From an uncultured bacterium (GTDB lineage Bacteria; Hydrothermota; Tepidihabitantia; SM23-42; JAOAFX01): a DNA stretch of 64,000 nucleotides. Positions 1-64,000 of the stretch are shown in pieces (positions within the stretch are counted from its first letter, which is position 1; every line of letters begins with the position of its first letter). The stretch covers positions 173 through 64,172 of the forward strand of contig CAYQKL010000003.1 of the NCBI GenBank assembly GCA_964418185.1, read 5' to 3'. The notes beneath the pieces were generated by a model that was not told the origin of the DNA, ran no database searches, and was given only the letters and a program-made list of their open reading frames with translations. A program made the translations under genes and the position numbers.

Positions 1-1
1 A

Positions 2-961
2 AATTCTCCATTGAGACTGGAAGAACTTCCTGTGCCTGAGCCACAAGCAAGTGAAATTAGGCTAAAAATAAGTGTCTGCGGCGTATGCAGAACCGACCTG
101 CATATTGTTGAAGGAGAATTGCCTGCACATAAGATGCCTGTGATAATAGGGCATCAGATTGTGGGCAGGGTTGACAAACTCGGCAGAAATGCAAAAAAAT
201 ACAAATTGGGGGAAAGGCTCGGTGTGCCCTGGTTATTTAAAGCCTGTGGCATCTGCAAATACTGCAAGTCAAACAGAGAAAATCTCTGTGATAATCCAAT
301 GTTCACGGGTTATGATGCAGATGGTGGTTTTGCCGAGTATACTATTGTAGAAGAAGATTTTGCCTATCCCTTGCCTGAAAATTATACAGACAGAGAAGTT
401 GCGCCACTATTGTGTGCAGGCGTGATTGGTTATCAGGCATTCAAGGCAACCGGTTTAAATAATTCAGGAAAACTTGGATTATTCGGCTTTGGCTCAAGCG
501 CCCATATTCTACTTCAGGTCTGCAATCATCTTGGTATTGATGCCTATGTAGTATCACGGACTGAAAAGGAATTGCAACTTGCAAAAAAACTTGGTGCAAA
601 ATGGATTGGTACGATAGATGATAATATGGGAACCCTGCTTGATGCCGTGATTGTCTTTGCGCCGAGTGGCGAACTTCTAATAAAGGCATTGAAGAAAATT
701 GAAAAAGGCGGCAGGGTCGTCTCGGCTGGTATTTATACTACTCCATTACCAGGTTTTGATTATTCTTATATCTATCCAGAAAAGAGCCTCACTTCTGTAG
801 CCCATACAAGCCGACAGAATGTGCAGGAATTTCTGAAACTTGCTGGTGCATTTAGGATAAAGACCCAAATTAACGAATACAAACTTGAAGATGCCAATAA
901 TGCCCTGCTGAACATCAAACATTCAAAGATTTCCGGCTCATCAATCCTTGTAATTGAATAA
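2..961 (+). CDS. Zn-dependent alcohol dehydrogenase (MDR superfamily). 5' end lies outside the window.
   Basis: Catalytic-Zn motif GVCRTDLHIVEGE, structural-Zn Cys cluster CGICKYCKSNRENLC, Rossmann GFGSSAHILLQV. About 10 N-terminal residues are missing compared with family members. Confidence 0.85.
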   Translation, partial: NSPLRLEELPVPEPQASEIRLKISVCGVCRTDLHIVEGELPAHKMPVIIGHQIVGRVDKLGRNAKKYKLGERLGVPWLFKACGICKYCKSNRENLCDNPMFTGYDADGGFAEYTIVEEDFAYPLPENYTDREVAPLLCAGVIGYQAFKATGLNNSGKLGLFGFGSSAHILLQVCNHLGIDAYVVSRTEKELQLAKKLGAKWIGTIDDNMGTLLDAVIVFAPSGELLIKALKKIEKGGRVVSAGIYTTPLPGFDYSYIYPEKSLTSVAHTSRQNVQEFLKLAGAFRIKTQINEYKLEDANNALLNIKHSKISGSSILVIE

Positions 962-1046
962 CATCAAATTCAAGTCTCTAAACGCCAATGTTCAAATATC
1001 TTCTTTGGATTCATACGGACAATAACAGATTAAAACAGATAAAATT

Positions 1047-1065
1047 CCCCCTTTTGTAAAGGGGG
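1047..1065 (+). terminator. GC-rich hairpin (CCCCCTTT-tgt-AAAGGGGG) downstream of the ADH gene; possible terminator
   Basis: 8-bp perfect stem with a 3-nt loop about 85 nt after the ADH stop. No clean U-tract follows, so the call is weak. Confidence 0.3.
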
Positions 1066-1223
1066 AATAAGGGGGATTTAGGGGTTTTAAACGGGAATAA
1101 ATTCCTTACTCCATTTAGGAGTAGAGACTTGAGCCTTGTTACTAAATTTGCTTGATTAAATCAAGGATGGCGAGGGTTATTTTACAATCTTGATTAACTT
1201 GTTAAAATAAATAGAATATTGTT

Positions 1224-4200
1224 ATGAAATTCAGTGGGGTCTACTGGCTTGCAATACAGGACATAGGTGGTTTTACAAGCCTGAGTGAAGAACTTGCAAA
1301 GAGAGGGAAAAAAGGCACAGAAGAGTTGAGGCAAATAGTTGGAAAATTTTTTCAGGAAGCCGAAGCTAAGATATTAAATCTTTATGGAAGAATTTTTAAA
1401 CTGGCTGGAGATGCATATTATGCAATATTTCCTGCCTGTATCAGCACAAAAAAAATGGAAATACTGGGTAATGATCTTTTAAATTTAAAAAGTTTGAAAA
1501 AATATCATTTAAGGACAAGATTTATTGCAGTCCAGGGGAAAGTTGAAGCCGAATGGATACCCTTATCTGAAGGATATAATGATTTGCTTATCAGGGGACA
1601 GACGATATATGACCTTGATTTGTATGAAGAAAAGACTCCAGCCGGTAAAATTGCCGTATATGGTTCAGATAAATTTAAAACTTTTAGAATACCTGAATTC
1701 CCTTCTACCAAGAAGGTTATTCATTATAGTGCAGCACACAGACCACTTTATATAGCATTCCTTGAGATACCACAGGATTTTACCCTGGCGCATAAGATAA
1801 CCGGTTTTTTCCAGACCTATAAAGAAAATATTAAACTTATGAAATGGATTCCATATAAAAATAAATTCAAGGCACTGGTGATTGCTGGCTTTCCTGAATC
1901 CACGGGTAAAGAGGCACAAACTTGTCTTGAGACATTTTTCAAATTAAGGAAGGACTTTGAAAATTCCGAATTCAGAATGGGTATCTGTTCAGGCCTCGTA
2001 TTTGCCGGTGGAGTCAGAACAAAAAGATTTCAAGAATTTGCGATATTAGGCGACAGGGTAAATGTAGCCGCAAGACTTTGTGCTGCTGCATCCAGCAATG
2101 ATGTTTATATTTCAGGAGAGGTTCAGAAATTATTGACAGGTAAATTCAATTTCGCGGATATTGGAGCAATAAGACTCAAAGGCAAAGAAGAAAATATAAA
2201 GATATATAAACCACAGGAGAAAGTTCTGGATATCTTTAGCCCCCAATTATTTGTCCATCCCTTTGTTGGTCGTGAAAAAGAAATATATGATGCATTGAAT
2301 CTTGCAAAGAATAGAACGGGATTCTGTGTCATCGGTGATGCAGGTGTGGGTAAATCAAGAATGCTTTATGAGATAAAAAAGAGAATGGTTCAGAAAAATA
2401 TTATTGAAATAAGTCTACCACCAGTTTCGCCACCACTTTATTTTCTGAAGGATATCTTCAAATATTTTCCTCAAGGTGATTTTCCTGAACTAAGAAACTA
2501 TTTTGAAGGTATTATACAACTGCCGGTGATAAGAGTAGTGAAATTATTAAGTGACCTTTTTAAGACAAAGAATAAACTGACTATTTTCGCTGAAGACCTC
2601 CACTGGATTGATGAAGCATCCTTATTCTTATTAAAGGAATTGACTCCTCTGCCTTTTCAATTGATTGCCTCATCCAGACCCCAGGGTGAAAATATCGCAG
2701 ATAATCTAAAGTTAGAAAAAATTTATTTAAAAAATCTTTTGCCATCGTCATTAAAGATTCTTTTTGAGAAAATACACGGTGCACAACCAGATAATAAACT
2801 CTTGGATTTTCTAATAAAACACAGTGAGGGAAATCCATTCTATTTTGAGCAGATTTTGATTGACCTCCAGGAAAAGAATTTTATCAGGAAGGTCGGTGAC
2901 AGATTTTCTATTTCAGGAGATGCCCGTTCACTGCCCTTTAGTATCCATTCAATTTTGTTATCAAGATATGAGAGTTTACCACCTGAGGTGAAAAAACCGA
3001 CTGAAATTGCTGCCTGTATCGGGTTTGAATTTTCACCTGAGACAGTCAGAAAAGTCCTGGATTTTCCCTGTGTGAATTTTGAATCAACCTGCACAAAAGG
3101 AATAGTAATAAAGATTGGTCCAATATACCAGTTTAAACACGCGCTGTTTCGTGAAGCAATATTAAATTCAATACTTGAAATTAAACGCCGAGCCTATGAG
3201 CGAAAAATTGCTGAAGTCTTTATCAAAGAGGATAGAACTGACTTTGAAATTGCCCATCACCTTACTGAAGGCGGTGATGCATATCAGGCATTACCATATT
3301 GGTCCGCAACATTTGATGAACTATATTCCCGGGGCTTTCACAATGAGATCACAAATATCATCCAGAGACTGAATGGTTATGATGATGAGAATATAAAGAA
3401 GATAAGCTCGTTTATTAATGCATTGTATTTAATAAAGATGTCTGACTATTATGATGCAGAAAAGATTCTTTTGCAATTGAAAAATAATCCAAAAATTGAG
3501 AAATATATCCTGCTTAAACTTGCCGAGTTATACGACTGGAGTAGTCAATATAACAAGATGGAACAGGTACTTAAAATCTTGAAGAATCATAAAATGAATA
3601 TTGACGAAAAGATAACATACCTTGAACACTGTGGAATTTATTACGATATGACACGTAAAAATAGCAAGGCACTGGATTACTATAAAAAAGGTTTTATGAT
3701 TTCTCAAAAATTTCATCGGCGCGAGGCATTGACAACAAATCTGTATAATATCGGCTGGATTTATTTCAAAGAAAAAAAATATCACAAGGCGGAAATCTAT
3801 TTTCGCAAATCTCTTAATCTGGTCAAAGAAGGAGACTTGTTCAATGAAGGAACTGCTCTTTTGCGTCTTGGTCAGATTGAGATGCTAAAAGGAAATCTAT
3901 CTATTGCTCAAAACTATCTTAAAAGGAGTCTTAAAAGTTTTAAAACAATTGGGTTTGTTTATTGGGAGGGAATTGTTTTGAAGGCTCTGAGTGAACTGTA
4001 TGTTCTTTTGGGTAGAAAGAAAAAGGCGCTATGGTTTGCCCTTGAAGCTGATAAAACTGACCTGATGTTAAATGTTAAGCCAAAAAATTCCATTTTTTTG
4101 CATCTGTATTATGGTGATTTAGCCTTGGTCGAGAAAGCTTTAAAAGATAAGGAGGACAAATATATTGAGGAATACTTTCTTTATTTATTAGCACAGGGAA

Positions 4201-4331
4201 AGAAACAATCTGCAATGGATTTTTTGCGCAGGCATAATTTAATATCCATTATTCCATCCAGAAAGGAATTGAGAAAGAAAACCTTTCTGCTCAATTTTAT
4301 ATCACTATATAAAAAATATACCCAGGGATAA
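1224..4331 (+). CDS. Multidomain signalling protein: class III adenylate/guanylate cyclase homology domain(s) + P-loop NTPase (AAA/STAND-like) + C-terminal TPR repeats
   Basis: Cyclase motifs KLAGDAYYAIFP and EFAILGDRVNVAARL. Walker A VIGDAGVGKSRM after VGREKEIYDAL. TPR-like repeats in the last ~350 aa. Confidence 0.75.
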   Translation: MKFSGVYWLAIQDIGGFTSLSEELAKRGKKGTEELRQIVGKFFQEAEAKILNLYGRIFKLAGDAYYAIFPACISTKKMEILGNDLLNLKSLKKYHLRTRFIAVQGKVEAEWIPLSEGYNDLLIRGQTIYDLDLYEEKTPAGKIAVYGSDKFKTFRIPEFPSTKKVIHYSAAHRPLYIAFLEIPQDFTLAHKITGFFQTYKENIKLMKWIPYKNKFKALVIAGFPESTGKEAQTCLETFFKLRKDFENSEFRMGICSGLVFAGGVRTKRFQEFAILGDRVNVAARLCAAASSNDVYISGEVQKLLTGKFNFADIGAIRLKGKEENIKIYKPQEKVLDIFSPQLFVHPFVGREKEIYDALNLAKNRTGFCVIGDAGVGKSRMLYEIKKRMVQKNIIEISLPPVSPPLYFLKDIFKYFPQGDFPELRNYFEGIIQLPVIRVVKLLSDLFKTKNKLTIFAEDLHWIDEASLFLLKELTPLPFQLIASSRPQGENIADNLKLEKIYLKNLLPSSLKILFEKIHGAQPDNKLLDFLIKHSEGNPFYFEQILIDLQEKNFIRKVGDRFSISGDARSLPFSIHSILLSRYESLPPEVKKPTEIAACIGFEFSPETVRKVLDFPCVNFESTCTKGIVIKIGPIYQFKHALFREAILNSILEIKRRAYERKIAEVFIKEDRTDFEIAHHLTEGGDAYQALPYWSATFDELYSRGFHNEITNIIQRLNGYDDENIKKISSFINALYLIKMSDYYDAEKILLQLKNNPKIEKYILLKLAELYDWSSQYNKMEQVLKILKNHKMNIDEKITYLEHCGIYYDMTRKNSKALDYYKKGFMISQKFHRREALTTNLYNIGWIYFKEKKYHKAEIYFRKSLNLVKEGDLFNEGTALLRLGQIEMLKGNLSIAQNYLKRSLKSFKTIGFVYWEGIVLKALSELYVLLGRKKKALWFALEADKTDLMLNVKPKNSIFLHLYYGDLALVEKALKDKEDKYIEEYFLYLLAQGKKQSAMDFLRRHNLISIIPSRKELRKKTFLLNFISLYKKYTQG

Positions 4332-4402
4332 AATGCGGTAGCTTAATTCAGAAACAAGTAGAAGTGGATAGAAGAAAACTTTCGACATAATACTTATTTT
4401 CC

Positions 4403-4430
4403 TTGACTTTGACTCAGTATTTAATATAAT
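4403..4430 (+). promoter_or_regulatory. Sigma-70-type promoter TTGACT-N16-TATAAT upstream of pal
   Basis: Read directly in the sequence. The RBS AAGGAGG at 4441-4447 follows. Confidence 0.4.
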
Positions 4431-4451
4431 TACTCTATGAAAGGAGGTATA

Positions 4452-4928
4452 ATGCGTTATCTTAAAGTAACTATCCCCATTCTATTGGTTGCTATTGTTT
4501 TCTTTGGTTGCCCAAAGAAACAGGTCGTGAAGCCGGTTGAACCCGCTCCTGAAGAAACAACAGTAGTTGTGCCCCAGGAGACCACGGTCGTAGAGACCCG
4601 GCCCCAGCTTGTGCTGGAACGGATATTTTTTGATTTTGATAAATCCGATATTCGTCAGGATGCTGCCGAAATTTTAAAGAAAAATGCTGAGATGTTGAAA
4701 ATTTATCCTGAAGTAAAGGTCATCATAGAAGGGCACTGCTGTGAACTGGGTACTGCTGAATACAATATGGCACTGGGTGAGAGAAGGGCAAAATCAGCAA
4801 GGGATTATCTTTTGATGTTGGGAATCACTCCGGATAGGCTGTCCTCAGTTAGTTACGGCGAAGAGCGGCCTCTTGACCCAAAGGTTTTGGAGAGAAATCG
4901 GCGCTGTGAATTTGTCATAATGAAGTAA
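4452..4928 (+). CDS. pal: Peptidoglycan-associated lipoprotein Pal (OmpA C-terminal domain)
   Basis: Lipobox FFGC, then the OmpA-C signature IEGHCCELGTAEYNMALGERRAKSARDYL. The ORF-track start at 4437 is probably 15 nt too far upstream; the second ATG has a proper RBS. Confidence 0.85.
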   Translation: MRYLKVTIPILLVAIVFFGCPKKQVVKPVEPAPEETTVVVPQETTVVETRPQLVLERIFFDFDKSDIRQDAAEILKKNAEMLKIYPEVKVIIEGHCCELGTAEYNMALGERRAKSARDYLLMLGITPDRLSSVSYGEERPLDPKVLERNRRCEFVIMK

Positions 4929-4982
4929 TTATGGATAATTAGGGGGCAATAACGGGTTACCAACGGTTAAAGGGTTATAAGG

Positions 4983-5747
4983 GTGATTATGGGAAAAATG
5001 CAAAAACCAAGGAAAGTCTATCAAATTTTAAGATACCTTCCCCTGATGGCCCATTTTAACCCCTTGCTCCTCTTTTTATACCTTTTATTTCTCTCTTCTT
5101 TTGGTTGTTTTAATCGCACCCGATTTAATAACTTCAACTGGCAACTTGATAGTTTGAAATACTACACTGTACACATTGATAGCATCTTACATCAGCAATC
5201 AAAGGAAATGACACAATTACGTACTGATTTTTATACAAAGGCAGAAGAACTATCAGAAAAAATTGAAATGCTCAATACGAGACTGAGCGAATCTGAATCT
5301 CAATTGACTCAGATAAACGAAAAGCTCTCCCGTGGCAAGAAAACAATACCTGATTCTGAGGATGTATCATCAGTAAGCCCTGAAGCAAGGATGATTTATG
5401 AATCTGCATATCTAAACTATGTGAAAGGAAATTACAACGATGCAATCAATGGATTCAGATCTTACCTTAAGGTAGCACCAGAATCCCCACTTTCGGACAA
5501 TGCATTATACTGGATTGGTGAATGTTATTACTCCCTTGGCAAAAGGCAGGATGCGGTCGACACATTTAACGAATTGCTAAACAAATATGCTCAAAGTAAC
5601 AAACGATCAACCGCCCTATATAAAATCGCTATAATCTATGAAGAGGCAAAGGATACAAAGACCGCAAAGACATATTATGAAAGGGTGATAAAGGAATTTC
5701 CAAATGCACCCGAGGCATCACTGGCAAAGGAGAGGTTGAATAAGTGA
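4983..5747 (+). CDS. cpoB: Tol-Pal system protein CpoB/YbgF-like (lipoprotein signal, coiled coil, C-terminal TPR)
   Basis: N-terminal hydrophobic segment ending SSFGC, a coiled-coil region, and TPR at the C-terminus (YWIGECYYSLGKRQDAVDTFNELLNKY). Lies between pal and tolQ. The exact start is uncertain. Confidence 0.65.
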   Translation: MIMGKMQKPRKVYQILRYLPLMAHFNPLLLFLYLLFLSSFGCFNRTRFNNFNWQLDSLKYYTVHIDSILHQQSKEMTQLRTDFYTKAEELSEKIEMLNTRLSESESQLTQINEKLSRGKKTIPDSEDVSSVSPEARMIYESAYLNYVKGNYNDAINGFRSYLKVAPESPLSDNALYWIGECYYSLGKRQDAVDTFNELLNKYAQSNKRSTALYKIAIIYEEAKDTKTAKTYYERVIKEFPNAPEASLAKERLNK

Positions 5748-6409
5748 ATATCTTTCGTGTGTTTATTGAATCCGGGCTTGCTGCCCAGATTATTATGGTC
5801 ATACTTGTTGTATTCTCAATCTGGTCCTGGGCACTATTTTTCAAGAAATTGTATGAACTTGCAACTGCTAATAAACGGAGCAAGGCTTTCCTTATGAGTT
5901 ATAAATTCCACAAGAATATAAAAGAGATGGAGAATCTCGGACATTTATTACTTGATAACCCTTATGGCAGGATATTAAAAGATGGTTTTGATGAATTTAA
6001 ATCGCTAAAGTCTTCTTCAAAAAATCCAGTAAATCTCCAACTTGCTGAAAATATCAAACTCGCGATGGAGCGAACAAAGATAAAAGAGATAGAAACCCTT
6101 GAATCAGGTTTACCAATCCTGGGAACGATTGTTGCAGCAAGTCCGTTTTTAGGACTTCTGGGAACGGTATGGGGCATAATGGAATCATTTTTGCAGATTC
6201 GTGCAAGGGGTTCAGCCCATATTACAGTTGTGGCACCGGGTATTTCTGATGCCTTGATCACAACTGTGTATGGATTATTGGTCGCCATACCCGCATTGAT
6301 CTTTAACAACCTTTTGCGGAGTAGAATAATAAAATTAGATTCGCAACTTGATAATTTTATCAGTGAAATCTACGCTGGATTGAAAAGGGGATTGGTTGAA
6401 AACCAATAG
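5744..6409 (+). CDS. tolQ: MotA/TolQ/ExbB proton-channel protein
   Basis: Three TM segments and the conserved C-terminal region GLLGTVWGIMESF. Confidence 0.85.
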   Translation: MNIFRVFIESGLAAQIIMVILVVFSIWSWALFFKKLYELATANKRSKAFLMSYKFHKNIKEMENLGHLLLDNPYGRILKDGFDEFKSLKSSSKNPVNLQLAENIKLAMERTKIKEIETLESGLPILGTIVAASPFLGLLGTVWGIMESFLQIRARGSAHITVVAPGISDALITTVYGLLVAIPALIFNNLLRSRIIKLDSQLDNFISEIYAGLKRGLVENQ

Positions 6410-6803
6410 AAACACCGGTTTGATTCAGGATTTGAATTTCACAAATTTAGTAGATGTAGCACTGACAGTGCTCGTTGTCTTCATAATCACTGCACCTATG
6501 ATGACTCCGGGAATTGATGTAAATCTTCCCAGAACTGATGCTTCATTGCCTCATGACGAAGAAGGAATCACGATTTCAATAAAAGAAAACAAGCAATTAT
6601 TTATTGAAAGCGAGCAAGTCAAACCCAATGATTTTGAAAAAATATTAAAAAGAATCTTAGAAAAAAAACCACCAGGGGTCACGGTTTATCTCAGGGCAGA
6701 TAAAAGTATTGATTACGGATTTGTGATTGAAGTCGTGGGCAGAATGAGAAAAGCGGGGGTAAAGGATTTAGGACTGGTTGCAGAAATACCTCAGGAAGAA
6801 TGA
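6396..6803 (+). CDS. tolR: ExbD/TolR biopolymer transport protein
   Basis: Single TM, ExbD-like periplasmic domain, positioned after tolQ. Confidence 0.8.
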   Translation: MKTNRNTGLIQDLNFTNLVDVALTVLVVFIITAPMMTPGIDVNLPRTDASLPHDEEGITISIKENKQLFIESEQVKPNDFEKILKRILEKKPPGVTVYLRADKSIDYGFVIEVVGRMRKAGVKDLGLVAEIPQEE

Positions 6804-7447
6804 ACCGTTTTACCCTTTTTTCAATATTACTCCATCTTATGTTATTTGGAACAATCGCCCTTTCTTCAAAAAGTAGTTTTAAATCCATCCCTAAGTTTGA
6901 AGTATATAAGGTAAGTCTTGCACCCCTACCCCAACCAAAGATTGCTGGTATTCCTGAGGCACCCGTTGAACCAGCAGCGATAAAAGAACCTGAGAAGAAA
7001 ATTGAAGAAAAAAAACCACCCGAAGAGAAAAAATCCGTAGTGAAAAAAGAGAGTAGAGAAACCAAACAGACTAAAGAGATTAAACAAACCAAGGAGACCA
7101 AAAAGGGACTGCCTGACGGACTCCCTGATATCAGACCTCAAATCTATACAGGCAGTGGCCGGGGTTTTACATATTCATACTATCTAAACATTTTACTAAC
7201 CAAAATAGGCCAGAACTGGAATAATCCCTATCGAGAAAAGGATGTCATATTGAAATCAATAGTATATTTTGAAGTCAACAAAGATGGCGTAATCTCTAAT
7301 ATTCGCATTGAAGAAGATTCGGGAGATGACATTTATAATGAATCCACTATTCGCGCCGTTGCATTGGCAAAAAAACTTCCACCACTGCCCCACGAATTTT
7401 CTGATGATTATCTAAAGGTGCATTTAGAATTTCTCACTGCGAGATGA
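6800..7447 (+). CDS. tolA: TolA/TonB-family energy transducer (TM anchor, K/E/P-rich linker, TonB_C-like C-terminal domain)
   Basis: N-terminal TM segment, a KEPEKKIEEKKPPEEKK linker, a C-terminal TonB-like domain. Sits between tolR and tolB. Confidence 0.65.
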   Translation: MNRFTLFSILLHLMLFGTIALSSKSSFKSIPKFEVYKVSLAPLPQPKIAGIPEAPVEPAAIKEPEKKIEEKKPPEEKKSVVKKESRETKQTKEIKQTKETKKGLPDGLPDIRPQIYTGSGRGFTYSYYLNILLTKIGQNWNNPYREKDVILKSIVYFEVNKDGVISNIRIEEDSGDDIYNESTIRAVALAKKLPPLPHEFSDDYLKVHLEFLTAR

Positions 7448-8691
7448 CTCTGCTCTCTAAAGTTCGTATAATTTATCTAATAACAATTTCTCTTTTCTTT
7501 TATCTAACAAGAAGCCAGGAGGTTTTCTTAAGGCTCACGGACTATGCTGGAGGCAAGACAAATCTTATCATTGAGCCATTCAATGTCCAGGGCACACCTG
7601 ATTTCGGCACAAAGGTGAAAAATATTGAATCAATAATAAGATATGACCTGGATTATTCACTATATTTTGATATCTATTCAGATACCAATGCACTAAAAGA
7701 AAATCCAAAAAAGAGTGGAGTCATATTAAGGGCAGAAGCCAAAGAACCAAATTTAGTTATTAGGCTGATTGACTTTGAAACAAAGCAAAAAATTGGTGAG
7801 GTATCTTCTCCAATTACTGATGAATTGAGGCATTTTTCCCATAGTCTTTCTAATAACATCATTGAAACCCTGACTGGCGAAAAAGGGATTGCCACCACAA
7901 AGATTGTTTTCTCATTCCGCTCTGGCCCCGGCAAAGAACTGGCAATGATTGATTACGACGGCTATAATTTTACGCAGCTGACAAAAAATAATAATTTCAA
8001 TCTTTTTCCCTGCTGGGCACCGGATGGAAATAGAGTGCTATATTCTACTTATATCAAAGATCGCTTGAATCTCAATCTTTTTGACCTCAACAAGAAAACC
8101 TTAACCATTATTTCCACCCACGCAGGTCTGAATTATGCCCCTGATTGGTCGCCGGACGGAACAAAAATTGCCCTGACATTGACAAAAGATGGCAATGCAG
8201 AAATTTATCTGCTGGATTTAGAAACCAAACAACTATCACGACTTACAAATAACCGTTCTATTGACTGCTCGCCAGCATTCTCACCGAACAGTCGGGAGAT
8301 TGCCTTTGTCTCGGACCGTTCAGGTAGCCCACAGATTTATATAATGGATATATATGGCGGGAATGTTCGGCGTTTAACATTCCATGGTGATTATAATACC
8401 TCACCGGCCTGGTCTCCAAAGGGTGACTTGATCACCTATGTATCAAGACAATCTGACTATGCCCAGCAGATATGTGTAACCGACCCTAATGACTTTCAAC
8501 CAATCCAATTAACCTTTGAGGGTAATAACGAAGAACCATCCTGGTCACCAGATGGTCTACATATCGCATTTATTTCCAATCGTACTGGTAAATATGAACT
8601 CTGGACTATGAACTGGGATGGCACAAGGCAGCGCAAATTGACCCAGGGTCTTGTTACCTATGCCCCTTCCTGGTCACCTTTTTTAAGATAG
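7444..8691 (+). CDS. tolB: TolB periplasmic beta-propeller protein
   Basis: Repeated WSPDG/APDWSPDG propeller blades after a TolB-like N-terminal domain. Confidence 0.85.
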   Translation: MTLLSKVRIIYLITISLFFYLTRSQEVFLRLTDYAGGKTNLIIEPFNVQGTPDFGTKVKNIESIIRYDLDYSLYFDIYSDTNALKENPKKSGVILRAEAKEPNLVIRLIDFETKQKIGEVSSPITDELRHFSHSLSNNIIETLTGEKGIATTKIVFSFRSGPGKELAMIDYDGYNFTQLTKNNNFNLFPCWAPDGNRVLYSTYIKDRLNLNLFDLNKKTLTIISTHAGLNYAPDWSPDGTKIALTLTKDGNAEIYLLDLETKQLSRLTNNRSIDCSPAFSPNSREIAFVSDRSGSPQIYIMDIYGGNVRRLTFHGDYNTSPAWSPKGDLITYVSRQSDYAQQICVTDPNDFQPIQLTFEGNNEEPSWSPDGLHIAFISNRTGKYELWTMNWDGTRQRKLTQGLVTYAPSWSPFLR

Positions 8692-8728
8692 AATTTCAAG
8701 AAAATCAAGATTAAATTTTCTGGTGAAA

Positions 8729-9403
8729 TCAAAGCCACAGACCCAAAATATCTGCTGATAAGGCTACCAAAAAGTGTAGAATTGCACAGGGGAGAAAACT
8801 TCTTCCGCGAATTGCTATTATACCTAAAAAAATGCCCGCAAATATTGAACCGTATGCCTCAAGCAGTGGCTTGCGATAATGCATCAGGGCAAAGGGAATT
8901 GTTTGAATCAATATTGCAAGTCTTTTGTCAATTTTATTTGATAAGCCAAAAAGCATAAAACCCCGGAAAAAAAATTCCCAGGAAAACATATGAAACAATT
9001 GTATCATCTGGTAAATAACGAAATTATTGAATCCCTTTCGGGCTGTATAAGAAAGGGGATAAATAGATTTAAAGTTCGTAAATTTGAAGACAATCAATAA
9101 AATCACCAACATTACAAAAAAAATAATGAATAAGTCCTTCAGCCAGATTTTATATTCTCCAACTTTTAATCCATATTCTGCAGGTTTGTTTTTGAATAGA
9201 AGCATTGGAATAAATGGTGAAATTGCATAAATAATACCAAGCACAATCAATTTTTCGAAAAATGGTTCATTCGGAAAGAATAACTTTGTGCGTTTGAGAT
9301 ACAAAGAAAATAGTAGAATGAATGTGGCATAGCATACAATTACTAATATTTCTAAATCAATCTTTCTTATTTCTAAGATTATTTCACTTAGCCATTTTTT
9401 CAT
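8729..9403 (-). CDS. CPBP family intramembrane metalloprotease (CAAX protease/Abi-like)
   Basis: Motif 1 WEFFFRG (EExxxR type), motif 2 FALMHY, motif 3 ILHFLVAL. Multi-TM protein. Confidence 0.75.
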   Translation of the reverse strand: MKKWLSEIILEIRKIDLEILVIVCYATFILLFSLYLKRTKLFFPNEPFFEKLIVLGIIYAISPFIPMLLFKNKPAEYGLKVGEYKIWLKDLFIIFFVMLVILLIVFKFTNFKSIYPLSYTARKGFNNFVIYQMIQLFHMFSWEFFFRGFMLFGLSNKIDKRLAILIQTIPFALMHYRKPLLEAYGSIFAGIFLGIIAIRGRSFLPCAILHFLVALSADILGLWL

Positions 9404-9406
9404 TTT

Positions 9407-9865
9407 TCAATACTCTGCGGCATAAACTCTGTAATAATCCTTTTGTTTTTTAAAATATCCTTTTACTGAAGAAGGTTGTATCACACCACCAAATACGAGC
9501 ACCTTTTCATTCTCATATCTTGCAATCACCCTCAATCCAAGACTGCAGTGGGCAAAAATCGTATTATTTTTTGTTGAATCAATCCATACTTTTAATCCTG
9601 ACATCATTATATTTATTGAATCAGCTGATCTAAAAAATTCCTCAACCATTGAGCACAAATCATTAAAATTGAGAGAATGCTTGTCGAGATAATCTTTATC
9701 AAAATAATCAAGGGTCTTATTAATGTTTTCTTTTTCCACCGCATCTTTTAGACTGTTTATATCCCTTAATAAATTTCTTTTTTCGTTCGGCAATAATCTA
9801 ACGATCATAAAGACAATAATGATTAAGGCAGCAAAGATTACGACTATTTTAAAAATTTTTTTCAT
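9407..9865 (-). CDS. Hypothetical membrane-anchored protein
   Basis: N-terminal TM anchor and no recognisable domain. Translationally coupled between the thioredoxin/DsbD-like gene and the CPBP protease. Confidence 0.45.
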   Translation of the reverse strand: MKKIFKIVVIFAALIIIVFMIVRLLPNEKRNLLRDINSLKDAVEKENINKTLDYFDKDYLDKHSLNFNDLCSMVEEFFRSADSINIMMSGLKVWIDSTKNNTIFAHCSLGLRVIARYENEKVLVFGGVIQPSSVKGYFKKQKDYYRVYAAEY

Positions 9866-9867
9866 TT

Positions 9868-11409
9868 TTATGATAAGAGTAATAGAATACCCAATACAAA
9901 GAATAAAATGGCAGTCAGAATTTTTATAACTGGAATCCTTTTTGATAAGAAATTTGCTACATTATCACGAGAAATTATCCCGGCAACAATTGCGATTACA
10001 ATCAGCGGTAGAATAAACATAATGTTATAAATGAGCAAAAGAAAGAAAGGCTTTGAACCCAGGTTTGCGCGTGAGACAACAAAGGTAATGGTAGGAAAAT
10101 AAACCTGCCCGGTGCAGCCAAACTCAAGGAAAGATATAAGGATACCCGCAATAAAAGAACCGATCATTATCCCACCAATACCTGTCTTTTCCTTTATCTC
10201 TTGATGTATCCTTTTTTTAACTATCAGAGGCAATTGTAGAATCATTTTATCAGTTTTGCCTGCCCTGGCAACAAAATAATCGTAAAGACTTAAAACACCA
10301 AGGATTATTGCAAAGATACCAAAAGAATAGAATATTATTCTTCCAATGATTTTTATTGCAACAAGGGTATTCAATATAAAATAGGCGCCAAGCCCGATTG
10401 CAAGATAACATAAAAATACTGCAAGGATAAAAGAGATAGACATAAAGATGACTGTCCTTTTCTTTCTACCCATAAACAATAGATAACTGACAAAAAAAAT
10501 TATTGTGGCAAAGGCACAGGGATTTATTCCATCTAAGATTCCGGCAAAGATAACACCGAGCAAAGAAAATCTTGTAAATCTTTTAATTATATTTTTTTCC
10601 GCCATAGAAATTCTAAGTGTATCAAGTCTGGGACTTCCTCCTGAATATTTCTTTATTAAATTTTCCAGTTCATCCGAAAGGATTTCTTTTATTAGATAAT
10701 CCTCACCGACAAATATTGCTGGGACAATTAACCTTTTATCATCAGGAATATTTCGTGCTTCAGCAAGTCCTTCGTAAAAAATTTTATTTGTATCTTCAAG
10801 GATATTATACCGATAGACTATAAGATCTGGATACTTTTTTGACAAACCATTTATCAGCACCTCAGCACGATTGCATTCTGGACAGGCAGGCTGATAAAAA
10901 TAATACAAATATATCTCTCCTGTCTCGACTTCTAAACTATCTTGTTTTTTTACCCCCGATGTATCCCTTTTTATAATCAATCTCTGTCCTGCATATCTCT
11001 TTATTGTTGATTCCAATTTATTCCTCACCTCATCCGGACCATAAAATGCCGAATCACCAATAATGACAATGGGCAGGTCTTCACCGATATTCTTTATGTT
11101 CTTTTCTTTCTCCATCTGCTCAAGCAATTTGTAATTATCAAGATTATTCAGGTCATATTTTTTTAACTGGAATTGATAAAGATTTTGTAATCTTGGAATA
11201 TCATCAAGGAGAATATCCAGACAATGCCCACAATCTGGAGAATAAAAGAAATAAACAACGATTTTTTGTATATGGGTATCTGAACAATAACCGGAATTAA
11301 TTAAACCCAAAACCCAGATGGCAAATGTTAAACGACAAAGAAAGAAGGGTAAATTTTGGATTTTGAAATTTACTTGGGATCTGGAATTTGGAGTTTTGGA
11401 ATTTCCCAT
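9868..11409 (-). CDS. Thiol-disulfide oxidoreductase: two thioredoxin-like domains (CGHC, CPEC) fused to a DsbD/CcdA-like transmembrane domain
   Basis: Signal/TM segment, then SPDCGHC and QPACPEC thioredoxin motifs, then a multi-TM domain with the conserved Cys residues GINPCAF and EFGCTGQ. Confidence 0.6.
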   Translation of the reverse strand: MGNSKTPNSRSQVNFKIQNLPFFLCRLTFAIWVLGLINSGYCSDTHIQKIVVYFFYSPDCGHCLDILLDDIPRLQNLYQFQLKKYDLNNLDNYKLLEQMEKEKNIKNIGEDLPIVIIGDSAFYGPDEVRNKLESTIKRYAGQRLIIKRDTSGVKKQDSLEVETGEIYLYYFYQPACPECNRAEVLINGLSKKYPDLIVYRYNILEDTNKIFYEGLAEARNIPDDKRLIVPAIFVGEDYLIKEILSDELENLIKKYSGGSPRLDTLRISMAEKNIIKRFTRFSLLGVIFAGILDGINPCAFATIIFFVSYLLFMGRKKRTVIFMSISFILAVFLCYLAIGLGAYFILNTLVAIKIIGRIIFYSFGIFAIILGVLSLYDYFVARAGKTDKMILQLPLIVKKRIHQEIKEKTGIGGIMIGSFIAGILISFLEFGCTGQVYFPTITFVVSRANLGSKPFFLLLIYNIMFILPLIVIAIVAGIISRDNVANFLSKRIPVIKILTAILFFVLGILLLLS

Positions 11410-11417
11410 AAATAGAG

Positions 11418-11490
11418 TGGGTCATGCAGGATTCGAACCTGCGGCCACCGGATTAAAAATCCGATGCTCTGCCACCTGAGCTAATGACCC
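11418..11490 (-). tRNA. tRNA-Lys (anticodon UUU); CCA not encoded
   Basis: Cloverleaf folded by hand. Acceptor stem GGGTCAT/ATGACCC, anticodon loop TTTTTAA, T-arm GCAGG-TTCGAAT-CCTGC. Confidence 0.85.
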
Positions 11491-11558
11491 GTACTTCTGC
11501 ATCCGATATTCTATTATACCAAAATTCAATCTGATGTCAATAATGTTTTGACTGAGTA

Positions 11559-12968
11559 TTGACTGTTTTCCATTTCTGGCTATTATTTTTTGTGGAAATC
11601 ACCTTTATTGGTGCAACCAGAACAGTTACCGGGTCAATGCATCTATTTGAATACAATAAGAAAGAGTTTCTTTTTGAGTGTGGTCTTTATCAGGGGCATC
11701 GGGCAGAAGCAGAAAGGATAAATAGAATATTTCCCTTCAAACCAAAGGAGATAGAGTTTGTAATCCTTTCCCATGCCCATCTTGACCATTCAGGAAATCT
11801 CCCTTCCCTGATAAAAAGAAATTTTCGTGGGGATATCTATTGCACTCCAGCAACCAGAGACATCGCTGAACTACTGCTTCTTGACTCAGCACACCTCCAG
11901 GAGAATGACATTGCATTCTTTAATAAAAAACAGCGCAAGGCAGGACTTCCTACAAAGGAGCCTTTATATACAGTTGAAGATGCAGAGGATACATTAAAAT
12001 ATTTTAAGACCATCAATTACCACAATAAGTTTGAACCAGTTGATGGACTATCAGTGATTTTCTATGACGCAGGCCATATCCTTGGATCAGCCCAGATCTT
12101 GATTGAATATGACGACAGAAGAATTCTTTTCACCGGAGACCTCGGCAGGAATAATATGCCTATAATCAGGGATCCAGAGATACCAGAGGATATTGACTAT
12201 TTGATTTTGGAATCCACATACGGAAGTAGAATTCACAGTTCATTTGAACAGATGACCGATGAATTGAAACGGATAATCCTTGAAGGTAAAGAGAAGAAGA
12301 GCAAGATAATAATACCAACATTTGCCGTGGAAAGAACCCAGGTTCTTGTGACAATGTTAAAGCGACTCTATGAAGATGGGGTTATAAAGAATATTCCGAT
12401 ATATATTGATAGCCCACTCGCAACGAGTGTCACTCAGGTCTTTACCCGACATCCAGAGTGTTTTGATGAAGAGACTTACAAGAAATTCATAAAAGACGAA
12501 CCATTTGATTTTTCTGGGATAAATTATATAAAAAATATAGAAGAGTCAAAATCCCTGAACGAAAAAGATGGCCCGATGATTATCATCTCTGCATCAGGGA
12601 TGTGTGAAGGCGGCAGGGTATTACACCATCTCATACATTCCATAGAAGACGAGAATAATATAATCATTCTCACCGGATTCCAGGCATCAGGCACCTTAGG
12701 CAGAAAGATTCTTGATGGTTATAAGGAAGTTTTCATCTTTGATACAAAATTCTATGTGAATGCAAAGATCTATTTTATGGCAGGACTCTCTGCCCATGCA
12801 GACAGCAATGATCTGATTGAATTTGTACGGTCAATAAAAAATGGGCGTTTGAAAAAAGTCTTTTTAATCCACGGTGAGATCACTGAAGCAGTGGCATTGA
12901 AAGAAAAAATAGAATCCCTAAATATAGAGACCGAAATTCCCGAATCAATGACGAGTGTGGTCTTATGA
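11559..12968 (+). CDS. MBL-fold metallo-hydrolase with beta-CASP/RNA-specificity domain (RNase J-like ribonuclease)
   Basis: HAHLDHSGNLP (HxHxDH), a beta-CASP region and the C-terminal RMBL motif GLSAHAD. The true start may be the GTG at 11592, where homology begins (EITFIGA). Confidence 0.75.
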   Translation: MTVFHFWLLFFVEITFIGATRTVTGSMHLFEYNKKEFLFECGLYQGHRAEAERINRIFPFKPKEIEFVILSHAHLDHSGNLPSLIKRNFRGDIYCTPATRDIAELLLLDSAHLQENDIAFFNKKQRKAGLPTKEPLYTVEDAEDTLKYFKTINYHNKFEPVDGLSVIFYDAGHILGSAQILIEYDDRRILFTGDLGRNNMPIIRDPEIPEDIDYLILESTYGSRIHSSFEQMTDELKRIILEGKEKKSKIIIPTFAVERTQVLVTMLKRLYEDGVIKNIPIYIDSPLATSVTQVFTRHPECFDEETYKKFIKDEPFDFSGINYIKNIEESKSLNEKDGPMIIISASGMCEGGRVLHHLIHSIEDENNIIILTGFQASGTLGRKILDGYKEVFIFDTKFYVNAKIYFMAGLSAHADSNDLIEFVRSIKNGRLKKVFLIHGEITEAVALKEKIESLNIETEIPESMTSVVL

Positions 12969-13636
12969 AAAAAAGGATAGTTGTAATAGAAGACGACCAG
13001 GCGATACTTGATTTAGTAATTTATAATCTACAAAAGAATGGCTTTCTGACTCAAGGATTTACCAATGGTTATGATGGGTTAAATTTTCTTCTAAAAAATC
13101 CCTCAGACCTGCTGATACTGGATTTAATGCTTCCAGATATTGATGGATTTGAACTCTGCAAAGAATTAAAGAACCAGGAGAAGACAAAAAGTCTACCGAT
13201 AATCATACTCACTGCAAAGACTGAAGAGGCAGACAGGATTCTTGGTCTGGAATTAGGTGCAGACGACTATATTATAAAACCATTCAGCCCAAGGGAACTT
13301 GTGGCAAGGGTTAAGGCAGTATTGCGCCGATTGAAAACAACCGAATCAGAAGAATTATATAGATTTCAGGAGCTAACCGTTGATCCAAATAAATACAAAG
13401 TTTATTTCAAACAGCAGGAGATTGAGTTGACTGCAACTGAATTCAGCATTCTTCTTAATTTGATAAAACATCCAGGTAGGGTTTATACAAGGGATAACCT
13501 TCTTGATGCCCTTGACAAAACAATCCTTGACCGTAATATTGATGTCCATATCACAAACTTGAGAAAAAAACTCGGACCTGGGGGCAGGTTTATTAAGACG
13601 ATCAGGAGTGTTGGTTATAAACTGGATGCAGAATGA
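12965..13636 (+). CDS. OmpR/PhoB-family response regulator (receiver + winged helix)
   Basis: Receiver-domain residues D..D..K followed by a C-terminal winged helix. In an operon with a PhoR-like kinase, and pst genes lie in the same window. Confidence 0.85.
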   Translation: MKKRIVVIEDDQAILDLVIYNLQKNGFLTQGFTNGYDGLNFLLKNPSDLLILDLMLPDIDGFELCKELKNQEKTKSLPIIILTAKTEEADRILGLELGADDYIIKPFSPRELVARVKAVLRRLKTTESEELYRFQELTVDPNKYKVYFKQQEIELTATEFSILLNLIKHPGRVYTRDNLLDALDKTILDRNIDVHITNLRKKLGPGGRFIKTIRSVGYKLDAE

Positions 13637-14880
13637 CATATATAATAATCATAATTCTCATACTCATCACCATTTTTTTGTTGATAAGGTTAAACATAAC
13701 AGATAAAAAACTAAAAGAGATTGTAAATTACACAACTGAGTTATTAAATGGCAATTATACACATCGCATTATAGAAAAAGAGAAGGGGAACTTTGCTATA
13801 CTGATAGAAAATTTGAATACCCTTGCTGAAAAACTGGAGGCAAGGAGATTGGACTGGGAGGAGAAAGATATTCTACTGGATATCCTTTTTGAAAATATAA
13901 AAGAAGGATTGGTAATAACAAAAAAGGATGGAGAAATCATAGAATTCAATAGCAGGATAAAAGATATATTTCCGATGACCCCTTTCCAGCCTGGAAGGAC
14001 GATTCAGGAATTATGGATAAACAGGAGTTTTATTGAATTCAGTACAAGTAAACCTGAACCAAGAAGGATTGAATCATTAGAATTGGATATTCCGGAGATG
14101 GGAAAATCCTTTTTAATATCACGATTTTATGTTGAAAAAAATCAACTGATTTTCTATCTCTTCAATGACATAACCGATTCAAAAAACTTAAAGCGGATAA
14201 AGTCAGAGTTTATTACAAACCTATCCCATGAAATACGCACACCACTAACTGCAATAAAAGGTTATCTTGAGGCAATAGAAGAACCAGACATAAATAAAGA
14301 AGATAGAAAGAAATTTTTAAAGATTGTGCGGGAAAATATTGATCGATTAACGAATATCGTCTCTGATTTGCTTTTGCTTTCTGATATTGAAAGGCAGGAA
14401 AGAAAATTAAAGATAGAAAAGATTGATCTAAATGAACTTGCCAGCGAAGTCATACTATTATTTCGCAGAACTGCTGAAAACAAGGGTATTCAACTGGAAT
14501 TTTTGCCATCAAAGATACCAGAATATTATGGCGATCGTTTCCTGCTTCAGCAATTATTAATCAATTTAGTGAGTAATGCGGTCAGGTTCACTGAAAAGGG
14601 TAGGGTTGAGGTCAGTATCAATTTTGAGAATGGAAGGTTTTATATCACGGTCTCAGATACAGGTATTGGAATTCCATCTGATGAGATCCCAAGGATATTT
14701 GAAAGATTTTATACAGTTGATAAATCAAGGTCGCGGACCCAGGGAGGGACCGGTCTTGGTCTATCAATTGTCAAGCATATTGTCCAGCTGCACCAGGGTG
14801 AGATAAAGGTTGAAAGCAAACTGCGTGAAGGCTCAAAATTTACCGTTATTTTACCTGCAATCCAATCCCCATCATCTTAA
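13633..14880 (+). CDS. Sensor histidine kinase (TM, PAS-like, HisKA, HATPase_c); PhoR-like
   Basis: H-box SHEIRTPLTAIKGYLE. N, G1 and G2 boxes VSDTGIGIP...GGTGLGLSIV. Confidence 0.8.
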   Translation: MTYIIIIILILITIFLLIRLNITDKKLKEIVNYTTELLNGNYTHRIIEKEKGNFAILIENLNTLAEKLEARRLDWEEKDILLDILFENIKEGLVITKKDGEIIEFNSRIKDIFPMTPFQPGRTIQELWINRSFIEFSTSKPEPRRIESLELDIPEMGKSFLISRFYVEKNQLIFYLFNDITDSKNLKRIKSEFITNLSHEIRTPLTAIKGYLEAIEEPDINKEDRKKFLKIVRENIDRLTNIVSDLLLLSDIERQERKLKIEKIDLNELASEVILLFRRTAENKGIQLEFLPSKIPEYYGDRFLLQQLLINLVSNAVRFTEKGRVEVSINFENGRFYITVSDTGIGIPSDEIPRIFERFYTVDKSRSRTQGGTGLGLSIVKHIVQLHQGEIKVESKLREGSKFTVILPAIQSPSS

Positions 14881-14916
14881 TTTTTCCCCACCAATCTGCC
14901 AAGTATCGTGACGGAT

Positions 14917-14957
14917 GCGTGGTGGACTGTACCTACAAGTCCACCGTGGCACTTCCT
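14917..14957. terminator. Hairpin between the convergent histidine-kinase and T9SS-cargo genes
   Basis: CGTGGTGGACT-gtacctaca-AGTCCACCGTG imperfect inverted repeat. Confidence 0.3.
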
Positions 14958-15038
14958 GGAATAGGGACTTCACTCCAATATTGAATGTCCCTAATGCACG
15001 TCCTAATGACAAAATGATTTTGTAGGAACAATTCCCAT

Positions 15039-15485
15039 TTAATGGAGTAGAATTATCTTATCAGTTTCTGCTCTACCATCAAATTCAACCCGCACAAAAT
15101 ATATACCACTTGGCACTGTCTTACCCCGTTCATCCCTTCCATCCCATATAAAAGTAAAATCACCTGATGACTTCGCTTCTTTTATCATCCGGATAAGCTG
15201 TCCTGTAACAGAATAAATTTTGAGTGAAAACTCGCCTGGTTTCGGAAATTGATAACGAAGTTCAACCATTCCTTGGGCTGGATTGGGTAAGACAAAAGTT
15301 GAAAATCTTTGAGATACTATATTACGTTGCTCCTTAATGGATGAACTTGAATGATTATCCGTAGAAAATTCCCAAACTGCAAAGGCAGATAGAACAACCT
15401 TAGGAAAAGAGAGACGTCTTATACTCAATTCAATCTCCCCATTTTGATAAGCTTCCGGGCTCACAAAAAACCTCTCAACTACCAT
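15039..15485 (-). CDS. Fragment 3 of a secreted multidomain protein: linker + T9SS C-terminal sorting domain (Por_Secre_tail)
   Basis: CTD signature FVLPNPAQGMVELRYQF...IYSVTGQLIRMI...WDGRDERGKTVPSGIYFVRVEF..KIILLH. It is in frame with the upstream ORF across a single TAA at 15546-15548. Confidence 0.7.
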   Translation of the reverse strand: MVVERFFVSPEAYQNGEIELSIRRLSFPKVVLSAFAVWEFSTDNHSSSSIKEQRNIVSQRFSTFVLPNPAQGMVELRYQFPKPGEFSLKIYSVTGQLIRMIKEAKSSGDFTFIWDGRDERGKTVPSGIYFVRVEFDGRAETDKIILLH

Positions 15486-15545
15486 CTTTCTCCGTGGTAA
15501 ATTGACAGTTTTTATCAGCGAGTCATCGATCGCAATATCTTGGTT

Positions 15546-17078
15546 TTAGATTCCATTACTCTCATTCTGATAAAAGACTAAACCAACCTGATAATTCTTC
15601 TTTGGGTCTAATCCAGTAATTCTATACTTCAGACAATTGGTATCATAGTCAACATTCTTTTCAAAACCAGAGCCGTAGATAATATAGCCAGTTCGCTTTT
15701 CCACAAATACCGTGGGTTCTTTTTCACCTAAATCAAAGGCATATAAAGGAATTGGATTTGAACGGAATGAAGAAACAGGAAAGATTTTAATTTCGTATAT
15801 CCAGCTCCAATATTTCCCATTGGTGTAATAGGTCTGGATTTTTGTATATGAAGGATACCATCGCTCCCAGATGAGATGAATTAAATCACCAGCAACACTC
15901 AAAGAGGGATTCTTCCCAACCCCTACTTGAAATGGTGTTGTCCAATTGCCAAGATTATCCCGCTGCAAATACATTATTGCTCCATTTTTCTCATAAACAA
16001 TATGCAGACTACGGTCTGAAGATTTAATCCCAATTGGACCGATACCATAACCAACATAAGTATCAAGGTCTATAACATTCTCCAGACTTTCTGGCATTGT
16101 TTGGGTATAGAATTTACCAATCTTTAGTTTATTATTCCCTTCATCGTCATAGGTATTAAAGACCACCCAACCAGTATCAAGCGGGTCAATAGCAAAAGAG
16201 ACAGAGAGAATGGAATCGTGGGTTTCATAGATGACCTCCTCATTCCAGAAATCAGTCCTATTACGAGCATAATTGATTGTGTAGGTCAATGTTTCCTGGG
16301 CAGCAGAATCAGGAACGCCCAATGTGCCTATGTGGCAAACTTTTAGTTTTTTTGTCGAATCTGTATCTATTGCTGGTTGCCAGCCATAATCAATCTTCTT
16401 GGCGTTGGACCAGCTTATTCCATAATCAGTACTTGTGGCACACCAGATAGCTGATTGATTTGTCCAGGCTAAACAACCATTCCCTCCTGGGTCAAATACT
16501 ACCCCCCTTCCAGTATTGACTCCAGTAGCCATTGTACAATTTGAAGAGAAAGGTGGAATCTGACACGTAACAATATCTGAGCGGATACTTTCCTGCCCAC
16601 TGCTTCGCCGTGCCTTTACATAATATGAATAAATTTTGCCTACAGTTACACTATTATCAATATAAGTTGTATCCGGCACATTCCCGGCAATCATCTCATA
16701 ATTATGATTTGGATGGATTCTGCGATAGACATTGTAACCGGTCACACCACTTGCCGGCGAAGAGCCCCAGACCAATTGTACTGACGCCCTTTGTGAACCA
16801 AACTGTATAATTATCATAAATGTTGGTCTGGGACCAAACCCATAATAAGCATCTATTCCGTTATCTATTCCATAAGCGATTTTATCTTTAATTCCACTTA
16901 GATTGTCTTTTAATTGAAACCATTGACCATTAGTCACGGTATCATGTGTGACAAACGCGCCTTCGGCTACGCAAGCAGGACATTTTGCTTTTACTAACAC
17001 TTCGTAATTTTTTTGCTTTAACCCTCGATTATGTGCATGGGGCAAGTTTGAAATCATATTAAACATTTGTGTGTTCAC
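15546..17078 (-). CDS. Fragment 2 of the same gene: C-terminal half of an Amidase_3 domain + FN3-like + BNR/sialidase-like beta-propeller region
   Basis: NRGLKQKNYEVLVKAKCPACVAEGAFVTH matches the C-terminal part of Amidase_3 (RGvKq..f.VL....P.vLvE.gFisN). An FN3-like GVTGYNVYRR follows. Separated from fragment 1 only by an in-frame TAG. Confidence 0.6.
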   Translation of the reverse strand: MNTQMFNMISNLPHAHNRGLKQKNYEVLVKAKCPACVAEGAFVTHDTVTNGQWFQLKDNLSGIKDKIAYGIDNGIDAYYGFGPRPTFMIIIQFGSQRASVQLVWGSSPASGVTGYNVYRRIHPNHNYEMIAGNVPDTTYIDNSVTVGKIYSYYVKARRSSGQESIRSDIVTCQIPPFSSNCTMATGVNTGRGVVFDPGGNGCLAWTNQSAIWCATSTDYGISWSNAKKIDYGWQPAIDTDSTKKLKVCHIGTLGVPDSAAQETLTYTINYARNRTDFWNEEVIYETHDSILSVSFAIDPLDTGWVVFNTYDDEGNNKLKIGKFYTQTMPESLENVIDLDTYVGYGIGPIGIKSSDRSLHIVYEKNGAIMYLQRDNLGNWTTPFQVGVGKNPSLSVAGDLIHLIWERWYPSYTKIQTYYTNGKYWSWIYEIKIFPVSSFRSNPIPLYAFDLGEKEPTVFVEKRTGYIIYGSGFEKNVDYDTNCLKYRITGLDPKKNYQVGLVFYQNESNGI

Positions 17079-17108
17079 TTGATAAGCAAAAATAGAATCC
17101 GCAGTATC

Positions 17109-17504
17109 CTAATACCAAGTTTCAGTTCCATGGGCTGCTCTGCTACTATCTCCATTATTATGAATAGAAACAAGAACATCACAGGTGTCATAATTATTAG
17201 TAGTAGGATTCGGTAGTTCCCCGTTTGCCATTTTTGCCCTGGCTTCTAACGAGAGTTTTGTGGTGTCGGTCAAATCATCAACTCTTGTCATAATAACACT
17301 GTAGCCTAATGTCCATGTTAGATCATCATAACAAACATCAGCAATATAAAGATTGAAATTTTTTTCATAGGGACCATTTACCCCATAATTTTTATTGACA
17401 GCCCCTGGATCTCTACCACCGTGCCCCGGGTCAAGGCATACCTGGATACGACCAGCAAACAATAGATTAAACAAAAGTAGTAATGGAATCAATTTTATTT
17501 TCAT
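17109..17504 (-). CDS. Fragment 1 of the same gene: signal peptide + N-terminal half of N-acetylmuramoyl-L-alanine amidase (Amidase_3)
   Basis: MKIKLIPLLLLFNLLFAG signal peptide. CLDPGHGGRDPGA and SIHNNGDSSRAAHGTETWY match Amidase_3 motifs. RBS AAGGAGG upstream. The ATGA overlap with the upstream PD40 gene indicates translational coupling. Confidence 0.7.
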   Translation of the reverse strand: MKIKLIPLLLLFNLLFAGRIQVCLDPGHGGRDPGAVNKNYGVNGPYEKNFNLYIADVCYDDLTWTLGYSVIMTRVDDLTDTTKLSLEARAKMANGELPNPTTNNYDTCDVLVSIHNNGDSSRAAHGTETWY

Positions 17505-18394
17505 TTTGCCCCCCTCCTTTTCAATCTCAAAATAACACATTCCCTATCGCCACCACCAGTAATAGAATCTGGTATTTCTTTAAATCTTTCTACTACTATG
17601 CTTTTGCCGTCTGGTAACCAGCGCACGAGAATTTCAGGCTGGAGGGTATAGGTAATTTGGGTTTTCCCTGTTCCATCTTTGTTGATAACGAAGACCTCTG
17701 AAGCAAGTGGAGACACCTCAATATGCCCTGATGCTTTCGTAGCAACAATATATGTAAGCATCTTACCGTTAGGTGACCAAGAAAAATTCCAGGGCTCGAA
17801 AAACAATGTGCGGTCAAGCACTTTTGTCTCATTACTTTCAGCGTCGAAAATAGAAAGTACCCAAAAATCCTTGGTTAGACCTTCTGATTCCACATATTTC
17901 CCTGCCAGATAATTCGCTTTTGGAGACCAACAAGCAGAAATCCCAAAAGATGGAGCTGGTTTTAATTCATCAGTTTCAATATTGTAAATATAGGTACCAC
18001 CATACCCATAAACCTGTCTGCCATGAAAAAGTTTCTTTGCTGGAACCCACATACTGAAGGAAAGGAATTTACTGTCTGAAGATAGCTTCATATCATAGCC
18101 ACCCTTAATGAATCTTTTTTCTTTCTTTGTTTTACCATCTTTTAACAAAATTCCATTATCTGGTCCTCTATCACCAACTATTTCAGCAATTAATGAACTA
18201 TCGGGCGAACAGACAGTAAACAGTGTTTTCCCGAACCAGTAATCAAAGCCCTCGCCCTCAATTTCTTTTGTCATCTCCACTGATGCTTTTTCGATTCTCT
18301 CCAGCATCAGGTCTTCTGCCCTTACTCCTTCTAAAAATCCTTGGGCAAAGAGGGGTAAAAGGCTTATTGCGATTAGGGTTATTATGTTTTTCAT
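17501..18394 (-). CDS. Periplasmic PD40/TolB-like beta-propeller protein
   Basis: Signal peptide MKNIITLIAISLLPLFAQG and repeated WSPNGK / WLPDGK blades. The ORF-track start at 18454 looks too long, since an RBS precedes the ATG at 18394. Confidence 0.6.
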   Translation of the reverse strand: MKNIITLIAISLLPLFAQGFLEGVRAEDLMLERIEKASVEMTKEIEGEGFDYWFGKTLFTVCSPDSSLIAEIVGDRGPDNGILLKDGKTKKEKRFIKGGYDMKLSSDSKFLSFSMWVPAKKLFHGRQVYGYGGTYIYNIETDELKPAPSFGISACWSPKANYLAGKYVESEGLTKDFWVLSIFDAESNETKVLDRTLFFEPWNFSWSPNGKMLTYIVATKASGHIEVSPLASEVFVINKDGTGKTQITYTLQPEILVRWLPDGKSIVVERFKEIPDSITGGGDRECVILRLKRRGAK

Positions 18395-18981
18395 TTTGCC
18401 TCCTTTGCTCGGCATTGCCGAGCTTTTAATAAGTTTACCCATTGCCAAAAGCATTTCAATGGGTAATTTAAGAAGATCCTCTTTTGGTGCGGTCGTCTTT
18501 GAAAAGAAATTAATGAACGACTTAATAATCCGCGCAGAGTTATGGTAGGTAGTCGCTGATAATCCCCATCACAAGCATAGCCTATATAGGCAAAATTAAA
18601 AATTTATCAAGTGCAATGCTCAAAACCGCCTGATTTTACAAGGAATTGCGCAATTTCGACTCTTAAAATTGTAGCAAAAATTTGTAGTATATTTTCAAAA
18701 TTTTTTAGAAGCGATATAAAAATGTGGATAACCCCTAAACTTAATTTTGGAAAGACAAAATTTGGTGTCAGAAAGATATTGGCTTATGTTTACTCCCATC
18801 TTCCAACCTTTATTGCTATATCGATATATGTGCATATGTGCAATTGTTCAATGGTGCATAGATAATGTAACCAATCTCCACAAATATAAATTGTAGCAAT
18901 CAATTTGAAAATTCCACAATTGTCGAATTGATGAATAAATAAATTCATTGTCTGTTCTAAATAAAGCCGTAATGAATATAA

Positions 18982-20273
18982 TCATTCCAGATCAAATGGA
19001 ATTGCCCAAGCGGGTAAAAATCTTATCTGACAATTATCTATCTTTTCTACTTTATAGGTGTTCTTTGTTAAGATATAGCCTTTATCTACTGGATTTTCCT
19101 TTATAAATTTCCTGAAGGCATTAGAAATCTTGGGAGACCCACTCCATTTTACCTCAATGGGTATAATTCTATCTTCTCTTCTCAAAAGAAAATCAATCTC
19201 CTCACCTGCCTTTGTTCGCCAGTACCGCAACTCATCCATATCTCCAAGACACTGAAGAAGTGAGACATAAACACCAGATTCTATCAGCAACCCGGAATTA
19301 GCACGGAGTGATAGATTCTGGAATGTTTTCAATGTGTAATTTAAAAATCCAGTGTCAAGAAAGAATAATCTTGGCATCTTTATTATCTCTTTGGCACGAC
19401 TTTTTGCCCAGGGTCTCAATGTTTTTATAATAAAAGTCTCTTCAGGGATTGAAAGATAGCGCATAACCGTATTCCGGGCAATTCCGACTTCCTTGGATAT
19501 CTCAAGGCTTTTTAATAGACCACCATTCTGGGTGGCAAGGAATTCAACAAATGAACTGAATTTGACAAAGCTCTCTTCAGCCACAAGGCTGCGAATCTCT
19601 TTTTCAAGATATGTGGTTTGAATTTCTTTTAGGACCCTTACTTTCATTTCATATTCCGGGGTAAGCGCGACCTTGGGATAACCCCCATAAATAATATATT
19701 CTTCATAAGCAGAATTGATTTGTGAGAGAAAGGGTTCTGGAATTGGTTTACTCTTATATTGTTTTATAATTCTTAGTAACTCTACTCTACTTGTAAATTC
19801 CAGGAATTCCAAAAATGAAAGGGGATACAGAATAAAGACTACCTTCCTACCGGTCAAAGGTTCAGCCATTTTTAATTTCAATTTTACACTTGAAGAGCCA
19901 CTCACAATAAATTTCAATTTCGGGTAATGGTCATGGATATAATTTAAAATACTTGTGCAATTTTCCATATAATGAATCTCATCAAAGAAAACATATGTAG
20001 TTTCTTTACTTTCCTTTCGCCAGCCCATTGCATTGAGATATGAAATAACATCGCGCACAGTCTTCAGTGCATTTCTGATTTCAATATCCTCAAGGTCAAT
20101 AAAATAGGTTATTTTGCCTGCAGACTCAAGTTCTGTCTGAAGCAATCTTAAGACCGATGTTTTACCTACCTGGCGGGCACCGAGAATTACGATTATCTCA
20201 TCCCGCTCAAGCCATTTTTTATCTTTTTGATTATATCCCTATACAAATAGTTTAAACTTTTTGACACTTCCAT
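18982..20273 (-). pseudogene. AAA+ ATPase of the DUF4143 family, interrupted by a -1 frameshift in an A6 tract near the 5' end
   Basis: P-loop GARQVGKT lies upstream of the ORF-track start. The N-terminus MEVSKSLNYLYRDIIKKIK is encoded in another frame starting at ATG 20273 and joins the main frame at the A-run 20215-20220. A TTGACA-N16-TAAAAT promoter sits immediately upstream. Confidence 0.55.
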
Positions 20274-20394
20274 ATTGCAATTTTATATATAAAATTACTG
20301 ATGTCAAAGGCAATCTTCTATAATTTTTCTTGTGCCGCTAAATTTTGCAACATTTTTTAGGCAGGCGGAAAGATGTTGCAAAGTTGTCAGCACT

Positions 20395-20545
20395 GGAAGT
20401 GCCTCCTACAAAGCTCGTTAATCGTTGGACGGTGTCGCAGCCCGTATCGTCATACGTCAATGGTAATTCGAATATGATAGAGAAAAAAATCCCCTTTTGT
20501 CCCCGTTTTGGAGAGAGAGAGTAAGGGGGATTGGATTTATTGGAA
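20395..20545. repeat. Copy 1 of a ~100-150 bp interspersed/tandem repeat family
   Basis: Shares CCTCCTACAAA..CGTTAATCGTT..GGTGTCGCAGCCCGTA..AATTCGAAT with copy 2 directly downstream. Confidence 0.5.
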
Positions 20546-20549
20546 CTTG

Positions 20550-20700
20550 AAACCCTCCTACAAAAAATCGTTAATCGTTATGCGGTGTCACAGCCGTATA
20601 AAAATAAATCCGAAATTCGAATCCGCCATACTGGGTGGTGGACGAAATCCGAAACAAATTCAAATCCGCCACCCAGTTTGGCGGACTAAATGACAATTTC
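20550..20700. repeat. Copy 2 of the repeat family. Includes the stem-loop CCGCCAC-ccagttt-GGCGG followed by ACTAAAT.
   Basis: Tandem with copy 1. Its 3' half matches copy 3 at 39350-39440 (GGTGTCGCAGCCCGTA ... AATCCGCCAC..GTGGCGGACTAAAT). Confidence 0.5.
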
Positions 20701-20994
20701 TAAATTATTGCCTACACACGGGACTAAAGTCCCTACTCCATTCTTGCGGCTATTAGGCATAGATGATGGTTTAGTAATTGGGCATAGTCAATTGTTAACG
20801 GTGCACGGTAAACGTTTCACGAATTTGTCCACTTTACCTTATTTTACCCTATTCGCTCATTCTCCCTTTTGCCCTCTTTAGCCTTTTTGAGCCTTCATTA
20901 GCCTTTTTCTTTTTTGCCTTCAATTGTCCCAAATTGCCTTTTTTGCTACTCTCCTATCGCTACCTTAGAACCCATTTATCAATGGATTCTGGCC

Positions 20995-21048
20995 TTAACA
21001 ATCTTTTAACATTCGCTTAATCAAGGTTTAACATCAGAGAAGTATAAT
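20995..21048 (+). promoter_or_regulatory. Candidate Pho box: four TTAACA-like direct repeats at exact 11-bp spacing, immediately upstream of a TATAAT -10 element
   Basis: TTAACA at 20995, 21006 and 21028, and TTAATC at 21017. The -10 TATAAT is at 21043-21048. There is no -35 element. Lies upstream of the porin-pstSCAB-phoU operon. Confidence 0.45.
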
Positions 21049-21067
21049 ATGGTGTGAAAGGAGGCTT

Positions 21068-22087
21068 ATGGGTTCAATAACCAAATCCCATAAATTAATA
21101 CTAAAAATGCTGGTAGCAACAGCATTGATGTTGATGTGCTTCTCTGCGGGCTACGCAGATGCACAGATATACGGATATTTCTGGATGAGATATACCTATG
21201 AAAATCCGACCACGCCTGAAGTGGATGAGAATGAACACGAATTTGCCATAGAAAGGGGATATGTCCGTTGGAAGACAAAGACCGAGCCGGTTTCATTCTC
21301 AGGAACCATTGATATAACAAATAAAGCAAAGGCAACAAATGCCTCAGACTGGAACATCCGTCTAAAGTATGCCCAGGCTGACTGGCTATTGCCTTATATT
21401 GGAAAGACAATCCCTGATGCAAAACTGATGATTGGGCTCCAGAAGGTCTATTTTGGAATGATGGATATCTGGGAATATCCTGTGATTGAGAAGAACCTTG
21501 AGGAAGTGGAGAAAAAGACCAACAGTGCAGATTTAGGATTGGGATTATATGGTCTATTGCCCGGTGGCTATGGTGAATTTGCCCTTCAGACCTTTAATGG
21601 CAATGGCTATTCAAATGTTACAGAGAATAATACAAATAAGGCAATCTGTGGTAATCTTTCTTTAATTCCAATCTCAGGGGTTATGCTCAAGGGTTCTTTA
21701 TGGCAGGCAAAGGCACCTCAATTGATTGATTCAGTCCTTACCCAGGTTGATGAGAATAGATATGTGGGGCTTATCCAGTTTAAATATGGTCCAGCAACTC
21801 TGATTGGTGAGGTTCTTTTGACAAAAGACCATGAAACCGAGGGCTTTGGCTATTCGGGTTTTGTTGAATTTGCCATAAATAAGTATTTGAGCCTATTGGG
21901 CAGATATGATATGTGGGATAAAGATGAGTCAGAAGAGAACAATTCTCATACAAGAATTATAGCCGGGATTAATTATGCGATCGCTAATAATCTTTTAACC
22001 CAGGTGAATTATCAATTAAAATCCTATGAAGACCCGGAAGAAGATGCTGAAGATAAGATAATGGTGCAATTTAAGTATTCTTATTAA
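21068..22087 (+). CDS. Outer-membrane beta-barrel porin; possibly a phosphate-selective porin
   Basis: Signal peptide and alternating amphipathic strands. C-terminus ...QFKYSY ends in an aromatic residue, which is typical of OM beta-barrels. First gene of the pst operon. Assigning it to the OprO/P family is inference only. Confidence 0.5.
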   Translation: MGSITKSHKLILKMLVATALMLMCFSAGYADAQIYGYFWMRYTYENPTTPEVDENEHEFAIERGYVRWKTKTEPVSFSGTIDITNKAKATNASDWNIRLKYAQADWLLPYIGKTIPDAKLMIGLQKVYFGMMDIWEYPVIEKNLEEVEKKTNSADLGLGLYGLLPGGYGEFALQTFNGNGYSNVTENNTNKAICGNLSLIPISGVMLKGSLWQAKAPQLIDSVLTQVDENRYVGLIQFKYGPATLIGEVLLTKDHETEGFGYSGFVEFAINKYLSLLGRYDMWDKDESEENNSHTRIIAGINYAIANNLLTQVNYQLKSYEDPEEDAEDKIMVQFKYSY

Positions 22088-22100
22088 TTAAGGAGGTTTT

Positions 22101-22901
22101 ATGAATACTTTTAAAAGAGTAATGGTCCTTGGTTTAGGTCTATGCATTGGACTCTTTGCCCAGCAATTGACCCTCCAGGGTTCAACGACCGTTCTTCCAA
22201 TCGCTCAGGCAGCCGCAGAATCATATATGGAAAGCCATTCTGATGCTGATATTATGGTCAGAGGTGGTGGTTCAGGAACCGGTATTGCTGCATTGATTGA
22301 TAATTCTACTGATATTGCAATGGCATCAAGGCCAATGAAGACAAAAGAGGTTAAACAGGCAAGGGAAAAGGGAATTAATCCGGTCGGAACCGTAATCGCC
22401 CTGGATGGAATTGCCGTAATCGTCAATCGTAGCAACCCAATAAATGAGATATCCCTTGAGGACTTAAAAAAGATCTATACTGGAAATATCTCAAACTGGT
22501 CAAATCTTGGTGCAAAGGGTAAGATTGTAGTAGTTTCAAGGGATGCGGCATCAGGCACATTTGAGGTCTTCAATGAAAAGGTTCTTGAAGGTGCAAAACT
22601 GACTGAGAGTGCATTAATGCAGGCTTCAAACCTTGAGGTTGCAAGAACTGTTGAACAGACCCCTGGTGGTATCGGTTATGTTGGACTTGGTTATATCAGT
22701 GATAAGGTAAAGGTGCTGAAGGTAAACGGTGTTACACCATCTGAACAGACAGTCAGAAATAGTTCTTATCCCATTGCCCGACCGCTATATCTATATACAA
22801 ACGGCAATCCGTCAGGAATGAAGAAAGAATTTATAGATTTTGTCCTCTCTACTGATGGTCAAAAGATAGTCCGTGATAACGGATTTGTGCCAGTTAAATA
22901 G
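22101..22901 (+). CDS. pstS: Phosphate ABC transporter substrate-binding protein PstS
   Basis: Signal peptide and PBP-like motifs TVLPIAQAAAESY, GGGSGTGIAALIDNSTDIAMASRPMK. Confidence 0.85.
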   Translation: MNTFKRVMVLGLGLCIGLFAQQLTLQGSTTVLPIAQAAAESYMESHSDADIMVRGGGSGTGIAALIDNSTDIAMASRPMKTKEVKQAREKGINPVGTVIALDGIAVIVNRSNPINEISLEDLKKIYTGNISNWSNLGAKGKIVVVSRDAASGTFEVFNEKVLEGAKLTESALMQASNLEVARTVEQTPGGIGYVGLGYISDKVKVLKVNGVTPSEQTVRNSSYPIARPLYLYTNGNPSGMKKEFIDFVLSTDGQKIVRDNGFVPVK

Positions 22902-23072
22902 AAATCGGTGGCTCATGATCGGTGGAATAGCAAGTAGGAAATTAAAGACCCATATTTTTCGTGGGTTATCCCTATTTGCTATCCACCGATTTTTTTGCTC
23001 CTTTAGAAATTCCCTTTTTTTGCGGATGGTGGAAAAAATTACCCCGAATTCATTCATACATGAGCGATTAAG

Positions 23073-23960
23073 ATGAAGCGCCAGATAATCGAAAACTTCA
23101 TAAAGATACTGCTTTTGATTGTCGCAATGAGCGCACTTGTTTTTCTTGCGGGTATTGTGGTAGTCTTGATTACACAGGGAACACCAATTCTTAAATATGT
23201 TAGTATAAAAGATTTTTTCTTCGGAATGAGATGGTATCCAACCCATGGAGAACCAGAATTCGGTATTTTGCCAATGATTTACGGCTCATTGATTGTTACG
23301 ATAGGTGCCTTAATCTTTGCAACTCCATTAGGTATTATGTCTGCGCTTTACATTGCCGAAGTCGCACCACACTGGCTAAAGGAAACCTTGAAACCCATTA
23401 TTGAATTACTTGCTGGTATCCCTTCGGTTGTGTATGGTTTATTTGGTGCACTTTTCATCGCACCTCTTGTCCAGAAAACTTTCAATCTACCAACAGGATT
23501 AACTGCTTTTTCTGCAGCAATAGTACTGGGAATAATGATTCTACCAACAATCACAAGCATTGTTGAAGATGCCCTGACCGCAATTCCCAAAGAATACAGT
23601 GAGGCAGCACTTGCTCTTGGTGCAACAAAATGGGAAACAATGACAAAGATAATTTTACCTGCAGCATCAAGTGGTATTACTACTGGTATCGTCCTTGGTA
23701 TGGGCAGGGCGATTGGTGAGACAATGGCGGTATTGATGGTCGCAGGTGGTTCTCCGAACATTGTCTTTTCTTTCTTAAAACCGGTCCGGACTATGACCGC
23801 AACGATTGCGGCTGAAATGGCTGAGACCGTCGTGGGCAGTGAACATTACTATGCCCTTTTTGGCATTGCGATAGTCTTATTCTTATTGACTATGATATTC
23901 AATATTCTTGCTGAGCATATATCTTCTCGTTTCCATAAACGTTTTACTGCGATGAAATAA
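23073..23960 (+). CDS. pstC: Phosphate ABC transporter permease PstC
   Basis: Six TM segments and the ABC permease EAA-like loop EAALALGATKWETMTKIILP. Confidence 0.85.
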   Translation: MKRQIIENFIKILLLIVAMSALVFLAGIVVVLITQGTPILKYVSIKDFFFGMRWYPTHGEPEFGILPMIYGSLIVTIGALIFATPLGIMSALYIAEVAPHWLKETLKPIIELLAGIPSVVYGLFGALFIAPLVQKTFNLPTGLTAFSAAIVLGIMILPTITSIVEDALTAIPKEYSEAALALGATKWETMTKIILPAASSGITTGIVLGMGRAIGETMAVLMVAGGSPNIVFSFLKPVRTMTATIAAEMAETVVGSEHYYALFGIAIVLFLLTMIFNILAEHISSRFHKRFTAMK

Positions 23961-23961
23961 T

Positions 23962-24894
23962 ATGGCTAATAGTTCTTTTGAAATCGCCAACATTTTGAAT
24001 TATGTCACTAAAAATAATACAATTAAGAATATGTCTTTAAAAGAAAAGAGAAGACTTATTCAAAATATTGGAATATCTTTATTGTTCGTTGCATTATTGA
24101 TAAGTGCAGTCTTCTTGTTTATTGTTGTAATATTCATATGCCTTCAGGGATTGAAGGTCATAAACCTTGAATTTCTCTTCAGTATGCCTAAAAAATCAAT
24201 GACTGCAGGTGGGATACTTCCAGCAATATTGGGAACATTTTATCTTGCCTTAGGTTCGGTTATATTTGCCCTGCCAATAGGTGTTCTTTCCGGGATATAT
24301 CTGAACGAATATGCAAAGGATAGTTTATTATTGAGAATACTAAAAACTGGTATCAATAATCTTGCAGGTGTACCTTCTATTGTCTTTGGATTGTTTGGTC
24401 TGGCAATATTTGTGAAATTCTTTGGTTTTGGTGTTTCTATTCTCTCTGGTTCATTAACCCTGGGCATAATGATTTTACCTGTTATTATAAGCACCACAGT
24501 TGAGGCATTAAAGACTGTTCCAGATTCATTTCGTGAAGCAGCCTACGGTGTTGGTGCAACAAAATGGCAGACCATAAATGGGATTGTTCTGCCTGCGGCA
24601 TTGCCCGGAATCCTTACCGGCGTAATTCTCGCTATTGGCCGTGCTGCAGGTGAGACCGCACCGATTTTGTTTACGGCGGCAGTTTTCTTCAGTAAGAAAT
24701 TGCCCAATTCTATACTTTCACCGGTCCAGGCACTACCCTATCATATCTATGCACTGATGACCGAAGGCACATACCCGGATAAACAGATCCCCATTGCTTA
24801 TGGTTCAGCACTCGTTCTTTTAATGTTAGTCTTAGGAATGAATCTGGTCGCAATTATCATAAGAAGAAGACAGAGAAAGAAGAGATTATGGTAG
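23962..24894 (+). CDS. pstA: Phosphate ABC transporter permease PstA
   Basis: Permease fold with [20 protein letters not shown]. Confidence 0.85.
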
Positions 24895-25700
24895 AAATTG
24901 CATTAAAGAATGAAATAAAAGAAAATACCAATGAATGCAAGATGCAGAATACAAGTATAATTGTCAAAGACCTGAATGTATTTTTTGGAAAAAATCACGC
25001 CCTCAAAAACATAAATTTAAATATCTACTGCAATAGCATTACTGCAATCATTGGTCCTTCAGGTTGTGGCAAAAGCACATTTATTCGTTGTTTGAATCGT
25101 ATGAATGATATAATTCCATCAGCAGAGATTAAAGGAGAGATCTGGTTTGATAATGTCAACATCTATGACCCGATGTATGATGTATATGATTTGAGAAAGA
25201 AAATCGGGATGGTTTTTCAAAAACCAAATCCATTTCCGAAAAGTATCTTTGAAAATTTAGCATTTGGTCTGAAGATACATGGGACTACCGACAAAAGAGA
25301 GATTGAAGAAAGGGTGGTTAATGCGCTAAAAGCAGCCGCTTTGTGGGATGAAGTTTCTGACCGTTTACACGATTCCGCTTTTTCTCTTTCTGGTGGTCAA
25401 CAGCAAAGACTCTGTATTGCACGAACCCTTGCAATAGAACCAGAAGTGATATTATTTGATGAACCCTGTTCAGCACTGGACCCTATATCTACATCAAAAA
25501 TAGAAGAGTTGATGATAAGATTAAAAGAAAAGTATACTATTGTCATCGTCACCCATAATATGCAACAGGCAGCAAGGGTCTCGGATTGGACCGCATTCTT
25601 ATATATTGGGGAGTTGATTGAATATAATCAGACTCCAAAAGTGTTCACCAATCCGAAAGACCCAAAAACCGAGGCATATATAACTGGAAGATTTGGATAA
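24888..25700 (+). CDS. pstB: Phosphate import ATP-binding protein PstB
   Basis: Walker [13 protein letters not shown] signature [15 protein letters not shown], Walker B ILFDEP. Confidence 0.9.
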
Positions 25701-25736
25701 GGATTTATAATGCATAAAAGTAATAGGAGGTAATTT

Positions 25737-25952
25737 ATGGTAATCGAAGATAAAATGGTGGAAAACAGGCAACAAAATAAAAAAATTATTGAATATTACA
25801 AGCATAAGGAAAAACTAAATCGGATAAAACCTAAGATTTTGATTCGTCATAAAAAAATTATTGAACAGATTTTGAAAGAAAATAAAAATGAAAATCTGGA
25901 TGTGAAATTGAACAAAATACAATTAGACTTATTTGGCGAAAAATTGAATTGA
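25737..25952 (+). CDS. Small lysine-rich hypothetical protein (71 aa) between pstB and phoU
   Basis: AGGAGG RBS 8 nt upstream. Its stop overlaps the phoU start (TGAcATG). No recognisable domain. Confidence 0.4.
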   Translation: MVIEDKMVENRQQNKKIIEYYKHKEKLNRIKPKILIRHKKIIEQILKENKNENLDVKLNKIQLDLFGEKLN

Positions 25953-25953
25953 C

Positions 25954-26616
25954 ATGCTGAAAGAAAAGACAGAAAAATTAAAGATAAATATAATAAGATT
26001 TGCGAGCATTGTGGAAAATATGCTAAAGGATGCGGAAACATCTGTATATACCCGCGACCATGCGGTTGCCAATAATGTAATAACCCACCTCGAACAATTG
26101 GCTAATCGCATTGAAATTGAAAATGAAACACAGTTTATTGAATTTCTTGCATTATTTCAACCAGAGGCAAGTGATTTAAGAACTGTAGTCTCTTTACTAA
26201 AGATAAATAATAATCTGGAACGAATTGCTGACCACTGCGTAAACATTGCTCAGCGTATTTCTTCATTTAATTCAATAAATAATTTCGTAAAATTAAAGGT
26301 AATGTTTAGCACTATTCAGCAGATGTTTAAGGAGACATTCAGTGCGTTTATCAATAATGATACCAGTAAGTTATTAAAAATTATAGAACAGGACAAAATA
26401 GTTGATGAAAAATTAAGGGAATTGACCGGTGAAGTAATTGATACCCTGGATAATTGTCATACAATGTCAAATAATGCAATTTCAGCATTATTAATCGGCC
26501 GGGACCTTGAACGTATCGGAGATTTGACCGTCAATATCTGCGAAGATATTATTTATATGACTAAGGGCGATGTCATAAAACACAGCCTGTATATTACCTC
26601 AGAATCAAGTTTGTAA
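25954..26616 (+). CDS. phoU: Phosphate signalling complex protein PhoU
   Basis: Two PhoU repeats with the conserved E..LER.aDH motifs (LERIADHCVNIA; LERIGDLTVNI). Confidence 0.85.
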   Translation: MLKEKTEKLKINIIRFASIVENMLKDAETSVYTRDHAVANNVITHLEQLANRIEIENETQFIEFLALFQPEASDLRTVVSLLKINNNLERIADHCVNIAQRISSFNSINNFVKLKVMFSTIQQMFKETFSAFINNDTSKLLKIIEQDKIVDEKLRELTGEVIDTLDNCHTMSNNAISALLIGRDLERIGDLTVNICEDIIYMTKGDVIKHSLYITSESSL

Positions 26617-26919
26617 AGAATATCTGCTAACCATCAAAAAAGACTGATTATCATTCGGTATTGTGCCTCGTTTAGAAAGAAGATTCCCCCCGTTTCATAA
26701 TATGTATTCAAGATTGCTGATATCTCCAAAAGATAAAAGTTTTTTTATTTGATCCCCGCGGGACTGGTGCGACCACCTGGGTGAAAAATATATTCCCCAG
26801 AAAATTAGACTAATGTAGGGACAGAGCTTGTCCCAGTCCGTAATACTCTGTCAATACGAGAATTCTCGGATTGACGGAATGAGCAAACAACAAAAATACT
26901 CATAGTTAGAATTCGTTTG

Positions 26920-26947
26920 TTGACATCACTTATGCAAAAGATATAAT
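26920..26947 (+). promoter_or_regulatory. Sigma-70-type promoter TTGACA-N16-TATAAT upstream of the GT2 gene
   Basis: Read directly in the sequence. Confidence 0.4.
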
Positions 26948-26957
26948 TGAAAAAATT

Positions 26958-28007
26958 ATGAATTACTCTGATATTGGTTTCTGGTTAATTGGCTGGTTAT
27001 TATGCATAAGAGCGAAATTTTTAAAGAATACACAACAACAAAAACTTACAGAGAAAATTTCAATAATTATTCCTGCACGCAATGAAGAAAAAAATTTATT
27101 GCGTTTGCTTGATTCTTTAAAGACACTAAATTGTGAGATAATTGTTGTAAATGATAATTCAACCGATAACACACAGACATTGTTAAAAAATTATCCTGAT
27201 GTTAAATCAGTTACATTAGTAGAAGAACCAACTGACGGCTGGACAGGAAAGACACGGGCTTGCTGGAATGGCTACCTAAAAGCCACAGGCAATCTACTGT
27301 TATTTCTGGATGCGGATGTAGAATTTGGAAAAGAAGCCCTGCAATCTATAACTGCTGAATATATAAAGCATGGTGGTTTGATTTCAGTCTGGCCCTATCA
27401 GAGATTAAAAAAATGGTATGAACATCTTATTATGCCCTTTCACCTCATTGCCATTACTTCAATGAGTAATGAATTCCTGTGGGAAAAGACAAATGGTGCA
27501 TATGGACCAGTTATGCTGACTTCAAGACAGGACTATGAAAAAGTTGGTGGCCACAGGGCAGTAAAAGACTGTATTACCGAAGATTTAGCAATTGGAAAGC
27601 TGTACTCAAAGAATAAAATACCTGTGACAAATTATCTTAGTGATGGTATAATAAAATTTCAGATGTATCCGGAAAACTTAAGACAATTGTTTGAGGGAAT
27701 AACGAAGAATGTCTCTACAGGTGCATTAAATATAGGTATTTTAAAACTATTAGCCATATTCTTATGGTTCACCGGTGGATATGCATCATTTTTAAGATTT
27801 GATTATAAAATTGAAAATCTTATATTATATTTTTTATATGTCATCCAGTTTTATGTGATAACAAGAAGGACTGGAAACTTTTCTATCCTGGATTCCCTGT
27901 TTTATCCATTCTATTTTATATATTTTCTATTTTGTTTTATATTTTCTGTTATAAGAAAGTTTTTATTCAAAAATGTCGTCTGGAAAGGGAGAAAGATAAA
28001 TGTATGA
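26958..28007 (+). CDS. Family 2 glycosyltransferase with N- and C-terminal transmembrane segments
   Basis: GT-A fold motifs IIIPARNEE...LFLDADVEF (DxD), flanked by hydrophobic helices. Confidence 0.65.
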   Translation: MNYSDIGFWLIGWLLCIRAKFLKNTQQQKLTEKISIIIPARNEEKNLLRLLDSLKTLNCEIIVVNDNSTDNTQTLLKNYPDVKSVTLVEEPTDGWTGKTRACWNGYLKATGNLLLFLDADVEFGKEALQSITAEYIKHGGLISVWPYQRLKKWYEHLIMPFHLIAITSMSNEFLWEKTNGAYGPVMLTSRQDYEKVGGHRAVKDCITEDLAIGKLYSKNKIPVTNYLSDGIIKFQMYPENLRQLFEGITKNVSTGALNIGILKLLAIFLWFTGGYASFLRFDYKIENLILYFLYVIQFYVITRRTGNFSILDSLFYPFYFIYFLFCFIFSVIRKFLFKNVVWKGRKINV

Positions 28008-28587
28008 TGTACTGGCAATAATACTACAGTATTTCTCTGGTTCAATAATGTATTCTTATTTAATTGCAAAATATAAGGGCATAGATTTAAAAAAAATCAG
28101 GGATGGCAATCCCGGATCATCAAATGTCTGGCGTGTTCTTAATTGGCGCTGGGGGCTTTTAGCACTGGTTCTGGATTATTTCAAAGGAATATTTCCGTTA
28201 TTCTTATTTGTTATCACCGGTATCGTAACAAACAAGTACATAATAGCCTTTGCCGCATTGAGTGGTATTCTGGGCCATGCATTTTCACCGATGTTAAGAT
28301 TCAGGGGTGGAAAAGCCATTGCTACCACCTTTGGTGCCTGGACTGTGCTGACGAAATGGGAGGTTCCTGTACTCCTCGGCGCTATCTTTACAATTTATGG
28401 ATTTATAAAAAAGGGAAAGAAGAGTATTGAAGAAGATGCATTCAGGGTGCTTCTGGGTTATGCCTTGCTAATTCCTTATATATTATATAAGTTACATAAT
28501 GGTGAATTGCATCTTTTGATTTTTTATCTTGGCAGTTTTTTAATCATTGGATACAAACACTGGAATGAATGGAAAAGACTGTTTTAG
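28000..28587 (+). CDS. plsY: Glycerol-3-phosphate acyltransferase PlsY
   Basis: GNPGSSNVWR (equivalent to GSGNxGATN), a 5-TM topology and a length of ~195 aa. Confidence 0.8.
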   Translation: MYDVLAIILQYFSGSIMYSYLIAKYKGIDLKKIRDGNPGSSNVWRVLNWRWGLLALVLDYFKGIFPLFLFVITGIVTNKYIIAFAALSGILGHAFSPMLRFRGGKAIATTFGAWTVLTKWEVPVLLGAIFTIYGFIKKGKKSIEEDAFRVLLGYALLIPYILYKLHNGELHLLIFYLGSFLIIGYKHWNEWKRLF

Positions 28588-29498
28588 ATAACAAGTTCTT
28601 CTGGGAATGGATTTAAATATCTTTGTTCTAAGAGATACCTATCTTCAAGCCGATATGCGAAATTCTTTAGCATTTCTAAAATTACCCTGAATTCAACCGT
28701 CCCTTTTTTATATTTTTCAAGAAGGTCTAAGAAATGTTTTCTTTCATTCGGATTTAAATCTTTGGAAAAATAACCAAAGATATGAAGTATCGTGTTGAAA
28801 TGCCTTGCCCGTGATGGCTTTCTTTTAAAGGCATCATAAAAGAGTATTTCATATCTTTCCAATTTCTCATTAATCTTCATATTTCCATCCGCAATGATCT
28901 TCCCAATATCCTTCAAATTCCTTTGATTATAGGTCATAATCAGATACTTATATCTTGTATGGAAATCAATGAGTTCCTTTGCGCTGACCTGTTTTTTTAG
29001 TCCCCGAAAATCAGCAAAAGAGAATATCCTGATCAAGAAGTGCTCACGCAATTCAATATTCTTTAGTCTTCCTTCGGTCTCAATCGGTAAATCTCCGAAC
29101 CTCTTTTTTACGGCTTCAGCAAAAAAACCATCAGTCCTGCCCATTATCTTGTTGTCTTGATAATAATTTGCCGAACCAAGGCCACAGGAAGGAGACTTAC
29201 TCTTCAACACAAAGCCATCAATATCTTTAACCTTTTCTAAAAATCCATTTGCATATTCTTTCATAATATCGGTCAAATCCCTGTTGGTCTCAGGCTGGAA
29301 CAATCTCTTTTGCTTCTGCTCCATAAGAATAATTATCTTTGGTCTGGGCACGCCAAGCCCTATCTCCACCTCCGGGCACACAAGTTCAAAATCCACAAAT
29401 TTCTTTAACCTATCAATAAAATCATCTTTAACAATACCACCATTATACCTTGTGGGATAACCAAAACATTTGCTTAAAATTATCTTTGGCTTTTCCAT
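28584..29498 (-). CDS. DUF523 (TudS/YbbK-like) - DUF1722 (YbgA-like) fusion protein
   Basis: An N-terminal Cys-containing DUF523-like region (CFGYPTRYNGG...CPEVEIGLGVPRP) plus a C-terminal helical DUF1722-like half. Confidence 0.55.
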   Translation of the reverse strand: MEKPKIILSKCFGYPTRYNGGIVKDDFIDRLKKFVDFELVCPEVEIGLGVPRPKIIILMEQKQKRLFQPETNRDLTDIMKEYANGFLEKVKDIDGFVLKSKSPSCGLGSANYYQDNKIMGRTDGFFAEAVKKRFGDLPIETEGRLKNIELREHFLIRIFSFADFRGLKKQVSAKELIDFHTRYKYLIMTYNQRNLKDIGKIIADGNMKINEKLERYEILFYDAFKRKPSRARHFNTILHIFGYFSKDLNPNERKHFLDLLEKYKKGTVEFRVILEMLKNFAYRLEDRYLLEQRYLNPFPEELVI

Positions 29499-29787
29499 AT
29501 TTTAAAATATATCCATAATGCGTATACAGTCAAGGTTTTATTGAATTTTTTACTTTAACAGATAAAGAGTTCTTACAAGGCTAAACTCTGGTTCTGAAAG
29601 AACCATCGGTTTATGATGAAAGCCTCGCCCTACATTTCATACTATAAATAGAATGCAGATGATTTATATCGCGGTTGGAAACCGCTCCTACGGAGACTGG
29701 TTAAATGGTAATTAGTTAAATGGTTAAATAATTTGGCACTTTCTATTTTCACAGATGGAAAAACTGCTCTAAAGAATAATTTTTTCG

Positions 29788-29815
29788 TTGACACAGGAAT
29801 ATTTCAAGATATAAT
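29788..29815 (+). promoter_or_regulatory. Sigma-70-type promoter TTGACA-N16-TATAAT upstream of the rhamnose cluster
   Basis: Read directly in the sequence. Confidence 0.4.
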
Positions 29816-29833
29816 TTCATTCTTTGAAATACT

Positions 29834-31714
29834 ATGATCGAAAAGATTTATAATAATGCCAAGCCATATATACGCTGGTGGTGGTTTTCAGGAAAGATTG
29901 ACCCCAGGGTGGTTGAATATCAACTTGACTGGTGCAAAAAAAATAATTTTGGTGGTGTTGAACTTGCCTGGGTATATCCACTACCCAATTCCGAACCAGG
30001 TCCAGAATGGCTTTCCGAAGAATTGAGTAGAATCATTGCCCACACCAAAGACTATGCCACAAAAATCGGCCTTGGCTGCGATTTTACATTTGGAACTGCC
30101 TGGCCATTTGGTGGCTCATTTATTGATGAGAAAGATGCATCAAGGAATTTTTATGGTCTATCCGCACAGCGCTTGGAAAAATCCTGGGAGATGCCCCATT
30201 CAAAGCCTGGATATATCCTTAATCATCTTGACCATAATGCCCTTGAAAGGTATGGAGAAAAGATCGGCAGGTTCTTTGCGCCTGCTTTAAGGATAGACCC
30301 CTCAGCTCTTTTCTGTGATTCCTGGGAAGTAGATACAAAATTGCTCTGGACCGAAGGATTTGAAAAACTTTTTATGGATGAATTCGGCTATGATATAAGA
30401 TTATACATTCGGGATTTAAATAAGAGGCAGTCTGTGCGTTATGACTATAGAAAACTTATTGCTAAATTAATAATAAACGAATTTTATAAACCATTTACTG
30501 AAATCTGCCATAGACTCGGCGGAATCTCCCGTGTTCAGTGTCACGGTGCACCAACTGATCTGATCGCAGCGTATGCCTGTGTGGATGTTCCGGAGAGTGA
30601 ATCTTTGTTATTTGACCCGCACTTTTCCCAGATTCCTGCATCTGCAGGCGCCCTGTCCGATAAACCAATCATCTCAGCCGAGACATTTACCTGTATCTAT
30701 GGATGGCAACCATATCCGGGTCCTGGTCCATATCAGGAAAAAGAACAACTTGCGGATTTGAAACTCCTTGCTGATGCGCTGTTTGCCAATGGTATAAATT
30801 TCATTGTGTGGCATGGAATGCCTTATAATCCACCTGGTGGTAAGAATAAATTTTATGCCACAATCCACACAGGAGCGGATTGTAATTTTGCCGAAAAACT
30901 ACCTGGATTCAATCAATACCTTGAAAGGGTGAGTGGATTGATGCGTCTGGGCAAACCTTATGGTGAAGTCGCAGTCTATCTTCCCCTTGAAGATGTCTGG
31001 ATACAGAATGAGCTCCCTGAAGAATTGCAAAAGCCGAGTGCCCATTATCACTGGGAATTGCAGTATGTAAAATTTTCAGAATCAGTTTTTGGATTTAGAC
31101 CGTTCTGGATTTCCAACCAGTTCTTAGATACGACTGTGTTTGAAGACGAAAAGATTAGAATCGGCGATATGAAATTTGATTTTGTCTATGTAGATGTTGA
31201 CTGGCTTGATATTAATGCATTGCAGAATTTTATCAGACTTGCAAAGCAGGGCTGTCCGATCTGTATCAACAAAAAACCAAGCCAGCCTGGATTTAATAAA
31301 GAAAAAAAATATGATGAACTCATGAGAGAACTCTTTTCCCAGAAAAGTGTAAGTGGCATATTGCAAAAAACAGCAAAAAAGCCACCATTGATAGAAGGTC
31401 ATTTAATTCCGGAGTTCTGGTGCCGTAAGATTGATGACGACCTTATTATCTTTTTCAGTCATCCAATGACAAGGTCTATATCCTATCCAATGCGCTATGG
31501 ACAATCATTCTGCGAAACCGGTATGAATGTAAAGATTGTAATAAATTATGCAGGCCATAAAAGTGAATTAAACCTTCAATTCAAACCCTATCAATCAATA
31601 ATTTTAAGAATGAGTAAACAGGGTAGTGTAAAATTTGAAGATATAAATTTTGTTGTGCCTTCACCATCAATCCCTGATATTGATGAACATAGGAGAATAA
31701 ATGCCATTACTTGA
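29834..31714 (+). CDS. Glycoside hydrolase, GH106-like (putative alpha-L-rhamnosidase)
   Basis: The N-terminal PYIRWWWFSGKID...GGVELAWVYP resembles GH106. It is followed by rhamnose catabolic genes. The family assignment comes from memory, not from a search. Confidence 0.45.
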   Translation: MIEKIYNNAKPYIRWWWFSGKIDPRVVEYQLDWCKKNNFGGVELAWVYPLPNSEPGPEWLSEELSRIIAHTKDYATKIGLGCDFTFGTAWPFGGSFIDEKDASRNFYGLSAQRLEKSWEMPHSKPGYILNHLDHNALERYGEKIGRFFAPALRIDPSALFCDSWEVDTKLLWTEGFEKLFMDEFGYDIRLYIRDLNKRQSVRYDYRKLIAKLIINEFYKPFTEICHRLGGISRVQCHGAPTDLIAAYACVDVPESESLLFDPHFSQIPASAGALSDKPIISAETFTCIYGWQPYPGPGPYQEKEQLADLKLLADALFANGINFIVWHGMPYNPPGGKNKFYATIHTGADCNFAEKLPGFNQYLERVSGLMRLGKPYGEVAVYLPLEDVWIQNELPEELQKPSAHYHWELQYVKFSESVFGFRPFWISNQFLDTTVFEDEKIRIGDMKFDFVYVDVDWLDINALQNFIRLAKQGCPICINKKPSQPGFNKEKKYDELMRELFSQKSVSGILQKTAKKPPLIEGHLIPEFWCRKIDDDLIIFFSHPMTRSISYPMRYGQSFCETGMNVKIVINYAGHKSELNLQFKPYQSIILRMSKQGSVKFEDINFVVPSPSIPDIDEHRRINAIT

Positions 31715-32852
31715 TATAAGAGAACAGGCGGTCCGCAGAAAGCCTGAGGAACTTATCAGACATCTAAAGAATTTCAGACTCAATCTTAAATTCTCTGCTG
31801 GTATATGGTATTTTTCACCATCTGACTCCAGATTTCATGAAAAATATAAAAAGGACTTAGATATAAGAACCCGACTCGATATTGCAGAAAGACTGATTAG
31901 TTATGGACTTACCGGGCTTGAAGCACATTATCCCAATGAGATAAACGAAAAAAATCTTGAAGTCTGGAAAAAGTTTTTAAAATCAACTAAAATGAAACTT
32001 GTGACGATTGTTCCCCTTTTATTTAGAAGCAAGATATTTGAATTTGGCTCTCTATCGAACCCGGATTACAGAATTCGCAAAAAGGCAATAGATTTGACAA
32101 AGAAGACCCTGAAATTAAATAAAGAACTTGATACAGAGTTTGCAGTCATCTGGCCTGGAATAGATGGCTATGAAAATCAGTTTGGCATTGATTTTTATCA
32201 GATGTGGGATAACTTTGTCAGTGGACTTGCCAAGGCAATGGATGATGTTCCTGGGGTGCGAATTGCATTTGAACCAAAACCATACGAACCAAGGGGGAGG
32301 ATCTTATTCGGAACGACTGCCGAAGGTCTACTACTATGCCACAGGGTTGAAGCATTGTTGAAAAATAAAAGGAATAGAGAAATTTTGAAAAATGGACACA
32401 GCCTCTGCTGTCTAAATCCTGAGATTGGTCATGTGTTGATGGCATATGAAGACCTTGCCTATGCATATTCACTCGCCTTGAGTGAGGCACGATTGGCACA
32501 TATGCATCTCAATAGCCAGCCATTAGGAAATTTTGACCAGGATTTGAATATTGGGGTTATTGGACCAGAGCAATTTGAAGCCCTTCTCTATGTCTTAAAA
32601 ATGCATTCTTACAAAGGCTGGTTTGGTATTGATATAAATCCTGAACGGATGGATGTTGAGACTGCAATAAAAATATGTATTGATGCAATACGCTCGGCAA
32701 ATGACCGTATAAACGAACTTGATTATGAATCAATAGTATATGCAATAAACCATCCAGAAAAGACGCGTGGCTGGATAGAGGCATATCTCATCAGGATGCG
32801 TGCAGTCTATCCTGAAAATATGCCCTATCTCAAACCATTGAAAAATAGATGA
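31701..32852 (+). CDS. Xylose-isomerase-like TIM-barrel sugar isomerase (class I XylA-like, ~383 aa)
   Basis: IAFEPKPYEPRG, NPEIGHVLMAYEDL and HMHLNSQ...DQDL align with class I xylose isomerase motifs (EPKPNEPRG, NPEVGHEQMA, HIDLNGQ..DQDL). Confidence 0.6.
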   Translation: MPLLDIREQAVRRKPEELIRHLKNFRLNLKFSAGIWYFSPSDSRFHEKYKKDLDIRTRLDIAERLISYGLTGLEAHYPNEINEKNLEVWKKFLKSTKMKLVTIVPLLFRSKIFEFGSLSNPDYRIRKKAIDLTKKTLKLNKELDTEFAVIWPGIDGYENQFGIDFYQMWDNFVSGLAKAMDDVPGVRIAFEPKPYEPRGRILFGTTAEGLLLCHRVEALLKNKRNREILKNGHSLCCLNPEIGHVLMAYEDLAYAYSLALSEARLAHMHLNSQPLGNFDQDLNIGVIGPEQFEALLYVLKMHSYKGWFGIDINPERMDVETAIKICIDAIRSANDRINELDYESIVYAINHPEKTRGWIEAYLIRMRAVYPENMPYLKPLKNR

Positions 32853-34396
32853 AAAAATATCTACTCGGCGTAGACATCGGAACCACTGGAAGCAAGGTTG
32901 TTTTGATAGACGAAGAGGGCAGGGTCATAAACAATATTACAAATGAATATCCGATAAATGTCCCTGAGCCAGGCTGGTCAGAACAGAATCCCTGCGATTG
33001 GTGGAAGGCAACGATTAAATCAATAAGGGGGGTAATTCAGAAATCCCGTATAAAACCAGATTCAATCACAGGTATTGGTATTACAGGTCAGATGCATGGG
33101 CTCGTTTTGCTTGATAAAGAAAAAAATGTATTAAGACCCTGCATACTCTGGAATGACCAGAGAACTGTAAAAGAATGCCAATACATAAACCGCAGAATTG
33201 GAATGGGAAAGTTAATAGAGATTGGAGGCAAACCAGCATTAACGAGTTTTACTGCAGGTAAAATTTTGTGGGTCAAAAAAAATGAACCAGATATTTATAA
33301 AAGGATTGCTCATTTATTATTGCCCAAAGATTATGTTCGTTACTTACTTACGGGTAAAATGGCAATCGATGTCAATGATGCCTCTGGAACCTGTTTGTTT
33401 GATGTTAAAAAAAGAGAATGGTCAGAAGATATTATAGGTGAACTAAAAATTGATAAAGCCTGGCTACCAGAGGTTTATGAATCATCAGAGATCTGCGGTA
33501 GTATTAATGATGAAGTTGCAAATCTTGCCGGATTGAAAAAAGGAACACCAGTGGTATGTGGTGCTGGTGACCAGGCTGCACAGGCAATAGGCACAGGGAT
33601 TTATAAATCCAAAGGTATATCAGTAACGATTGGCACATCTGGTGTTGTCTTCGTCGCAATCGATGATTATAAGTTTGATAAAACCGGAAGGTTGCACACA
33701 TATTGCCATTGTATTCCCGGGATGTGGCATATTATGGGTGTGATGCTCTCGGCTGGTGGCAGTCTGAAATGGTTCAGGGATACATTTTTTAAAAAAGAAA
33801 TGGAATATGCACAAAAAAAGAATATTGACATTTATGATATAATGAGTGATGAGGCAGCAAAGATAAAACCAGGTTCAGAAGGATTGATATTCCTTCCCTA
33901 TCTATCAGGTGAAAGAACACCCCATCCGGATCCCTATGCAAGAGGTGTGTTTTTTGGTCTCTCTTTAAAACATACCCGTGCCCATATGACCCGTGCCGTG
34001 ATTGAAGGAGTGACCTATGGTTTGCGCGATGGCCTGGAATTGATAAAAGAAATGGGGATAAAATTCAATCGGATAAGGGTCTCTGGTGGTGGTGCAAAAT
34101 CCCATTTATGGAGAAGGATTATGGCAGATGTATTCAACATTGACATTGTTACTGTCAATGCCACACAGGGTGCTGCGTATGGAGCTGCACTTATCGCTGG
34201 TGTTGAAACTGGAATTTATAAAGATGTTGATTCTGCCTGTAGAAAGACAATAAAAGAGACGGGTATAAAAAAACCAGGAAAAGATATTAAAATCTATCAA
34301 AGATATTATGAGGCGTATCGTTTGCTTTATCCTGCACTCAAGGAACATTTTGTATCATTGAATAAAATCTCAAAAGGAGCATACCTTGAAGAATAA
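32849..34396 (+). CDS. FGGY-family carbohydrate kinase, xylulokinase-like
   Basis: N-terminal LGVDIGTTGSKVVLID..EQNPCDWW and a C-terminal FGGY domain. Confidence 0.8.
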   Translation: MKKYLLGVDIGTTGSKVVLIDEEGRVINNITNEYPINVPEPGWSEQNPCDWWKATIKSIRGVIQKSRIKPDSITGIGITGQMHGLVLLDKEKNVLRPCILWNDQRTVKECQYINRRIGMGKLIEIGGKPALTSFTAGKILWVKKNEPDIYKRIAHLLLPKDYVRYLLTGKMAIDVNDASGTCLFDVKKREWSEDIIGELKIDKAWLPEVYESSEICGSINDEVANLAGLKKGTPVVCGAGDQAAQAIGTGIYKSKGISVTIGTSGVVFVAIDDYKFDKTGRLHTYCHCIPGMWHIMGVMLSAGGSLKWFRDTFFKKEMEYAQKKNIDIYDIMSDEAAKIKPGSEGLIFLPYLSGERTPHPDPYARGVFFGLSLKHTRAHMTRAVIEGVTYGLRDGLELIKEMGIKFNRIRVSGGGAKSHLWRRIMADVFNIDIVTVNATQGAAYGAALIAGVETGIYKDVDSACRKTIKETGIKKPGKDIKIYQRYYEAYRLLYPALKEHFVSLNKISKGAYLEE

Positions 34397-35183
34397 TTTA
34401 TTGGACCAAATCATAAATGATATTGGCGAGGTTGGAAATCATCTATGGGAAAAGGGTTGGGCAGAGAGGAATGCCGGGAATATCTCGGTTGATGTCACGG
34501 ATATAATTAAAATAAAAAAACGGACTAAAAACCCCAAGAAAATACCTATGAAGATTGGTGAACCAATTCTTGCAAATCGTTTATTCCTTGTTAGCGGTAC
34601 TGGTGTGCGTCTCCGGGATATAAAAAGAGAACCTCAAAAATGTCTTTTACTTGTTCAGATTGCAGAAAAAGTTGATGGTTACTATATAATTGACGGAAAT
34701 AAAAAGAACTTCTCAACATCAGAATTCATAAGCCATCTCCTGATACATTCATTTCTTTTACGGAATAAAATTGATAAAAGGGCAATAATCCACACCCATC
34801 CCAATCATATAATAGCACTCTCTCATATAAGAAAATATTCAAGTGAGAATGCATTCAATCGTTTGATCTGGTCAATCCATCCTGAGGTAAAGGTTGTCAT
34901 TCCCGAAGGCATAGGTTATGTCAAATATAATTGTCCAGGGACAGAAAGGCTTGCCCGCGCAACGTTAAAAAAACTCAAAAACCGCAGGTTGATAATCTGG
35001 GAAAGACACGGTTGTGTGGCAATAGGTAAAGACCTTTATGAGGCATTTGACCTCATTGATACAGTAAACAAAGCAATCGAAATATTTTTCATATGTAGGA
35101 ATGCTGGCTATAATCCCAAGGGACTGAAAAGTATACAGTTGAAAGAATTAGAAAAAATATTTAATTTAAAGAAAAATGTCTGA
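34386..35183 (+). CDS. rhaD: Rhamnulose-1-phosphate aldolase (class II aldolase/adducin family)
   Basis: N-terminus LWEKGWAERNAGNISV is the RhaD-typical W.KGW.ERN.GN motif. Zn-binding His cluster IHTHPNHIIALSH. Confidence 0.8.
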   Translation: MKNNLLDQIINDIGEVGNHLWEKGWAERNAGNISVDVTDIIKIKKRTKNPKKIPMKIGEPILANRLFLVSGTGVRLRDIKREPQKCLLLVQIAEKVDGYYIIDGNKKNFSTSEFISHLLIHSFLLRNKIDKRAIIHTHPNHIIALSHIRKYSSENAFNRLIWSIHPEVKVVIPEGIGYVKYNCPGTERLARATLKKLKNRRLIIWERHGCVAIGKDLYEAFDLIDTVNKAIEIFFICRNAGYNPKGLKSIQLKELEKIFNLKKNV

Positions 35184-36633
35184 CACATATCTTGCCTTTG
35201 ACCTCGGTGCGGAAAGTGGAAGGGCTATACTGGGTAAGATCAAAAAAGATAAATTAACGATCAAAGAGATCCATCGTTTTCGCAACAAAACGATAAGGTT
35301 GTCTGATGGTTTACACTGGGATATTGAACATCTCTTTCGGGAAATCAAAAGCGGACTCAATTTCGCCTTTATCGAAACCAGTGAATTAAAATCAATTGGC
35401 ATAGATACCTGGGGTGTTGATTTTGGACTCTTTGATGAAAATGACAGACTCCTTGCACCACCATTCTCTTATCGCGACCCGGGGACCAAGGGGCTTGTTG
35501 ATAAATTTTCTAAATTGATGAAAAAAGAAGAGTTATACAAGCGCACAGGTATACAATTCTTAGAAATAAATACAATTTATCGGCTGTATTCAATGATTAT
35601 ATCTGAAAATGAAATTCTAAAAAAAGCACATTCGCTTTTATTGTTGCCCGATATTTTCAATCACTTTTTTACAGACATAAAAACAAGTGAATTCACATTT
35701 GCAACCACAACCCAGTTATTTAATCCATTAGAAAGAGATTGGGATTCAGAGCTTTTAAAATGTCTGAACATAAAAAGAGGACTCTTTCAAAAGATTGCCT
35801 ATCCAGGAAAGGTTCTTGGTAAATTAAAAAAAGATTTTGGACAATCTGATATAGATGTCGTTCTTGTTGCCTCACATGATACTGCATCAGCCGTTGCTGC
35901 TGTGCCGGCAAAACAAAAGGATTTTATATATATCAGCTCGGGAACCTGGTCATTGATGGGTATTGAATCAGATAGACCTATTATCAACCAGAAATCATTT
36001 GAATACAATTTTACGAACGAGGGCGGTATTGGTCAGACCTTTAGATTTTTGAAGAACGTACTGGGTTTAGGAATACTGCACGCCTGTAAAAAAGAATGGG
36101 AAGAAAAACAATCCTTTGATTATCATACATTGATAAATCTTGCCCGGAATGAAAAACCTTTTTTAAGTATAATTAATCCATTTGATATAAGGTTTTTAAA
36201 CCCCAGGAATATGACCGAAGAGATCACCAAATACTGTATTGAAACCAGCCAACACAAGCCCCAGACCATTGGTCAATTTGTGCGCTGTATCTTAGAAAGC
36301 CTCAGCCTTGCCTATCGCCATACCCTTGAGCAGATAAAGGAAATAACAAACCAAGATTTTACAGTTATCCACATAATCGGCGGAGGTTCTTTGAACGAAA
36401 TGCTCTGCCAGTTTACGGCTGATGCCACAGGAATACCGGTGTATGCAGGACCGGTTGAGGCAACTGCCATTGGCAATATCTTAACCCAGGCAATGGCATT
36501 GAAAAGAATAACCTCTGTAAACGAATTGAGAAGCATCGTCCAGAATTCTTCTGACCTGAAAGACTACCCGCCTGGGGACAAAAAGATCTGGGATGATGCC
36601 TATGGTCTTTATCAGAGGCTTATTGAAAAATGA
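35176..36633 (+). CDS. rhaB: Rhamnulokinase
   Basis: LAFDLGAESGRAILG...IKEIHRF matches the RhaB N-terminus. FGGY fold. Confidence 0.8.
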   Translation: MSDTYLAFDLGAESGRAILGKIKKDKLTIKEIHRFRNKTIRLSDGLHWDIEHLFREIKSGLNFAFIETSELKSIGIDTWGVDFGLFDENDRLLAPPFSYRDPGTKGLVDKFSKLMKKEELYKRTGIQFLEINTIYRLYSMIISENEILKKAHSLLLLPDIFNHFFTDIKTSEFTFATTTQLFNPLERDWDSELLKCLNIKRGLFQKIAYPGKVLGKLKKDFGQSDIDVVLVASHDTASAVAAVPAKQKDFIYISSGTWSLMGIESDRPIINQKSFEYNFTNEGGIGQTFRFLKNVLGLGILHACKKEWEEKQSFDYHTLINLARNEKPFLSIINPFDIRFLNPRNMTEEITKYCIETSQHKPQTIGQFVRCILESLSLAYRHTLEQIKEITNQDFTVIHIIGGGSLNEMLCQFTADATGIPVYAGPVEATAIGNILTQAMALKRITSVNELRSIVQNSSDLKDYPPGDKKIWDDAYGLYQRLIEK

Positions 36634-36655
36634 AATTTGTTGATTGGAGCGTATT

Positions 36656-37918
36656 ATGAGAAAAAATATTGAGTCACAATACAAGTTAGCACAAAGGTAT
36701 TATAAAAGAATTGGTGTTGATACAGACAGAGCAATAGATAAAGTTCTTAATAAACCCATTTCTTTACAATGCTGGCAGGGCGATGATGTGGTTGGCTTTG
36801 AAGCACAAAAAGGTGGTTTGTCCGGGGGTATTCAAATCACAGGCAATTACTTGGGTCGGGCGAGAAATATCTCAGAATTAAAACATGACCTTGATATGGC
36901 ACTGAGTCTCGTTCCGGGTAAGAACCGCGTGAGCCTCCATGCAATCTACGGCGATTTCCGCAATCAAAATATTGATCGTAACCAGATCAAATTTGAACAT
37001 TTCCTGACCTGGGTTGATTGGGCAAAAAAGAAGAGAATAGGTTTGGATTTCAATGCTACACTCTTTTCTCATCCATTGTCGGAAAGTGGCTTTACCCTGG
37101 CAAGCAAGGATAAAAAAATACGGAATTTCTGGATTGAACATACTATTCGCTGTAGGGATATTGCCGCAAAGATGGGCAAATTTTTGAAAAAGACGGTCAT
37201 CCATAATCTCTGGATTCCTGATGGTATGAAGGATATATGCATTGACCGCATCGGTTATCGGAGATTATTAAAGGATTCTCTGGATAAGATATTCCAGATA
37301 AAATATAACAAAAAAGCTTTGAAGGATGCCCTGGAGCCAAAACTATTTGGCATTGGCTCAGAGACCTATGTAACTGGCTCTTTTGAATTCTACCTCGGTT
37401 ATGCCTTAAAGAACAATTTGATGCTCTGCCTTGACCTCGGGCATTTCCATCCCACTGAATCGGTTGCAGATAAGATATCTTCTCTTTTGCTCTTTATGAA
37501 AGAAACCTATCTCCATATCAGCCGGGGTGTTCGCTGGGATAGTGACCATATACCGATATTTGATGATACATTGAGGGAAGTTTTTCTGGAGATAGTTAGA
37601 TGCGATGGTCTGGATCGGGTTCACATCAGCCTTGATTATTTTGATGCTACATTAAACCGTATTGGTGCCTGGGTCCTGGGTGCAAGGGCGGTCCAGAAGG
37701 CACTACTCTATGCCCTGCTTGAACCCCGGAAGGAACTCTTAAGTCAAGAAGAGAAAGGTAACTACTTTGCGCGGTTAAATATATATGAAAGTCTTAAGAC
37801 ACTGCCGTTTGGTTCAGTATGGAACTACCTATGCTACAAATCTGATGTGCCTCAGGATTTAAATTTGTCTGATAATATCTACAGATATGAGACAAATGTT
37901 TTGAAGAAAAGACAATAG
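36656..37918 (+). CDS. rhaA: L-rhamnose isomerase
   Basis: PISLQCWQGDDVVGFE matches the RhaA signature (HCWQGDDVSGFE). The ORF-track TTG at 36644 is probably not the start, because the ATG at 36656 has a GGAG RBS. Confidence 0.85.
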   Translation: MRKNIESQYKLAQRYYKRIGVDTDRAIDKVLNKPISLQCWQGDDVVGFEAQKGGLSGGIQITGNYLGRARNISELKHDLDMALSLVPGKNRVSLHAIYGDFRNQNIDRNQIKFEHFLTWVDWAKKKRIGLDFNATLFSHPLSESGFTLASKDKKIRNFWIEHTIRCRDIAAKMGKFLKKTVIHNLWIPDGMKDICIDRIGYRRLLKDSLDKIFQIKYNKKALKDALEPKLFGIGSETYVTGSFEFYLGYALKNNLMLCLDLGHFHPTESVADKISSLLLFMKETYLHISRGVRWDSDHIPIFDDTLREVFLEIVRCDGLDRVHISLDYFDATLNRIGAWVLGARAVQKALLYALLEPRKELLSQEEKGNYFARLNIYESLKTLPFGSVWNYLCYKSDVPQDLNLSDNIYRYETNVLKKRQ

Positions 37919-37956
37919 TTGGTTGACAAACCACAAATCTTAGGATATAATATTTT

Positions 37957-39306
37957 ATGCCTGTTATACTAACCATATCCGGTCTCAGGGGAATCGCGGA
38001 TGAAGATTTTTCTTATGACAGAATAGGATTCTATGCAAAGGCGTATTCATTTTTTTTAAAGGCAAGTACAATGGTCGTCGGTTATGATACAAGAAAGTCA
38101 AATTTTCTATTAAAAGATGGAGTTATAGATGGAATTAACTTTATGGGCTGCAATGTCATAAACCTTGGAATTGTTCCCACACCAACCGTGGTCTATATGG
38201 TGCGAAAACTAAAGGCTGATGGCGGAATTATGGTCACTGCAAGCCATAATCCACCGGAATGGAACGGCCTGAAATTTATCGCATCAAGGGGTGAGTTTAT
38301 CAATGCCCAGGAGTTCCAGAGGTTCATGCTTTATCTTGATTTTTTCAAAGCCAACAGAAGTAAGTTCATAGAATATAGAAAATGCTACTATGGAGAATGC
38401 AATTATCAAAAAGAAGCATACATTGCACATATAAATAGAATAATACAGTATTTGGGCTTGAAAAATCTAAATCTCAGGGTCGGGGTTGATGCAGTGTGTA
38501 GCACGGGTTCAATAATTCTGCCCAAACTCCTTGAAATGGCAGGTTGTAAGGTATACAAAATAAACTGCACTATGAAACATCATTTTCCCAGGCCACCTGA
38601 ACCTACACCAGAGAACATCACCCAATTGTGTAACTTCGTTAAATACCGGAAACTTGACATCGGCTTTGCCCTTGACCCGGATGGAGACAGATTATCAATT
38701 GTGGATGACAAGGGCAATGCAATTGGCGAGGAAAAAACCCTTGTATTGGCAACCGATTATATCTTAAGTAGAAAGAAAGGCACAGTTGTAACAAATCTAT
38801 CAACCACAAGTTTGATGGAGTATATCACGCGTAAACATAAATGCCCTTTATATCGCACAAAAGTTGGCGAGGCTAATGTTGTGAGTAAGATAAATGAGGT
38901 TAAGGCAGTGATTGGTGGTGAGGGTAATGGTGGTGTGATATTTCCAACAATAAACCGCACCCGGGATGCCCTGACCGGTGCAGGGATAATTCTGAAATTA
39001 CTTAAAACCAGAAATAAACCGCTTTCTGAAATAGTTGGTTCCTATCCTGAACGTTTTATGGTTAAGGAAAAGGTGGAAATCTCATCCGAGGAATTTGAAA
39101 ACAAAAAGGATTTGTTGATAAAAAAATTTAGAGGCAGATCTGATTATACCGACGGGTTAAGAATCACTACACCAAATTACTGGATTCACATAAGGCCTTC
39201 AAATACCGAACCGATTGTACGTATCATTGCCGAGGCGAGGGACAAGAAAAAAACCACTAAATTAATCGCATCAGTAAAAGAAATTCTCACCAATAAAACT
39301 GTATAA
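37957..39306 (+). CDS. Phosphoglucomutase/phosphomannomutase family (alpha-D-phosphohexomutase)
   Basis: Active-site loop TASHNPPEWNGLK, metal-binding FALDPDGDRL, sugar-binding GEGNGG. Confidence 0.8.
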   Translation: MPVILTISGLRGIADEDFSYDRIGFYAKAYSFFLKASTMVVGYDTRKSNFLLKDGVIDGINFMGCNVINLGIVPTPTVVYMVRKLKADGGIMVTASHNPPEWNGLKFIASRGEFINAQEFQRFMLYLDFFKANRSKFIEYRKCYYGECNYQKEAYIAHINRIIQYLGLKNLNLRVGVDAVCSTGSIILPKLLEMAGCKVYKINCTMKHHFPRPPEPTPENITQLCNFVKYRKLDIGFALDPDGDRLSIVDDKGNAIGEEKTLVLATDYILSRKKGTVVTNLSTTSLMEYITRKHKCPLYRTKVGEANVVSKINEVKAVIGGEGNGGVIFPTINRTRDALTGAGIILKLLKTRNKPLSEIVGSYPERFMVKEKVEISSEEFENKKDLLIKKFRGRSDYTDGLRITTPNYWIHIRPSNTEPIVRIIAEARDKKKTTKLIASVKEILTNKTV

Positions 39307-39349
39307 TATTATAAAACCAATCATCTCGCATAGAGTAACCATCAATAAA

Positions 39350-39440
39350 AATCGTCTACCGTTATATGGTGTCGCAGCCCGTACCAGGGCTAAATTCCAA
39401 ATCCCAATCCGCCACAAAAAGTGGCGGACTAAATCCTAAA
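39350..39440. repeat. Copy 3 of the repeat family. Carries the stem-loop CCGCCAC-aaaaa-GTGGCGG followed by ACTAAAT.
   Basis: TATGGTGTCGCAGCCCGTA...AATCCGCCACAAAAAGTGGCGGACTAAAT matches copies 1 and 2 at 20395-20700. Confidence 0.5.
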
Positions 39441-39628
39441 CAAAGTCAGAATGCACGATTCAAGATATAGAATGACATTATTCCAACTTCCATGCCCACT
39501 TCTTCAACTAACTTCCATCATCTCCAAAATCGGATTTACCATTTAATTTTTTGTAAATATTAAAAAGATAGCGATGACTCAAAATAACAATTATTGACAA
39601 AACAGGTATTTCGGATAAAATATTCAAG

Positions 39629-40111
39629 ATGGAAAGAATTTACCTCCTTCTGGGCACAAATCTTGGGGTATTAGAAGATAATTTAAAAAGAGCACTTGAA
39701 GAGATGGCAAAAACTGGCATCCAGGTAGTAAAAAAGTCAAAGATATACAAAACAAAACCCTGGGGAAAAGAGGATCAACCAGATTTTTTGAATATGGCCG
39801 TAGAGATTGAAACCCGATTATCTGCGAGGGAACTCCTTGCTAAGATAAAAAGCATTGAGAAGAAAATGCAAAGAGAAAGAAAGGAGCGATGGGGTCCACG
39901 GATAATTGATATTGATATTTTATTCTATGGAAATCAAATGATCAATAAACCAGAGCTCACGATTCCTCATCCATATTTTTTTGAACGTCCATTTGCAATA
40001 ATTCCAATGCAGGATATTGCGCCTGACTTTATTCCACCCGATTATAAAAAGAGTATAAAAGAACTTGCTTCTGGAGTAAGTTATGAAGGAATTGAGATTT
40101 ATTGCGATTGA
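39629..40111 (+). CDS. folK: 2-amino-4-hydroxy-6-hydroxymethyldihydropteridine pyrophosphokinase (HPPK)
   Basis: IYLLLGTNLG...GPRIIDIDILFY HPPK motifs and a length of ~160 aa. Confidence 0.85.
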   Translation: MERIYLLLGTNLGVLEDNLKRALEEMAKTGIQVVKKSKIYKTKPWGKEDQPDFLNMAVEIETRLSARELLAKIKSIEKKMQRERKERWGPRIIDIDILFYGNQMINKPELTIPHPYFFERPFAIIPMQDIAPDFIPPDYKKSIKELASGVSYEGIEIYCD

Positions 40112-40712
40112 AGGTGTTATCGGTGCGGGCAAAACCACGCTTGCCAAAGGATTGGCGAATAAATTCCATGCCGGCATTGTCCTTGAAGAATTTGAAGAGA
40201 ATCCTTTTCTGGCAAAATTCTATGCAAATCCAAGCCAGTATGCGTTTCATACCCAGTTATATTTTCTTATGTCCAGATACCGCCAGCAGAGAAAGATCAA
40301 TCAAATGGACCTTTTCCATTCAAGATTGGTAAGTGATTATCTCTTTGCCAAAGATCGCATCTTCGCTGAGGTAAATTTGTCCGAAGATGAATTTACTCTA
40401 TATGACAAAATCTATTCGCTCATTGAAAAGGAAATTCCCAGACCTGATGTGGTTGTTTATCTTCAGTCCACCCCGGATTTTCTTTTTAAGAGAATCAAGA
40501 GCAGAAACCGGGAATATGAACGCAACATAGAGTTTGACTACATTGCCAAATTATGCGAAGCATATAACTCATTCTTTATCCATTACAATAGTAGTTTGCT
40601 TTTGATTGTGAACATAAGAGGCTTTGATTTTTTAACTGGTGCTGATCTGGATTTGATATATCATGAAATTATACAACTAAAGACTCCAAGAAAAATTATT
40701 TCAAAAGAATGA
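40083..40712 (+). CDS. Deoxynucleoside kinase (dAK/dGK/dCK family)
   Basis: P-loop IAIEGVIGAGKTTLAK and the ERS-like motif. Confidence 0.8.
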   Translation: MKELRFIAIEGVIGAGKTTLAKGLANKFHAGIVLEEFEENPFLAKFYANPSQYAFHTQLYFLMSRYRQQRKINQMDLFHSRLVSDYLFAKDRIFAEVNLSEDEFTLYDKIYSLIEKEIPRPDVVVYLQSTPDFLFKRIKSRNREYERNIEFDYIAKLCEAYNSFFIHYNSSLLLIVNIRGFDFLTGADLDLIYHEIIQLKTPRKIISKE

Positions 40713-41500
40713 TCACCACTGAAACAATTTTACTGATGAAAAAGAAGAAAGAAAAGATTGCTTGTTTGACAGCGTATGACTATCCTACAGCAAAGATTCT
40801 TGACGAGGCAGGAATTGAAATAGTTCTGGTGGGTGATTCGGCGGCAAATGTTGTCGCCGGCGAGAAGAATACCCTCCCGATAACGATGTCTGATATGCTT
40901 TATCATACAAAGGTGGTTGCCCGGGCAGTTAAAAATGCCCTGGTTATTGCAGATATGCCCTTTCTGTCATATCAGTGTAGCATTGATGAAGCGGTAAAGA
41001 ATGCTGGTAGTTTTCTTAAAGTTGGTGCTGCGGGAATCAAGATGGAAGGTGCGGGTCCGATATTAAGAACAATAGAGCGGTTTATTCAGATTGGTATTCC
41101 GGTAATGGGACACCTTGGGCTCACACCTCAGTCAATCCACAAATTCGGTGGCTATAAACTACGGGGCAGGACAGAAAAAGAGGCTGGGCAGATGATTAAG
41201 GATGCGCGGGCACTTGAATCTGCCGGCTGTTTTGCCATAGTCTTAGAAAAGATTCCTGTGCTGCTGGCAAAAAGGATCACAAAAATTCTTCATATTCCAA
41301 CCATCGGTATCGGCGCTGGTCCATACTGTGATGGACAGATTCTGGTATTACATGATATGCTGGGAATTTATGAAGACTTTGTTCCCAAATTCGTCAAACA
41401 ATATGCCCGGATCGGTGCTGAGATCAAGAGGGCAGTGCGAGATTATATGAAAGAAGTAAAATCAGGAATTTATCCAGATAGAAAGCATTCCTTTGAATGA
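40709..41500 (+). CDS. panB: 3-methyl-2-oxobutanoate hydroxymethyltransferase (ketopantoate hydroxymethyltransferase)
   Basis: ACLTAYDYPTAKILDEAGIEIVLVGDS, ADMPF, GHLGLTPQ. Confidence 0.9.
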   Translation: MITTETILLMKKKKEKIACLTAYDYPTAKILDEAGIEIVLVGDSAANVVAGEKNTLPITMSDMLYHTKVVARAVKNALVIADMPFLSYQCSIDEAVKNAGSFLKVGAAGIKMEGAGPILRTIERFIQIGIPVMGHLGLTPQSIHKFGGYKLRGRTEKEAGQMIKDARALESAGCFAIVLEKIPVLLAKRITKILHIPTIGIGAGPYCDGQILVLHDMLGIYEDFVPKFVKQYARIGAEIKRAVRDYMKEVKSGIYPDRKHSFE

Positions 41501-41907
41501 GAGGAGTTATGACCAATTATACAAAAAAACATTCCCTCGCTGGTTTAGATGCAAAATTACCCAAACTTGATGTCCTGCCCAATCAATTTGAGAATTACAA
41601 GATAACAATCACCATCCCCGAGTACACATCAGTCTGCCCAAAGACTGGACTTCCTGATACTGGAACAGTAATTATTGAATATCAGCCAAAAAAATACTTT
41701 GTTGAGTTGAAATCACTGAAGATGTATATCCTTGCTTACAGAAACTTAGGGATATTTTATGAGAATGCAGTAAATAGAATATTCAATGATTTTGTCAAAG
41801 CGGTAAGACCGTGCTGGGCAGTCGTTCGGGGTGAGTTCAATCCCCGGGGTGGCATTAAAACAGTCGTTGAGGTCAAAACTCGCAATCTTCGTAAAATACT
41901 GCACTAA
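41497..41907 (+). CDS. queF: NADPH-dependent 7-cyano-7-deazaguanine reductase (QueF, unimodular type)
   Basis: Catalytic Cys in YTSVCPKTGLPD and the QueF motif ELKSLKMY. Confidence 0.85.
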   Translation: MRGVMTNYTKKHSLAGLDAKLPKLDVLPNQFENYKITITIPEYTSVCPKTGLPDTGTVIIEYQPKKYFVELKSLKMYILAYRNLGIFYENAVNRIFNDFVKAVRPCWAVVRGEFNPRGGIKTVVEVKTRNLRKILH

Positions 41908-41960
41908 TTTATTATCAACAAATCTCTTGCCTCTTTTTAATTTTTTGTTATAATGAATCT

Positions 41961-44018
41961 GTGACCGAAGAAACAATCAAACACTTTGAGCAGAAGAATT
42001 TCTCCGCAATAGAAGATCTCTGGATGGAATGGTTAGAGAAGAACCAGATTTCTTTAAAGGATTTCTTTGAAGTAGCAGATAAATTGAAGCAACTAAAGGA
42101 AACCGGACGTGGACTTATGCTTCTGGAAATACTTGCCAATCATCTTGAAAATCAGGGTCGGATAAAAGAGGCAATTGCTGTATACAAACATATGCCATAT
42201 TTCACAGATGACGATAAACAAATCAGAACGGCTTTGATAAATCTGTATAAAAAACAATACTCAGACAACAACCGGATTGAAAAATACATCAACCTCTCAG
42301 GCATTGAAAAGGGTGAACATATCTTCAAGAGCATAGACCGACTGGAAGAGTTCTTAAAATTCGATATTGACAGAGTTTTCTATTTTGAACGCTATGGCTT
42401 GGGGCGGGTAGTATCAATGAATCCAGAAAAAAAAGAACTTATTATTGACTTTGAAAAACAGAAAAGTTATGTATTAAGATTTGATGTCGCCCGAGGTCTC
42501 TTAACACCAATTGATGAAGAACACTTCCTTTACCGCAAATACAAGGTCATTGAAGATCTTAAAAAACTTATGTCTGAAGACCCGACTGGATTAATAAAAT
42601 ATTTATTGAAAAGTTTCAAGACACCATTATCTCCGGGTCAGATAAAGATTTATCTTTCGGGTATCGTTGAAGATGCGGAAATGAATAGATTCTGGGAAAG
42701 AGTCAGAAAAAAACTGGAAAAAGATGAATGTATCAAAGTGGAAACAATAAATGGACAAAAAAAATATCAATTTATTGAAAACTTTGATAAAAATGTTTTC
42801 TTTCTTGAATCCTTTGAGAAAGCCGATATTGATACAAAATACGATCTCGCTGAGAGATGTATAAAAGACCATCCTGAACTATCAAATCATATGCTTTCGT
42901 CGTTAATCTCTATTGGCCGTGAGATTTTTTCAAAAAATCCGGCACGGGCACTGGATATATTGTATTTGTGTCAAGATTATGGAAGGGAAAGACCAACTTA
43001 TGGTATTGATGAGATTATACAGAATGCCTCGTACGAGCAAATAATATCGGGTTTAAAAAATAATGAACACAAAAGAAAGTTTTTGCAGGTCATTCGTGAA
43101 AGGGAGCCTCAAAACTGGCACAAAATCTTTGAGAACATTATGCTAAATATAGATGATACAAGATTGTTTGCCGAGATTGAAGAACAATTTAGCAAAGCCG
43201 GTTTTGATTTGAATGATTTTTACAAGAATATATTCTTAATGCCTCAACGTTCTCCCGCGTTGTTTCATTGGCTATTACGGAAGGTTGGACAGGGCATATT
43301 TTCCGAGTTCCTGAAGCCCACATATTTACCGAGATTAATAAATAGCCTAAATTATATCAAAGATATAAAACAAACCTTTCTTAAAGTAATCACCCTGGAG
43401 AAATTTGATCAGCTGATAAAGGAAGCAAAAGAATCTGAGAGCTCACAAATAAGAGATGCCTTCGCAAATTGCACCACCTTAAAAGAATTTGAAAGGAATA
43501 ATTACCTGAAAATTATTGACTACCATTTTCCAGAAATGCAATCTCAAAAAGAAGATTTTGTTTATACGACACCCGAAGCATTGAAAAGAAAAAAACAAGA
43601 ATTAGAACATCTGCTCACAGTTGAAATACCCAAAAATAAAGCAGAGATCAGCCGGGCGAGAGAATATGGCGATTTGAGCGAAAATTTTGAATACAAAGCA
43701 GCCAGAGAGAGACAGGATCAATTGTATCAACGGGTAAGAACGATTGAATCTGAATTGCAAAAGGTGAAGATAATTGATTTCAAGAATTTGGACTTCTCAA
43801 AGGTATGTATTGGTGCAAAGGTGTCTTTGAAGAACTTAGAAGACAATAAAGTTGTTACCTATGCCATACTGGGACGCTGGGATACAGACCTGTCAAGAAA
43901 CATTATTTCTAATGAATCACCGGTTGCAAGAAATTTACTGGAAAAGAAAATCGGCGATAGAATTGTCATAGACGAAAAGACCTTTGAAATATCAAATATT
44001 GAACCAATTGATAATTGA
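41961..44018 (+). CDS. GreA-family transcription elongation factor domain fused to a ~500-aa N-terminal extension
   Basis: C-terminal ~150 aa: YGDLSENFEYKAARERQ (GreA N-terminal coiled-coil motif) and an FKBP-like C-terminal domain. The N-terminal 500 aa are helical/TPR-like with no clear homology. Possible GTG start. Confidence 0.7.
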   Translation: MTEETIKHFEQKNFSAIEDLWMEWLEKNQISLKDFFEVADKLKQLKETGRGLMLLEILANHLENQGRIKEAIAVYKHMPYFTDDDKQIRTALINLYKKQYSDNNRIEKYINLSGIEKGEHIFKSIDRLEEFLKFDIDRVFYFERYGLGRVVSMNPEKKELIIDFEKQKSYVLRFDVARGLLTPIDEEHFLYRKYKVIEDLKKLMSEDPTGLIKYLLKSFKTPLSPGQIKIYLSGIVEDAEMNRFWERVRKKLEKDECIKVETINGQKKYQFIENFDKNVFFLESFEKADIDTKYDLAERCIKDHPELSNHMLSSLISIGREIFSKNPARALDILYLCQDYGRERPTYGIDEIIQNASYEQIISGLKNNEHKRKFLQVIREREPQNWHKIFENIMLNIDDTRLFAEIEEQFSKAGFDLNDFYKNIFLMPQRSPALFHWLLRKVGQGIFSEFLKPTYLPRLINSLNYIKDIKQTFLKVITLEKFDQLIKEAKESESSQIRDAFANCTTLKEFERNNYLKIIDYHFPEMQSQKEDFVYTTPEALKRKKQELEHLLTVEIPKNKAEISRAREYGDLSENFEYKAARERQDQLYQRVRTIESELQKVKIIDFKNLDFSKVCIGAKVSLKNLEDNKVVTYAILGRWDTDLSRNIISNESPVARNLLEKKIGDRIVIDEKTFEISNIEPIDN

Positions 44019-44093
44019 TAGCGCCAACGGGATTCGAACCCGTGATCTTCGCCTTGAGAGGGCGATGTCCTAAACCAACTAGACGATGGCGCC
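44019..44093 (-). tRNA. tRNA-Glu (anticodon CUC), predicted G1-U72 wobble, CCA not encoded
   Basis: Folded by hand. Acceptor stem GGCGCCA, anticodon stem-loop TCGCC-CTCTCAA-GGCGA, T-arm ACGGG-TTCGAAT-CCCGT. The ends are approximate to +/-1 nt. Confidence 0.8.
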
Positions 44094-44197
44094 GTTAGAC
44101 AATTATATAAAAACCTGGGTGTCTGTCAAGTAAGCAAACATACTCTTTTACCCTTGACTTTTCGCCGTTTCACAAGTATAATATATATGGTATTATT

Positions 44198-45547
44198 ATG
44201 AACGAAAGAGATACAAATGTTAAGCAGGGTTTGAAGGTAAGCGCCCGTATCATTCCGTCGCTTGTCTATTACTTAAAATTGCTCGAACTACCAAATATTG
44301 AACTTGAGGCACTCGTAAGAGATGAACTGGATTCAAACCCGTTGCTGGAAGAAGTCGAAGATACTGAAGAAGAATTGATAGAAGTAGAAAAATCAAAAGA
44401 TAGTAAAGAAAACTTTGAATTACTTGATTTCTATGCGCGTGATGATCTCCCAAATTTTTCTGAATCTGAGGAAGAGCAACGGGACTTATTTGAAAATGCG
44501 CCTGCCCAGAATGACAAATTATATGACCATTTGATGAGGCAGGCTGAACGAAAATTTGCAGGGAAGGATCTGGAAATTGCAGAATTAATCATCTCAAACA
44601 TTGATGACGATGGTTATCTCGCAGCCACACCCGAAGAATTGACTCAGGAAGGCTATGAAACAAATGATATTGAACGAATAAAAAAAGAGATTCAATTTTT
44701 TGATCCAGTTGGTTGTGCCTGGCGCGATATTCGTGAACCCCTCCTTGCGCAATTATACCATCTCGGCTATTCCCCAGATTCAGTTGAATGTCAGTTGATT
44801 AAAAATTATCTTAAAAATCTTCGTAACGGCAATCTTAAAGAATGTCTTGAGCAACTGAATATCAATGAAGAACGTCTTGCCAGGGCAAGACAGGTCATTA
44901 TGAAACTGGATCCGCGGCCTGGCTTGCAATATGCCTCTGTAAATTCGCCCTATGTCTTTCCAGATTTTGTTATCTTCTGGCAGGACAATAATCTGGATGG
45001 CCGTCTTAATGAAGAAAATATTCCCCGAATTAGAATAAAGAGAGAATACCTTGAAAAATTTAATCAGAATAATGATGAAGCTGAATTTGTCAGACAGAAA
45101 TTGAAATCTGCCCAGAACTTAATCTTTGCCATTGAAAAAAGACGCAAAACTCTGACCAGAATAATGAAAACAATCCTTGATTATCAGAGGGAATATTTTC
45201 TTAGAGGCGAAGGGTTCTTAAAGTCAATCACTATGGTAGACTTTGCCAAACAATTAGGCGTAAATCCTTCCACGATATCCCGGGCAATTGCCAATAAATA
45301 TCTTGAGTCACCTCGTGGAATTTACAAATTAAAATTCTTTTTCTCCGCACCTGTAGGTAAGATAGACAAAGATTATATCTTTGATAAAATAAAAGAGACC
45401 GTTTCAACCGAAGACAAATCAGCACCTCTTTCTGATGTGCAGATTGCTAAGAGACTCAGTAGAATGGGCATAATCATCTCTCGCAGGACAGTTGCCAAAT
45501 ATCGGGAGATGCTCAATATTCCACCTCATCATTTAAGAAGAACCTAA
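44198..45547 (+). CDS. rpoN: RNA polymerase sigma-54 factor
   Basis: C-terminal RpoN box ARRTVAKYRE, an HTH, and an acidic N-terminal region II. Confidence 0.9.
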   Translation: MNERDTNVKQGLKVSARIIPSLVYYLKLLELPNIELEALVRDELDSNPLLEEVEDTEEELIEVEKSKDSKENFELLDFYARDDLPNFSESEEEQRDLFENAPAQNDKLYDHLMRQAERKFAGKDLEIAELIISNIDDDGYLAATPEELTQEGYETNDIERIKKEIQFFDPVGCAWRDIREPLLAQLYHLGYSPDSVECQLIKNYLKNLRNGNLKECLEQLNINEERLARARQVIMKLDPRPGLQYASVNSPYVFPDFVIFWQDNNLDGRLNEENIPRIRIKREYLEKFNQNNDEAEFVRQKLKSAQNLIFAIEKRRKTLTRIMKTILDYQREYFLRGEGFLKSITMVDFAKQLGVNPSTISRAIANKYLESPRGIYKLKFFFSAPVGKIDKDYIFDKIKETVSTEDKSAPLSDVQIAKRLSRMGIIISRRTVAKYREMLNIPPHHLRRT

Positions 45548-45689
45548 AAAATCACCGATCATCCTGAGTAAAAAAATAAATAATTTTAATCAGATTTAGA
45601 GAGATTATTTCATAAAGTACTAACAGGTACTTTTAACTCTTGATTTTCTTGCCAAATTGATTATGATTACACAAAAGAAGGGAGATGTT

Positions 45690-48600
45690 ATGCAGGGATA
45701 TTACGGGTTTCCAAGTATCAACAAGGATACAATCGTTTTTGTCTGTGAAGATGATCTCTGGACTGTTTCAATCAAGGGAGGCATTGCACATCGACTGACC
45801 TCAAATTTAGGTAGAATTAGTCATTGTAGTATTTCTCCAGATGGAGAATACATTGCGTTCACGGGTAGAGAAGAAGGCAATAACGAAGTCTATTGTATTC
45901 CAACACGAGGAGGTACTGCAAAAAGACTCACTTTTCTCGGTGCCAATACTGTGGTGCGTGGCTGGACAAGAGATGGTAATAGAGTTATCTTTGCCAGTGA
46001 TGTAAAACAATGGTATCCGGGCTTTATGTTAATCTATTCTGTAGACAAAAACAAAGATATTCCTAAAAATGTTCCAGTTGGTCCTGCTCGGACAATCTCT
46101 TACGGTCCAAAAAAGGGCGTGGTCATTGGCAGGAATACGGCTGACCCGGCAAGATGGAAAAGATACCGGGGAGGAACTTCTGGTGAAATCTGGATTGATC
46201 CTGAGGAGAAAGGTAGATTCAGAAGATTGATCAGTATCAAAGGAAATCTTGCTGACCCAATGTGGGTGGGCGCACGCATATTTTTTATATCTGATCACGA
46301 AGGCATCGGCAACATATATTCCTGTACAACCCAGGGCCGGGATTTAAGAAAACACACAGACCACAAAGATTTTTATGTGCGCAATGCAAAATCCGATGGG
46401 AAAAATATTATATATCATTCGGGTGGCGATATCTATGTGCTGTATACTGAAAGTAACCAGGTTAAGAAGATAAAGATAGATTTTCGTAGTCCCAGGGTCC
46501 AGACGCAACGTAAATTTGTTGAACCCGGGAAATACCTTGAAGATTATGCCATACATCCTGAAGGTAATAAGGTTTGCATCACAAGCCGGGGCAGAGTATT
46601 TTCAATGCCCAACTGGGAAGGGCCGGTTTTCCAGAATGGTCTTAAATCATCTGCTCGGTACCGTCTGGGTAGATGGCTTTATGATGGCAAAAGACTTGTT
46701 GTGGTCACCGATGAAAATGGCGAAGATTCTCTCCAGATACATCATAACGATGGAAAGGGTATAGTAAATCTAAATCAGCTTGATATTGGTAGGCCCATTG
46801 AACTTGAACCATCACCAAAAGAGCCATTAGTCTGTCTTACCAACCATCGTAACGAGTTGATTCTCGTAAATCTGAAATCAAAAAATCGTATAATCCTTGA
46901 CCGAAGTAAGTTTTGGAGAATTTCTGGAATTACCTGGTCATCAGATGGTCTCTGGATTGCTTATGCATTTGTTGATTCGGAACGAACATCCTGCATTAAA
47001 CTTGCTAATGTATTTGAAAAAAAGACCTACTATGCTACAAAAAGTGTGCTCTACGATTTTGCACCCAGTTTTGACCCGGGAGGTAAATACCTCTATTTTC
47101 TTTCCACCCGGCATTTTGATCCAGTTTATGATACAATGCAATTTGAATTAAGTTTTCCAGCAAATATAAAGCCCTTTCTGATACTATTACGAAAGGACCT
47201 GTCTACACCGTTCAAATATACAAAACTTGTTCCTGCAGGCATTGATACTGGTATGTCGGACTTAGGTATAGAACTGCAAAAGCCCAAAAATGTACCCACA
47301 AAAATCAGGATTGATCTTGATGGTATAACTGACAGGATAATTTCTTTTCCACTGGCGCCAGGTAAGTATAACCAGATATGGGGTATAAAAGACAAAATTC
47401 TGTTTACTACATTTCCCATTACCGGCGGAAAACAGACGTGGTTTTCAGATGAACTACCAGCAAACGGCACTCTTGGATTTTTTGATTTCAAAGAACAGCG
47501 AGAAGGAACAATTGTGAATGGAGTGAGTAATTTCCGTGTCTCCACAAAGAATGAGGTTATTGTCTATCGTGCAAAAGATCACTTGAGAATTATCAAGCCC
47601 GTCGAAAAGGTTGAACAGAAACTTGATAGACAGCCACCCGGACCAAAAAGCGGCTGGCTTGACCTGTCGCGTATAAAGGTTCTGGTAGAACCCAGAATTG
47701 AATGGCGGCAGATGTACCGCGATGCCTGGCGTTTACAGAGGGACCACTTCTGGACCAAAAATATGTCAGGCATTGATTGGAAAAAAGTCTATAAAAGATA
47801 TCTTCCTTTACTGGATCGAATAGGTACACGCAGTGAATTCTCTGACCTGATATGGGAGATGCAGGGTGAATTAGGAACCTCACATGCCTATGAATGGGGT
47901 GGTGATTATCGTGCAGAACCAAGATATACCCAGGGTTTTCTGGGTGCTGATTTGATCTTTGATACCAAACATAATGCCTATAGAATTGTAAAGATAGTCA
48001 AGGGTGATTCCTGGGATCCTTCCGCAGCTTCACCACTTTTAGCACCGGGCTTAAATATCAGAGAAGGTGACCTCCTTCTCCAGATAAATGGTGTGAATTT
48101 GAACAAGAATGTCCAGCCTGGTGAACTCCTCGTAAATCGCGCCTCCAGTGAAATCTCCATAACTGTTGCCCGTGCCAATGGCGCCAACCGGAGAACTCTC
48201 TGTATCAAGACTCTCGCTGATGAAGCACCAGCCCGATACAGGGATTGGGTTGAAAAAAATCGTGAATTCGTCCATCGCTTGAGTAAGAATAAAATTGGGT
48301 ATGTCCATATCCCGGATATGGGACCATGGGGTTTTGCTGAATTTCATAGATATTTCTTGAGTGAAATAAAATACACAGGATTAATAGTAGATGTGAGATT
48401 CAATCGCGGTGGGCATGTCTCACAGTTAATCCTTGAAAAGGTTGCAAGAAAAAGGATCGGTTACAATATCAAAAGGTGGGGTCAACCTGAACCCTATCCT
48501 TCTGAATCAGTATTAGGATCAATCGTGGCAATTACCAATGAATATGCAGGTTCTGACGGCGATATATTCAGCCATGGATTTAAGTTATACAAAATTGGTC

Positions 48601-48899
48601 CACTAATTGGCAAGCGAACCTGGGGTGGAGTAATTGGAATCTCTCCGTATTATCGTCTGTCTGATGGTGGTTTGACTACTCAACCTGAATATTCATTCTG
48701 GTTTATGGATGTTGGCTGGGGTGTTGAAAATTACGGAACTGAACCAGATATTGAGGTAGAAATATCTCCTCAGGATTATATGAAAGACAGGGATCCACAA
48801 TTATTGACCGCGATAAGAGAATGTCTGAGATTGATCAAAAAGACCAAACCAAAAATGCCGAATTTTGGCAAGAAACCATTGCTCAAACTACCCTGGTAG
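45690..48899 (+). CDS. Tricorn protease homolog (N-terminal beta-propellers + PDZ + C-terminal S41 peptidase domain)
   Basis: About 1070 aa. A DTIVFVCEDDLW start, PD40-type propeller blades, and the C-terminal S41 region IGYVHIPDMG...GLIVDVRFNRGGHVSQL...AGSDGDIFS...RTWGGV. RBS AAGGGAG precedes the ATG at 45690; the ORF-track start at 45657 is probably too long. Confidence 0.8.
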   Translation: MQGYYGFPSINKDTIVFVCEDDLWTVSIKGGIAHRLTSNLGRISHCSISPDGEYIAFTGREEGNNEVYCIPTRGGTAKRLTFLGANTVVRGWTRDGNRVIFASDVKQWYPGFMLIYSVDKNKDIPKNVPVGPARTISYGPKKGVVIGRNTADPARWKRYRGGTSGEIWIDPEEKGRFRRLISIKGNLADPMWVGARIFFISDHEGIGNIYSCTTQGRDLRKHTDHKDFYVRNAKSDGKNIIYHSGGDIYVLYTESNQVKKIKIDFRSPRVQTQRKFVEPGKYLEDYAIHPEGNKVCITSRGRVFSMPNWEGPVFQNGLKSSARYRLGRWLYDGKRLVVVTDENGEDSLQIHHNDGKGIVNLNQLDIGRPIELEPSPKEPLVCLTNHRNELILVNLKSKNRIILDRSKFWRISGITWSSDGLWIAYAFVDSERTSCIKLANVFEKKTYYATKSVLYDFAPSFDPGGKYLYFLSTRHFDPVYDTMQFELSFPANIKPFLILLRKDLSTPFKYTKLVPAGIDTGMSDLGIELQKPKNVPTKIRIDLDGITDRIISFPLAPGKYNQIWGIKDKILFTTFPITGGKQTWFSDELPANGTLGFFDFKEQREGTIVNGVSNFRVSTKNEVIVYRAKDHLRIIKPVEKVEQKLDRQPPGPKSGWLDLSRIKVLVEPRIEWRQMYRDAWRLQRDHFWTKNMSGIDWKKVYKRYLPLLDRIGTRSEFSDLIWEMQGELGTSHAYEWGGDYRAEPRYTQGFLGADLIFDTKHNAYRIVKIVKGDSWDPSAASPLLAPGLNIREGDLLLQINGVNLNKNVQPGELLVNRASSEISITVARANGANRRTLCIKTLADEAPARYRDWVEKNREFVHRLSKNKIGYVHIPDMGPWGFAEFHRYFLSEIKYTGLIVDVRFNRGGHVSQLILEKVARKRIGYNIKRWGQPEPYPSESVLGSIVAITNEYAGSDGDIFSHGFKLYKIGPLIGKRTWGGVIGISPYYRLSDGGLTTQPEYSFWFMDVGWGVENYGTEPDIEVEISPQDYMKDRDPQLLTAIRECLRLIKKTKPKMPNFGKKPLLKLPW

Positions 48900-48920
48900 A
48901 TGGTTATTTAATAGAAAGGA

Positions 48921-48958
48921 TGCCCCGCTGGACTTTGTCCAGCGGGGCATCAGATTTT
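48921..48958. terminator. Bidirectional intrinsic terminator between tricorn (+) and asnA (-)
   Basis: Perfect 11-12 bp stem GCCCCGCTGGA(C)-tttg-(G)TCCAGCGGGGC followed by ATCAGATTTT. Confidence 0.6.
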
Positions 48959-48977
48959 CCAGCCTGTCGATTAAAGA

Positions 48978-50135
48978 TTATTCAAGGACAAAGATATTTC
49001 TTTTTGCACAAATCTCTTTGAGTTCTTTGGGCCAGATTGTAACACTGACTTCACCAAGATGGGCAGTCCTCAAAATATACATATAGGTCCTTGATTGACC
49101 AATACCACCACCAATGCTTAATGGTATTTTGTCATTGAGAATTGCCTGATGATAGGGTAGTTTTAGAAAATCCAATTGCCCGGTAATTTCAAGTTGTTTT
49201 TTCAGGGTTTCTTTTGTTACCCGAATACCCATTGAGGTCAACTCATGGCGTCGCTTGGTGACTGGATTCCAGACCAGAATATCACCATTCAAACCATGCA
49301 TTGGTCTGCCATCTTCTGAAACAGTTTCAGTCACCCAGTCATCATAATCTGCAGCCCTCATTTCATGGGGATAGCCATCTTTTAGTGTCCAGCCAATTCC
49401 AATAATAAATATTGCTGGATATTTCTGTAATACTGCGGTTTCGCGCTGTTTCCTTGGTAGATCAGGATACATATCAAGGATCTCTTCGGCATGGAGAAAA
49501 GTCAGTTCTTCGGGTATTGGTGGATATCTTGGGTCCCTGAGTTCAGGCCAGTTTTCATGGGCGAACTTTGCCGCCCCATAGATCACCTTCCAGATCTTCC
49601 TGACTATATCTTTTAAGAAATTAAGATTACGCTGTTGTGGTGTAACCACCCTTTCCCAATCCCACTGGTCAACATATGATGAATGGTCATGGTCTAAGAA
49701 ATAATCCTTGCGCACAGCACGCATATCAGTACAAATCCCTTCTCCAACCTTGCAACCAAATTGGGCAAGTGCCATTCTCTTCCATTTTGTCGCAGCCTGA
49801 ACAACCTGTGCCTCAATTGGTTTTTTCAAACCAAGCCCGCATTTGAATTCAATCGGTGTCCTTGATCCATCCCGGTCAAGATAATCATTCACACCACTCT
49901 CTTTGGTAACAATCAATGGCACCTGGACCATTGTTAGATTCAATTCTTTGCATAGATTCTTTTCAATATATTCTTTCACTGCAAAGAGTGCTTTCATTCT
50001 CTCAAGCGGTGGCAGAAGTGGTTTATAGTCGTTGGGAAGTATCTTTTCAACCTCCTCATAGGTGCTCACACCAGGACCTGCCAGATCCGCTTCCTTGCCT
50101 GTTTTCTTTGTCTCAATCTTGGCTTTCTTCGCCAT
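48978..50135 (-). CDS. asnA: Aspartate--ammonia ligase (asparagine synthetase A) with a ~35-aa Lys-rich N-terminal extension
   Basis: SYVDQWDWERV, GLNGDILVWNPV, GIRV, GGGIGQSR match AsnA class II aaRS-like motifs. Confidence 0.8.
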   Translation of the reverse strand: MAKKAKIETKKTGKEADLAGPGVSTYEEVEKILPNDYKPLLPPLERMKALFAVKEYIEKNLCKELNLTMVQVPLIVTKESGVNDYLDRDGSRTPIEFKCGLGLKKPIEAQVVQAATKWKRMALAQFGCKVGEGICTDMRAVRKDYFLDHDHSSYVDQWDWERVVTPQQRNLNFLKDIVRKIWKVIYGAAKFAHENWPELRDPRYPPIPEELTFLHAEEILDMYPDLPRKQRETAVLQKYPAIFIIGIGWTLKDGYPHEMRAADYDDWVTETVSEDGRPMHGLNGDILVWNPVTKRRHELTSMGIRVTKETLKKQLEITGQLDFLKLPYHQAILNDKIPLSIGGGIGQSRTYMYILRTAHLGEVSVTIWPKELKEICAKRNIFVLE

Positions 50136-50347
50136 TTTTGTCCTCCTTTGTTTGTATTTTTAGATATCTCAAGATTGATAATAGAACCACAAATTTGCGG
50201 CAAAGTGTTATTGCCGATAATGTAACCTGTTTACACAAGACTTTCTACCAATAAAACTGCCTATATTATCCACAAAAAATTGAAAAAGTCAACAGGAAAT
50301 ATTAAATCAACATTTTCGCTCAAGGATTACTTGACTGGAGTTAATTT

Positions 50348-51385
50348 TTGATTAGAATCTCTACCGTGAGAATATTTTTAATCACTTTTTTCTTATTCTG
50401 CGCAGACATCTGTGCAGATACCATAACCATAATTGCTGTGGGTGACATAATGATGGGTACGACCTATCCAGAGAATAGGCTACCACCAGATGATGGAAAG
50501 GATATTTTCCAAAATGTCTTAGAAATTCTAAAAGATGCCGATCTGACATTAGGCAATCTTGAAGGACCACTTACTGACCAGGGAGAATGCACAAAAAAGA
50601 TTGAAAAAGGTAAAACCTATGCATTCCGCACTCCACCCTATTATGCCCAGTATCTATATGGTGCAGGATTTGATTTTATGAATCTAAAGAACAACCATAT
50701 TAATGATTTTGGTCCTGAAGGACTGACCTCCACAATCAATGCCCTAAAAACATATAACATACAATATGGCACAGATGATAACTGTGGCGAATTTACCATT
50801 AAAGATAAGAGAATCTGTGTTATTTCTTTTTCTCAGGCAAACTGGGGTAATTCAATCCTTGAAATTCCCCTTGCCCAGAAGATTGTCGCCGAGAAATCTA
50901 AAATCTATGACATTATTATTGTTTCATTCCATGGCGGTGGAGAAGGTGTAAACTTTCTTCACACCAGGGACACGATGGAGTATTTTCTTGAAACACCTCG
51001 GGGAAATGTTGTAAAATTCAGCCACGCCGTGATTGATAGTGGCGCAGACCTTGTACTTGGCCATGGCCCTCATATTCCGAGAGCAATAGAACTATACCGA
51101 GACCGCTTGATTGCCTATAGTCTTGGGAATTTCTTCACTCTTGGATTTAACACCCAGGGACCCAGAGGATACGCACCTATGCTCAAAATCTTGATTGATT
51201 CTACAGGCAACTTTATAGAAGGTCAAATTTTTTCAGCAATCCAGAAACCACAGGTCGGATTGGTGATTGATTCTGTAAATAGTGCTGCACAACTTATTAA
51301 GCAACTTTCCATAGAAGATTTCCCGGAAACAGCACCATTGATCACCGAGGATGGGAAAATTGTGCTCAAGGATGTAATAAGATAA
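50348..51385 (+). CDS. capA: CapA/PgsA-family poly-gamma-glutamate synthesis protein (metallophosphatase fold)
   Basis: IAVGDIMMG, VISFHGGGEG, GHGPHIPRAIE. Signal peptide. Confidence 0.75.
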   Translation: MIRISTVRIFLITFFLFCADICADTITIIAVGDIMMGTTYPENRLPPDDGKDIFQNVLEILKDADLTLGNLEGPLTDQGECTKKIEKGKTYAFRTPPYYAQYLYGAGFDFMNLKNNHINDFGPEGLTSTINALKTYNIQYGTDDNCGEFTIKDKRICVISFSQANWGNSILEIPLAQKIVAEKSKIYDIIIVSFHGGGEGVNFLHTRDTMEYFLETPRGNVVKFSHAVIDSGADLVLGHGPHIPRAIELYRDRLIAYSLGNFFTLGFNTQGPRGYAPMLKILIDSTGNFIEGQIFSAIQKPQVGLVIDSVNSAAQLIKQLSIEDFPETAPLITEDGKIVLKDVIR

Positions 51386-51427
51386 TGCGTTCTTTTTGAC
51401 AGACTAAAAGAATTTTTTCATTCGTTT

Positions 51428-51508
51428 AACTTTTCTCTTGACAAAATCTAAATTATAGATATAATGGAAGGCGTGGCTCTATATATAGTGTTTTTCAGGG
51501 CTATAATG
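51428..51508 (+). promoter_or_regulatory. Promoter TTGACA-N16-TATAAT followed by candidate NrdR-box palindromes upstream of nrdR-nrdD
   Basis: The -35 is at 51428-33 and the -10 at 51450-55. CTCTATATATAGTG at 51467-80 closely matches the NrdR-box core cacTATATATAgtg. A second A/T palindrome lies at 51491-51506. Confidence 0.4.
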
Positions 51509-51528
51509 CCCTATAGTTTAAGGCGGCT

Positions 51529-52002
51529 ATGAAGTGTCCAAGGTGCGGTCACAGTCGTGATAAAGTGCTTGAGACAAGGGCTTCACAGGCCGGTTCAGTA
51601 ACAAGACGGCGAAGGGAGTGTCGGAAATGTCATTTTCGTTTTACAACCTATGAAACCGTAGAAAGAATGCCTCTGGTTGTGATAAAACGGGATGGCACAA
51701 GGGAACCCTATGACCGTTCAAAACTACTGGGAGGTATTGCCCTCGCCTGTAGGAAGAGACCTATCTCGGCACAGAAGATTGAATCTATTGTGAATGAAAT
51801 AGAGGATCATATATCAGATCATTATCAGATGGAGATAAAATCTTCCGAGATTGGACAGATGGTCTTAGACCGTTTATTTAAAATTGATGAGGTTAGTTAT
51901 GTCCGGTTTGCCTCAGTATATCGTAAGTTCAAAAATATTGATAATTTTGCAAAAGAGTTGCAAAAACTAAAAAAGGAGCGAAGATGGAAGAGAAAACATT
52001 AA
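51529..52002 (+). CDS. nrdR: Transcriptional repressor NrdR (Zn ribbon + ATP cone)
   Basis: MKCPRCGHSRDKVLETR...ECRKCHFRFTTYE. Confidence 0.9.
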   Translation: MKCPRCGHSRDKVLETRASQAGSVTRRRRECRKCHFRFTTYETVERMPLVVIKRDGTREPYDRSKLLGGIALACRKRPISAQKIESIVNEIEDHISDHYQMEIKSSEIGQMVLDRLFKIDEVSYVRFASVYRKFKNIDNFAKELQKLKKERRWKRKH

Positions 52003-54407
52003 GGCTCGGTCTTGGGGAGGAAATTCCCAGAGAAAAAATTTTTCAATTTGTTATAAAAAGAGATGGCAAGACTGCCGCTTTTGACAAATCAAAGATTGCC
52101 AATGCAATATTCAAGGCGGCACGAGCCGTAGGCGGAGAAAACAAAAGGATTGCTGATGCTCTGGCTGATGAAGTAGTTCTCTTTCTCTATACTCTCAAAG
52201 GTGATAAACCCCCAACCGTAGAAGAGATTCAGGATGCCGTGGAAAAGGTGCTTATTGAAAACGGCAATGCGCGTACTGCCAAGGCATTTATTCTCTATAG
52301 AAAACAAAGGGAGATATTGAGAAAGAAAAAATTGTTTCAAAAAAAACCCGAGGAAAGGGAGACGACTGATTATGCCCTTTTTGTAAGAACCTCAGATGAT
52401 GATTTTATCTCCTGGGATCGCTCAAAGATTGTTGATGCACTCATAAACGAAACAAATATTGATAAAGGGACAGCAGAAAAAATTGCCCGGGAAACCGAAG
52501 AAACCATACTGAATTCAAGTGTTGAATTACTCTCTTCTGCCCTGATCCGGGAAATCGTAAATATGAAACTTATTGAACATGGACTTGAGCATGCACGTCT
52601 GCGCCATATGCGCCTGGGCGTTCCTCTTTATGATGCAGAAAAAATCATTCTCTATGCAAACCGGGAAAATGCCAATATCCCACATAATCCTGAAGCAACA
52701 AATATGACCCTTGCCGAAACCATAAAAAAGCAATATATGCTTTCCGAAATATTCAGCCGGGATGTTTCTGATGCCCATATCCGTGGGGATATCCATCTTC
52801 ATGATCTGGGTTTTGGTGACCGGCCGTATTGTTCGGGGCAATCACTTGAATATGTCAAAAAGTTTGGTTTGAATCTACCAAATGCATTGTCTATTGCCCG
52901 ACCAGCAAAACATCCTGATACTTTACTTGCTCATATGGTAAAATTTTCTGCGGCACTTCAGGGACATTTTGCCGGTGCCATTGGCTGGGATGCTGTGAAT
53001 ATCTTCTTCGCTCCCTTTATCGCTGGTATGTCTGATAAGGAAATTCATCAGATAGCCCAGATGATGGTCTTTGAATACTCCCAGCAATCAGTTGCCCGGG
53101 GTGGTCAGGCAATCTTTTCCGACCTGAATATCTACTGGGAAATTCCCAAACATTTTAAAGATGTTGAAGCAATTGGGCCCGGGGGTAAATATACCGGGAA
53201 GAAATATAGCGACTATCTTGCTGAAGCACAAAAGTTTGCCTGGGCTTTATTTGATATCTATCTGGATGGTGATGGAACTGGCAGACCTTTCTTTTTCCCG
53301 AAACCACTTGTGCACATTACTGAAGAATTTTATCGGACACCAGGCTGGCAGGATTTCTTAAATCATATTAGCGATGTTTCTTCAAAAAGGGGTAATACCT
53401 ACTATGTCTTTGACCGTGGAGAAACCGCAAAAATATCTGAATGCTGCCGATTATCATTCAAGCTTGAACAAAGTGATATTGATGATGCGCACACGCCGTG
53501 GAAAATGCGGTACACTGCCTTACAGAATGTTACGCTTAATCTACCCCGTGCTACCTATTTTGCAAAGGGGAATGATGAACTTGTATTTAAGAAAATTGAC
53601 GAATTATTAGACTATGCAGTTAAGGCACATATTCAGAAAAAAGTGTTTATTGAGAAATTGATAAATCTAAAAGACGAAGGTCCCCTTGCCCTGCTGACAA
53701 TGGAACAGGATGGAGAACCATATCTTCGGCTATACCGGGCAACCTACCTTATCGGATTATTAGGATTAAATGAACTCGTCCAGTTCCATACAGGTAAACA
53801 GATGCATGAGGATGAGATGAGTCTGAAGTTTGGACTGAAGATTTTATCATATATGTATTTAAAAGTCAAGGAGTTATCAAAGAAATACAATATGCGTTTT
53901 GTAATGGAGCAGACACCAGCAGAATCTGCTGCCCATCGTATGGCAAGACTTGACCTTGAACATTTCCCCAATGAGGCACTTTCCGTAGTAAAAGGTGATG
54001 TAAAGACCAATTCGGTTTATTACACGAATTCAACTTATTTGAATGTTGGCGTTCCGATAGATCCAGTTGAACGCGTAAGAATTGAAGGGAAATTCCACGA
54101 TCTAATTGAAGCCGGTGCCTTAACCCATGTCTGGCTCGGTGAATCACAACCACCAAAAGAATCCATTGCCAATTTTGTGGTCAAGACATTCAACTACTCC
54201 CGGAATGCCCAGGTCGCCTTTTCGCCGGAATTCACAACTTGCAATGTCTGTTTTCGTACTTCACGCGGGCTAGCTGATACCTGCCCAATGTGTGGAAGTA
54301 AAAAAGTTGACCATATAACAAGGGTAACTGGCTATTTTAGTAAAGTTTCTGGCTGGAATAAAGGCAAGAAGGCTGAACTAAAGGATCGTTATCGGTCTAA
54401 ATTCTGA
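51984..54407 (+). CDS. nrdD: Anaerobic ribonucleoside-triphosphate reductase (class III, with N-terminal ATP cone)
   Basis: ATP cone, C-terminal Zn ribbon CNVCFRTSRGLADTCPMCGS, and the glycyl-radical motif RVTGYFS. Confidence 0.85.
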   Translation: MEEKTLRLGLGEEIPREKIFQFVIKRDGKTAAFDKSKIANAIFKAARAVGGENKRIADALADEVVLFLYTLKGDKPPTVEEIQDAVEKVLIENGNARTAKAFILYRKQREILRKKKLFQKKPEERETTDYALFVRTSDDDFISWDRSKIVDALINETNIDKGTAEKIARETEETILNSSVELLSSALIREIVNMKLIEHGLEHARLRHMRLGVPLYDAEKIILYANRENANIPHNPEATNMTLAETIKKQYMLSEIFSRDVSDAHIRGDIHLHDLGFGDRPYCSGQSLEYVKKFGLNLPNALSIARPAKHPDTLLAHMVKFSAALQGHFAGAIGWDAVNIFFAPFIAGMSDKEIHQIAQMMVFEYSQQSVARGGQAIFSDLNIYWEIPKHFKDVEAIGPGGKYTGKKYSDYLAEAQKFAWALFDIYLDGDGTGRPFFFPKPLVHITEEFYRTPGWQDFLNHISDVSSKRGNTYYVFDRGETAKISECCRLSFKLEQSDIDDAHTPWKMRYTALQNVTLNLPRATYFAKGNDELVFKKIDELLDYAVKAHIQKKVFIEKLINLKDEGPLALLTMEQDGEPYLRLYRATYLIGLLGLNELVQFHTGKQMHEDEMSLKFGLKILSYMYLKVKELSKKYNMRFVMEQTPAESAAHRMARLDLEHFPNEALSVVKGDVKTNSVYYTNSTYLNVGVPIDPVERVRIEGKFHDLIEAGALTHVWLGESQPPKESIANFVVKTFNYSRNAQVAFSPEFTTCNVCFRTSRGLADTCPMCGSKKVDHITRVTGYFSKVSGWNKGKKAELKDRYRSKF

Positions 54408-54904
54408 ACTTTATTATTATCTGGTTTTCTAAATAATTCACTTGCAACCAACAAGACGGCGCTGACTGTGACAAATGCATCAGCAAGATTGTAGGTGAAC
54501 CATCTTAAATTGCCAACCCCCATATCAATGAAATCAATCACATATTTCAATCTGATCCGATCGAGGACATTTCCAATTGCTCCGCCCACAATCAAACCAA
54601 AGAGAATGATCCTGTATTTTGATATCTGCGTCAGACCAATATATGTAAATAATAATATTCCAATAATATGAAAAATATAATATAGATAACTGGGACCAAA
54701 AGAGATGCTAAAGACACCATAGGGGTTATAGGCTACCCTGAACCTCAAAATTGACCCAACAACTTCATAGGGTGGGTCAAAAGGAGTAAAATTATTGACA
54801 ACCAAAATCTTTGTTATCTGATCCAGAAAAAGGGCAATAAAAACCGGTATCGAAAATAACTTGATATTTTTACTTTTCGGTGCACTTGATGCAGAATCTT
54901 GCAT
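54389..54904 (-). CDS. lspA: Lipoprotein signal peptidase II
   Basis: GGAIGNVLDRI and FNLADAFVTV match A8 peptidase motifs. Four TM segments. Confidence 0.8.
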   Translation of the reverse strand: MQDSASSAPKSKNIKLFSIPVFIALFLDQITKILVVNNFTPFDPPYEVVGSILRFRVAYNPYGVFSISFGPSYLYYIFHIIGILLFTYIGLTQISKYRIILFGLIVGGAIGNVLDRIRLKYVIDFIDMGVGNLRWFTYNLADAFVTVSAVLLVASELFRKPDNNKVQNLDR

Positions 54905-55238
54905 AAGGGATAAATTTCAAACGTCTCTTTTCAATTATTTTCCCGCACTTTTCACAGATTCCATAGTGGCCCTGATGTATCTTTCTTAATGCATGGTCAA
55001 TGCTAAAGAGAATCTCTTTTTGTCGGGATAGATTCACTGAAGAGAGTTCTCTTTTCTCAGTCTCTGTTCCCTGGTCAGCCATATGATTGGCATAAGCAGA
55101 AAGATCTCCAGAAGCCTCGGTCTGGGTTGTAGCAATCTGACCACTATCATAACTAATGCCTTTGACGATCTTTTCCCGTTCCTGTATTAATCTCTTTTCA
55201 AATTCTTTTAATTCTGATTTTTTTAATTTCTTAATCAT
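54870..55238 (-). CDS. DksA/TraR-family C4 zinc-finger protein
   Basis: C-terminal CEKCGKIIEKRRLKFIPYARFCIKC. Start chosen at MIKKLKK, which has an AAAGGAG RBS. The ORF-track start at 55316 would overlap the upstream TPR gene by 82 nt. Confidence 0.7.
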   Translation of the reverse strand: MIKKLKKSELKEFEKRLIQEREKIVKGISYDSGQIATTQTEASGDLSAYANHMADQGTETEKRELSSVNLSRQKEILFSIDHALRKIHQGHYGICEKCGKIIEKRRLKFIPYARFCIKCTEK

Positions 55239-55939
55239 CCTTTTTTCTCCTTTAGCATGTTCAGATATGCCTTTGCCTTTATGTTGGTAGGATCGACCCT
55301 CAAGACTTCTTCCCATTCCTTTCTTGCATTCTCGTATTTATGTTCCTGATAATAACATAAGCCAAGCAAAACCCTTGCCTCAAGATATTTCTTATTGCGT
55401 GCCAATATATCATTAAGAAGTTTCTGTGCAGATTTGAAATCGCCCAGCTGGGTATGGGTCTTTGCCAATTTGAGTTTGATATCAAGAAAGGACGGGCTTA
55501 CTTCAATTGCCCGTTGATATTCATCTCGCGCCTTCTTGTATTCCTGCAACTCATAATAGGTATCCCCTAACTGCATATAGGTGTTGGCGAGTTTTGTCTT
55601 CAATTGGGGAGAAAACCCCTTTTCTTTGGTCTCAAGCGCTGCAGCCTTTTCAAAAGACTTTATTGCCTCATCAAACTGACACTGTTCATTGTAAATAATC
55701 GCCATATTTACATAGGCTTCAATGTATTCGGGGTTCAATTCTATTGCCTTTTTAAAACTCTCAACTGCCAGTTTGAAATTGCCCGCCAGGGAATAGGCAA
55801 GGCCCAGGGCATTATGGACATCAGGATAGTTCGGATAGGCAGAAATCACCTTTCTGAGTCCGTCAATTGCCTCTCTAACCATCCCCTTTTCATAGGCTTG
55901 AAGGGCATCACTATAGATCTTTGCAGTATCCTGGTCCAT
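55235..55939 (-). CDS. TPR-repeat protein
   Basis: Six tandem 34-aa TPR units (A..Y..AL..NP.Y.EA...). Confidence 0.6.
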   Translation of the reverse strand: MDQDTAKIYSDALQAYEKGMVREAIDGLRKVISAYPNYPDVHNALGLAYSLAGNFKLAVESFKKAIELNPEYIEAYVNMAIIYNEQCQFDEAIKSFEKAAALETKEKGFSPQLKTKLANTYMQLGDTYYELQEYKKARDEYQRAIEVSPSFLDIKLKLAKTHTQLGDFKSAQKLLNDILARNKKYLEARVLLGLCYYQEHKYENARKEWEEVLRVDPTNIKAKAYLNMLKEKKG

Positions 55940-56001
55940 GCTGAATTATATTTATAATCTCTGATTTGTCAATACATATAAGGTTTGTTTCTTTCTCCTT
56001 T

Positions 56002-57036
56002 TTACATATAGTTTTCAAGCAGTTTTTCCTTACAATGGATTGAATAATAATTCGGTGGAATCTCCAACATTGTGAACGCACCATATCTCTTTTCCTTATT
56101 CATTCTATAACAAGCCCTTGCACAGGCAATAAGGATACTCGCTGTTGCCCCAGGATTACTATCCCAGATACATCGATATTCGATTATTGCTTTACTATCC
56201 TTACCTGTCTTACCCGAAAGGATTACCGAGCCACAATGGGGAAACTCTTTGTGCCTTTTATTCAATACCCTTTCTGAAATAAATATCACCTTTGTATCAT
56301 AATCGGCAAAATAATTTGGCATCTCTTTTATCTCTTTCTCTATACTTTTTTTGTCCGCATCCTTATGGACAACAACATAAACGACCCTTTTATGCATCAT
56401 CCCTGGTTTCAAATCAGGATTTTCACCTTTTCTTACCCTTTCTACTGATTTTTTAATCGGTATCGTGTAAGAACGGGCATCAAGCACACCAGGTATCTGA
56501 CGGACTGCATCAGAATGTCCCTGGCTCACACCCGGTCCCCAGAATGTATAAATCCTCGCTTCAGGCACAAAGGAATCTGTTAGAACCCTTTCCAGTGAGA
56601 AGGTTCCTGGGTCCCAGCCTGCTGATATGATTGCAGTATGACGGTTTAGTTGTGCAACCTTTGCAATCTGATGATAGTAATCAAAGATACGTCTGTGTGT
56701 ATCAAAACTATCAACTGTGTTGAAAAATTGGGCAAAATATAGACCCTGGCCATGTGCATAAGGATCCGTAATGCGGACCCTGTCCAACTCTTTATTATTA
56801 GAAGTACCGAATATATCTTCCTTTGAACCCCCGCACAGAATTGCCACATCTGCAATGACTTCAAATTTTTCAAAAGAGAATACCGGAACATCATCTACAA
56901 TCTTCTTTACCGCCTCCGGTCTTCTGGTAATGATTTCTGCCAGTTCCATATCCGGATTTTTCTTAAGCGCAAGTTTTACACCTTTACCAAGATTTCCATA
57001 ACCTATAATTGCAATTCTTATTTTATTATTATTCAT
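56002..57036 (-). CDS. ddh: meso-Diaminopimelate D-dehydrogenase
   Basis: IAIIGYGNLGKGV, ISAGWDPGTFSLERV, TFWGPGVSQGHSDAVRQIPGV and GAFTMLEIPP align along the whole length of Corynebacterium Ddh. Confidence 0.8.
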   Translation of the reverse strand: MNNNKIRIAIIGYGNLGKGVKLALKKNPDMELAEIITRRPEAVKKIVDDVPVFSFEKFEVIADVAILCGGSKEDIFGTSNNKELDRVRITDPYAHGQGLYFAQFFNTVDSFDTHRRIFDYYHQIAKVAQLNRHTAIISAGWDPGTFSLERVLTDSFVPEARIYTFWGPGVSQGHSDAVRQIPGVLDARSYTIPIKKSVERVRKGENPDLKPGMMHKRVVYVVVHKDADKKSIEKEIKEMPNYFADYDTKVIFISERVLNKRHKEFPHCGSVILSGKTGKDSKAIIEYRCIWDSNPGATASILIACARACYRMNKEKRYGAFTMLEIPPNYYSIHCKEKLLENYM

Positions 57037-57037
57037 T

Positions 57038-58282
57038 CTACTCCTTTCTGAATAAATTTTTTATAAATTTATATGCCTTGAACTTATCCTGGGATTCAAC
57101 AAATACCATAATGTCAGTATGGACGGTCAAGATTTCCCAGATATTTATCTTTTCCTTTGCTATCGGCGTTACTATCTTCTTTATTGCACCTGGTTCATTG
57201 ATGAATTTTAAACTCCTAACCACAATTTTTGCAATCCCCTTTTTTAGATTTAATGCCTTAAGATTTTTAATTCTTGAAATCAGACTGGAAAGTAATTCGT
57301 AAGCTTTCTCTGACTTCTCTTCTTCCACATATATTGCAAGAAGATTATCTGAAATTGTGATTGAATGAATCGCAATCTTTTTTTCCGTAAGGACATTTGA
57401 TACATTGCTCAAAATGCCCGGTGTCTCTGGAATCTTTTCACCAATAAAAGTCAAAACCCCATAGGTCTTTTCGGAAAGATTGATAGAGATTTCTTTATCA
57501 AATATAATCTCGGTTCCACCATTCTCTATATTGGCACCATCATTTGCAATGACCCTTAATTTAGGGAGATTTCTTCTGTGTTTTAAAGATATTGGATTTA
57601 ATACCTGGGCACCGGATGCCGCAAGTGCACCAAGTTCTGACCAGGAGAGTTTCTTTATCAGCTTTGTATTCGATACAAACCTGGGATCTACGCTCAATAT
57701 ACCTCCTACATCTTTTACTAAAATCAATTCCTTTGCCCCTAATAACTCAGCGATGAGCAGTGCAGAAATATCACTTCCACCCCTACCCAGTGTTACGGTC
57801 CTGTTTCTTTCATCCTGGGCAATGAATCCAGGGATTATCAATACTGTATTTTTATTTAGCAGGGGGGTCAAATATCTGTGGACGATCTTTTTTCCTTTGG
57901 GCAGGAGGGTGAATTCCCTTTTCTCATTTATTTTTTGCGGACTGAGTTGTGCCTTTGATTTCAATCTTATATGTAATGGCCATTCAGGCACAGTAGGTAT
58001 TATCGCCTTTGCCTCAGCACCAAGGTATTTGAAAACCGATTCAAATATAATTGCTGACTGGATCTCACCCATTCCTACGAATTTTTCAAAAGAGTAGAAA
58101 TCGGGCTCAGGAATTGCTTTTGTAAAAAGATTTATTAATTCATCGGTCCTGCCTTTTATTGCCGAGGTGACGAGACAAACCCTTGTATCCTTGAATTTTA
58201 AAATCAACCGGGCAATTTTCAAAAAATCTTCTGCCTCAGAAAGGACCGAGCCTCCAACTTTAAATACCTTGATATTATTCAT
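57038..58282 (-). CDS. lysC: Aspartate kinase (amino-acid kinase domain + ACT domains)
   Basis: KVFKVGGSVL..., LGRGGSDISALLIAELLGA..., DVGGILSVDPR, and C-terminal ACT repeats. Sits between lysA and ddh. Confidence 0.75.
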   Translation of the reverse strand: MNNIKVFKVGGSVLSEAEDFLKIARLILKFKDTRVCLVTSAIKGRTDELINLFTKAIPEPDFYSFEKFVGMGEIQSAIIFESVFKYLGAEAKAIIPTVPEWPLHIRLKSKAQLSPQKINEKREFTLLPKGKKIVHRYLTPLLNKNTVLIIPGFIAQDERNRTVTLGRGGSDISALLIAELLGAKELILVKDVGGILSVDPRFVSNTKLIKKLSWSELGALAASGAQVLNPISLKHRRNLPKLRVIANDGANIENGGTEIIFDKEISINLSEKTYGVLTFIGEKIPETPGILSNVSNVLTEKKIAIHSITISDNLLAIYVEEEKSEKAYELLSSLISRIKNLKALNLKKGIAKIVVRSLKFINEPGAIKKIVTPIAKEKINIWEILTVHTDIMVFVESQDKFKAYKFIKNLFRKE

Positions 58283-59486
58283 CCTCTATCAACCTCCTTA
58301 ATGGTTGTTTTTTTCTAATCAAGCTCAATCTGCTGTCAATAAGATATTCTGCACAGAGAGGTCTGCCATTATAGGTTGAAGCCATTGTCCTTGTATAAGC
58401 ACCAGAATTGTGTATCAGAAGATAATCACCAATATCCAGTTCAGGAAGGTTGAACACGCCAAACTCATCGGCATTCTCGCACAATGGACCAGTGACCCTT
58501 ACCTTGAATCTCCTTCCATCTCTTTCAAATAAAGGTTCAATATGATGATAAGCATCATACAACGCAGGCCTTGGATTCTCAGTCATACCCGCATCAATCA
58601 TATAAATGGGCAGGTGATTCCTCTGTTTCCTGTCGATTATCCTTGTCAATATATACCCGGCATTTGCTACAAAAAACCTTCCTGGTTCAAGCAATATTTC
58701 TACATTGTATTTATCCTTCAATTTTTTATAACAATCAATTATGGGTCTGAAATTAAGTGGCTTTTCTATCGGTTCATAAGGAATACCAAATCCACCACCT
58801 AAATTTACTGTAGAAATGCCGAATCCATTTTTTCGGAAGAATTGAATCGCCTCAATGACCTTCTCGCTTGCATTAATAAATGGTTTTGGCGAGAGAATCT
58901 GTGAGCCAATATGGCAATGTATTCCAACCAATTCAGCATATCTGAATCTTTTTATGATTCTAATGACATCAGGAAGTTCCTGCATTCTTATTCCGAACTT
59001 ACTTACCTCTGAACCAGTGGAGAGATGGGGATGGGTCTTTGGAAATATACCTGGATTTATACGGGCGAAAGATTTTATTCTTTTACGCATTTTCTTTGCC
59101 ATTTGTTCAAGCAGAATCGCCTGATTTATACTCTCAAAATTGAAATACAAAACGCCCATTTTCAGGGCATAGCACACTTCATCATCCTTTCTCGCAACAT
59201 TGTTATAGAGTATCTCAGATCCATTCAAGCCTGCCTTGAGGCAGACAAATATCTCCCCCGGCGAAACAACCTCAGCACCAATGCCCTGCTTTTTTATCAA
59301 CTTCAAGATTGTCAGATTAGTATTCGCCTTGACCGCAAAGAAAAGTCGGGCAATACCATAAAAATTTTTCTTTAAAATTTCAATATTCTCTGATAATCCT
59401 GCCTTTTCATAGATATAGCAGGGAGTTTCAATTTCGTTACCTGAGCGGAGATAATCTCTTAATATCGCCAACCATTTCTGCCCCAT
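58275..59486 (-). CDS. lysA: Diaminopimelate decarboxylase
   Basis: PLP-site FFAVKANTN, GGGFGIPY, EPGRFFVANAG. The start is set at the ATG at 59486, which is preceded by AAGGAGG. The ORF-track TTG at 59504 lies inside the RBS. Confidence 0.85.
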   Translation of the reverse strand: MGQKWLAILRDYLRSGNEIETPCYIYEKAGLSENIEILKKNFYGIARLFFAVKANTNLTILKLIKKQGIGAEVVSPGEIFVCLKAGLNGSEILYNNVARKDDEVCYALKMGVLYFNFESINQAILLEQMAKKMRKRIKSFARINPGIFPKTHPHLSTGSEVSKFGIRMQELPDVIRIIKRFRYAELVGIHCHIGSQILSPKPFINASEKVIEAIQFFRKNGFGISTVNLGGGFGIPYEPIEKPLNFRPIIDCYKKLKDKYNVEILLEPGRFFVANAGYILTRIIDRKQRNHLPIYMIDAGMTENPRPALYDAYHHIEPLFERDGRRFKVRVTGPLCENADEFGVFNLPELDIGDYLLIHNSGAYTRTMASTYNGRPLCAEYLIDSRLSLIRKKQPLRRLIEDE

Positions 59487-59508
59487 TAAACCTCCTTTAT
59501 TCAACCAA

Positions 59509-59621
59509 TAAAAAAGCCCACCTTCTGGTGGGCTTTTCGTCTATTAAATGACTATTCATAGGAACGAAAAGCCCATTCCCCTTATATGCTTCTTCATCCA
59601 GTATCTCTTAAAAAGTTTCAT
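59509..59621 (-). promoter_or_regulatory. lysA leader: a 21-codon leader ORF plus terminator/antiterminator alternative structures (attenuator-like)
   Basis: Terminator AAGCCCACC-agaa-GGTGGGCTT followed by UUUU, 25 nt before the lysA RBS. An upstream segment AATGGGCTTTTCG (complement at 59565-59576) can pair with the 5' arm of the terminator. The leader ORF MKLFKRYWMKKHIRGMGFSFL (59621-59556) overlaps that segment. Confidence 0.4.
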
Positions 59622-59692
59622 AGACTTGAGTATATCCAAAAAAAGAAAAGTGTCAAGAGTTGACATAAAGGGAATTTTAAATAAACTTTGTC

Positions 59693-61762
59693 GTGCATAA
59701 AATTCTATGGTTCCTTTCTATAATTCCCTTTATGCTCTCGGCACGTGAATGGACTGTAATGGTATATATGGCTGCAGACAATTCATTGAGTGCGCTTGCT
59801 GATTCTGACCTCATTGAGATGAAGGCAATTGGTTCTAATGACAATCTTGCAATCTTTATCCAGGTTGACAGACCAGGTATTGGTGCAAATCGTTATTATG
59901 TAGGAAAAGATACACTATATAAAATTTCAGATATGGGGATCATTGATATGTGTGACTGGCGAACCCTCAGTGATTTTATTGAATCTGGTATCACATACTT
60001 TCCCGCAAGAAGATATTTTCTTATTCTCTGGGATCATGGCACAGGCTGGACCCTTTCACCAAGACGCACATTTGGCAGTGACTGGTCAAGCGGCACAGAA
60101 ATGAGTATTGCCAGTGGCGACCTTAATCGTGCATTGAAAAGTTCTTTTGATGCTACAGGAAAGAAATTGCATATCATCGGTTTTGATGCCTGCAATATGC
60201 AGCAGATTGAAGTCGCCAGTGAAATTGAGAATTATGCAATGGTTTGTATTGCCCCCCAGACAGTCTGGCCCATTAAAGGATATCCTTACGAAAATATTTT
60301 CTATACATTCAGAATCAATCCAGGGATTAACGAAAAAGACCTTGCAAAAAAAATTACCGAGATTTGTAAAGATTACTATTCAATAAGTCAGGCTTCAGCA
60401 ATTTCGGCAATCCATCTTGAAGATTTCAAAAATCTTGAAGAATTGTTAGAGAAAAACCTCAGCGAAATTATGCAAAATTACCCACAATCAGAGATTATTG
60501 ATTTAAGAAATCAGGTGCAGACGGTTTCACTGATAGACCCTGTGCCTGCACCTGAAGATGATTATGTAGACCTCGGTGATTTTCTGCGATTGCTGAATGA
60601 CCATCTTTCAACAAAAGATACAAAGGAACTTATAGATTCTTATAATAAAACAGTCCTCAAATCAGAATCCTGGGGAACCGGCCTAACAGGATTGACTGGC
60701 ATCACAACCTGGTTTCCAGACCGATATATTGAATTTAAAAATCTTGTGGATTATTATCTACAATTGGACTATGCCCAATCAAACTGGCAGACCTTTCTAA
60801 ACTGGTTCTATGACCAGGATGATATCAGACCAACCACATCACAAATCAATGTAGGCACTCCTGGTAAAGATAACGACTTCCATCTCTTCTGGACAAAATC
60901 CTTTGACCTTGCTTTAGTTCTTTATGACATCTTAGAATGCACCGACACACTTCTATTATTCCAGGATGGTTGTGAGGATTCGGCAAACTGGTTATTCAAT
61001 GGATTTTCCCTGGTTAAAAACATCGCATACCAGGGCAATGGTTCTTTCTTCTCAGGAAACAGCAGCAATCTACAAAATTCTTTAATCACAAAAAACAATT
61101 TCAAAATTGATAACCTTGGTCTGCTTGATTTCTATATCTATTACAATACTGAAGATATGGCAGACTCCCTGATAATTGAATATGATACTAAAAAATCTAT
61201 CTACTATGGCAGATCAGGCACCTGGCAACACTGCCGGATTATTTTACCATCAGGCAATGCCCCGTTGAAAATCTATTATCATACAAATACCAGTATAAAT
61301 AATGGTGGTGCATATATAGATGCGATAAAATTATACAATCTGATTTCAGGAAAATATGTCCGCAAAGGTTGTCCTGATACCACAATCTATGTGTTCAATA
61401 AATTGAGCGGGTTTTATAATTATGGCGTGTGTGCCCGGGATATCTATAACAACGAAAGCAATCTATCAAATTTTGTGAACATTGTTATAAGTAACCATGC
61501 AGTTCCTTATTCTATACCCAATCCATTCACTGAGACCTGTGAGATAATCCTTGACTATCCTGACGATATAAGTCCTGAAGTTTACATCTATTCAATCGGT
61601 GGCAGACTCGTAAGAAAATTCTCTTATTCAGCAATAAAGAACAAAAAAATCTTCTGGGATGGAAAGGATAATAACAACCAGCAGGTTGGTGCTGGTCTAT
61701 ATTTTGTTGTTGTTAAAGGCAAAAATTTTAACATAATTGGAAAGATAGCGAGGCAGAGATGA
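59693..61762 (+). CDS. Secreted clostripain-family (C11) cysteine peptidase with a T9SS C-terminal sorting domain
   Basis: Signal peptide. WTVMVYMAADNSL, catalytic His in LILWDHGTGW and Cys in IIGFDACNMQ. C-terminal CTD IYSIGGRLVRKF...WDGKDNNNQQVGAGLYFVVVKG. Confidence 0.7.
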   Translation: MHKILWFLSIIPFMLSAREWTVMVYMAADNSLSALADSDLIEMKAIGSNDNLAIFIQVDRPGIGANRYYVGKDTLYKISDMGIIDMCDWRTLSDFIESGITYFPARRYFLILWDHGTGWTLSPRRTFGSDWSSGTEMSIASGDLNRALKSSFDATGKKLHIIGFDACNMQQIEVASEIENYAMVCIAPQTVWPIKGYPYENIFYTFRINPGINEKDLAKKITEICKDYYSISQASAISAIHLEDFKNLEELLEKNLSEIMQNYPQSEIIDLRNQVQTVSLIDPVPAPEDDYVDLGDFLRLLNDHLSTKDTKELIDSYNKTVLKSESWGTGLTGLTGITTWFPDRYIEFKNLVDYYLQLDYAQSNWQTFLNWFYDQDDIRPTTSQINVGTPGKDNDFHLFWTKSFDLALVLYDILECTDTLLLFQDGCEDSANWLFNGFSLVKNIAYQGNGSFFSGNSSNLQNSLITKNNFKIDNLGLLDFYIYYNTEDMADSLIIEYDTKKSIYYGRSGTWQHCRIILPSGNAPLKIYYHTNTSINNGGAYIDAIKLYNLISGKYVRKGCPDTTIYVFNKLSGFYNYGVCARDIYNNESNLSNFVNIVISNHAVPYSIPNPFTETCEIILDYPDDISPEVYIYSIGGRLVRKFSYSAIKNKKIFWDGKDNNNQQVGAGLYFVVVKGKNFNIIGKIARQR

Positions 61763-62637
61763 AAAATCTTGTAATAATTGCAAATGGGGGTGCTGGTGGC
61801 ATAAATTTTCCCCACCGCCGTGCCCAGGGTTTAAAAAAGGCACTAAATATTGGCTATGAGATATTAAAAAATGGTGGTTCAAGTATTGATGCAGTTGAGC
61901 AAGCAATAATGGTCCTTGAGGATACTACAATCTTCAATGCCGGTACTGGCTCCACGCTCGGTCTGACCGGTGAGGTAGAGATGGATGCATCGATAATGAC
62001 TGCGGATGGAAATTATGGGGCAGTCGCTGCAATAAAGAATGTAAGATATCCAATTCAGATTGCACGATTAGTGATGGAAAAGACCGACCATCTCTTATTA
62101 TGTGGTGATGGCGCATTGAGATTTGCAAGGCTCTGTGGCATAAAATACCATAATCCCAAGACGAAAGAAAAGATCAGGATGTGGCAAATGGCAAGAAAAA
62201 GATTGAAGAATGATTACTTTCCAAAACTCTATAAGTTGAAAGAACTTTATGAGACTGTTGGTGTTGTAGCAATGGATAAAGATGGTTCCATAACTGCAGG
62301 GACTTCTACTGGTGGTATCTCACTCCATTTACCAGGCAGGGTTGGTGATACTCCCATCATCGGTGCAGGGACCTATGCGAACAAATACGGTGGTGTATCA
62401 ACCACAGGCCATGGTGAGTTGATTATGAAGACATTGCTTGCCTTCAGAACTGTAGCGTATATGGAAAGATACTCAGCACCGGTTGCGGGCAAGATGGCGA
62501 TAGACTATGCAACAAGGGCAAAATGCCGGTCTGGAATAATCGGTATTGACCGTGAGGGTAGAATATTATGTGTCAATAACACCGAGGCGATGTCCTGGTG
62601 CTACATAAAGAATGGCACTATGAAATCATTTTATTAA
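61759..62637 (+). CDS. Isoaspartyl peptidase / plant-type L-asparaginase (Ntn hydrolase)
   Basis: FNAGTGS. Autoproteolytic site and Thr nucleophile in DKDGSITAGTSTGG...TVGVVAMD. Confidence 0.8.
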   Translation: MKNLVIIANGGAGGINFPHRRAQGLKKALNIGYEILKNGGSSIDAVEQAIMVLEDTTIFNAGTGSTLGLTGEVEMDASIMTADGNYGAVAAIKNVRYPIQIARLVMEKTDHLLLCGDGALRFARLCGIKYHNPKTKEKIRMWQMARKRLKNDYFPKLYKLKELYETVGVVAMDKDGSITAGTSTGGISLHLPGRVGDTPIIGAGTYANKYGGVSTTGHGELIMKTLLAFRTVAYMERYSAPVAGKMAIDYATRAKCRSGIIGIDREGRILCVNNTEAMSWCYIKNGTMKSFY

Positions 62638-62844
62638 AACTTACTACGAAAATTTTTGTTACAGAAAATTTGTGCATTACCTGCTGAAAATTAATTTTTG
62701 TCAGTCTTGACACCTTACAAAATTCGGGTAGAATTACACTGGCAGAGGATAGTGTGAAGACAAATTCTAAATTCAAAATCCGAAACAATATCAAATATCT
62801 AATACCTCAAACCCAAAACATTTTGAAAATTGTGATTTTGAATT

Positions 62845-63012
62845 TATGATTTATTTAGGATTTAGATATTCGAATTTCGGATTTAATCAAATTACTGGTG
62901 CATATTATCCATTTGGTGAGATGATCACTGGCTCAGGTGATGTGCACGGGTTTACAGGAAAGGAACTTGATGAAACAGAATTGAATTATGCCGTTTTTTT
63001 CCTATTGTTATG
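62845..63012 (+). pseudogene. Decayed remnant of an Rhs/YD-repeat core C-terminus
   Basis: AYYPFGEMITGSGDVHGFTGKELDETELNY resembles the Rhs core end (...a.G....RFTGKELDEETGLYYFGARYYDP). The RYYDP part is recoverable only by shifting frame at a T7 run. No upstream Rhs body is present. Confidence 0.4.
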
Positions 63013-63179
63013 ACTACTAAAAAAATAAGGAAACGAAGAACCGCTCTCTGCGGGATTTATTTCATCGTTACTACGACCTGCAAATTTGTAAAATATATAT
63101 CATTTTAAGCATTTTGCCCCACCTCCACTTGTTGTGGACTTTTATTATAAAACATATATAATGTAATTAGAGGTGATTT

Positions 63180-63389
63180 ATGAAAAGTGTAACTGCTATA
63201 ATTCATAAGGGTGAAAAATTTTTCATTGGTGAATGTTTAGAAGTGGATATAATTACCCTGGGTAATACCATTGATGAAATTTTGTCAAATTTAAAAGAGG
63301 CGATTGCTTTGTATTTTGAAAATGAGGATATAGAAAAGCTGTCGTTGCCTAAAGAACCGGCAATAGCAGTTCCAATTGTTGTTGAATAA
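63180..63389 (+). CDS. hicB: HicB-family antitoxin (RNase H-like fold, UPF0150)
   Basis: AIIHKGEKFFIGECLEVDIITLGNTIDEILSNLKEAIALYFE matches the HicB N-terminal-domain pattern (...G.Y.a.vPdlpGc.t.GdT.eEal.n.kEAi.lyle). Confidence 0.65.
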   Translation: MKSVTAIIHKGEKFFIGECLEVDIITLGNTIDEILSNLKEAIALYFENEDIEKLSLPKEPAIAVPIVVE

Positions 63390-63392
63390 TCA

Positions 63393-63592
63393 ATGCCTGA
63401 ATTACCAATTGTTTCTTAAAGGAAATTGGCTATGAAATAGTTAGCCAAAAGGGTAGTCATGTTAAGTTGCGTAAATTCTATCGTGAAGATAAACATATAA
63501 TTGTCGTCCCTTTACATAAAGAATTAGACCGTGACCTTAATGAGTATTATAAGAAGGGTAAGAGTATACTTTCCACAGAACGAATTTCTTAA
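63393..63592 (+). pseudogene. hicA: HicA-family mRNA-interferase toxin, frameshifted after codon 8
   Basis: MPELPIVS* in one frame (cf. HicA N-terminus MPKLPvvSG), then ...FLKEIGYEIVSQKGSHVKLRKF...HIIVVPLHKELDRD in the -1 frame (HicA core GfelvRqkGSH). The break is at the TTT/AAA runs around 63414-63420. Confidence 0.55.
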
Positions 63593-64000
63593 GATATTAA
63601 AAGAAAAATAAAATCCTAAAAGAAATATATGACAAAGAATCACTCTAACTTTCCACTTTCTACTTATTAAGGTTGCTTCTGCCAGCGTGACATTGAAATA
63701 CTCTTAATGATTGGGTTATTTCTAATTGCAATGTTTCTTGGAGTAAAATTACATTATTGGCATCAGAAAAATCCGCTTTTGGTTAATATTTAGATTTATC
63801 TTTTTTGTTTGATTATTGCTATTGCGGGATTATTGATTGCCATTTTAGGGATAGCAAATGTTTTCCGTAAAAGAAATAATAAACCAAATGAAAAGAAAAT
63901 ATGAAAACCGTGCGAATTAGTGATGAAATCCTTTTATCCATTTGAGTTCGAAAAATATCTCATCTTGAATATCATAATAATAGTAGGTATCGTAATTCGG

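Follow-up and report, generated by a model that had tools for sequence, protein, structure and literature searches.

The DNA analyzed here, which we call the window, is a 64,000-nt stretch from an uncultured bacterium of the WOR-3 group. On its minus strand, positions 15039-17504 form 822 codons in a single frame when conceptually translated, and this frame is crossed by two internal stops, a TAG at 17109-17111 (codon 132) and a TAA at 15546-15548 (codon 653). The first of the three resulting open reading frames (ORFs; 17109-17504) spans codons 1-131 of an amidase gene up to the TAG, with a signal peptide encoded at 17451-17504. The last one (15039-15545) covers a beta-sandwich region, a type A sorting domain of the type IX secretion system (T9SS; 15051-15290) and the true stop, a TAA at 15039-15041. 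The initial annotation had proposed that the three consecutive minus-strand ORFs were one gene, and this holds: they share the frame, and their orthologues are single ORFs of about 900 aa that follow the same upstream gene. That they are naturally three genes was accordingly rejected. We scanned all six frames of the 64 kb for two open frames, each 100 codons or longer, with just one stop between them, and found only one other case, at 9407; we discarded it as a second split gene, since it consists of two separate genes, each with its own start.

The gene upstream (minus strand, 17501-18394) is intact. As judged from its ORF, its PD40 match and an AF2 model, its 297-aa product is a secreted PD40 beta-propeller resembling TolB. 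Its start is the ATG at 18394, while the longest ORF reaches 18454. The ATG of the amidase gene (17504) overlaps the TGA of the PD40 gene in an ATGA at 17501-17504, as the initial annotation had described, and is preceded by a GGAGG at 17513-17517. The same 4-nt overlap is found in the orthologous loci L003, L004 and L005.

Regarding the domains, Pfam Amidase_3 (PF01520) matches residues 22-215 of the conceptual read-through (16860-17441) in one stretch over the entire profile (1-174 of 174), with 99.2 bits against a gathering threshold of 27. This single full-length match runs across the TAG, in agreement with the earlier claim that the stop cuts the catalytic domain. The domain also aligns end to end with the solved amidases 4RN7 (E 7.7e-17) and 1JWQ (E 1.3e-12). 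The putative zinc ligands H28, E47 and H115 and the catalytic E181 (roles assigned from what is established for this family) show at least 90% conservation or full invariance in the orthologue alignment and align with the CwlV motifs DAGHG, YEK, SIHAN and LLEVG. More generally, the window motifs DPGHGG, PYE, SIHNN and AEGAF have counterparts at the aligned positions of solved Amidase_3 enzymes, a family that includes CwlV (1JWQ), CwlD, AmiA/B/C and LytH. The known enzymes carry AMIN, LysM or SH3 wall-binding modules, whereas in the window gene the amidase is fused to an FN3-like domain, a propeller and a domain for T9SS sorting. Because the TAG at codon 132 comes after H115 and before E181, no single polypeptide contains the complete catalytic domain.

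The labels FN3 and BNR that the initial annotation gave to the central region are not supported by Pfam profiles, although the fold matches of an orthologue model are compatible with them. For the FN3-like beta-sandwich (conceptual residues 237-311; 16572-16796), fn3 (PF00041) scored 17.6 bits against a threshold of 25 (E 0.0045), and the predicted structure of the orthologue places beta-strands at about residues 231-313. What remains of the central beta-propeller (15549-16547) was delimited by orthologue alignment, the P0002 model and Foldseek, and belongs to the most conserved part of the family. No BNR family matched it in the Pfam scan at E values up to 0.1, and by eye we spotted one canonical Asp-box, STDYGISW. 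A likeness to the six-bladed sialidase/BNR propellers would lie at the level of the fold and in this one Asp-box. The P0002 model has block-mean pLDDT values mostly of about 75-90 over roughly residues 340-590, with dips, and matches the sialidases 1EUT, 8T26, 3H6J and 2W38 with Foldseek E values of 1e-7 to 1e-10; the whole-chain TM-scores are only about 0.2, a low value of the kind that a query with several domains should give. Besides sialidase-type propellers, the fold matches include proteins that pair FN3 domains with a propeller.

The sorting domain (residues 739-818) scored 35.2 bits with TIGR04183 (cut-off 23) and 29 with PF18962 (threshold 27). As the initial annotation had stated, the TAA at 15546-15548 separates it from the body of the protein, and the next ATG (15485) lies exactly 60 nt downstream. 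For T9SS cargo, a Sec signal peptide is needed in addition to the C-terminal domain (PMC5445135). In the window copy, the 131-aa fragment carries the signal peptide (MKIKLIPLLLLFNLLFAG), and the sorting domain lies beyond two stops on a 148-aa ORF that starts at ATG 15485 and has no signal peptide. The original protein resembled type A cargo such as the gingipains of P. gingivalis, or PorU and PorZ with their C-terminal regions, in having an N-terminal signal peptide and a sorting domain; it differs in that its host is a WOR-3-group bacterium and not a member of the Bacteroidota, and in that two stops now part the two elements. Our literature search returned no paper on WOR-3 together with type IX secretion, and nothing directly relevant by title or abstract on amidases as T9SS cargo or on antibacterial T9SS effectors.

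The intact form of the gene is found in other WOR-3-group metagenome-assembled genomes (MAGs) as one uninterrupted ORF of 893-917 aa that overlaps the PD40 gene by 4 nt, as in the window. These orthologues are 41-67% identical to the window copy along its whole length and have an identical domain order. One of them, P0002 (904 aa), is annotated as 'MAG: N-acetylmuramoyl-L-alanine amidase [candidate division WOR-3 bacterium]'; others include P0005-P0008 and P0010-P0012. All of them are uninterrupted, in contrast to the window copy, which has two nonsense codons and lacks 84 propeller residues. From these comparisons, the intact gene would encode about 905 aa, comprising a signal peptide, an Amidase_3 N-acetylmuramoyl-L-alanine amidase, an FN3-like domain, a sialidase-like beta-propeller, a beta-sandwich and a T9SS type A sorting domain, so the ancestral length of ~820 aa given initially was too short. 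It would probably be co-transcribed and translationally coupled with the upstream PD40 propeller gene.

We then compared the window copy with its relatives at the sites of disruption. At the first stop, the three closest relatives (L033, L034 and L035) read TGG TTT TGG GAT where the window reads TGG TAT TAG GAT, and more distant orthologues have TAT, TAC or TGG at this site. The TAG therefore corresponds to a TGG changed by one G-to-A substitution. The TAA at codon 653 stands where all orthologues examined have TGG (Trp), and differs from it by two G-to-A changes within one codon. Read on the opposite strand, this is a CC-to-TT change, which raises the question of a link with sunlight exposure. 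Between both stops we found a third lesion that the initial annotation had overlooked when it stated that there was no indel: a 252-nt (84-codon) in-frame deletion with its junction at 15797/15798 (WSWI|YEIKI), identified by orthologue alignment. It takes out the nearly invariant motifs WTxPQNISQT, DSKYPQ and WTEGN and about six predicted propeller strands. All orthologues with coverage here keep the deleted stretch, including L011 and L019, which are about 90% identical, and also L034. That the lesions are common to close relatives was rejected: L033-L035, L011 and L019 have sense codons at both stop sites and retain the deleted segment wherever the region is covered. Taken in no particular order, the lesions that this copy would have accumulated are TGG to TAG at codon 132, the in-frame propeller deletion and TGG to TAA at codon 653.

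Outside these lesions the gene is well preserved (dN/dS of about 0.17-0.2), and for this reason the inactivation is recent relative to the divergence from its relatives. None of the 74 columns that are otherwise invariant is altered in the window copy, and lineage-specific changes amount to 24 synonymous and 18 non-synonymous. Compared with L033-L035, dN/dS is 0.16-0.18 for the amidase gene and 0.14-0.16 for the intact PD40 gene. An old pseudogene is rejected by these values and by the intact invariant positions. Preservation and low dN/dS would also fit a gene that is still in use, but the deletion of conserved propeller blades argues against it. We conclude that the locus is very probably a recently inactivated pseudogene of a conserved WOR-3-group gene. 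The initial annotation had left three options, namely recent pseudogenization, a mixed population in the assembly and programmed readthrough; the intact syntenic orthologues, the TGG codons at the stop sites, the deletion and the reproduction of the lesions in other assemblies favor the first one.

As for the consequences, the native start would yield only a 131-aa stump which, as read from the sequence, retains zinc ligands and has no catalytic Glu, while the downstream pieces, having no signal peptide, would presumably be unable to reach the T9SS. The locus thus probably gives no functional product. One could argue instead that the pieces have been re-used as separate products with a new role, either as an exported 131-aa stub or as middle and C-terminal ORFs translated from internal starts. 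Low dN/dS does continue beyond the first stop, a GGAG lies 4 nt ahead of ATG 15485, and gene callers mark the pieces as ORFs. However, the stub has neither the catalytic Glu nor half of the fold, neither a ribosome-binding site nor a signal peptide is apparent for the middle ORF, and a sorting domain without a Sec signal is not exportable (PMC5445135). The GGAG merely encodes the conserved LPRRK motif of intact orthologues, and the split points vary among disrupted relatives, so there is no conserved split architecture. We give re-use only a small chance of being correct. For annotation, the ORFs of 131/143, 503-510 and 148 aa should be merged and flagged as a single pseudogene; they do not represent three proteins or an independent T9SS cargo.

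Another explanation is that the gene is really intact, and that the stops are an assembly or sequencing artefact or belong to a consensus that hides a dominant intact allele. The source is a MAG, and in a neighboring gene a homopolymer frameshift may reflect a sequencing error. To set against this, three assemblies agree across the gene, including the Logan contigs of two separate runs (L001 and L002, from SRR10095340 and SRR10095342), which are 100% identical to the window across 15039-17540; the MAG may derive from those two runs, so that the independence of the Logan assemblies is one of assembler and library and not necessarily of study. L002 departs from the window only at 12257-13432. 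This identity over the whole gene also speaks against the mixed population or assembly artefact raised initially. Besides, substitutions and a 252-nt deletion are unlike homopolymer errors, and no intact protein of this lineage appeared in a 5.8-billion-cluster database or in a scan of JGI metagenomes. In the protein database and in the scans of GTDB genomes and JGI metagenomes, we found no sense-codon allele of this lineage closer than about 80% nucleotide identity. We conclude that the lesions sit in the consensus of the sampled populations, beside which minor intact alleles may exist, and that the chance of an intact gene behind an artefact is slim.

Programmed stop-codon readthrough or local recoding, by which the full-length secreted enzyme would still be made, is extremely improbable. 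In its favor, the frame is kept over both stops, the sequence downstream is well conserved and a modest RNA structure is predicted some 30 nt beyond the TAA (z = -2.15, equaled by 6 of 200 shuffles). Against it, no structure was predicted beyond the TAG (z = +0.83), and neither stop is conserved, with relatives reading TGG (or TAT/TAC) at the first site and TGG at the second. The product would still miss 84 conserved propeller residues, and readthrough could not rescue the frameshifts and kilobase deletions found in relatives. TAA is generally the least leaky bacterial stop. Across 54 ORFs of the window, the terminators are TAA (24), TGA (21) and TAG (9), and the only tRNAs in the window are those for Lys and Glu, with no suppressor tRNA among them. 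Since all three stops end ordinary genes in the window, both programmed readthrough, which the initial annotation had offered as an option, and stop-codon reassignment are very unlikely; for the latter, this is also the only such split in the 64 kb. Genome-wide decay or loss of the T9SS is likewise improbable as far as the 64 kb show: full-length family matches were obtained for other large genes of the window, and a second T9SS cargo, a Peptidase_C11 gene at 59693-61762 with a sorting domain, is intact, which is an indirect sign that the genome has T9SS machinery. As a separate observation, one neighbor in the window does have a homopolymer frameshift.

While a single pseudogene is routine and of a known kind, the pattern across relatives is a more interesting and testable lead. 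Purifying selection on the gene is evident (dN/dS of about 0.17). We found different disabling lesions in about 15 of roughly 30 related WOR-3-group lineages, with break points that differ in every disrupted relative. In-frame stops are present in L011 (TAG at Trp), L022 (TGA at Trp), L026 (TGA at Cys) and L029/L030 (TAG at Gln), and L034 combines a TAA at a Trp position with frameshifts. Frameshifts were also detected in L014, L019 (two), L021, L025 and L035, large deletions in L033 and L038, and 5' truncations in L018 and L027. The inactivation in the window is one of many independent inactivations of the amidase gene among related lineages. The PD40 gene, on the other hand, was free of stops and frameshifts and kept a single frame in all related loci where it is present. 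These many independent inactivations indicate tolerance of amidase loss, or at times selection for it, with the PD40 partner still constrained. The recurrent knock-outs could bear on the role of T9SS-exported wall amidases in these uncultured bacteria, and on the question of why so many lineages can dispense with the enzyme or even profit from its absence.

In the Tae/Tai pairs of the type VI secretion system, a secreted effector that is a peptidoglycan amidase comes with a cognate gene for periplasmic immunity, and 'orphan immunity' genes exist. By conceptual comparison, here too a wall amidase is coupled to a small secreted partner, and the partner is kept while the enzyme gene decays. We considered, as a speculative and rather unlikely reading, that the PD40-amidase pair is a two-gene module, in which an outward-facing, T9SS-exported amidase is accompanied by a TolB-like protein in the periplasm that serves as immunity factor, inhibitor or handler; nulls of the enzyme would be recurrently favored or freely tolerated in local populations, with the partner kept under selection in the manner of orphan immunity genes. 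If true, it would jointly explain the long-term purifying selection, the fresh independent knock-outs in about half of the lineages and the always-intact partner. The exported amidase may act in antagonism, predation or necromass scavenging, or may simply be surface-exposed, and nulls could recur because they evade a phage or predator for which the amidase is the receptor, because they permit 'cheating' on a public good or because the enzyme carries a cost of self-damage. Unlike Tae/Tai, the PD40 partner lies upstream, has about 300 aa and adopts a TolB-like fold, and binding, toxicity and protection are all putative in this case. Its AF2 model (pLDDT 88.7) has TolB and DPP-IV propellers as best PDB fold matches; among the fold matches listed, we saw only generic TolB, DPP-IV and WD40 propellers, and no fold of a known immunity protein or inhibitor. 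We found no compensating paralogue of the amidase within the window. For both the PD40 gene and the amidase domain the nearest relatives are the same, whereas the remainder of the amidase gene has different ones. Finally, in one relative the PD40 partner is duplicated in tandem.

Conceptual translation of 15039-17504 (minus strand) gave 822 codons in a single frame, interrupted by a TAG at 17109-17111 (codon 132) and a TAA at 15546-15548 (codon 653), with the ATG of the third ORF lying exactly 60 nt downstream of the TAA. The gene starts at an ATG (17504, minus strand) that shares an ATGA with the stop codon TGA of the PD40 gene upstream and is preceded by a GGAGG at 17513-17517 (minus strand). 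Using Pfam, Amidase_3 was matched as one stretch that crosses the TAG (residues 22-215, profile positions 1-174 of 174, 99.2 bits). After the TAA, a T9SS type A sorting domain at residues 739-818 exceeded the curated cut-offs (TIGR04183, 35.2 bits against 23; PF18962, 29 against 27). The initial annotation had described both the interrupted frame and the sorting domain, and these results bear it out. The amidase domain aligned end to end with the solved Amidase_3 enzymes 4RN7 and 1JWQ, with DPGHGG, PYE, SIHNN and AEGAF all in register; in this family these motifs supply three zinc ligands and a catalytic Glu, and the TAG falls after the third ligand and before that Glu. We then looked through the whole 64 kb, in six frames, for pairs of open frames, each 100 codons or longer, with one stop between them. 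The only further case, at 9407, corresponds to two distinct genes with their own starts, so the split is genuine, not the product of chance.

Searching about 5.8 billion protein clusters, we retrieved uninterrupted orthologues of 893-917 aa from WOR-3-group MAGs (41-67% identity), as well as a second, shorter subfamily of 750-784 aa. In every locus fetched, the orthologue is preceded by a gene for a PD40/Tricorn-like protein of about 300 aa, frequently with a 4-nt overlap. Orthologues are thus single ORFs behind this gene, which rules out three natural genes and agrees with the earlier claim that the three ORFs were once one. Regarding architecture, the AlphaFold model of an intact 904-aa orthologue, P0002 (pLDDT 69.9 on average; in the propeller core, at ~340-590, most block means are about 75-90, with some dips), begins with an alpha/beta amidase domain, followed by a beta-sandwich, then a large all-beta propeller and more beta-sandwiches. 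Its nearest Foldseek matches were FN3-plus-propeller proteins and bacterial sialidases (E 1e-7 to 1e-11), so the 'FN3' and 'BNR' labels of the initial annotation are reasonable at the fold level; profile searches gave them no support, since in the window copy Pfam returned a sub-threshold fn3 match and none of the BNR families.

The gene had been proposed to be broken without any indel. Our alignment of the orthologues revealed a third, unnoticed lesion: 84 residues present in every orthologue covering the region are missing from the window copy, with the junction at 15798/15797 (minus strand), between ...NGKYWSWI and YEIKI... The deleted segment corresponds to about six propeller strands in the P0002 model and contains the nearly invariant motifs WTxPQNISQT, DSKYPQ and WTEGN. 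It is kept in L011 and L019, two relatives' loci about 90% identical to the window in nucleotide sequence either side of the gap, and likewise in L034. As relatives keep the segment, the absence of indels is incorrect, and the ancestral protein was about 905 aa long.

Both stops occupy tryptophan codons of relatives. At the first, the sequence of the three closest loci (L033-L035, at 80-82% nucleotide identity) is TGG TTT TGG GAT and that of the window TGG TAT TAG GAT, a single G-to-A change. At the second, all seven orthologous DNAs examined and L034 carry TGG, and the TAA of the window requires two G-to-A changes within one codon. TGG to TAA arose twice independently in the family (window codon 653 and position 2647 of L034), and of the seven nonsense lesions observed, five fall on Trp codons. 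This could reflect either a tandem GG-to-AA (CC-to-TT) mutation or, where mutation is AT-biased, a neutral second hit.

The window copy carries no private substitution at the 74 columns invariant in all other sequences, a measure that gave 0 to 16 in other family members. Compared with L011 and L019, its lineage-specific codon changes were 24 synonymous and 18 non-synonymous, a dN/dS of about 0.2 (the other two lineages were not lower). Against L033-L035, dN/dS was 0.16-0.18 for the amidase gene and 0.14-0.16 for the intact PD40 gene. Judging from these substitution patterns, purifying selection acted on the gene through nearly all of the lineage separation, and its inactivation was recent, in line with the recent pseudogenisation that had been one of the options put forward. 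On the best-supported reading, the window copy is very probably a genuine pseudogene of recent origin, derived from a conserved peptidoglycan amidase exported by the T9SS. Pseudogenes arising from nonsense mutations and deletion are an already known phenomenon.

One could argue that the fragments are re-used as separate products, which we consider improbable. The first ORF is a 131-aa stub without the catalytic Glu, the middle one has no obvious ribosome-binding site and no signal peptide, and the GGAG 4 nt before the start of the 148-aa ORF merely encodes a conserved LPRRK motif. T9SS cargo requires a Sec signal as well as the C-terminal domain (PMC5445135), and the 148-aa ORF lacks a signal peptide. 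From the native start, the only product possible is predicted to be the 131-aa exported stub. An assembly or sequencing artefact hiding an intact gene is slightly less credible still: the exact ORF products recur in the Logan assemblies of SRR10095340 and of SRR10095342, which are separate runs, and both contigs are identical to the window from 13433 to their ends, whole gene included, differing from it only within 12257-13432 (at 3 positions in the first and 28 in the second). The lesions thus form the consensus across two libraries, two assemblers and slightly different populations. Programmed readthrough, also raised initially, and recoding can practically be dismissed, as all three stops serve as terminators among 54 window ORFs (TAA 24, TGA 21, TAG 9), the window tRNAs are Lys and Glu only, and the RNA has no unusual structure downstream of the TAG (z = +0.83) and modest structure at most downstream of the TAA (z = -2.15).

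Besides this pseudogene, genome and metagenome scans and neighbourhood look-ups showed that many relatives carry a disrupted orthologue, with a different lesion each time. We found TAG at the Trp of GWQ (L011) and at a Gln position (L029/L030), TGA at Trp (L022) and Cys (L026) positions, and TAA at a Trp position together with frameshifts (L034). Further frameshifts occur in L014, L035, L019 (two, one a 5-nt deletion), L021 (+1, in a G run) and L025 (-1, in a C run), while L033 has lost most of the C-terminal half, L038 has an internal deletion of about 2.3 kb, and L018 and L027 are truncated at the 5' end. Disruption affects about 15 of ~30 lineages overall (9 of 18 in the two unbiased scans alone); no relative shares the window lesions, and no comparable splits were found in the flanking sequence of disrupted loci. 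PD40 is read in one unbroken frame in all loci that contain it, when an equal per-kb lesion rate would give about five lesions (P about 0.005-0.01). Its protein has a signal peptide and is confidently modelled (pLDDT 88.7) as a TolB-like propeller, a predicted fold from which its function cannot be read. The pattern would fit PD40 acting as a partner or in an immunity-like way, with loss of the amidase favoured or tolerated, a tentative reading that we consider rather unlikely. Recurrent, independent, recent amidase loss beside an always-intact partner is a modestly interesting lead. In L006 (4181-5991), two tandem PD40 paralogues, 66% identical, lie directly upstream of an intact amidase gene. 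In a Candidatus Stahlbacteria MAG (L010 1582-2511 and L018), the orthologue has neither its first ~170 codons nor an upstream PD40; the gene immediately before it gives a weak Y1_Tnp (IS200-like transposase) match, which points to a mobile element as the cause of the truncation.

Comparison of 15039-18454 with L004, L011, L014, L019, L026 and L033-L035 showed a mosaic locus, whose nearest relatives fall into three sets. The nearest relatives of PD40 and the amidase domain are L004/L022 in protein and L033-L035 in DNA (80-82%); the FN3-like domain and propeller are closest to L014, L003 and L011, and the last ~770 nt (about 250 codons) to L011 and L019 (about 89% DNA identity), while the amidase domain of L019 reaches only 43% protein identity. 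These different affinities suggest recombination or cassette exchange inside the gene.

Elsewhere in the window, the other large genes gave full-length family matches, and a second T9SS cargo gene is intact (59693-61762, plus strand), encoding a 689-aa clostripain-family (Peptidase_C11) protein with a sorting domain (TIGR04183, 24.2 bits against 23); in L033, a Peptidase_C11 gene adjoins the PD40-amidase pair. Next upstream of PD40, an AAA_14/DUF4143 ATPase gene (18982-20273, minus strand) is apparently frameshifted, with its first 26 codons (ATG at 20273) in another frame. One extra A in the A6 run at 20215-20220 restores a single ORF with Walker A GARQVGKT; the gene may be a second pseudogene, or the run may hold a homopolymer sequencing error, and the site lies outside the Logan contigs. 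Finally, the 28 differences from SRR10095342 all lie in a beta-CASP/RNase-J-like gene (11559-12968) and a response regulator (12965-13636), 19 of them bunched at 12641-12857, and the differences within 12257-13432 are suggestive of strain microdiversity or a tract of local recombination adjoining otherwise identical sequence.

What the first reader, a model, noticed from the sequence alone, without database searches (positions are those of the whole stretch)
20995..21048. Pho-box-like array: four TTAACA direct repeats at 11-bp periodicity replacing the -35 of the porin-pstSCAB-phoU promoter
The hexamers TTAACA / TTAACA / TTAATC / TTAACA start at 20995, 21006, 21017 and 21028, exactly 11 bp apart. 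A consensus TATAAT -10 lies 9 bp after the last repeat, and there is no -35 hexamer. This is the same architecture as enterobacterial Pho boxes, where 7-bp direct repeats spaced by 4 bp substitute for the -35. A PhoB/PhoR-like two-component pair is encoded at 12965-14880. The repeat unit is not CTGTCAT, so it would define a lineage-specific PhoB recognition motif.
Basis: partly seen in the sequence, partly recalled or inferred. Interest (0 to 1): 0.5.

Follow-up and report, generated by a model that had tools for sequence, protein, structure and literature searches.

The report
Pho box upstream of porin-pst operon
Four TTAACA-like repeats spaced 11 bp apart in front of a phosphate-uptake operon of an uncultured WOR-3 bacterium are almost certainly a real phosphate-starvation operator, but it is the type already known from Bacillus and cyanobacteria, not a new lineage-specific motif.

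Summary
TTAACA/TTAACA/TTAATC/TTAACA start at 20995, 21006, 21017 and 21028. TATAAT follows 9 nt later, there is no usable -35, and an RBS and ATG follow. The downstream genes are an OprO/P-like porin, pstS, pstC, pstA, pstB and phoU.

The array is not chance. It is unique in the window, with 0 of 100 shuffles matching. It scores 37.6 bits with a PWM built only from other genomes, against a shuffle maximum of 17.6. It is conserved in 15 of 17 related WOR-3/Stahlbacteria loci: TTAA cores carry about 1.8 bits per column and spacers about 0.5. The 9-nt distance to the -10 is fixed in all 16 promoters.

The two loci that lack the array have a porin homologue not followed by pst. In 10 loci the orthologue of the window's PhoB/PhoR-like pair lies directly upstream of the array. 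In the window about 6 kb separates them.

The claim of a lineage-specific motif fails. Four TT(A/T/C)ACA-like repeats at 11-bp periodicity is the published B. subtilis PhoP box. CTTAACCT repeats with 3-bp linkers is the cyanobacterial SphR box. The same array type precedes pst genes in unrelated metagenome contigs.

No second site was found in about 70 kb of this genome, so the regulon beyond pst is untested. This is a new member of a known kind.

The parts
20994..21035 (+). Pho-box array. It has four 11-bp direct-repeat units with hexamer cores at 20995, 21006, 21017 and 21028 (TTAACA, TTAACA, TTAATC, TTAACA). If transcription starts about 7 nt after the -10, the array spans roughly -60 to -22.
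   Evidence: Sequence. Unique in the window with 0/100 shuffles. 37.6-bit PWM score against a shuffle maximum of 17.6. Conserved in 15 of 17 related loci. TTAA cores carry 1.81-1.87 bits per column and spacers 0.50-0.54. DNA homology among close relatives begins at the C just before hexamer 1.
21043..21048 (+). -10 hexamer TATAAT, 9 nt after the last repeat core. No -35 partner.
   Evidence: A -10-like hexamer sits at exactly the same 9-nt distance in all 16 aligned promoters, with 1.47-1.59 bits per column.
21059..21065 (+). Ribosome-binding site AAGGAGG in front of the porin ATG at 21068.
   Evidence: The motif GAAAGGAGGCTTATG is conserved in close relatives.
21068..22087 (+). First gene of the operon: an outer-membrane beta-barrel, probably an OprO/OprP-type phosphate-selective porin (339 aa).
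   Evidence: On its own it gives only a weak OMP_b-brl hit. Many homologues at 55-69% identity carry precomputed PF07396 Porin_O_P.
22101..22901 (+). pstS, the phosphate-binding protein.
   Evidence: TIGR02136, 277 bits against a cutoff of 206.6. PBP_like_2.
23073..23960 (+). pstC, a permease.
   Evidence: TIGR02138, 311 bits against a cutoff of 196.
23962..24894 (+). pstA, a permease.
   Evidence: TIGR00974, 302 bits against a cutoff of 193.
24888..25700 (+). pstB, the ATPase.
   Evidence: TIGR00972, 405 bits against a cutoff of 343.
25954..26616 (+). phoU.
   Evidence: TIGR02135, 153 bits against a cutoff of 130. No convincing terminator between 21900 and 26900.
12965..13636 (+). OmpR-family response regulator, the probable PhoB/PhoP that binds the array.
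   Evidence: The best NCBIfam hit is PhoB TIGR02154, at 236 bits and below the 296 cutoff. The DNA-binding domain alone hits E. coli PhoB structures best, at E 2e-16 against 3e-13 for the next family. D53, T83 and K105 are present. Orthologues lie immediately upstream of the array in 10 loci. The recognition-helix core is invariant among orthologues.
13633..14880 (+). Histidine kinase, the probable PhoR.
   Evidence: HisKA plus HATPase_c. The best NCBIfam hits are PnpS (324 bits, cutoff 400) and PhoR (268 bits, cutoff 334). It is syntenic with the regulator and the pst promoter in relatives.
14881..20993 (.). A block of about 6.1 kb separating phoR from the Pho box in this genome. It holds minus-strand genes (15039-20145: T9SS-tail protein, amidase fragments, PD40 protein, DUF4143 ATPase) and an 850-nt repeat-rich spacer. 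It is context and not part of the operator.
   Evidence: It is absent from L003, L017 and 8 other loci, where the kinase gene ends 60-750 nt before the array.

Best explanation
The array is a PHO box, the operator of a PhoB/PhoP-type response regulator. It controls a sigma-70-type promoter that has a good -10 but no -35.

Inferred mechanism, by analogy with E. coli PhoB and B. subtilis PhoP:
- Under phosphate limitation the kinase (13633-14880) phosphorylates the regulator (12965-13636).
- Two regulator dimers bind head-to-tail to the four 11-bp repeat units, all on one face of the helix.
- The promoter-proximal subunit, centred near -25 to -35, contacts sigma region 4 and substitutes for the missing -35.
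- This switches on the phosphate porin, the PstSCAB transporter and PhoU.

Shown here: the repeats exist, they are non-random, and they are under purifying selection at the TTAA cores. Their distance to the -10 is fixed. They travel with pst and not with the porin gene, and they are ancestrally adjacent to the PhoBR-like genes.

Inferred: binding by this regulator, activation rather than repression, and induction by low phosphate.

The recognition sequence is the TTAACA / CTTAACCT type already known from Firmicutes and cyanobacteria.
For: (1) Sequence and statistics.
(2) Phylogenetic footprint: 15 of 17 WOR-3/Stahlbacteria loci, with porins only 51-86% identical, keep four TTAAYN units in 11-bp phase. 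TTAA is intact in 63 of 64 units. Information content is 1.8 bits per column for the cores, 0.5 for the spacers and 0.2-0.3 for the upstream flank. Homology starts exactly at the first unit.
(3) The spacing to the -10 is invariant at 9 nt in all 16 promoters, and there is no -35.
(4) Natural negative control: L008 and L010 have a porin homologue flanked by an oxidoreductase gene and recA/recX/alaS instead of pst, and they have no array.
(5) The orthologous regulator-kinase pair lies immediately upstream on the same strand in 10 loci. The regulator's DNA-binding domain is closest to PhoB. The receiver-only PDB hit with the best score is B. subtilis PhoP 1MVO. The best NCBIfam hits are PhoB and PnpS/PhoR.
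(6) Specificity: in 178 kb scanned on both strands, arrays of 3 or more units occur only at these pst promoters, plus one adjacent divergent site in L018.
(7) The motif equals known PHO boxes (PMC11870197, PMC1906773). The architecture and the sigma-contact mechanism are described in PMC4415409.
(8) In a sample of unrelated metagenome contigs carrying the pattern, 4 of 20 downstream ORFs are pst genes, P about 8e-8.
Against: - There is no experimental binding, transcription-start or expression data. WOR-3 is known here only from metagenome-assembled genomes.
- The regulator and kinase score below the NCBIfam equivalog cutoffs for PhoB and PhoR. Full-length PDB hits do not single out PhoB.
- No second array was found in about 70 kb of this genome, not even upstream of the operon containing the regulator genes. 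A regulon is therefore not demonstrated.
- In L012 and L013 the array is present but no regulator-kinase pair lies next to it.
- The regulator's alpha2-alpha3 loop, the one that contacts sigma in E. coli PhoB, is 3 residues shorter in the window's subclade. The activation contact may differ.
Confidence: 0.85

Rival explanations
1. The array is an operator for some other winged-helix or OmpR-family regulator, or for a repressor, that is unrelated to phosphate sensing. The neighbouring PhoBR-like pair would then not be its regulator.
For: The regulator and kinase do not reach the PhoB/PhoR equivalog cutoffs. OmpR-family members generally bind 10-11-bp direct repeats. Full-length PDB hits are led by BaeR, MtrA and RpaA. 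L012 and L013 keep the array without an adjacent regulator pair. A site covering -60 to -22 could in principle repress.
Against: The target operon is the most conserved Pho-regulon member, Pst (PMC4415409). The motif is identical in type to experimentally defined PhoP and SphR boxes (PMC11870197, PMC1906773). The DNA-binding domain alone is closest to PhoB. The pair is adjacent to the array in 10 loci. The absence of a -35 together with a perfect -10 is the signature of an activator-dependent promoter.
Confidence: 0.08
2. The array is a protein-independent promoter element. Phased TTAA steps could act as curved DNA or an UP-like element. Alternatively the repeats themselves could form a weak constitutive sigma-70 promoter, with TTAACA at 21006 as the -35, a 17-nt spacer, and TAACAT at 21029 as the -10.
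For: The promoter scan lists TTAACA-17-TAACAT as a 9/12 match. TTAACA is 5/6 identical to TTGACA. AT-rich elements phased at about one helical turn can bend DNA (general knowledge).
Against: Conservation is base-specific (TTAA plus Y plus A/C) and is not a general AT-richness. The spacers are free to become GC-rich, for example in L007 and L014. The strongly conserved -10 is the TATAAT 9 nt downstream and not TAACAT. The array co-occurs with a dedicated regulator pair. Pairs of units alone are at chance level.
Confidence: 0.04
3. The array is a chance low-complexity feature or a short 11-bp satellite with no function.
For: Perfect 11-bp TTAAC-containing tandem satellites are common in metagenomes. 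Between 61 and 96 of 120 sampled pattern hits were of this kind. The window is AT-rich at about 37-40% GC.
Against: The spacers differ between units, so this is not a satellite. There were 0/100 shuffles and a 37.6-bit score against a shuffle maximum of 17.6. The array is conserved at the same position in 15 related genomes while its flanks diverge.
Confidence: 0.01

Closest known systems
Bacillus subtilis PhoP core binding site (PHO box of the pstS, phoA, phoD and tuaA promoters)
   Same: It is described as four TT(A/T/C)ACA-like hexamers with 11-bp periodicity (PMC11870197, citing Eder et al. 1999). Window hexamers 1, 2 and 4 are TTAACA, an exact fit. There are also four units here, the -35 is also absent, and a pst operon is also the target. 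The related Lacticaseibacillus pstS box is four (T/A)T(T/G)ACA units with 4-6 bp spacers (PMC11870197).
   Different: The host is a diderm member of the uncultured WOR-3 lineage, and the operon begins with an outer-membrane porin. The WOR-3 consensus keeps TTAA strictly and allows C/T at position 5 and A/C at position 6. Unit 3, TTAATC, deviates from the Bacillus consensus at two positions. No binding data exist. The -60 to -20 location of the Bacillus core site is from my memory of Eder et al. and Liu & Hulett; I could not read those papers.
Cyanobacterial SphR (PhoB) Pho box
   Same: It has at least three tandem 8-bp repeats of consensus CTTAACCT separated by 3-bp linkers, an 11-bp period, upstream of pst and phoA operons (PMC1906773). 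The WOR-3 unit consensus is (C/T)TTAA(C/T)(A/C)(A/T). Unit 1 in most relatives is CTTAACCA, a 7/8 match.
   Different: There are four units here rather than three. Position 7 is more often A than C in units 2 and 4. The regulator is from a different phylum.
Escherichia coli PhoB Pho box (CTGTCAT type)
   Same: The architecture and presumed mechanism match: 11-bp direct-repeat units, a position about 10 bp upstream of the -10 replacing the -35, head-to-tail binding of effector domains, and contact with sigma-70 region 4 (PMC4415409, PMC1906773). The window regulator's DNA-binding domain is most similar to E. coli PhoB structures 3T72, 1QQI and 1GXP.
   Different: The core sequence is TTAACA and not CTGTCAT. 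In the recognition helix the window protein has T-N where E. coli has R200-R201, and its alpha2-alpha3 loop is 3 residues shorter. E. coli pst has no porin gene in the operon.
Pseudomonas OprO/OprP phosphate-selective porins (PF07396), members of the Pho regulon
   Same: A phosphate-starvation porin co-regulated with high-affinity phosphate uptake. Homologues of the window's first gene carry PF07396.
   Different: Here the porin is the first cistron of the pst operon itself. The window protein does not reach a Pfam threshold by itself. That oprP and oprO belong to the Pseudomonas Pho regulon is from my general knowledge and was not checked here.

Membership tests
PHO box (operator of PhoB/PhoP/SphR-type regulators) | Two or more direct repeats with an 11-bp (about one helical turn) period, conserved core plus variable spacer | tested here: met
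   Four units start at 20995, 21006, 21017 and 21028. Cores carry 1.8 bits per column and spacers 0.5 across 16 promoters.
PHO box (operator of PhoB/PhoP/SphR-type regulators) | Sits where the -35 should be, about 10 bp upstream of a -10 element, with no canonical -35 | tested here: met
   The last hexamer ends 9 nt before TATAAT. The best -35 candidates match only 1-2 of 6 positions. The 9-nt distance is invariant in 16 promoters.
PHO box (operator of PhoB/PhoP/SphR-type regulators) | Located upstream of phosphate-acquisition genes | tested here: met
   The downstream genes are the porin, pstS, pstC, pstA, pstB and phoU. The array is absent where the porin homologue is not linked to pst (L008, L010).
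PHO box (operator of PhoB/PhoP/SphR-type regulators) | The same motif recurs at several promoters of phosphate-starvation genes in the same genome (a regulon) | tested here: inconclusive
   Only about 70 kb of this genome was available. There is no second array and no other recognisable pho gene in it. One extra array lies upstream of an LMWPc/ArsC-like gene in L018.
PHO box (operator of PhoB/PhoP/SphR-type regulators) | Bound by the phosphorylated regulator; transcription induced by phosphate limitation | not testable with these tools
   This requires EMSA or footprinting and expression data.
Bacillus-type PhoP box | Four TT(A/T/C)ACA-like hexamers at 11-bp periodicity (PMC11870197) | tested here: met
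   Hexamers 1, 2 and 4 are TTAACA, an exact fit. Hexamer 3, TTAATC, has 2 mismatches.
Cyanobacterial SphR box | At least three 8-bp CTTAACCT repeats with 3-bp linkers (PMC1906773) | tested here: met
   The window units are CTTAACAA, TTTAACAT, CTTAATCA and TTTAACAT, each a 6/8 match. The lineage consensus is (C/T)TTAA(C/T)(A/C)(A/T).
Enterobacterial Pho box | Core CTGTCAT | tested here: not met
   The core here is TTAACA. The architecture is shared but the sequence is not.
PhoB/PhoP response regulator | Receiver domain with phospho-acceptor Asp plus a winged-helix Trans_reg_C effector domain | tested here: met
   PF00072 plus PF00486. D53, T83 and K105 are present.
PhoB/PhoP response regulator | Scores above the curated PhoB equivalog cutoff | tested here: not met
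   TIGR02154 is the best hit, but at 235.9 bits against a 296.2 cutoff. The DNA-binding domain alone is closest to E. coli PhoB.
PhoB/PhoP response regulator | Genetic linkage with phoR and with Pho-regulon genes | tested here: met
   The regulator gene overlaps the kinase gene (12965-13636 and 13633-14880). The orthologous pair lies directly upstream of the array and pst in 10 loci.
PhoR histidine kinase | HisKA plus HATPase_c with full-length similarity to PhoR/PnpS above the curated cutoff | tested here: inconclusive
   The domains are present. PnpS scores 324 bits (cutoff 400) and PhoR 268 bits (cutoff 334). These are the best hits, but both are below cutoff.
OprO/OprP phosphate-selective porin (PF07396) | Match to the Porin_O_P profile | tested here: inconclusive
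   The window protein gives only a sub-threshold OMP_b-brl hit. Many homologues at 55-69% identity have precomputed PF07396.

The most novel reading that the evidence does not exclude
In WOR-3 the phosphate response may be a minimal, self-contained cassette of (beta-CASP RNase)-phoB-phoR, one Pho box, and porin-pstSCAB-phoU. That cassette would have a single operator and no autoregulation of phoBR.

The TTAAC-type box shared by Firmicutes, cyanobacteria, WOR-3 and other lineages may be the ancestral bacterial Pho box, with CTGTCAT a proteobacterial derivative. Specificity would be set by the two recognition-helix positions that are R200-R201 in E. coli but T-N or K-H here.
Probability: 0.25. 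Interest if true: 0.35.

Novelty: new member of a known kind. Interest (0 to 1): 0.25.

Why it matters
It gives a well-supported regulatory site, and a probable regulator-operator pair, for a phylum-level lineage known here only from metagenome-assembled genomes. I found no paper describing Pho regulation in WOR-3. It adds a distant lineage to the set of bacteria using the TTAACA / CTTAACCT type of Pho box, which is useful for comparative work on how OmpR-family specificity evolves. It also supplies a PWM for annotating phosphate regulons in WOR-3/Stahlbacteria MAGs. It does not reveal a new mechanism or a new motif.

Tried and rejected
- TTAACA-N5-TTAACA as a stand-alone test. One hit against 0.7 expected, so it is not informative. 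Only arrays of 3 or more units are.
- Rfam on 20100-21150. Only chance-level miRNA and snoRNA hits with E above 0.5.
- Full-length regulator against PDB. This does not discriminate subfamilies, with BaeR on top. The DNA-binding domain alone was informative.
- A Pho box upstream of the operon containing the regulator genes (11410-11558), and anywhere else in the window, in 18 related loci and in 6 kb beyond the window. Nothing significant turned up except one site in L018.
- Extending the contig leftwards. The look-ups either found no record or returned contigs that do not pass the window's left end.
- The original Bacillus papers (PMC344424, PMC93612) are not held. A free-text search for TTAACA plus PhoP was swamped by 'phosphoprotein' hits. 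The consensus was taken from PMC11870197 instead.
My first satellite filter was too strict and discarded true pst promoters; it was relaxed. The 'covering ORF' column was faulty and I did not use it.
- A terminator search inside the operon found only two weak hits, both inside genes and fewer than in shuffles.

Full report
**1. Observation.**
The sequence is as described. TTAACA lies at 20995-21000, TTAACA at 21006-21011, TTAATC at 21017-21022 and TTAACA at 21028-21033. Nine nucleotides follow, then TATAAT at 21043-21048, AAGGAGG at 21059-21065 and ATG at 21068. The hexamers 16-18 nt upstream of the TATAAT match TTGACA at only 1-2 of 6 positions. The promoter scan pairs no -35 with this -10. 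It lists only a weak 9/12 alternative built from the repeats themselves: TTAACA at 21006, 17 nt, then TAACAT.

A single TTAACA-N5-TTAACA pair is at chance level, with 1 found and 0.7 expected. The four-unit array with up to 3 mismatches is unique in 64 kb and never arose in 100 dinucleotide shuffles.

**2. Genes.**
The downstream ORFs are pstS, pstC, pstA, pstB and phoU, all above their NCBIfam cutoffs. They are preceded by a 339-aa outer-membrane beta-barrel. Its homologues at 55-69% identity carry PF07396, the phosphate-selective porin O/P family, and come from candidate division WOR-3. No convincing terminator interrupts 21900-26900. Co-transcription is therefore plausible but not shown; there are gaps of 171 nt after pstS and 253 nt after pstB.

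The pair at 12965-14880 is an OmpR-family regulator plus a HisKA/HATPase kinase. Their best NCBIfam matches are PhoB (236 bits, cutoff 296) and PnpS/PhoR (324 bits with cutoff 400, and 268 bits with cutoff 334). The other candidate pair at 6800-8691 is TonB plus a PD40 protein and is not a two-component system.

**3. Phylogenetic footprint.**
A profile of 31 porin homologues retrieved 18 loci from WOR-3 and 'Stahlbacteria' MAGs. Of the 17 with upstream DNA, 15 have four TTAAYN units in 11-bp phase at the same place.

Aligned on the array, TTAA is intact in 63 of 64 units. The unit consensus is (C/T)TTAA(C/T)(A/C)(A/T)(T/A). The distance from unit 4 to a -10-like hexamer is 9 nt in all 16 promoters.

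| Region | All 16 promoters | Nine most divergent |
|---|---|---|
| TTAA cores | 1.87 bits/column | 1.81 |
| 5-nt spacers | 0.54 | 0.50 |
| Upstream flank | 0.23 | 0.32 |
| -10 hexamer | 1.59 | 1.47 |

(All values.)

Among the closest relatives, DNA homology begins exactly at the C before unit 1. Only L015 shares about 25 nt more.

A PWM built from 14 loci, excluding the window and its near-twin L015, gives the window array 37.6 bits. The maxima of 30 shuffles averaged 5.4 and peaked at 17.6. Nothing else in the window is significant. The best two-unit hit, at 18131 inside an ORF, scores 15.0, which equals the shuffle mean.

**4. Context as evidence.**
Synteny analysis shows that the orthologue of the window's regulator-kinase pair ends 60-750 nt upstream of the array, on the same strand, in ten loci: L003, L004, L005, L006, L007, L009, L011, L014, L017 and L018. 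In L003 and L017 it is preceded by the same beta-CASP gene as in the window.

In the window about 6.1 kb lies between the kinase stop (14880) and the array (20995). This block holds minus-strand genes at 15039-20145 and an 850-nt repeat-rich spacer. The adjacent arrangement predominates among the relatives, so the window's separation is probably derived.

The two loci without an array, L008 and L010, carry a porin homologue flanked by an oxidoreductase gene and by recA, recX and alaS, with no pst. The array therefore belongs to the pst promoter and not to the porin gene. In 178 kb scanned on both strands, arrays of 3 or more units occur only at these promoters. The one exception is a minus-strand site in L018 that faces a divergent LMWPc/ArsC-like gene.

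**5. The regulator.**
The protein has D53, T83 and K105. Full-length PDB hits are not discriminating: BaeR, MtrA and RpaA lead, and among receiver-only chains B. subtilis PhoP 1MVO is best. The DNA-binding domain alone hits E. coli PhoB effector-domain structures first (3T72, 1QQI, 1GXP), at E about 2e-16 against 3e-13 for the next family.

In that alignment the recognition helix reads DVHITNLRKKLGPGG, against DVHIRRLRKALEPGG in E. coli. V, H and the second Arg are kept. R200-R201 become T-N, and the preceding loop is 3 residues shorter.

Across ten WOR-3 orthologues the core D-V-H-I-x-x-L-R-x-K-L and the wing R..G-Y are invariant. Two subclades differ at the x-x positions. One has T-N with the short loop and a 415-aa kinase. 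The other has K-H with the long loop and a kinase of about 575 aa. That the changed residues account for TTAACA rather than CTGTCAT recognition is my inference and is not shown.

**6. Comparison with known systems.**
The PHO box is defined as 11-nt direct-repeat units. PhoB binds them head-to-tail and recruits RNA polymerase through sigma-70 region 4, and Pst is the most conserved regulon member (PMC4415409, section 4). In E. coli the boxes lie 10 bp upstream of the -10 (PMC1906773).

[quoted passage not shown] The Synechocystis SphR box is at least 3 tandem 8-bp CTTAACCT repeats with 3-bp linkers (PMC1906773). The window array is therefore a textbook Bacillus/cyanobacterial-type box. It shares architecture but not core sequence with the enterobacterial CTGTCAT box.

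**7.
More than half of these were perfect 11-bp satellites.

Of 20 substantial ORFs starting within about 160 nt downstream of non-satellite arrays:
- four are pst genes (L050 and L110 PstS, L041 a PstC-type permease, L053 PstB), only 29-56% identical to the window's proteins;
- two are beta-propeller proteins, one with a faint phosphoesterase (PF04185) match (L071, L082);
- three are TonB-dependent receptors;
- one is glnA and one is a histidine kinase;
- the rest are unrelated.

Four of 20 has a probability of about 8e-8 if pst genes make up 0.2% of genes. The array type therefore marks pst promoters well outside WOR-3. Within this genome, only about 6 kb beyond the window could be added, and it has no array. 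Enrichment at other pho genes of this organism remains untested.

**8. Verdict.**
The Pho-box interpretation and the assignment of the PhoBR-like pair are well supported by conservation, fixed geometry, synteny and a natural negative control, at a confidence of about 0.85. Binding, activation and phosphate dependence remain inferences by homology.

The novelty claim of a lineage-specific recognition motif is not supported. This is a new member of a known kind: an ordinary, cleanly conserved operator in an uncultured lineage. No paper on Pho regulation in WOR-3 was found.

Noticed in passing
window 14881-20993: In 10 related genomes phoR is followed directly by the Pho box and the porin-pst genes. 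Here about 6.1 kb intervenes: minus-strand genes for a T9SS-tail protein, a split amidase, a PD40 protein and a DUF4143 AAA ATPase, plus an 850-nt spacer. This looks like an insertion or rearrangement that split the phoBR-pst cassette.
   Followed up: partly
window 20146-20990: An unusually long, repeat-rich non-coding spacer. It has direct repeats at 20410-20442 / 20563-20595 (82% identical) and 20613-20648 / 20656-20691. It has a 21-nt inverted repeat at 20622-20642 / 20665-20685, which the scan also scores as a minus-strand terminator-like hairpin. A C/T-rich stretch with the repeat GCC(C/T)TC(T/A)TTAGCCTTTTT lies at 20871-20908. There is no Rfam match. Its function is unknown.
   Followed up: partly
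L015:3001-4089 and L017:2947-4035, compared with window 21068-22087: The porin is only about 51% identical in L015 and L017. The adjacent promoter is nearly identical in L015, and in both loci PstS, PstC and PstA are 77-94% identical. The porin gene seems to diverge or be exchanged much faster than the rest of the operon, perhaps because it is surface-exposed.
   Followed up: no
L018:1685-1720 (minus strand) and L018:1185-1682 (-): A second, three-unit TTAAC-type array (17.5 bits) lies back-to-back with the pst Pho box. It faces a divergent gene of the low-molecular-weight phosphatase / ArsC-type family (PF01451). This may be a second regulon member, or a link to arsenate handling.
   Followed up: partly
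L012:1084-2926 and L013:1309-2941: In these two genomes the beta-CASP gene is followed directly by the Pho box and porin, with no regulator-kinase pair between them. The regulator genes must be elsewhere or lost.
   Followed up: no
window 11559-12968: A beta-CASP / metallo-beta-lactamase (RNase J-like) gene overlaps the start of the regulator gene by 4 nt. It is conserved in that position in L003 and L017, so phoBR is probably co-transcribed with a ribonuclease-type gene. No Pho box lies upstream of it at 11410-11558.
   Followed up: partly
window 12965-13636, with orthologues in L003-L017 (alignment A2): There are two subclades of the regulator-kinase pair. The window type has T-N in the recognition helix, a 3-residue shorter alpha2-alpha3 loop and a 415-aa kinase. 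The other type has K-H, the longer loop and a kinase of about 575 aa. Both have the same DNA box downstream.
   Followed up: partly
L004:3-419 (-): A second, divergent pstS-like gene (37% identical to the operon's pstS) lies head-to-head with the regulator gene. No detectable array lies between them.
   Followed up: no
Metagenome loci L049, L055, L095, L071, L082, L024: Non-satellite TTAAC arrays in unrelated contigs also precede three TonB-dependent receptors with CarboxypepD_reg domains and a glutamine synthetase gene. They also precede two lactonase-type beta-propeller proteins, one of which has a faint phosphoesterase-family match (26.3 bits, no aligned stretch passing the threshold). These may be Pho-regulon members in other phyla. 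PhoP binding at glnA is reported for Lacticaseibacillus in PMC11870197.
   Followed up: no
Metagenome loci L019-L138 in general: Perfect 11-bp tandem satellites containing TTAAC are common in metagenome contigs. They dominate any exact-pattern search for this box, so such searches need a satellite filter.
   Followed up: yes

What the first reader, a model, noticed from the sequence alone, without database searches (positions are those of the whole stretch)
62640..64000. Decayed polymorphic-toxin/TA islet: Rhs core remnant, hicB, frameshifted hicA and small hydrophobic peptides
Downstream of the isoaspartyl peptidase the content changes abruptly. First comes a 56-codon ORF whose product (AYYPFGEMITGSGDVHGFTGKELDETEL...) is recognisably the C-terminal end of an Rhs/YD-repeat core (FTGKELDEETGLYYFGARYYDP). 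It has no Rhs body, and the RYYDP part survives only across a T7 frameshift. Then comes an intact HicB antitoxin. After it, a HicA toxin starts correctly (MPELPIVS) but shifts -1 after codon 8. Two 29-31-aa hydrophobic peptides with basic tails follow, up to the window edge. This resembles an orphan Rhs-CT/immunity module in which the toxin partner is decaying while the antitoxin or immunity gene is retained. The boundary of the island lies beyond the window.
Basis: partly seen in the sequence, partly recalled or inferred. Interest (0 to 1): 0.5.

Follow-up and report, generated by a model that had tools for sequence, protein, structure and literature searches.

The report
Decayed Rhs toxin array with hicBA
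This 2.7-kb stretch is the worn-down remains of a bacterial "weapon store" (Rhs toxin and immunity cassettes plus a HicA/HicB toxin-antitoxin pair); every toxin and immunity gene is broken and only the small HicB antitoxin gene is still whole, so it is an ordinary case of gene decay.

Summary

**Rhs fragment.** It fails the Rhs HMMs. However, it is 88% (nt) and 91% (aa) identical to true Rhs core ends in a relative whose locus shares the downstream flank (L004).

**Anatomy.**
- Module A, an orphan Rhs pseudogene: promoter-like site 62707-62734, GTG at 62754, a 7-bp slippage frameshift, truncated after 62989, and a YF..RYYD relic at 63054-63085.
- hicBA cassette, 63134-63628: hicB is intact (HicB fold, but Q27L at an otherwise invariant column). 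hicA is killed by a 22-bp and a 2-bp deletion.
- Module B, 63629-63691: an orphan leader with a TAT>TAA nonsense change, fused to the next gene.
- Immunity-like gene 1, 63692-63904: in L004 this is an 81-aa, two-hydrophobic-segment protein directly after an Rhs C-terminal domain. Here it lacks 11 codons and is split by a TAG.
- A second, truncated paralog starts at 63920.

**Extent.** The islet ends at about 65,330 with no integrase. A relative has an empty site and another has about 29 kb of Rhs loci there. Three assemblies agree base for base.

**Side result.** All five contexts examined for this hicB clade lie within about 1.5 kb of orphan Rhs modules.

The parts
62707..62734 (+). Promoter-like site TTGACA-16-TAGAAT at the 5' edge of orphan Rhs module A.
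   Evidence: It matches 11 of 12 consensus positions and is the best of the sites found in 62500-64000. However, the total number of sites is no higher than in shuffles. The same cassette (TTGACA..AAAATTCGGGTAGAAT) is conserved upstream of intact orphan Rhs ORFs (L094 1441, L004 5795). It also lies inside two long Rhs ORFs of L004. Promoter function is inferred, not shown.
62754..62989 (+). Orphan Rhs module A, pseudogene. It has a GTG start, then the leader (VKTNSKFKI / NPKQYQISN...), then the first ~31 codons of the RHS-associated core end (GAYYPFGEM...DETELNY). A 7-bp deletion of one AAATCCG unit near 62776-62783 shifts the frame. Homology stops after 62989, so the rest of the core, the C-terminal toxin domain and its immunity gene are gone.
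   Evidence: Window 62707-62972 is 78.7% identical over 291 nt to L094 1453-1737 (E 5e-70). Alignment A3 compares it with the intact orphan ORFs L094 1500-2525 and L096 1680-2759, which score 69-70 bits on TIGR03696. Window 62895-62989 is 88% identical to L004 core ends.
62846..63013 (+). It is the out-of-frame tail of module A plus 8 unrelated codons.
   Evidence: No Pfam hit. TIGR03696 scores 14.1 bits (E 0.05) for the 34-aa core piece.
63054..63085 (+). Short relic of the next part of the Rhs core (YF..RYYD..QI). It is in a different frame and separated from module A by about 65 nt of unmatched sequence.
   Evidence: It matches the L008 orphan (TATTTCTGCCAGCGTTACTACGACCCCCAAAT) at 25 of 31 positions. 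The score is 32 against a shuffle mean of 14.9 (sd 2.0), with 0 of 500 shuffles as good. Stitching it onto the core piece raises TIGR03696 from 14.1 to 24.5 bits. That stitch was chosen by eye.
63135..63162 (+). hicBA promoter-like site TGGACT-16-TATAAT. It marks the left end of the hicBA cassette, whose homology to relatives starts at 63134. A terminator-like hairpin at 63124-63138 overlaps its 5' end.
   Evidence: It is conserved as TTGACT...TATAAT in L008, L011, L013 and L006 (alignment A1).
63180..63389 (+). hicB: an intact 69-codon ORF for a single-domain HicB-type antitoxin with no DNA-binding domain. It carries Q27L at a column that is Q in all 9 relatives compared.
   Evidence: It is 97% identical to P0002, which sits 3 nt upstream of an intact 80-aa HicA (PF07927). 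The AlphaFold2 model has pLDDT 79.7. The top Foldseek PDB matches are 2yzt, 3k6q (antitoxin) and 6g1n (HicB), at probability 0.97-1.00. The profile search against PDB gives 2yzt at E 9e-5. Pfam PF15919 scores only 15 bits against a cut-off of 27. Q27L is seen. Against L008 there are 6 synonymous and 2 non-synonymous codon differences.
63393..63611 (+). hicA pseudogene. A 22-bp deletion after codon 8 creates a TAA stop at 63417-63419. A 2-bp (GG) deletion near 63533 follows. The segment carrying the KGSH motif is out of frame and has no usable start codon.
   Evidence: Alignment A1 against the intact hicA of L008, L011, L013 and L006. The conceptual repair scores 36.9 bits on PF07927, and the middle frame alone 34.5 bits, against a cut-off of 27. 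The 22-bp deletion site is covered identically by three other assemblies, and the 2-bp site by two.
63629..63691 (+). Orphan Rhs module B stub: MTKNHSNFPLSTY*GCFCQR. This is the orphan leader plus the first core codons (YFCQR), with a TAT>TAA nonsense change at 63668-63670. A deletion removed the rest of the core and the toxin domain, and joined the stub in frame to the immunity-like gene.
   Evidence: Window 63134-63691 is 91% identical to L008 1709-2288. There the ORF continues as MTKNHSNFPLPTYYGYFCQRYYDPQIGRF...NNPLKYIDPLGL, which scores 52.8 bits on TIGR03696.
63692..63904 (+). Immunity-like gene 1, pseudogene. It is the homolog of an 81-aa protein with two hydrophobic segments. It lacks the first 11 codons and has a TTG>TAG change at 63791-63793.
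   Evidence: It is 90% identical over 216 nt to L004 6759-6974 (E 2e-80). The L004 gene starts 8 nt after an Rhs C-terminal ORF, and a paralog follows the same toxin type a second time in L004. All three stop codons are in normal use (TAA 18, TGA 18, TAG 8), so there is no recoding.
63920..64000 (+). Immunity-like gene 2, truncated paralog. It continues to window-equivalent 64108 on L001. Its first ~46 codons match a 75-aa L004 protein. The second hydrophobic segment is replaced by unrelated sequence.
   Evidence: Window 63916-64056 is 90% identical to L004 9054-9194 (E 1e-50). The alignment and hydropathy show only one hydrophobic segment left. The sequence beyond the window comes from L001.

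Best explanation
The region is the non-functional relic of an Rhs polymorphic-toxin 'orphan module' array that carried an embedded hicBA addiction cassette. It sits between two convergent housekeeping genes, the isoaspartyl peptidase gene and a DUF362 gene.

**How such arrays work (established knowledge).** New C-terminal toxin/immunity modules displace old ones at the conserved Rhs core end. The displaced modules stay downstream as orphans. Each orphan is a stub of core, a toxin domain and an immunity gene.

**What is shown here, by comparison with intact relatives.**
- Module A keeps its upstream promoter-like site, start codon, leader and about 31 core codons. It is frameshifted by slippage in an AAATCCG repeat and truncated before the toxin domain.
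- Module B is reduced to 21 codons with a nonsense mutation.
- Its deletion runs into the immunity-like gene, which also carries a TAG.
- A second immunity-like paralog has lost its second hydrophobic segment.
- hicA is destroyed by 22-bp and 2-bp deletions.
- No full-length rhs gene is present in the window.

**What is inferred.**
- The lineage once had a larger Rhs island at this site, as a close relative still does (about 29 kb), and lost it by successive deletions.
- Once hicA was dead, hicB lost its job. It is probably still transcribed from its own promoter, but it is drifting (Q27L).
- Nothing in the islet can now make or deliver a toxin.
For: **True homology of every piece to intact genes.**
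- Rhs pieces match at 84-93% nt. The partner ORFs pass TIGR03696 and PF03527.
- Immunity-like genes match at 90% nt.
- The hicBA cassette is 91% identical to L008, which has an intact 80-aa HicA.

**Lesions defined base by base.** See alignments A1 and A3.

**Insertion and decay at a variable site.**
- L019 has the two flanking genes about 10 nt apart.
- The relative that yields L097 and L004 has about 29 kb of Rhs loci between the same flanks.
- L014 and L015 have a different, minus-strand Rhs locus there.

**Extent and composition.**
- The remaining 62.6 kb of the window has no other Rhs sequence.
- There is no integrase or further cassette between 64000 and the DUF362 gene.
- The in-window part of the islet has 30.9% G+C against 37.9% for the window.

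**Not an assembly artefact.** Two further assemblies are identical over 62000-64000 and a third over 62452-63428.

**Stop codons are real stops.** All three are in normal use.

**Recurrent decay of the same cassette.** L094-L096 carry a 59-aa truncated HicB and no hicA.
Against: - The Rhs fragment itself does not pass any Rhs HMM threshold. Its assignment rests on homology to relatives.
- 'Immunity' is a positional inference. The gene lies directly after an Rhs C-terminal domain, twice in L004. The small membrane proteins match no known family.
- The direction of change is not proven. The window lineage may have lost a big island, or the relatives may have built one up.
- hicB shows 6 synonymous and 2 non-synonymous codon differences from L008. 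This is compatible with continued purifying selection, so it may still have a function.
- No expression or read-level data are available.
- The three extra assemblies come from closely numbered sequencing runs and may sample one population.
Confidence: 0.85

Rival explanations
1. hicB is kept by selection as a stand-alone ('orphan') antitoxin. It would neutralise HicA toxins encoded elsewhere in the genome or arriving on incoming cassettes (anti-addiction). On this view the islet is not wholly dead. This can be true together with the main explanation.
For: hicB is the only ORF of the islet left intact. It keeps a conserved promoter-like site and ribosome-binding site. Its codon differences from L008 are mostly synonymous, 6 against 2. 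The same cassette clade occurs in several arrays of related bacteria, so cognate HicA toxins do circulate.
Against: Q27L replaces a residue that is invariant in 9 relatives. No second hicA is present in the 64-kb window. In L094-L096 the same hicB is itself truncated once hicA is gone, which points to loss rather than retention. The few substitutions may simply mean that hicA died recently.
Confidence: 0.2
2. The small hydrophobic ORFs (28, 31 and 62 aa) are working genes in their own right, for example membrane-active peptides or type I-like toxins, rather than fragments.
For: Each has a start codon and a hydrophobic segment with a basic tail. Weak sub-threshold similarities to holin-like or Hok-type models were seen for the L004 homologs.
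Against: The 28-aa and 31-aa ORFs are collinear, in one frame. Together they are 90% nt identical to a single intact 81-aa gene of L004 and differ by a TTG>TAG change. The 62-aa ORF matches the first 46 codons of an intact 75-aa paralog and then diverges. All family hits are far below threshold.
Confidence: 0.05
3. The frameshifts and stops are sequencing or assembly errors, and the locus is really a functional hicBA pair beside live orphan modules.
For: Homopolymers and short repeats are error-prone, for example the T7 run and the AAATCCG repeat.
Against: Separate assemblies from three runs (SRR10095340, SRR10095342 and SRR10095362) agree base for base wherever they overlap the window. The lesions include a 22-bp deletion, nonsense substitutions and kilobase-scale deletions. 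These are not homopolymer errors.
Confidence: 0.03

Closest known systems
Orphan Rhs-CT/immunity modules downstream of rhs genes. They are produced by C-terminal displacement and are known from Enterobacteriaceae, e.g. Salmonella Typhimurium rhs-orphan (PMC3150448, PMC7043789).
   Same: A stub of the conserved core end without the YD-repeat shell. It has its own upstream promoter-like site, which parallels the internal promoters shown for Salmonella rhs in PMC7043789. A small gene follows directly in the intact relatives. Modules are arranged in tandem.
   Different: Here the toxin domains are deleted and the immunity-like genes are pseudogenes. No full-length rhs gene precedes the array in this genome. 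The host appears to be a WOR-3 bacterium, inferred from the names of near-identical flanking proteins. The orphan modules carry conserved leaders (VKTNSKFKIRNPKQ... or M.KNHSNFPLPTYYG) that I did not find described.
HicAB type II toxin-antitoxin systems (HicA PF07927; HicB, e.g. PDB 6g1n and 6hpb).
   Same: Gene order is hicB then hicA, 3 nt apart, with its own promoter-like site. HicA has the KGSH motif segment. HicB has the fold of the HicB N-terminal domain.
   Different: HicB is a 69-aa single-domain form, closest to Thermus TTHA1756 (2yzt). It lacks the C-terminal DNA-binding domain of the characterised HicBs. HicA is a pseudogene.
Orphan antitoxins and decaying chromosomal TA loci, as surveyed for example in Klebsiella (PMC7192599; title and abstract only were read).
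   Same: The toxin gene is inactivated while the antitoxin ORF persists.
   Different: Here the cassette is embedded in a polymorphic-toxin array that is decaying along with it.
TA cassettes inside chromosomal super-integron arrays, proposed to stabilise the arrays against deletion (from my own knowledge; not checked in the library).
   Same: Addiction modules are interspersed among tandem, individually promoted cassettes. In L004, L011 and L094-L096 several TA pairs (PIN, DUF4258/DUF2283, DUF433/DUF5615, hicBA) sit between orphan Rhs modules.
   Different: No integrase or attC sites are present. The cassettes are Rhs orphan modules. A stabilising role is untested.

Membership tests
Rhs / YD-repeat protein | YD/RHS repeat shell (PF05593, TIGR01643) | tested here: not met
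   No Pfam or NCBIfam repeat hit in the islet. tblastn with YD-repeat ORFs of L015 finds nothing in the window.
Rhs / YD-repeat protein | RHS repeat-associated core domain (TIGR03696) or PF03527 above the curated cut-off | tested here: not met
   The fragment alone scores 14.1 bits (E 0.05) against a cut-off of 32.5 and covers profile positions 1-32 of 76. A hand-stitched version scores 24.5 bits. PF03527 and PF05593 give no hit.
Rhs / YD-repeat protein | Direct homology to true Rhs core ends | tested here: met
   88% nt (E 1e-25 to 1e-27) and 91% aa over 32 residues to L004 ORFs. Those ORFs score 61-70 bits on TIGR03696 and 34-40 bits on PF03527. Also 78.7% over 291 nt to the L094 orphan ORF, which scores 69 bits.
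Rhs / YD-repeat protein | Core-terminal PxxxxDPxGL motif followed by a variable C-terminal toxin domain | tested here: not met
   Homology ends after ...DETELNY at 62989. Relatives continue with ...NNPLKYxDPxG plus a toxin domain. Only a YF..RYYD..QI relic remains.
Orphan Rhs-CT/immunity module | Core-end stub without shell, with its own start, lying in a tandem array | tested here: met
   There are two stubs, 62754-62989 and 63629-63691. Both are collinear with the 5' ends of intact orphan ORFs in L094, L096 and L008.
Orphan Rhs-CT/immunity module | Toxin domain with a cognate immunity gene immediately downstream | tested here: not met
   Both toxin domains are deleted. The immunity-like genes survive only as pseudogenes. 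Immunity function itself cannot be tested with these tools.
Orphan Rhs-CT/immunity module | Location downstream of a full-length rhs gene | tested here: not met
   The isoaspartyl peptidase gene ends at 62637, directly upstream. The relative L004 has long Rhs ORFs upstream of the homologous modules.
HicA toxin (PF07927) | Pfam match above the gathering score | tested here: met
   36.9 bits for the conceptual repair and 34.5 bits for the middle frame alone, against a cut-off of 27.
HicA toxin (PF07927) | Intact reading frame | tested here: not met
   22-bp and 2-bp deletions relative to four intact relatives, with a stop at 63417-63419.
HicB antitoxin | Pfam HicB-like model (PF15919) above the gathering score | tested here: not met
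   15 bits (E 0.029) against a cut-off of 27. All 10 clade members match only weakly, best E 0.008.
HicB antitoxin | HicB N-terminal-domain fold | tested here: met
   The model has pLDDT 79.7. The top PDB matches are 2yzt (TM 0.68), 3k6q (antitoxin) and 6g1n/6g1c (HicB), at probability 0.82-1.00. E-values are modest (3e-3 to 0.3) for this small protein. The profile search against PDB gives 2yzt at E 9e-5.
HicB antitoxin | Operon with hicA | tested here: met
   Relatives 84-97% identical sit directly upstream of a called HicA (PF07927) gene: 3 nt upstream of an 80-aa HicA in L008-L011 and L013, and about 55 nt upstream of a 62-aa HicA call in L006.
HicB antitoxin | C-terminal DNA-binding (RHH/HTH) domain, as in the characterised HicBs | tested here: not met
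   The protein is 69 aa with three strands and one helix only. It is a single-domain form like TTHA1756.

The most novel reading that the evidence does not exclude
In this WOR-3-related group, type II TA cassettes may be regular, co-inherited parts of Rhs orphan-module arrays rather than chance neighbours. These cassettes include this hicBA clade, and also the PIN, DUF4258/DUF2283 and DUF433/DUF5615 pairs.

Observations that fit this reading:
- The hicBA cassette and the start of the following orphan module form one conserved unit (91% nt identity) in otherwise different surroundings.
- All five contexts examined for this hicB clade have orphan Rhs core ends within about 1.5 kb.
- The same promoter-like cassette (TTGACA..AAAATTCGGGTAGAAT) precedes orphan modules and one TA pair, and lies inside long Rhs ORFs.

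The TA pairs would act as addiction modules that protect the silent toxin/immunity store against deletion. The window would then show what follows when hicA fails: the array collapses.
Probability: 0.3. Interest if true: 0.45.

Novelty: new member of a known kind. Interest (0 to 1): 0.25.

Why it matters
In itself it matters little. It is a pseudogene graveyard of two well-known system types, and its annotation should read 'Rhs orphan-module remnants, hicB, hicA pseudogene'.

It has three modest uses:
1. It is a worked example showing that very short Rhs relics fail the family HMMs yet can be assigned with confidence by synteny.
2. It marks the peptidase/DUF362 junction as a variable site for Rhs islands in this lineage, with states of 0, 2.7 and about 29 kb.
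3. It points to a recurrent link between TA cassettes and Rhs orphan arrays. These share a promoter-like cassette that may parallel the internal rhs promoters shown in Salmonella. A systematic survey could test this link.

Tried and rejected
- **Pfam and NCBIfam scans of the raw Rhs ORF.** No Pfam hit and only a sub-threshold TIGR03696 hit.
- **phmmer of the ORF against PDB.** Nothing.
- **The search for homologous proteins with the 55-aa ORF.** It found only itself, because the word index is too insensitive for a 32-residue relic.
Rejected, because it loses even the weak HMM hit.
- **My first reading of 62707-62751 as only a promoter, and of 62754-62895 as an AT-rich palindromic repeat.** Revised. 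The stretch is the conserved upstream region and leader of orphan Rhs ORFs. Its fold is not unusual, z = -1.4.
- **Rfam on the islet and its continuation.** No match at E <= 1.
- **Stop-codon recoding as an explanation for the in-frame TAG and TAA.** Rejected, because all three stop codons are in normal use.
- **Search for homologs of the two ORFs beyond the window (136 and 164 aa).** No family hit and no homolog in any fetched locus.
- **Not used.** The exhaustive representative search and the third word-indexed protein search, because the questions were settled by synteny.
Full report
**1. What is in the sequence**

The isoaspartyl peptidase gene (61759-62637; PF01112, 283.7 bits) ends at 62637. 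The G+C content falls from 37.9% for the window to 30.9% for 62638-64000.

- a 55-aa ORF at 62846-63013 containing GAYYPFGEMITGSGDVHGFTGKELDETELNY;
- a 69-aa ORF at 63180-63389;
- a short MPELPIVS* ORF starting at 63393;
- hydrophobic ORFs of 28 aa (63707-63793) and 31 aa (63809-63904);
- a further hydrophobic ORF from 63920 that runs off the window edge.

**2. Sequence beyond the window, and reproducibility**

Exact-protein look-ups found the same locus on three other assemblies: L001, L002 and L003, from runs SRR10095342, SRR10095340 and SRR10095362. L001 and L002 are 100% identical to the window over 62000-64000. L003 is identical over 62452-63428. The disruptions described below are therefore not artefacts of one assembly.

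L001 continues past the window end.
- The third hydrophobic ORF ends at window-equivalent 64108.
- Two ORFs of 136 and 164 aa follow. They match no family.
- At about 65,330 the minus-strand housekeeping block begins: DUF362, KsgA-type methyltransferase, TatD and MetRS.
- There is no integrase and no further toxin cassette.

**3.

| Query | Model | Result |
|---|---|---|
| Rhs ORF | PF05593, PF03527 | no hit at E <= 10 |
| 34-aa core piece | TIGR03696 | 14.1 bits, E 0.05 (cut-off 32.5) |
| Repaired HicA | PF07927 | 36.9 bits (cut-off 27) |
| HicA middle frame alone | PF07927 | 34.5 bits (cut-off 27) |
| HicB | PF15919 | 15 bits (cut-off 27) |

On HMMs alone the Rhs claim would have failed.

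**4. Homology to intact relatives settles the Rhs claim**

A genome-collection scan with the ORF found L004, from the MAG contig DAIRCK010000005.1. L004 shares the downstream DUF362-KsgA-TatD block at 78% nt identity. It carries three ORFs with true Rhs core ends, scoring 61-70 bits on TIGR03696 and 34-40 bits on PF03527.

Matches between the window and L004:

| Window | L004 | Identity | Content |
|---|---|---|---|
| 62707-62751 | 500-544, 3621-3665, 5807-5835 | 84-93% | upstream cassette |
| 62895-62989 | three core ends | 88%, E 1e-25 to 1e-27 | Rhs core end |
| 63644-63674 | 5902-5932 | 84% | orphan leader |
| 63692-63907 | 6759-6974 | 90% | 81-aa gene |
| 63916-64056 | 9054-9194 | 90% | 75-aa gene |

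At protein level the core piece is 91% identical over 32 residues (E 9e-14).

Loci reached through HicB relatives gave intact orphan Rhs ORFs with the same 5' end as the window. These are L094 1500-2525 and L096 1680-2759, scoring 69-70 bits on TIGR03696. Window 62707-62972 is 78.7% identical to L094 over 291 nt (E 5e-70).

**5. Anatomy and lesions**

*Module A* (alignment A3)
- A promoter-like site TTGACA-16-TAGAAT lies at 62707-62734, matching 11 of 12 positions.
- The conserved GTG start is at 62754, followed by the leader VKTNSKFKI.
- One unit of a tandem AAATCCG repeat is missing near 62776-62783. This shifts the frame.
- Homology stops at 62989.
- A 31-nt relic of the next core stretch (YF..RYYD..QI) lies at 63054-63085. 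It matches the L008 orphan at 25 of 31 positions, and 0 of 500 shuffles scored as well.
- That relic is in another frame with stops in between, so the 'T7 frameshift' account is only loosely right.

*hicBA cassette, 63134-63628* (91% identical to L008)
- The promoter-like site is TGGACT-16-TATAAT at 63135-63162.
- hicB is intact and 97% identical to the L008 protein.
- hicA has a 22-bp deletion after codon 8, which creates the stop at 63417-63419.
- hicA also has a 2-bp deletion near 63533.
- The two deletions together put the KGSH-containing segment out of frame, with no usable start (alignment A1).

*Module B, 63629-63691*
- It reads MTKNHSNFPLSTY*GCFCQR, against L008 MTKNHSNFPLPTYYGYFCQRYYDPQIGRF... 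(52.8 bits on TIGR03696).
- It has a TAT>TAA change at 63668-63670.
- At 63691/63692 a deletion joins it in frame to codon 12 of the next gene.

*Immunity-like gene 1, 63692-63904*
- It is the homolog of the 81-aa L004 protein, which starts 8 nt after an Rhs C-terminal ORF.
- It carries a TTG>TAG change at 63791-63793.

*Immunity-like gene 2, 63920 to window-equivalent 64108*
- It matches the first 46 codons of a 75-aa L004 paralog.
- It has lost the second hydrophobic segment.

*Why 'immunity-like'.* In L004 the same toxin type is followed twice by a member of this family of small proteins with two hydrophobic segments. This is the only basis for the label. The family matches nothing in Pfam or NCBIfam.

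*Stop codons.* TAA, TGA and TAG are all in normal use in the window (18, 18 and 8), so the in-frame stops are real.

**6. HicB identity**

Thirteen relatives were found. One is annotated by NCBI as a HicB family antitoxin of a WOR-3 bacterium.
- In L008-L010, L011 and L013 the gene lies 3 nt upstream of an intact 80-aa HicA (PF07927).
- In L006 a 62-aa HicA call begins about 55 nt downstream.
- A profile of the clade hits Thermus TTHA1756 (2yzt) at E 9e-5 and HicB chains at E about 0.2.
- An AlphaFold2 model (pLDDT 79.7, three strands and one helix) finds 2yzt, the 3k6q antitoxin and B. pseudomallei HicB 6g1n/6g1c as the top PDB matches.

It is therefore a single-domain HicB without a DNA-binding domain.

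The window copy has L at position 27, where all nine relatives compared have Q. Against L008 it shows 6 synonymous and 2 non-synonymous codon differences.

**7. Genomic setting**

A metagenome scan with the peptidase gave relatives in three states.
- *Empty site.* In L019 (81% aa identity) the peptidase stop and the DUF362 stop are about 10 nt apart.
- *Different Rhs locus.* In L014 and L015 (96-97% aa identity; named WOR-3 in UniRef) a different, minus-strand Rhs locus follows the peptidase.
- *Large island.* L097 carries the peptidase at contig positions 30,463-31,341, with 86-88% nt identity in the flank that ends exactly at the stop codon. L004 carries DUF362 at about position 60,300. This implies about 29 kb of Rhs loci between the same two genes.

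The two loci do not overlap.

The window's 2.7 kb is thus an insertion at a variable site. It corresponds to the DUF362-proximal end of a large island.

**8. Interpretation**

This is a decayed Rhs orphan-module array with an embedded hicBA cassette.
- The toxin parts are gone (both Rhs C-terminal domains) or broken (HicA).
- The immunity-like genes are broken too.
- Only hicB is intact, and it shows a first suspicious substitution.

Orphan modules and their internal promoters are known from Enterobacteriaceae (PMC3150448, PMC7043789). The reductive direction of change is inferred from the number of independent deletion scars. It is not proven.

**9. Side result**

All five contexts examined for this hicB clade lie in Rhs orphan arrays: the window, L006/L007, L008-L010, L011-L013 and L094-L096.
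- Homology between the window and L008 runs uninterrupted from the hicB promoter into the next orphan module.
- In L094-L096 hicB is truncated to 59 aa and hicA is absent.
- Other TA pairs sit in the same arrays.
- The conserved TTGACA..AAAATTCGGGTAGAAT cassette precedes orphan modules and a DUF4258/DUF2283 pair. It also lies inside long Rhs ORFs.

This suggests, but does not show, that TA cassettes are regular components of these arrays.

**10. Verdict**

The finding is ordinary gene decay of two known kinds of system. Interest is low to moderate (0.25).

Noticed in passing
window 62707-62734; L004 488-560, 3609-3680 and 5795-5850; L094 1441 and 6931; L095 4293; L096 941: A promoter-like cassette TTGACAcyttrmAAAATTCGGGTAGAAT recurs in several places. 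It lies at the 5' edge of orphan Rhs modules. It lies inside two long Rhs ORFs, where it reads LDIDTLKNSGRITLPED. It also lies in front of a DUF4258/DUF2283 TA pair. It may be an internal or cassette promoter, as shown for Salmonella rhs (PMC7043789), or a preferred recombination endpoint.
   Followed up: partly
L097 (contig positions 20463-41341) and L004 (51013-63108), both from a 122,258-nt contig; L019 10873-10903: The junction between the isoaspartyl peptidase and DUF362 genes is a variable site. It holds about 10 nt in L019, 2.7 kb in the window, and about 29 kb in one relative. That relative has two Rhs loci on opposite strands and a secretin gene there.
   Followed up: partly
L094 6001-6763; L095 3363-4125; L096 11-773: In three further contigs the same hicB is truncated to 59 aa (C-terminus replaced by SLNNKI). 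hicA is absent and replaced by 137-aa and 47-aa membrane ORFs. This is an independent decay of the same cassette.
   Followed up: partly
window 20395-20700, and window-equivalent 64086-64110 (L001 12328-12352): An intergenic region carries short repeats: cctacaaa..cgttaatcgtt twice, and runs of aaatccgaaa / attcgaat. One more copy of the first motif lies, reversed, about 30 nt after the point where immunity-like gene 2 loses homology to L004. The aaatccg motif is also the slippage repeat in the leader of module A.
   Followed up: no
L001 12586-12996 and 13006-13500 (window-equivalent 64344-64754 and 64764-65258): Two ORFs (136 aa with a hydrophobic segment; 164 aa with a lipoprotein-like signal ...LILTC) fill the rest of the islet. 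They have no Pfam or NCBIfam hit and no homolog in any fetched locus, including L004.
   Followed up: partly
window 59693-61762: A clostripain-type C11 peptidase with a T9SS C-terminal sorting domain (PF03415, 135.8 bits; TIGR04183, 24.2 bits) overlaps the start of the isoaspartyl peptidase gene by 4 nt. The pair is conserved in relatives.
   Followed up: no
window 56001-62637 against L097; window-equivalent 65331-68131 against L004: Identity to the same relative is uneven. It is 86-88% nt in the upstream housekeeping genes, 78% in the downstream ones, and 84-93% in the Rhs and immunity-like relics. This would fit exchange of island sequence between lineages.
   Followed up: no
L015 14305-18052 (minus strand): The Rhs gene next to the peptidase in the closest named WOR-3 relative is split into at least five ORFs. 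It is either a pseudogene or an error-rich assembly.
   Followed up: no
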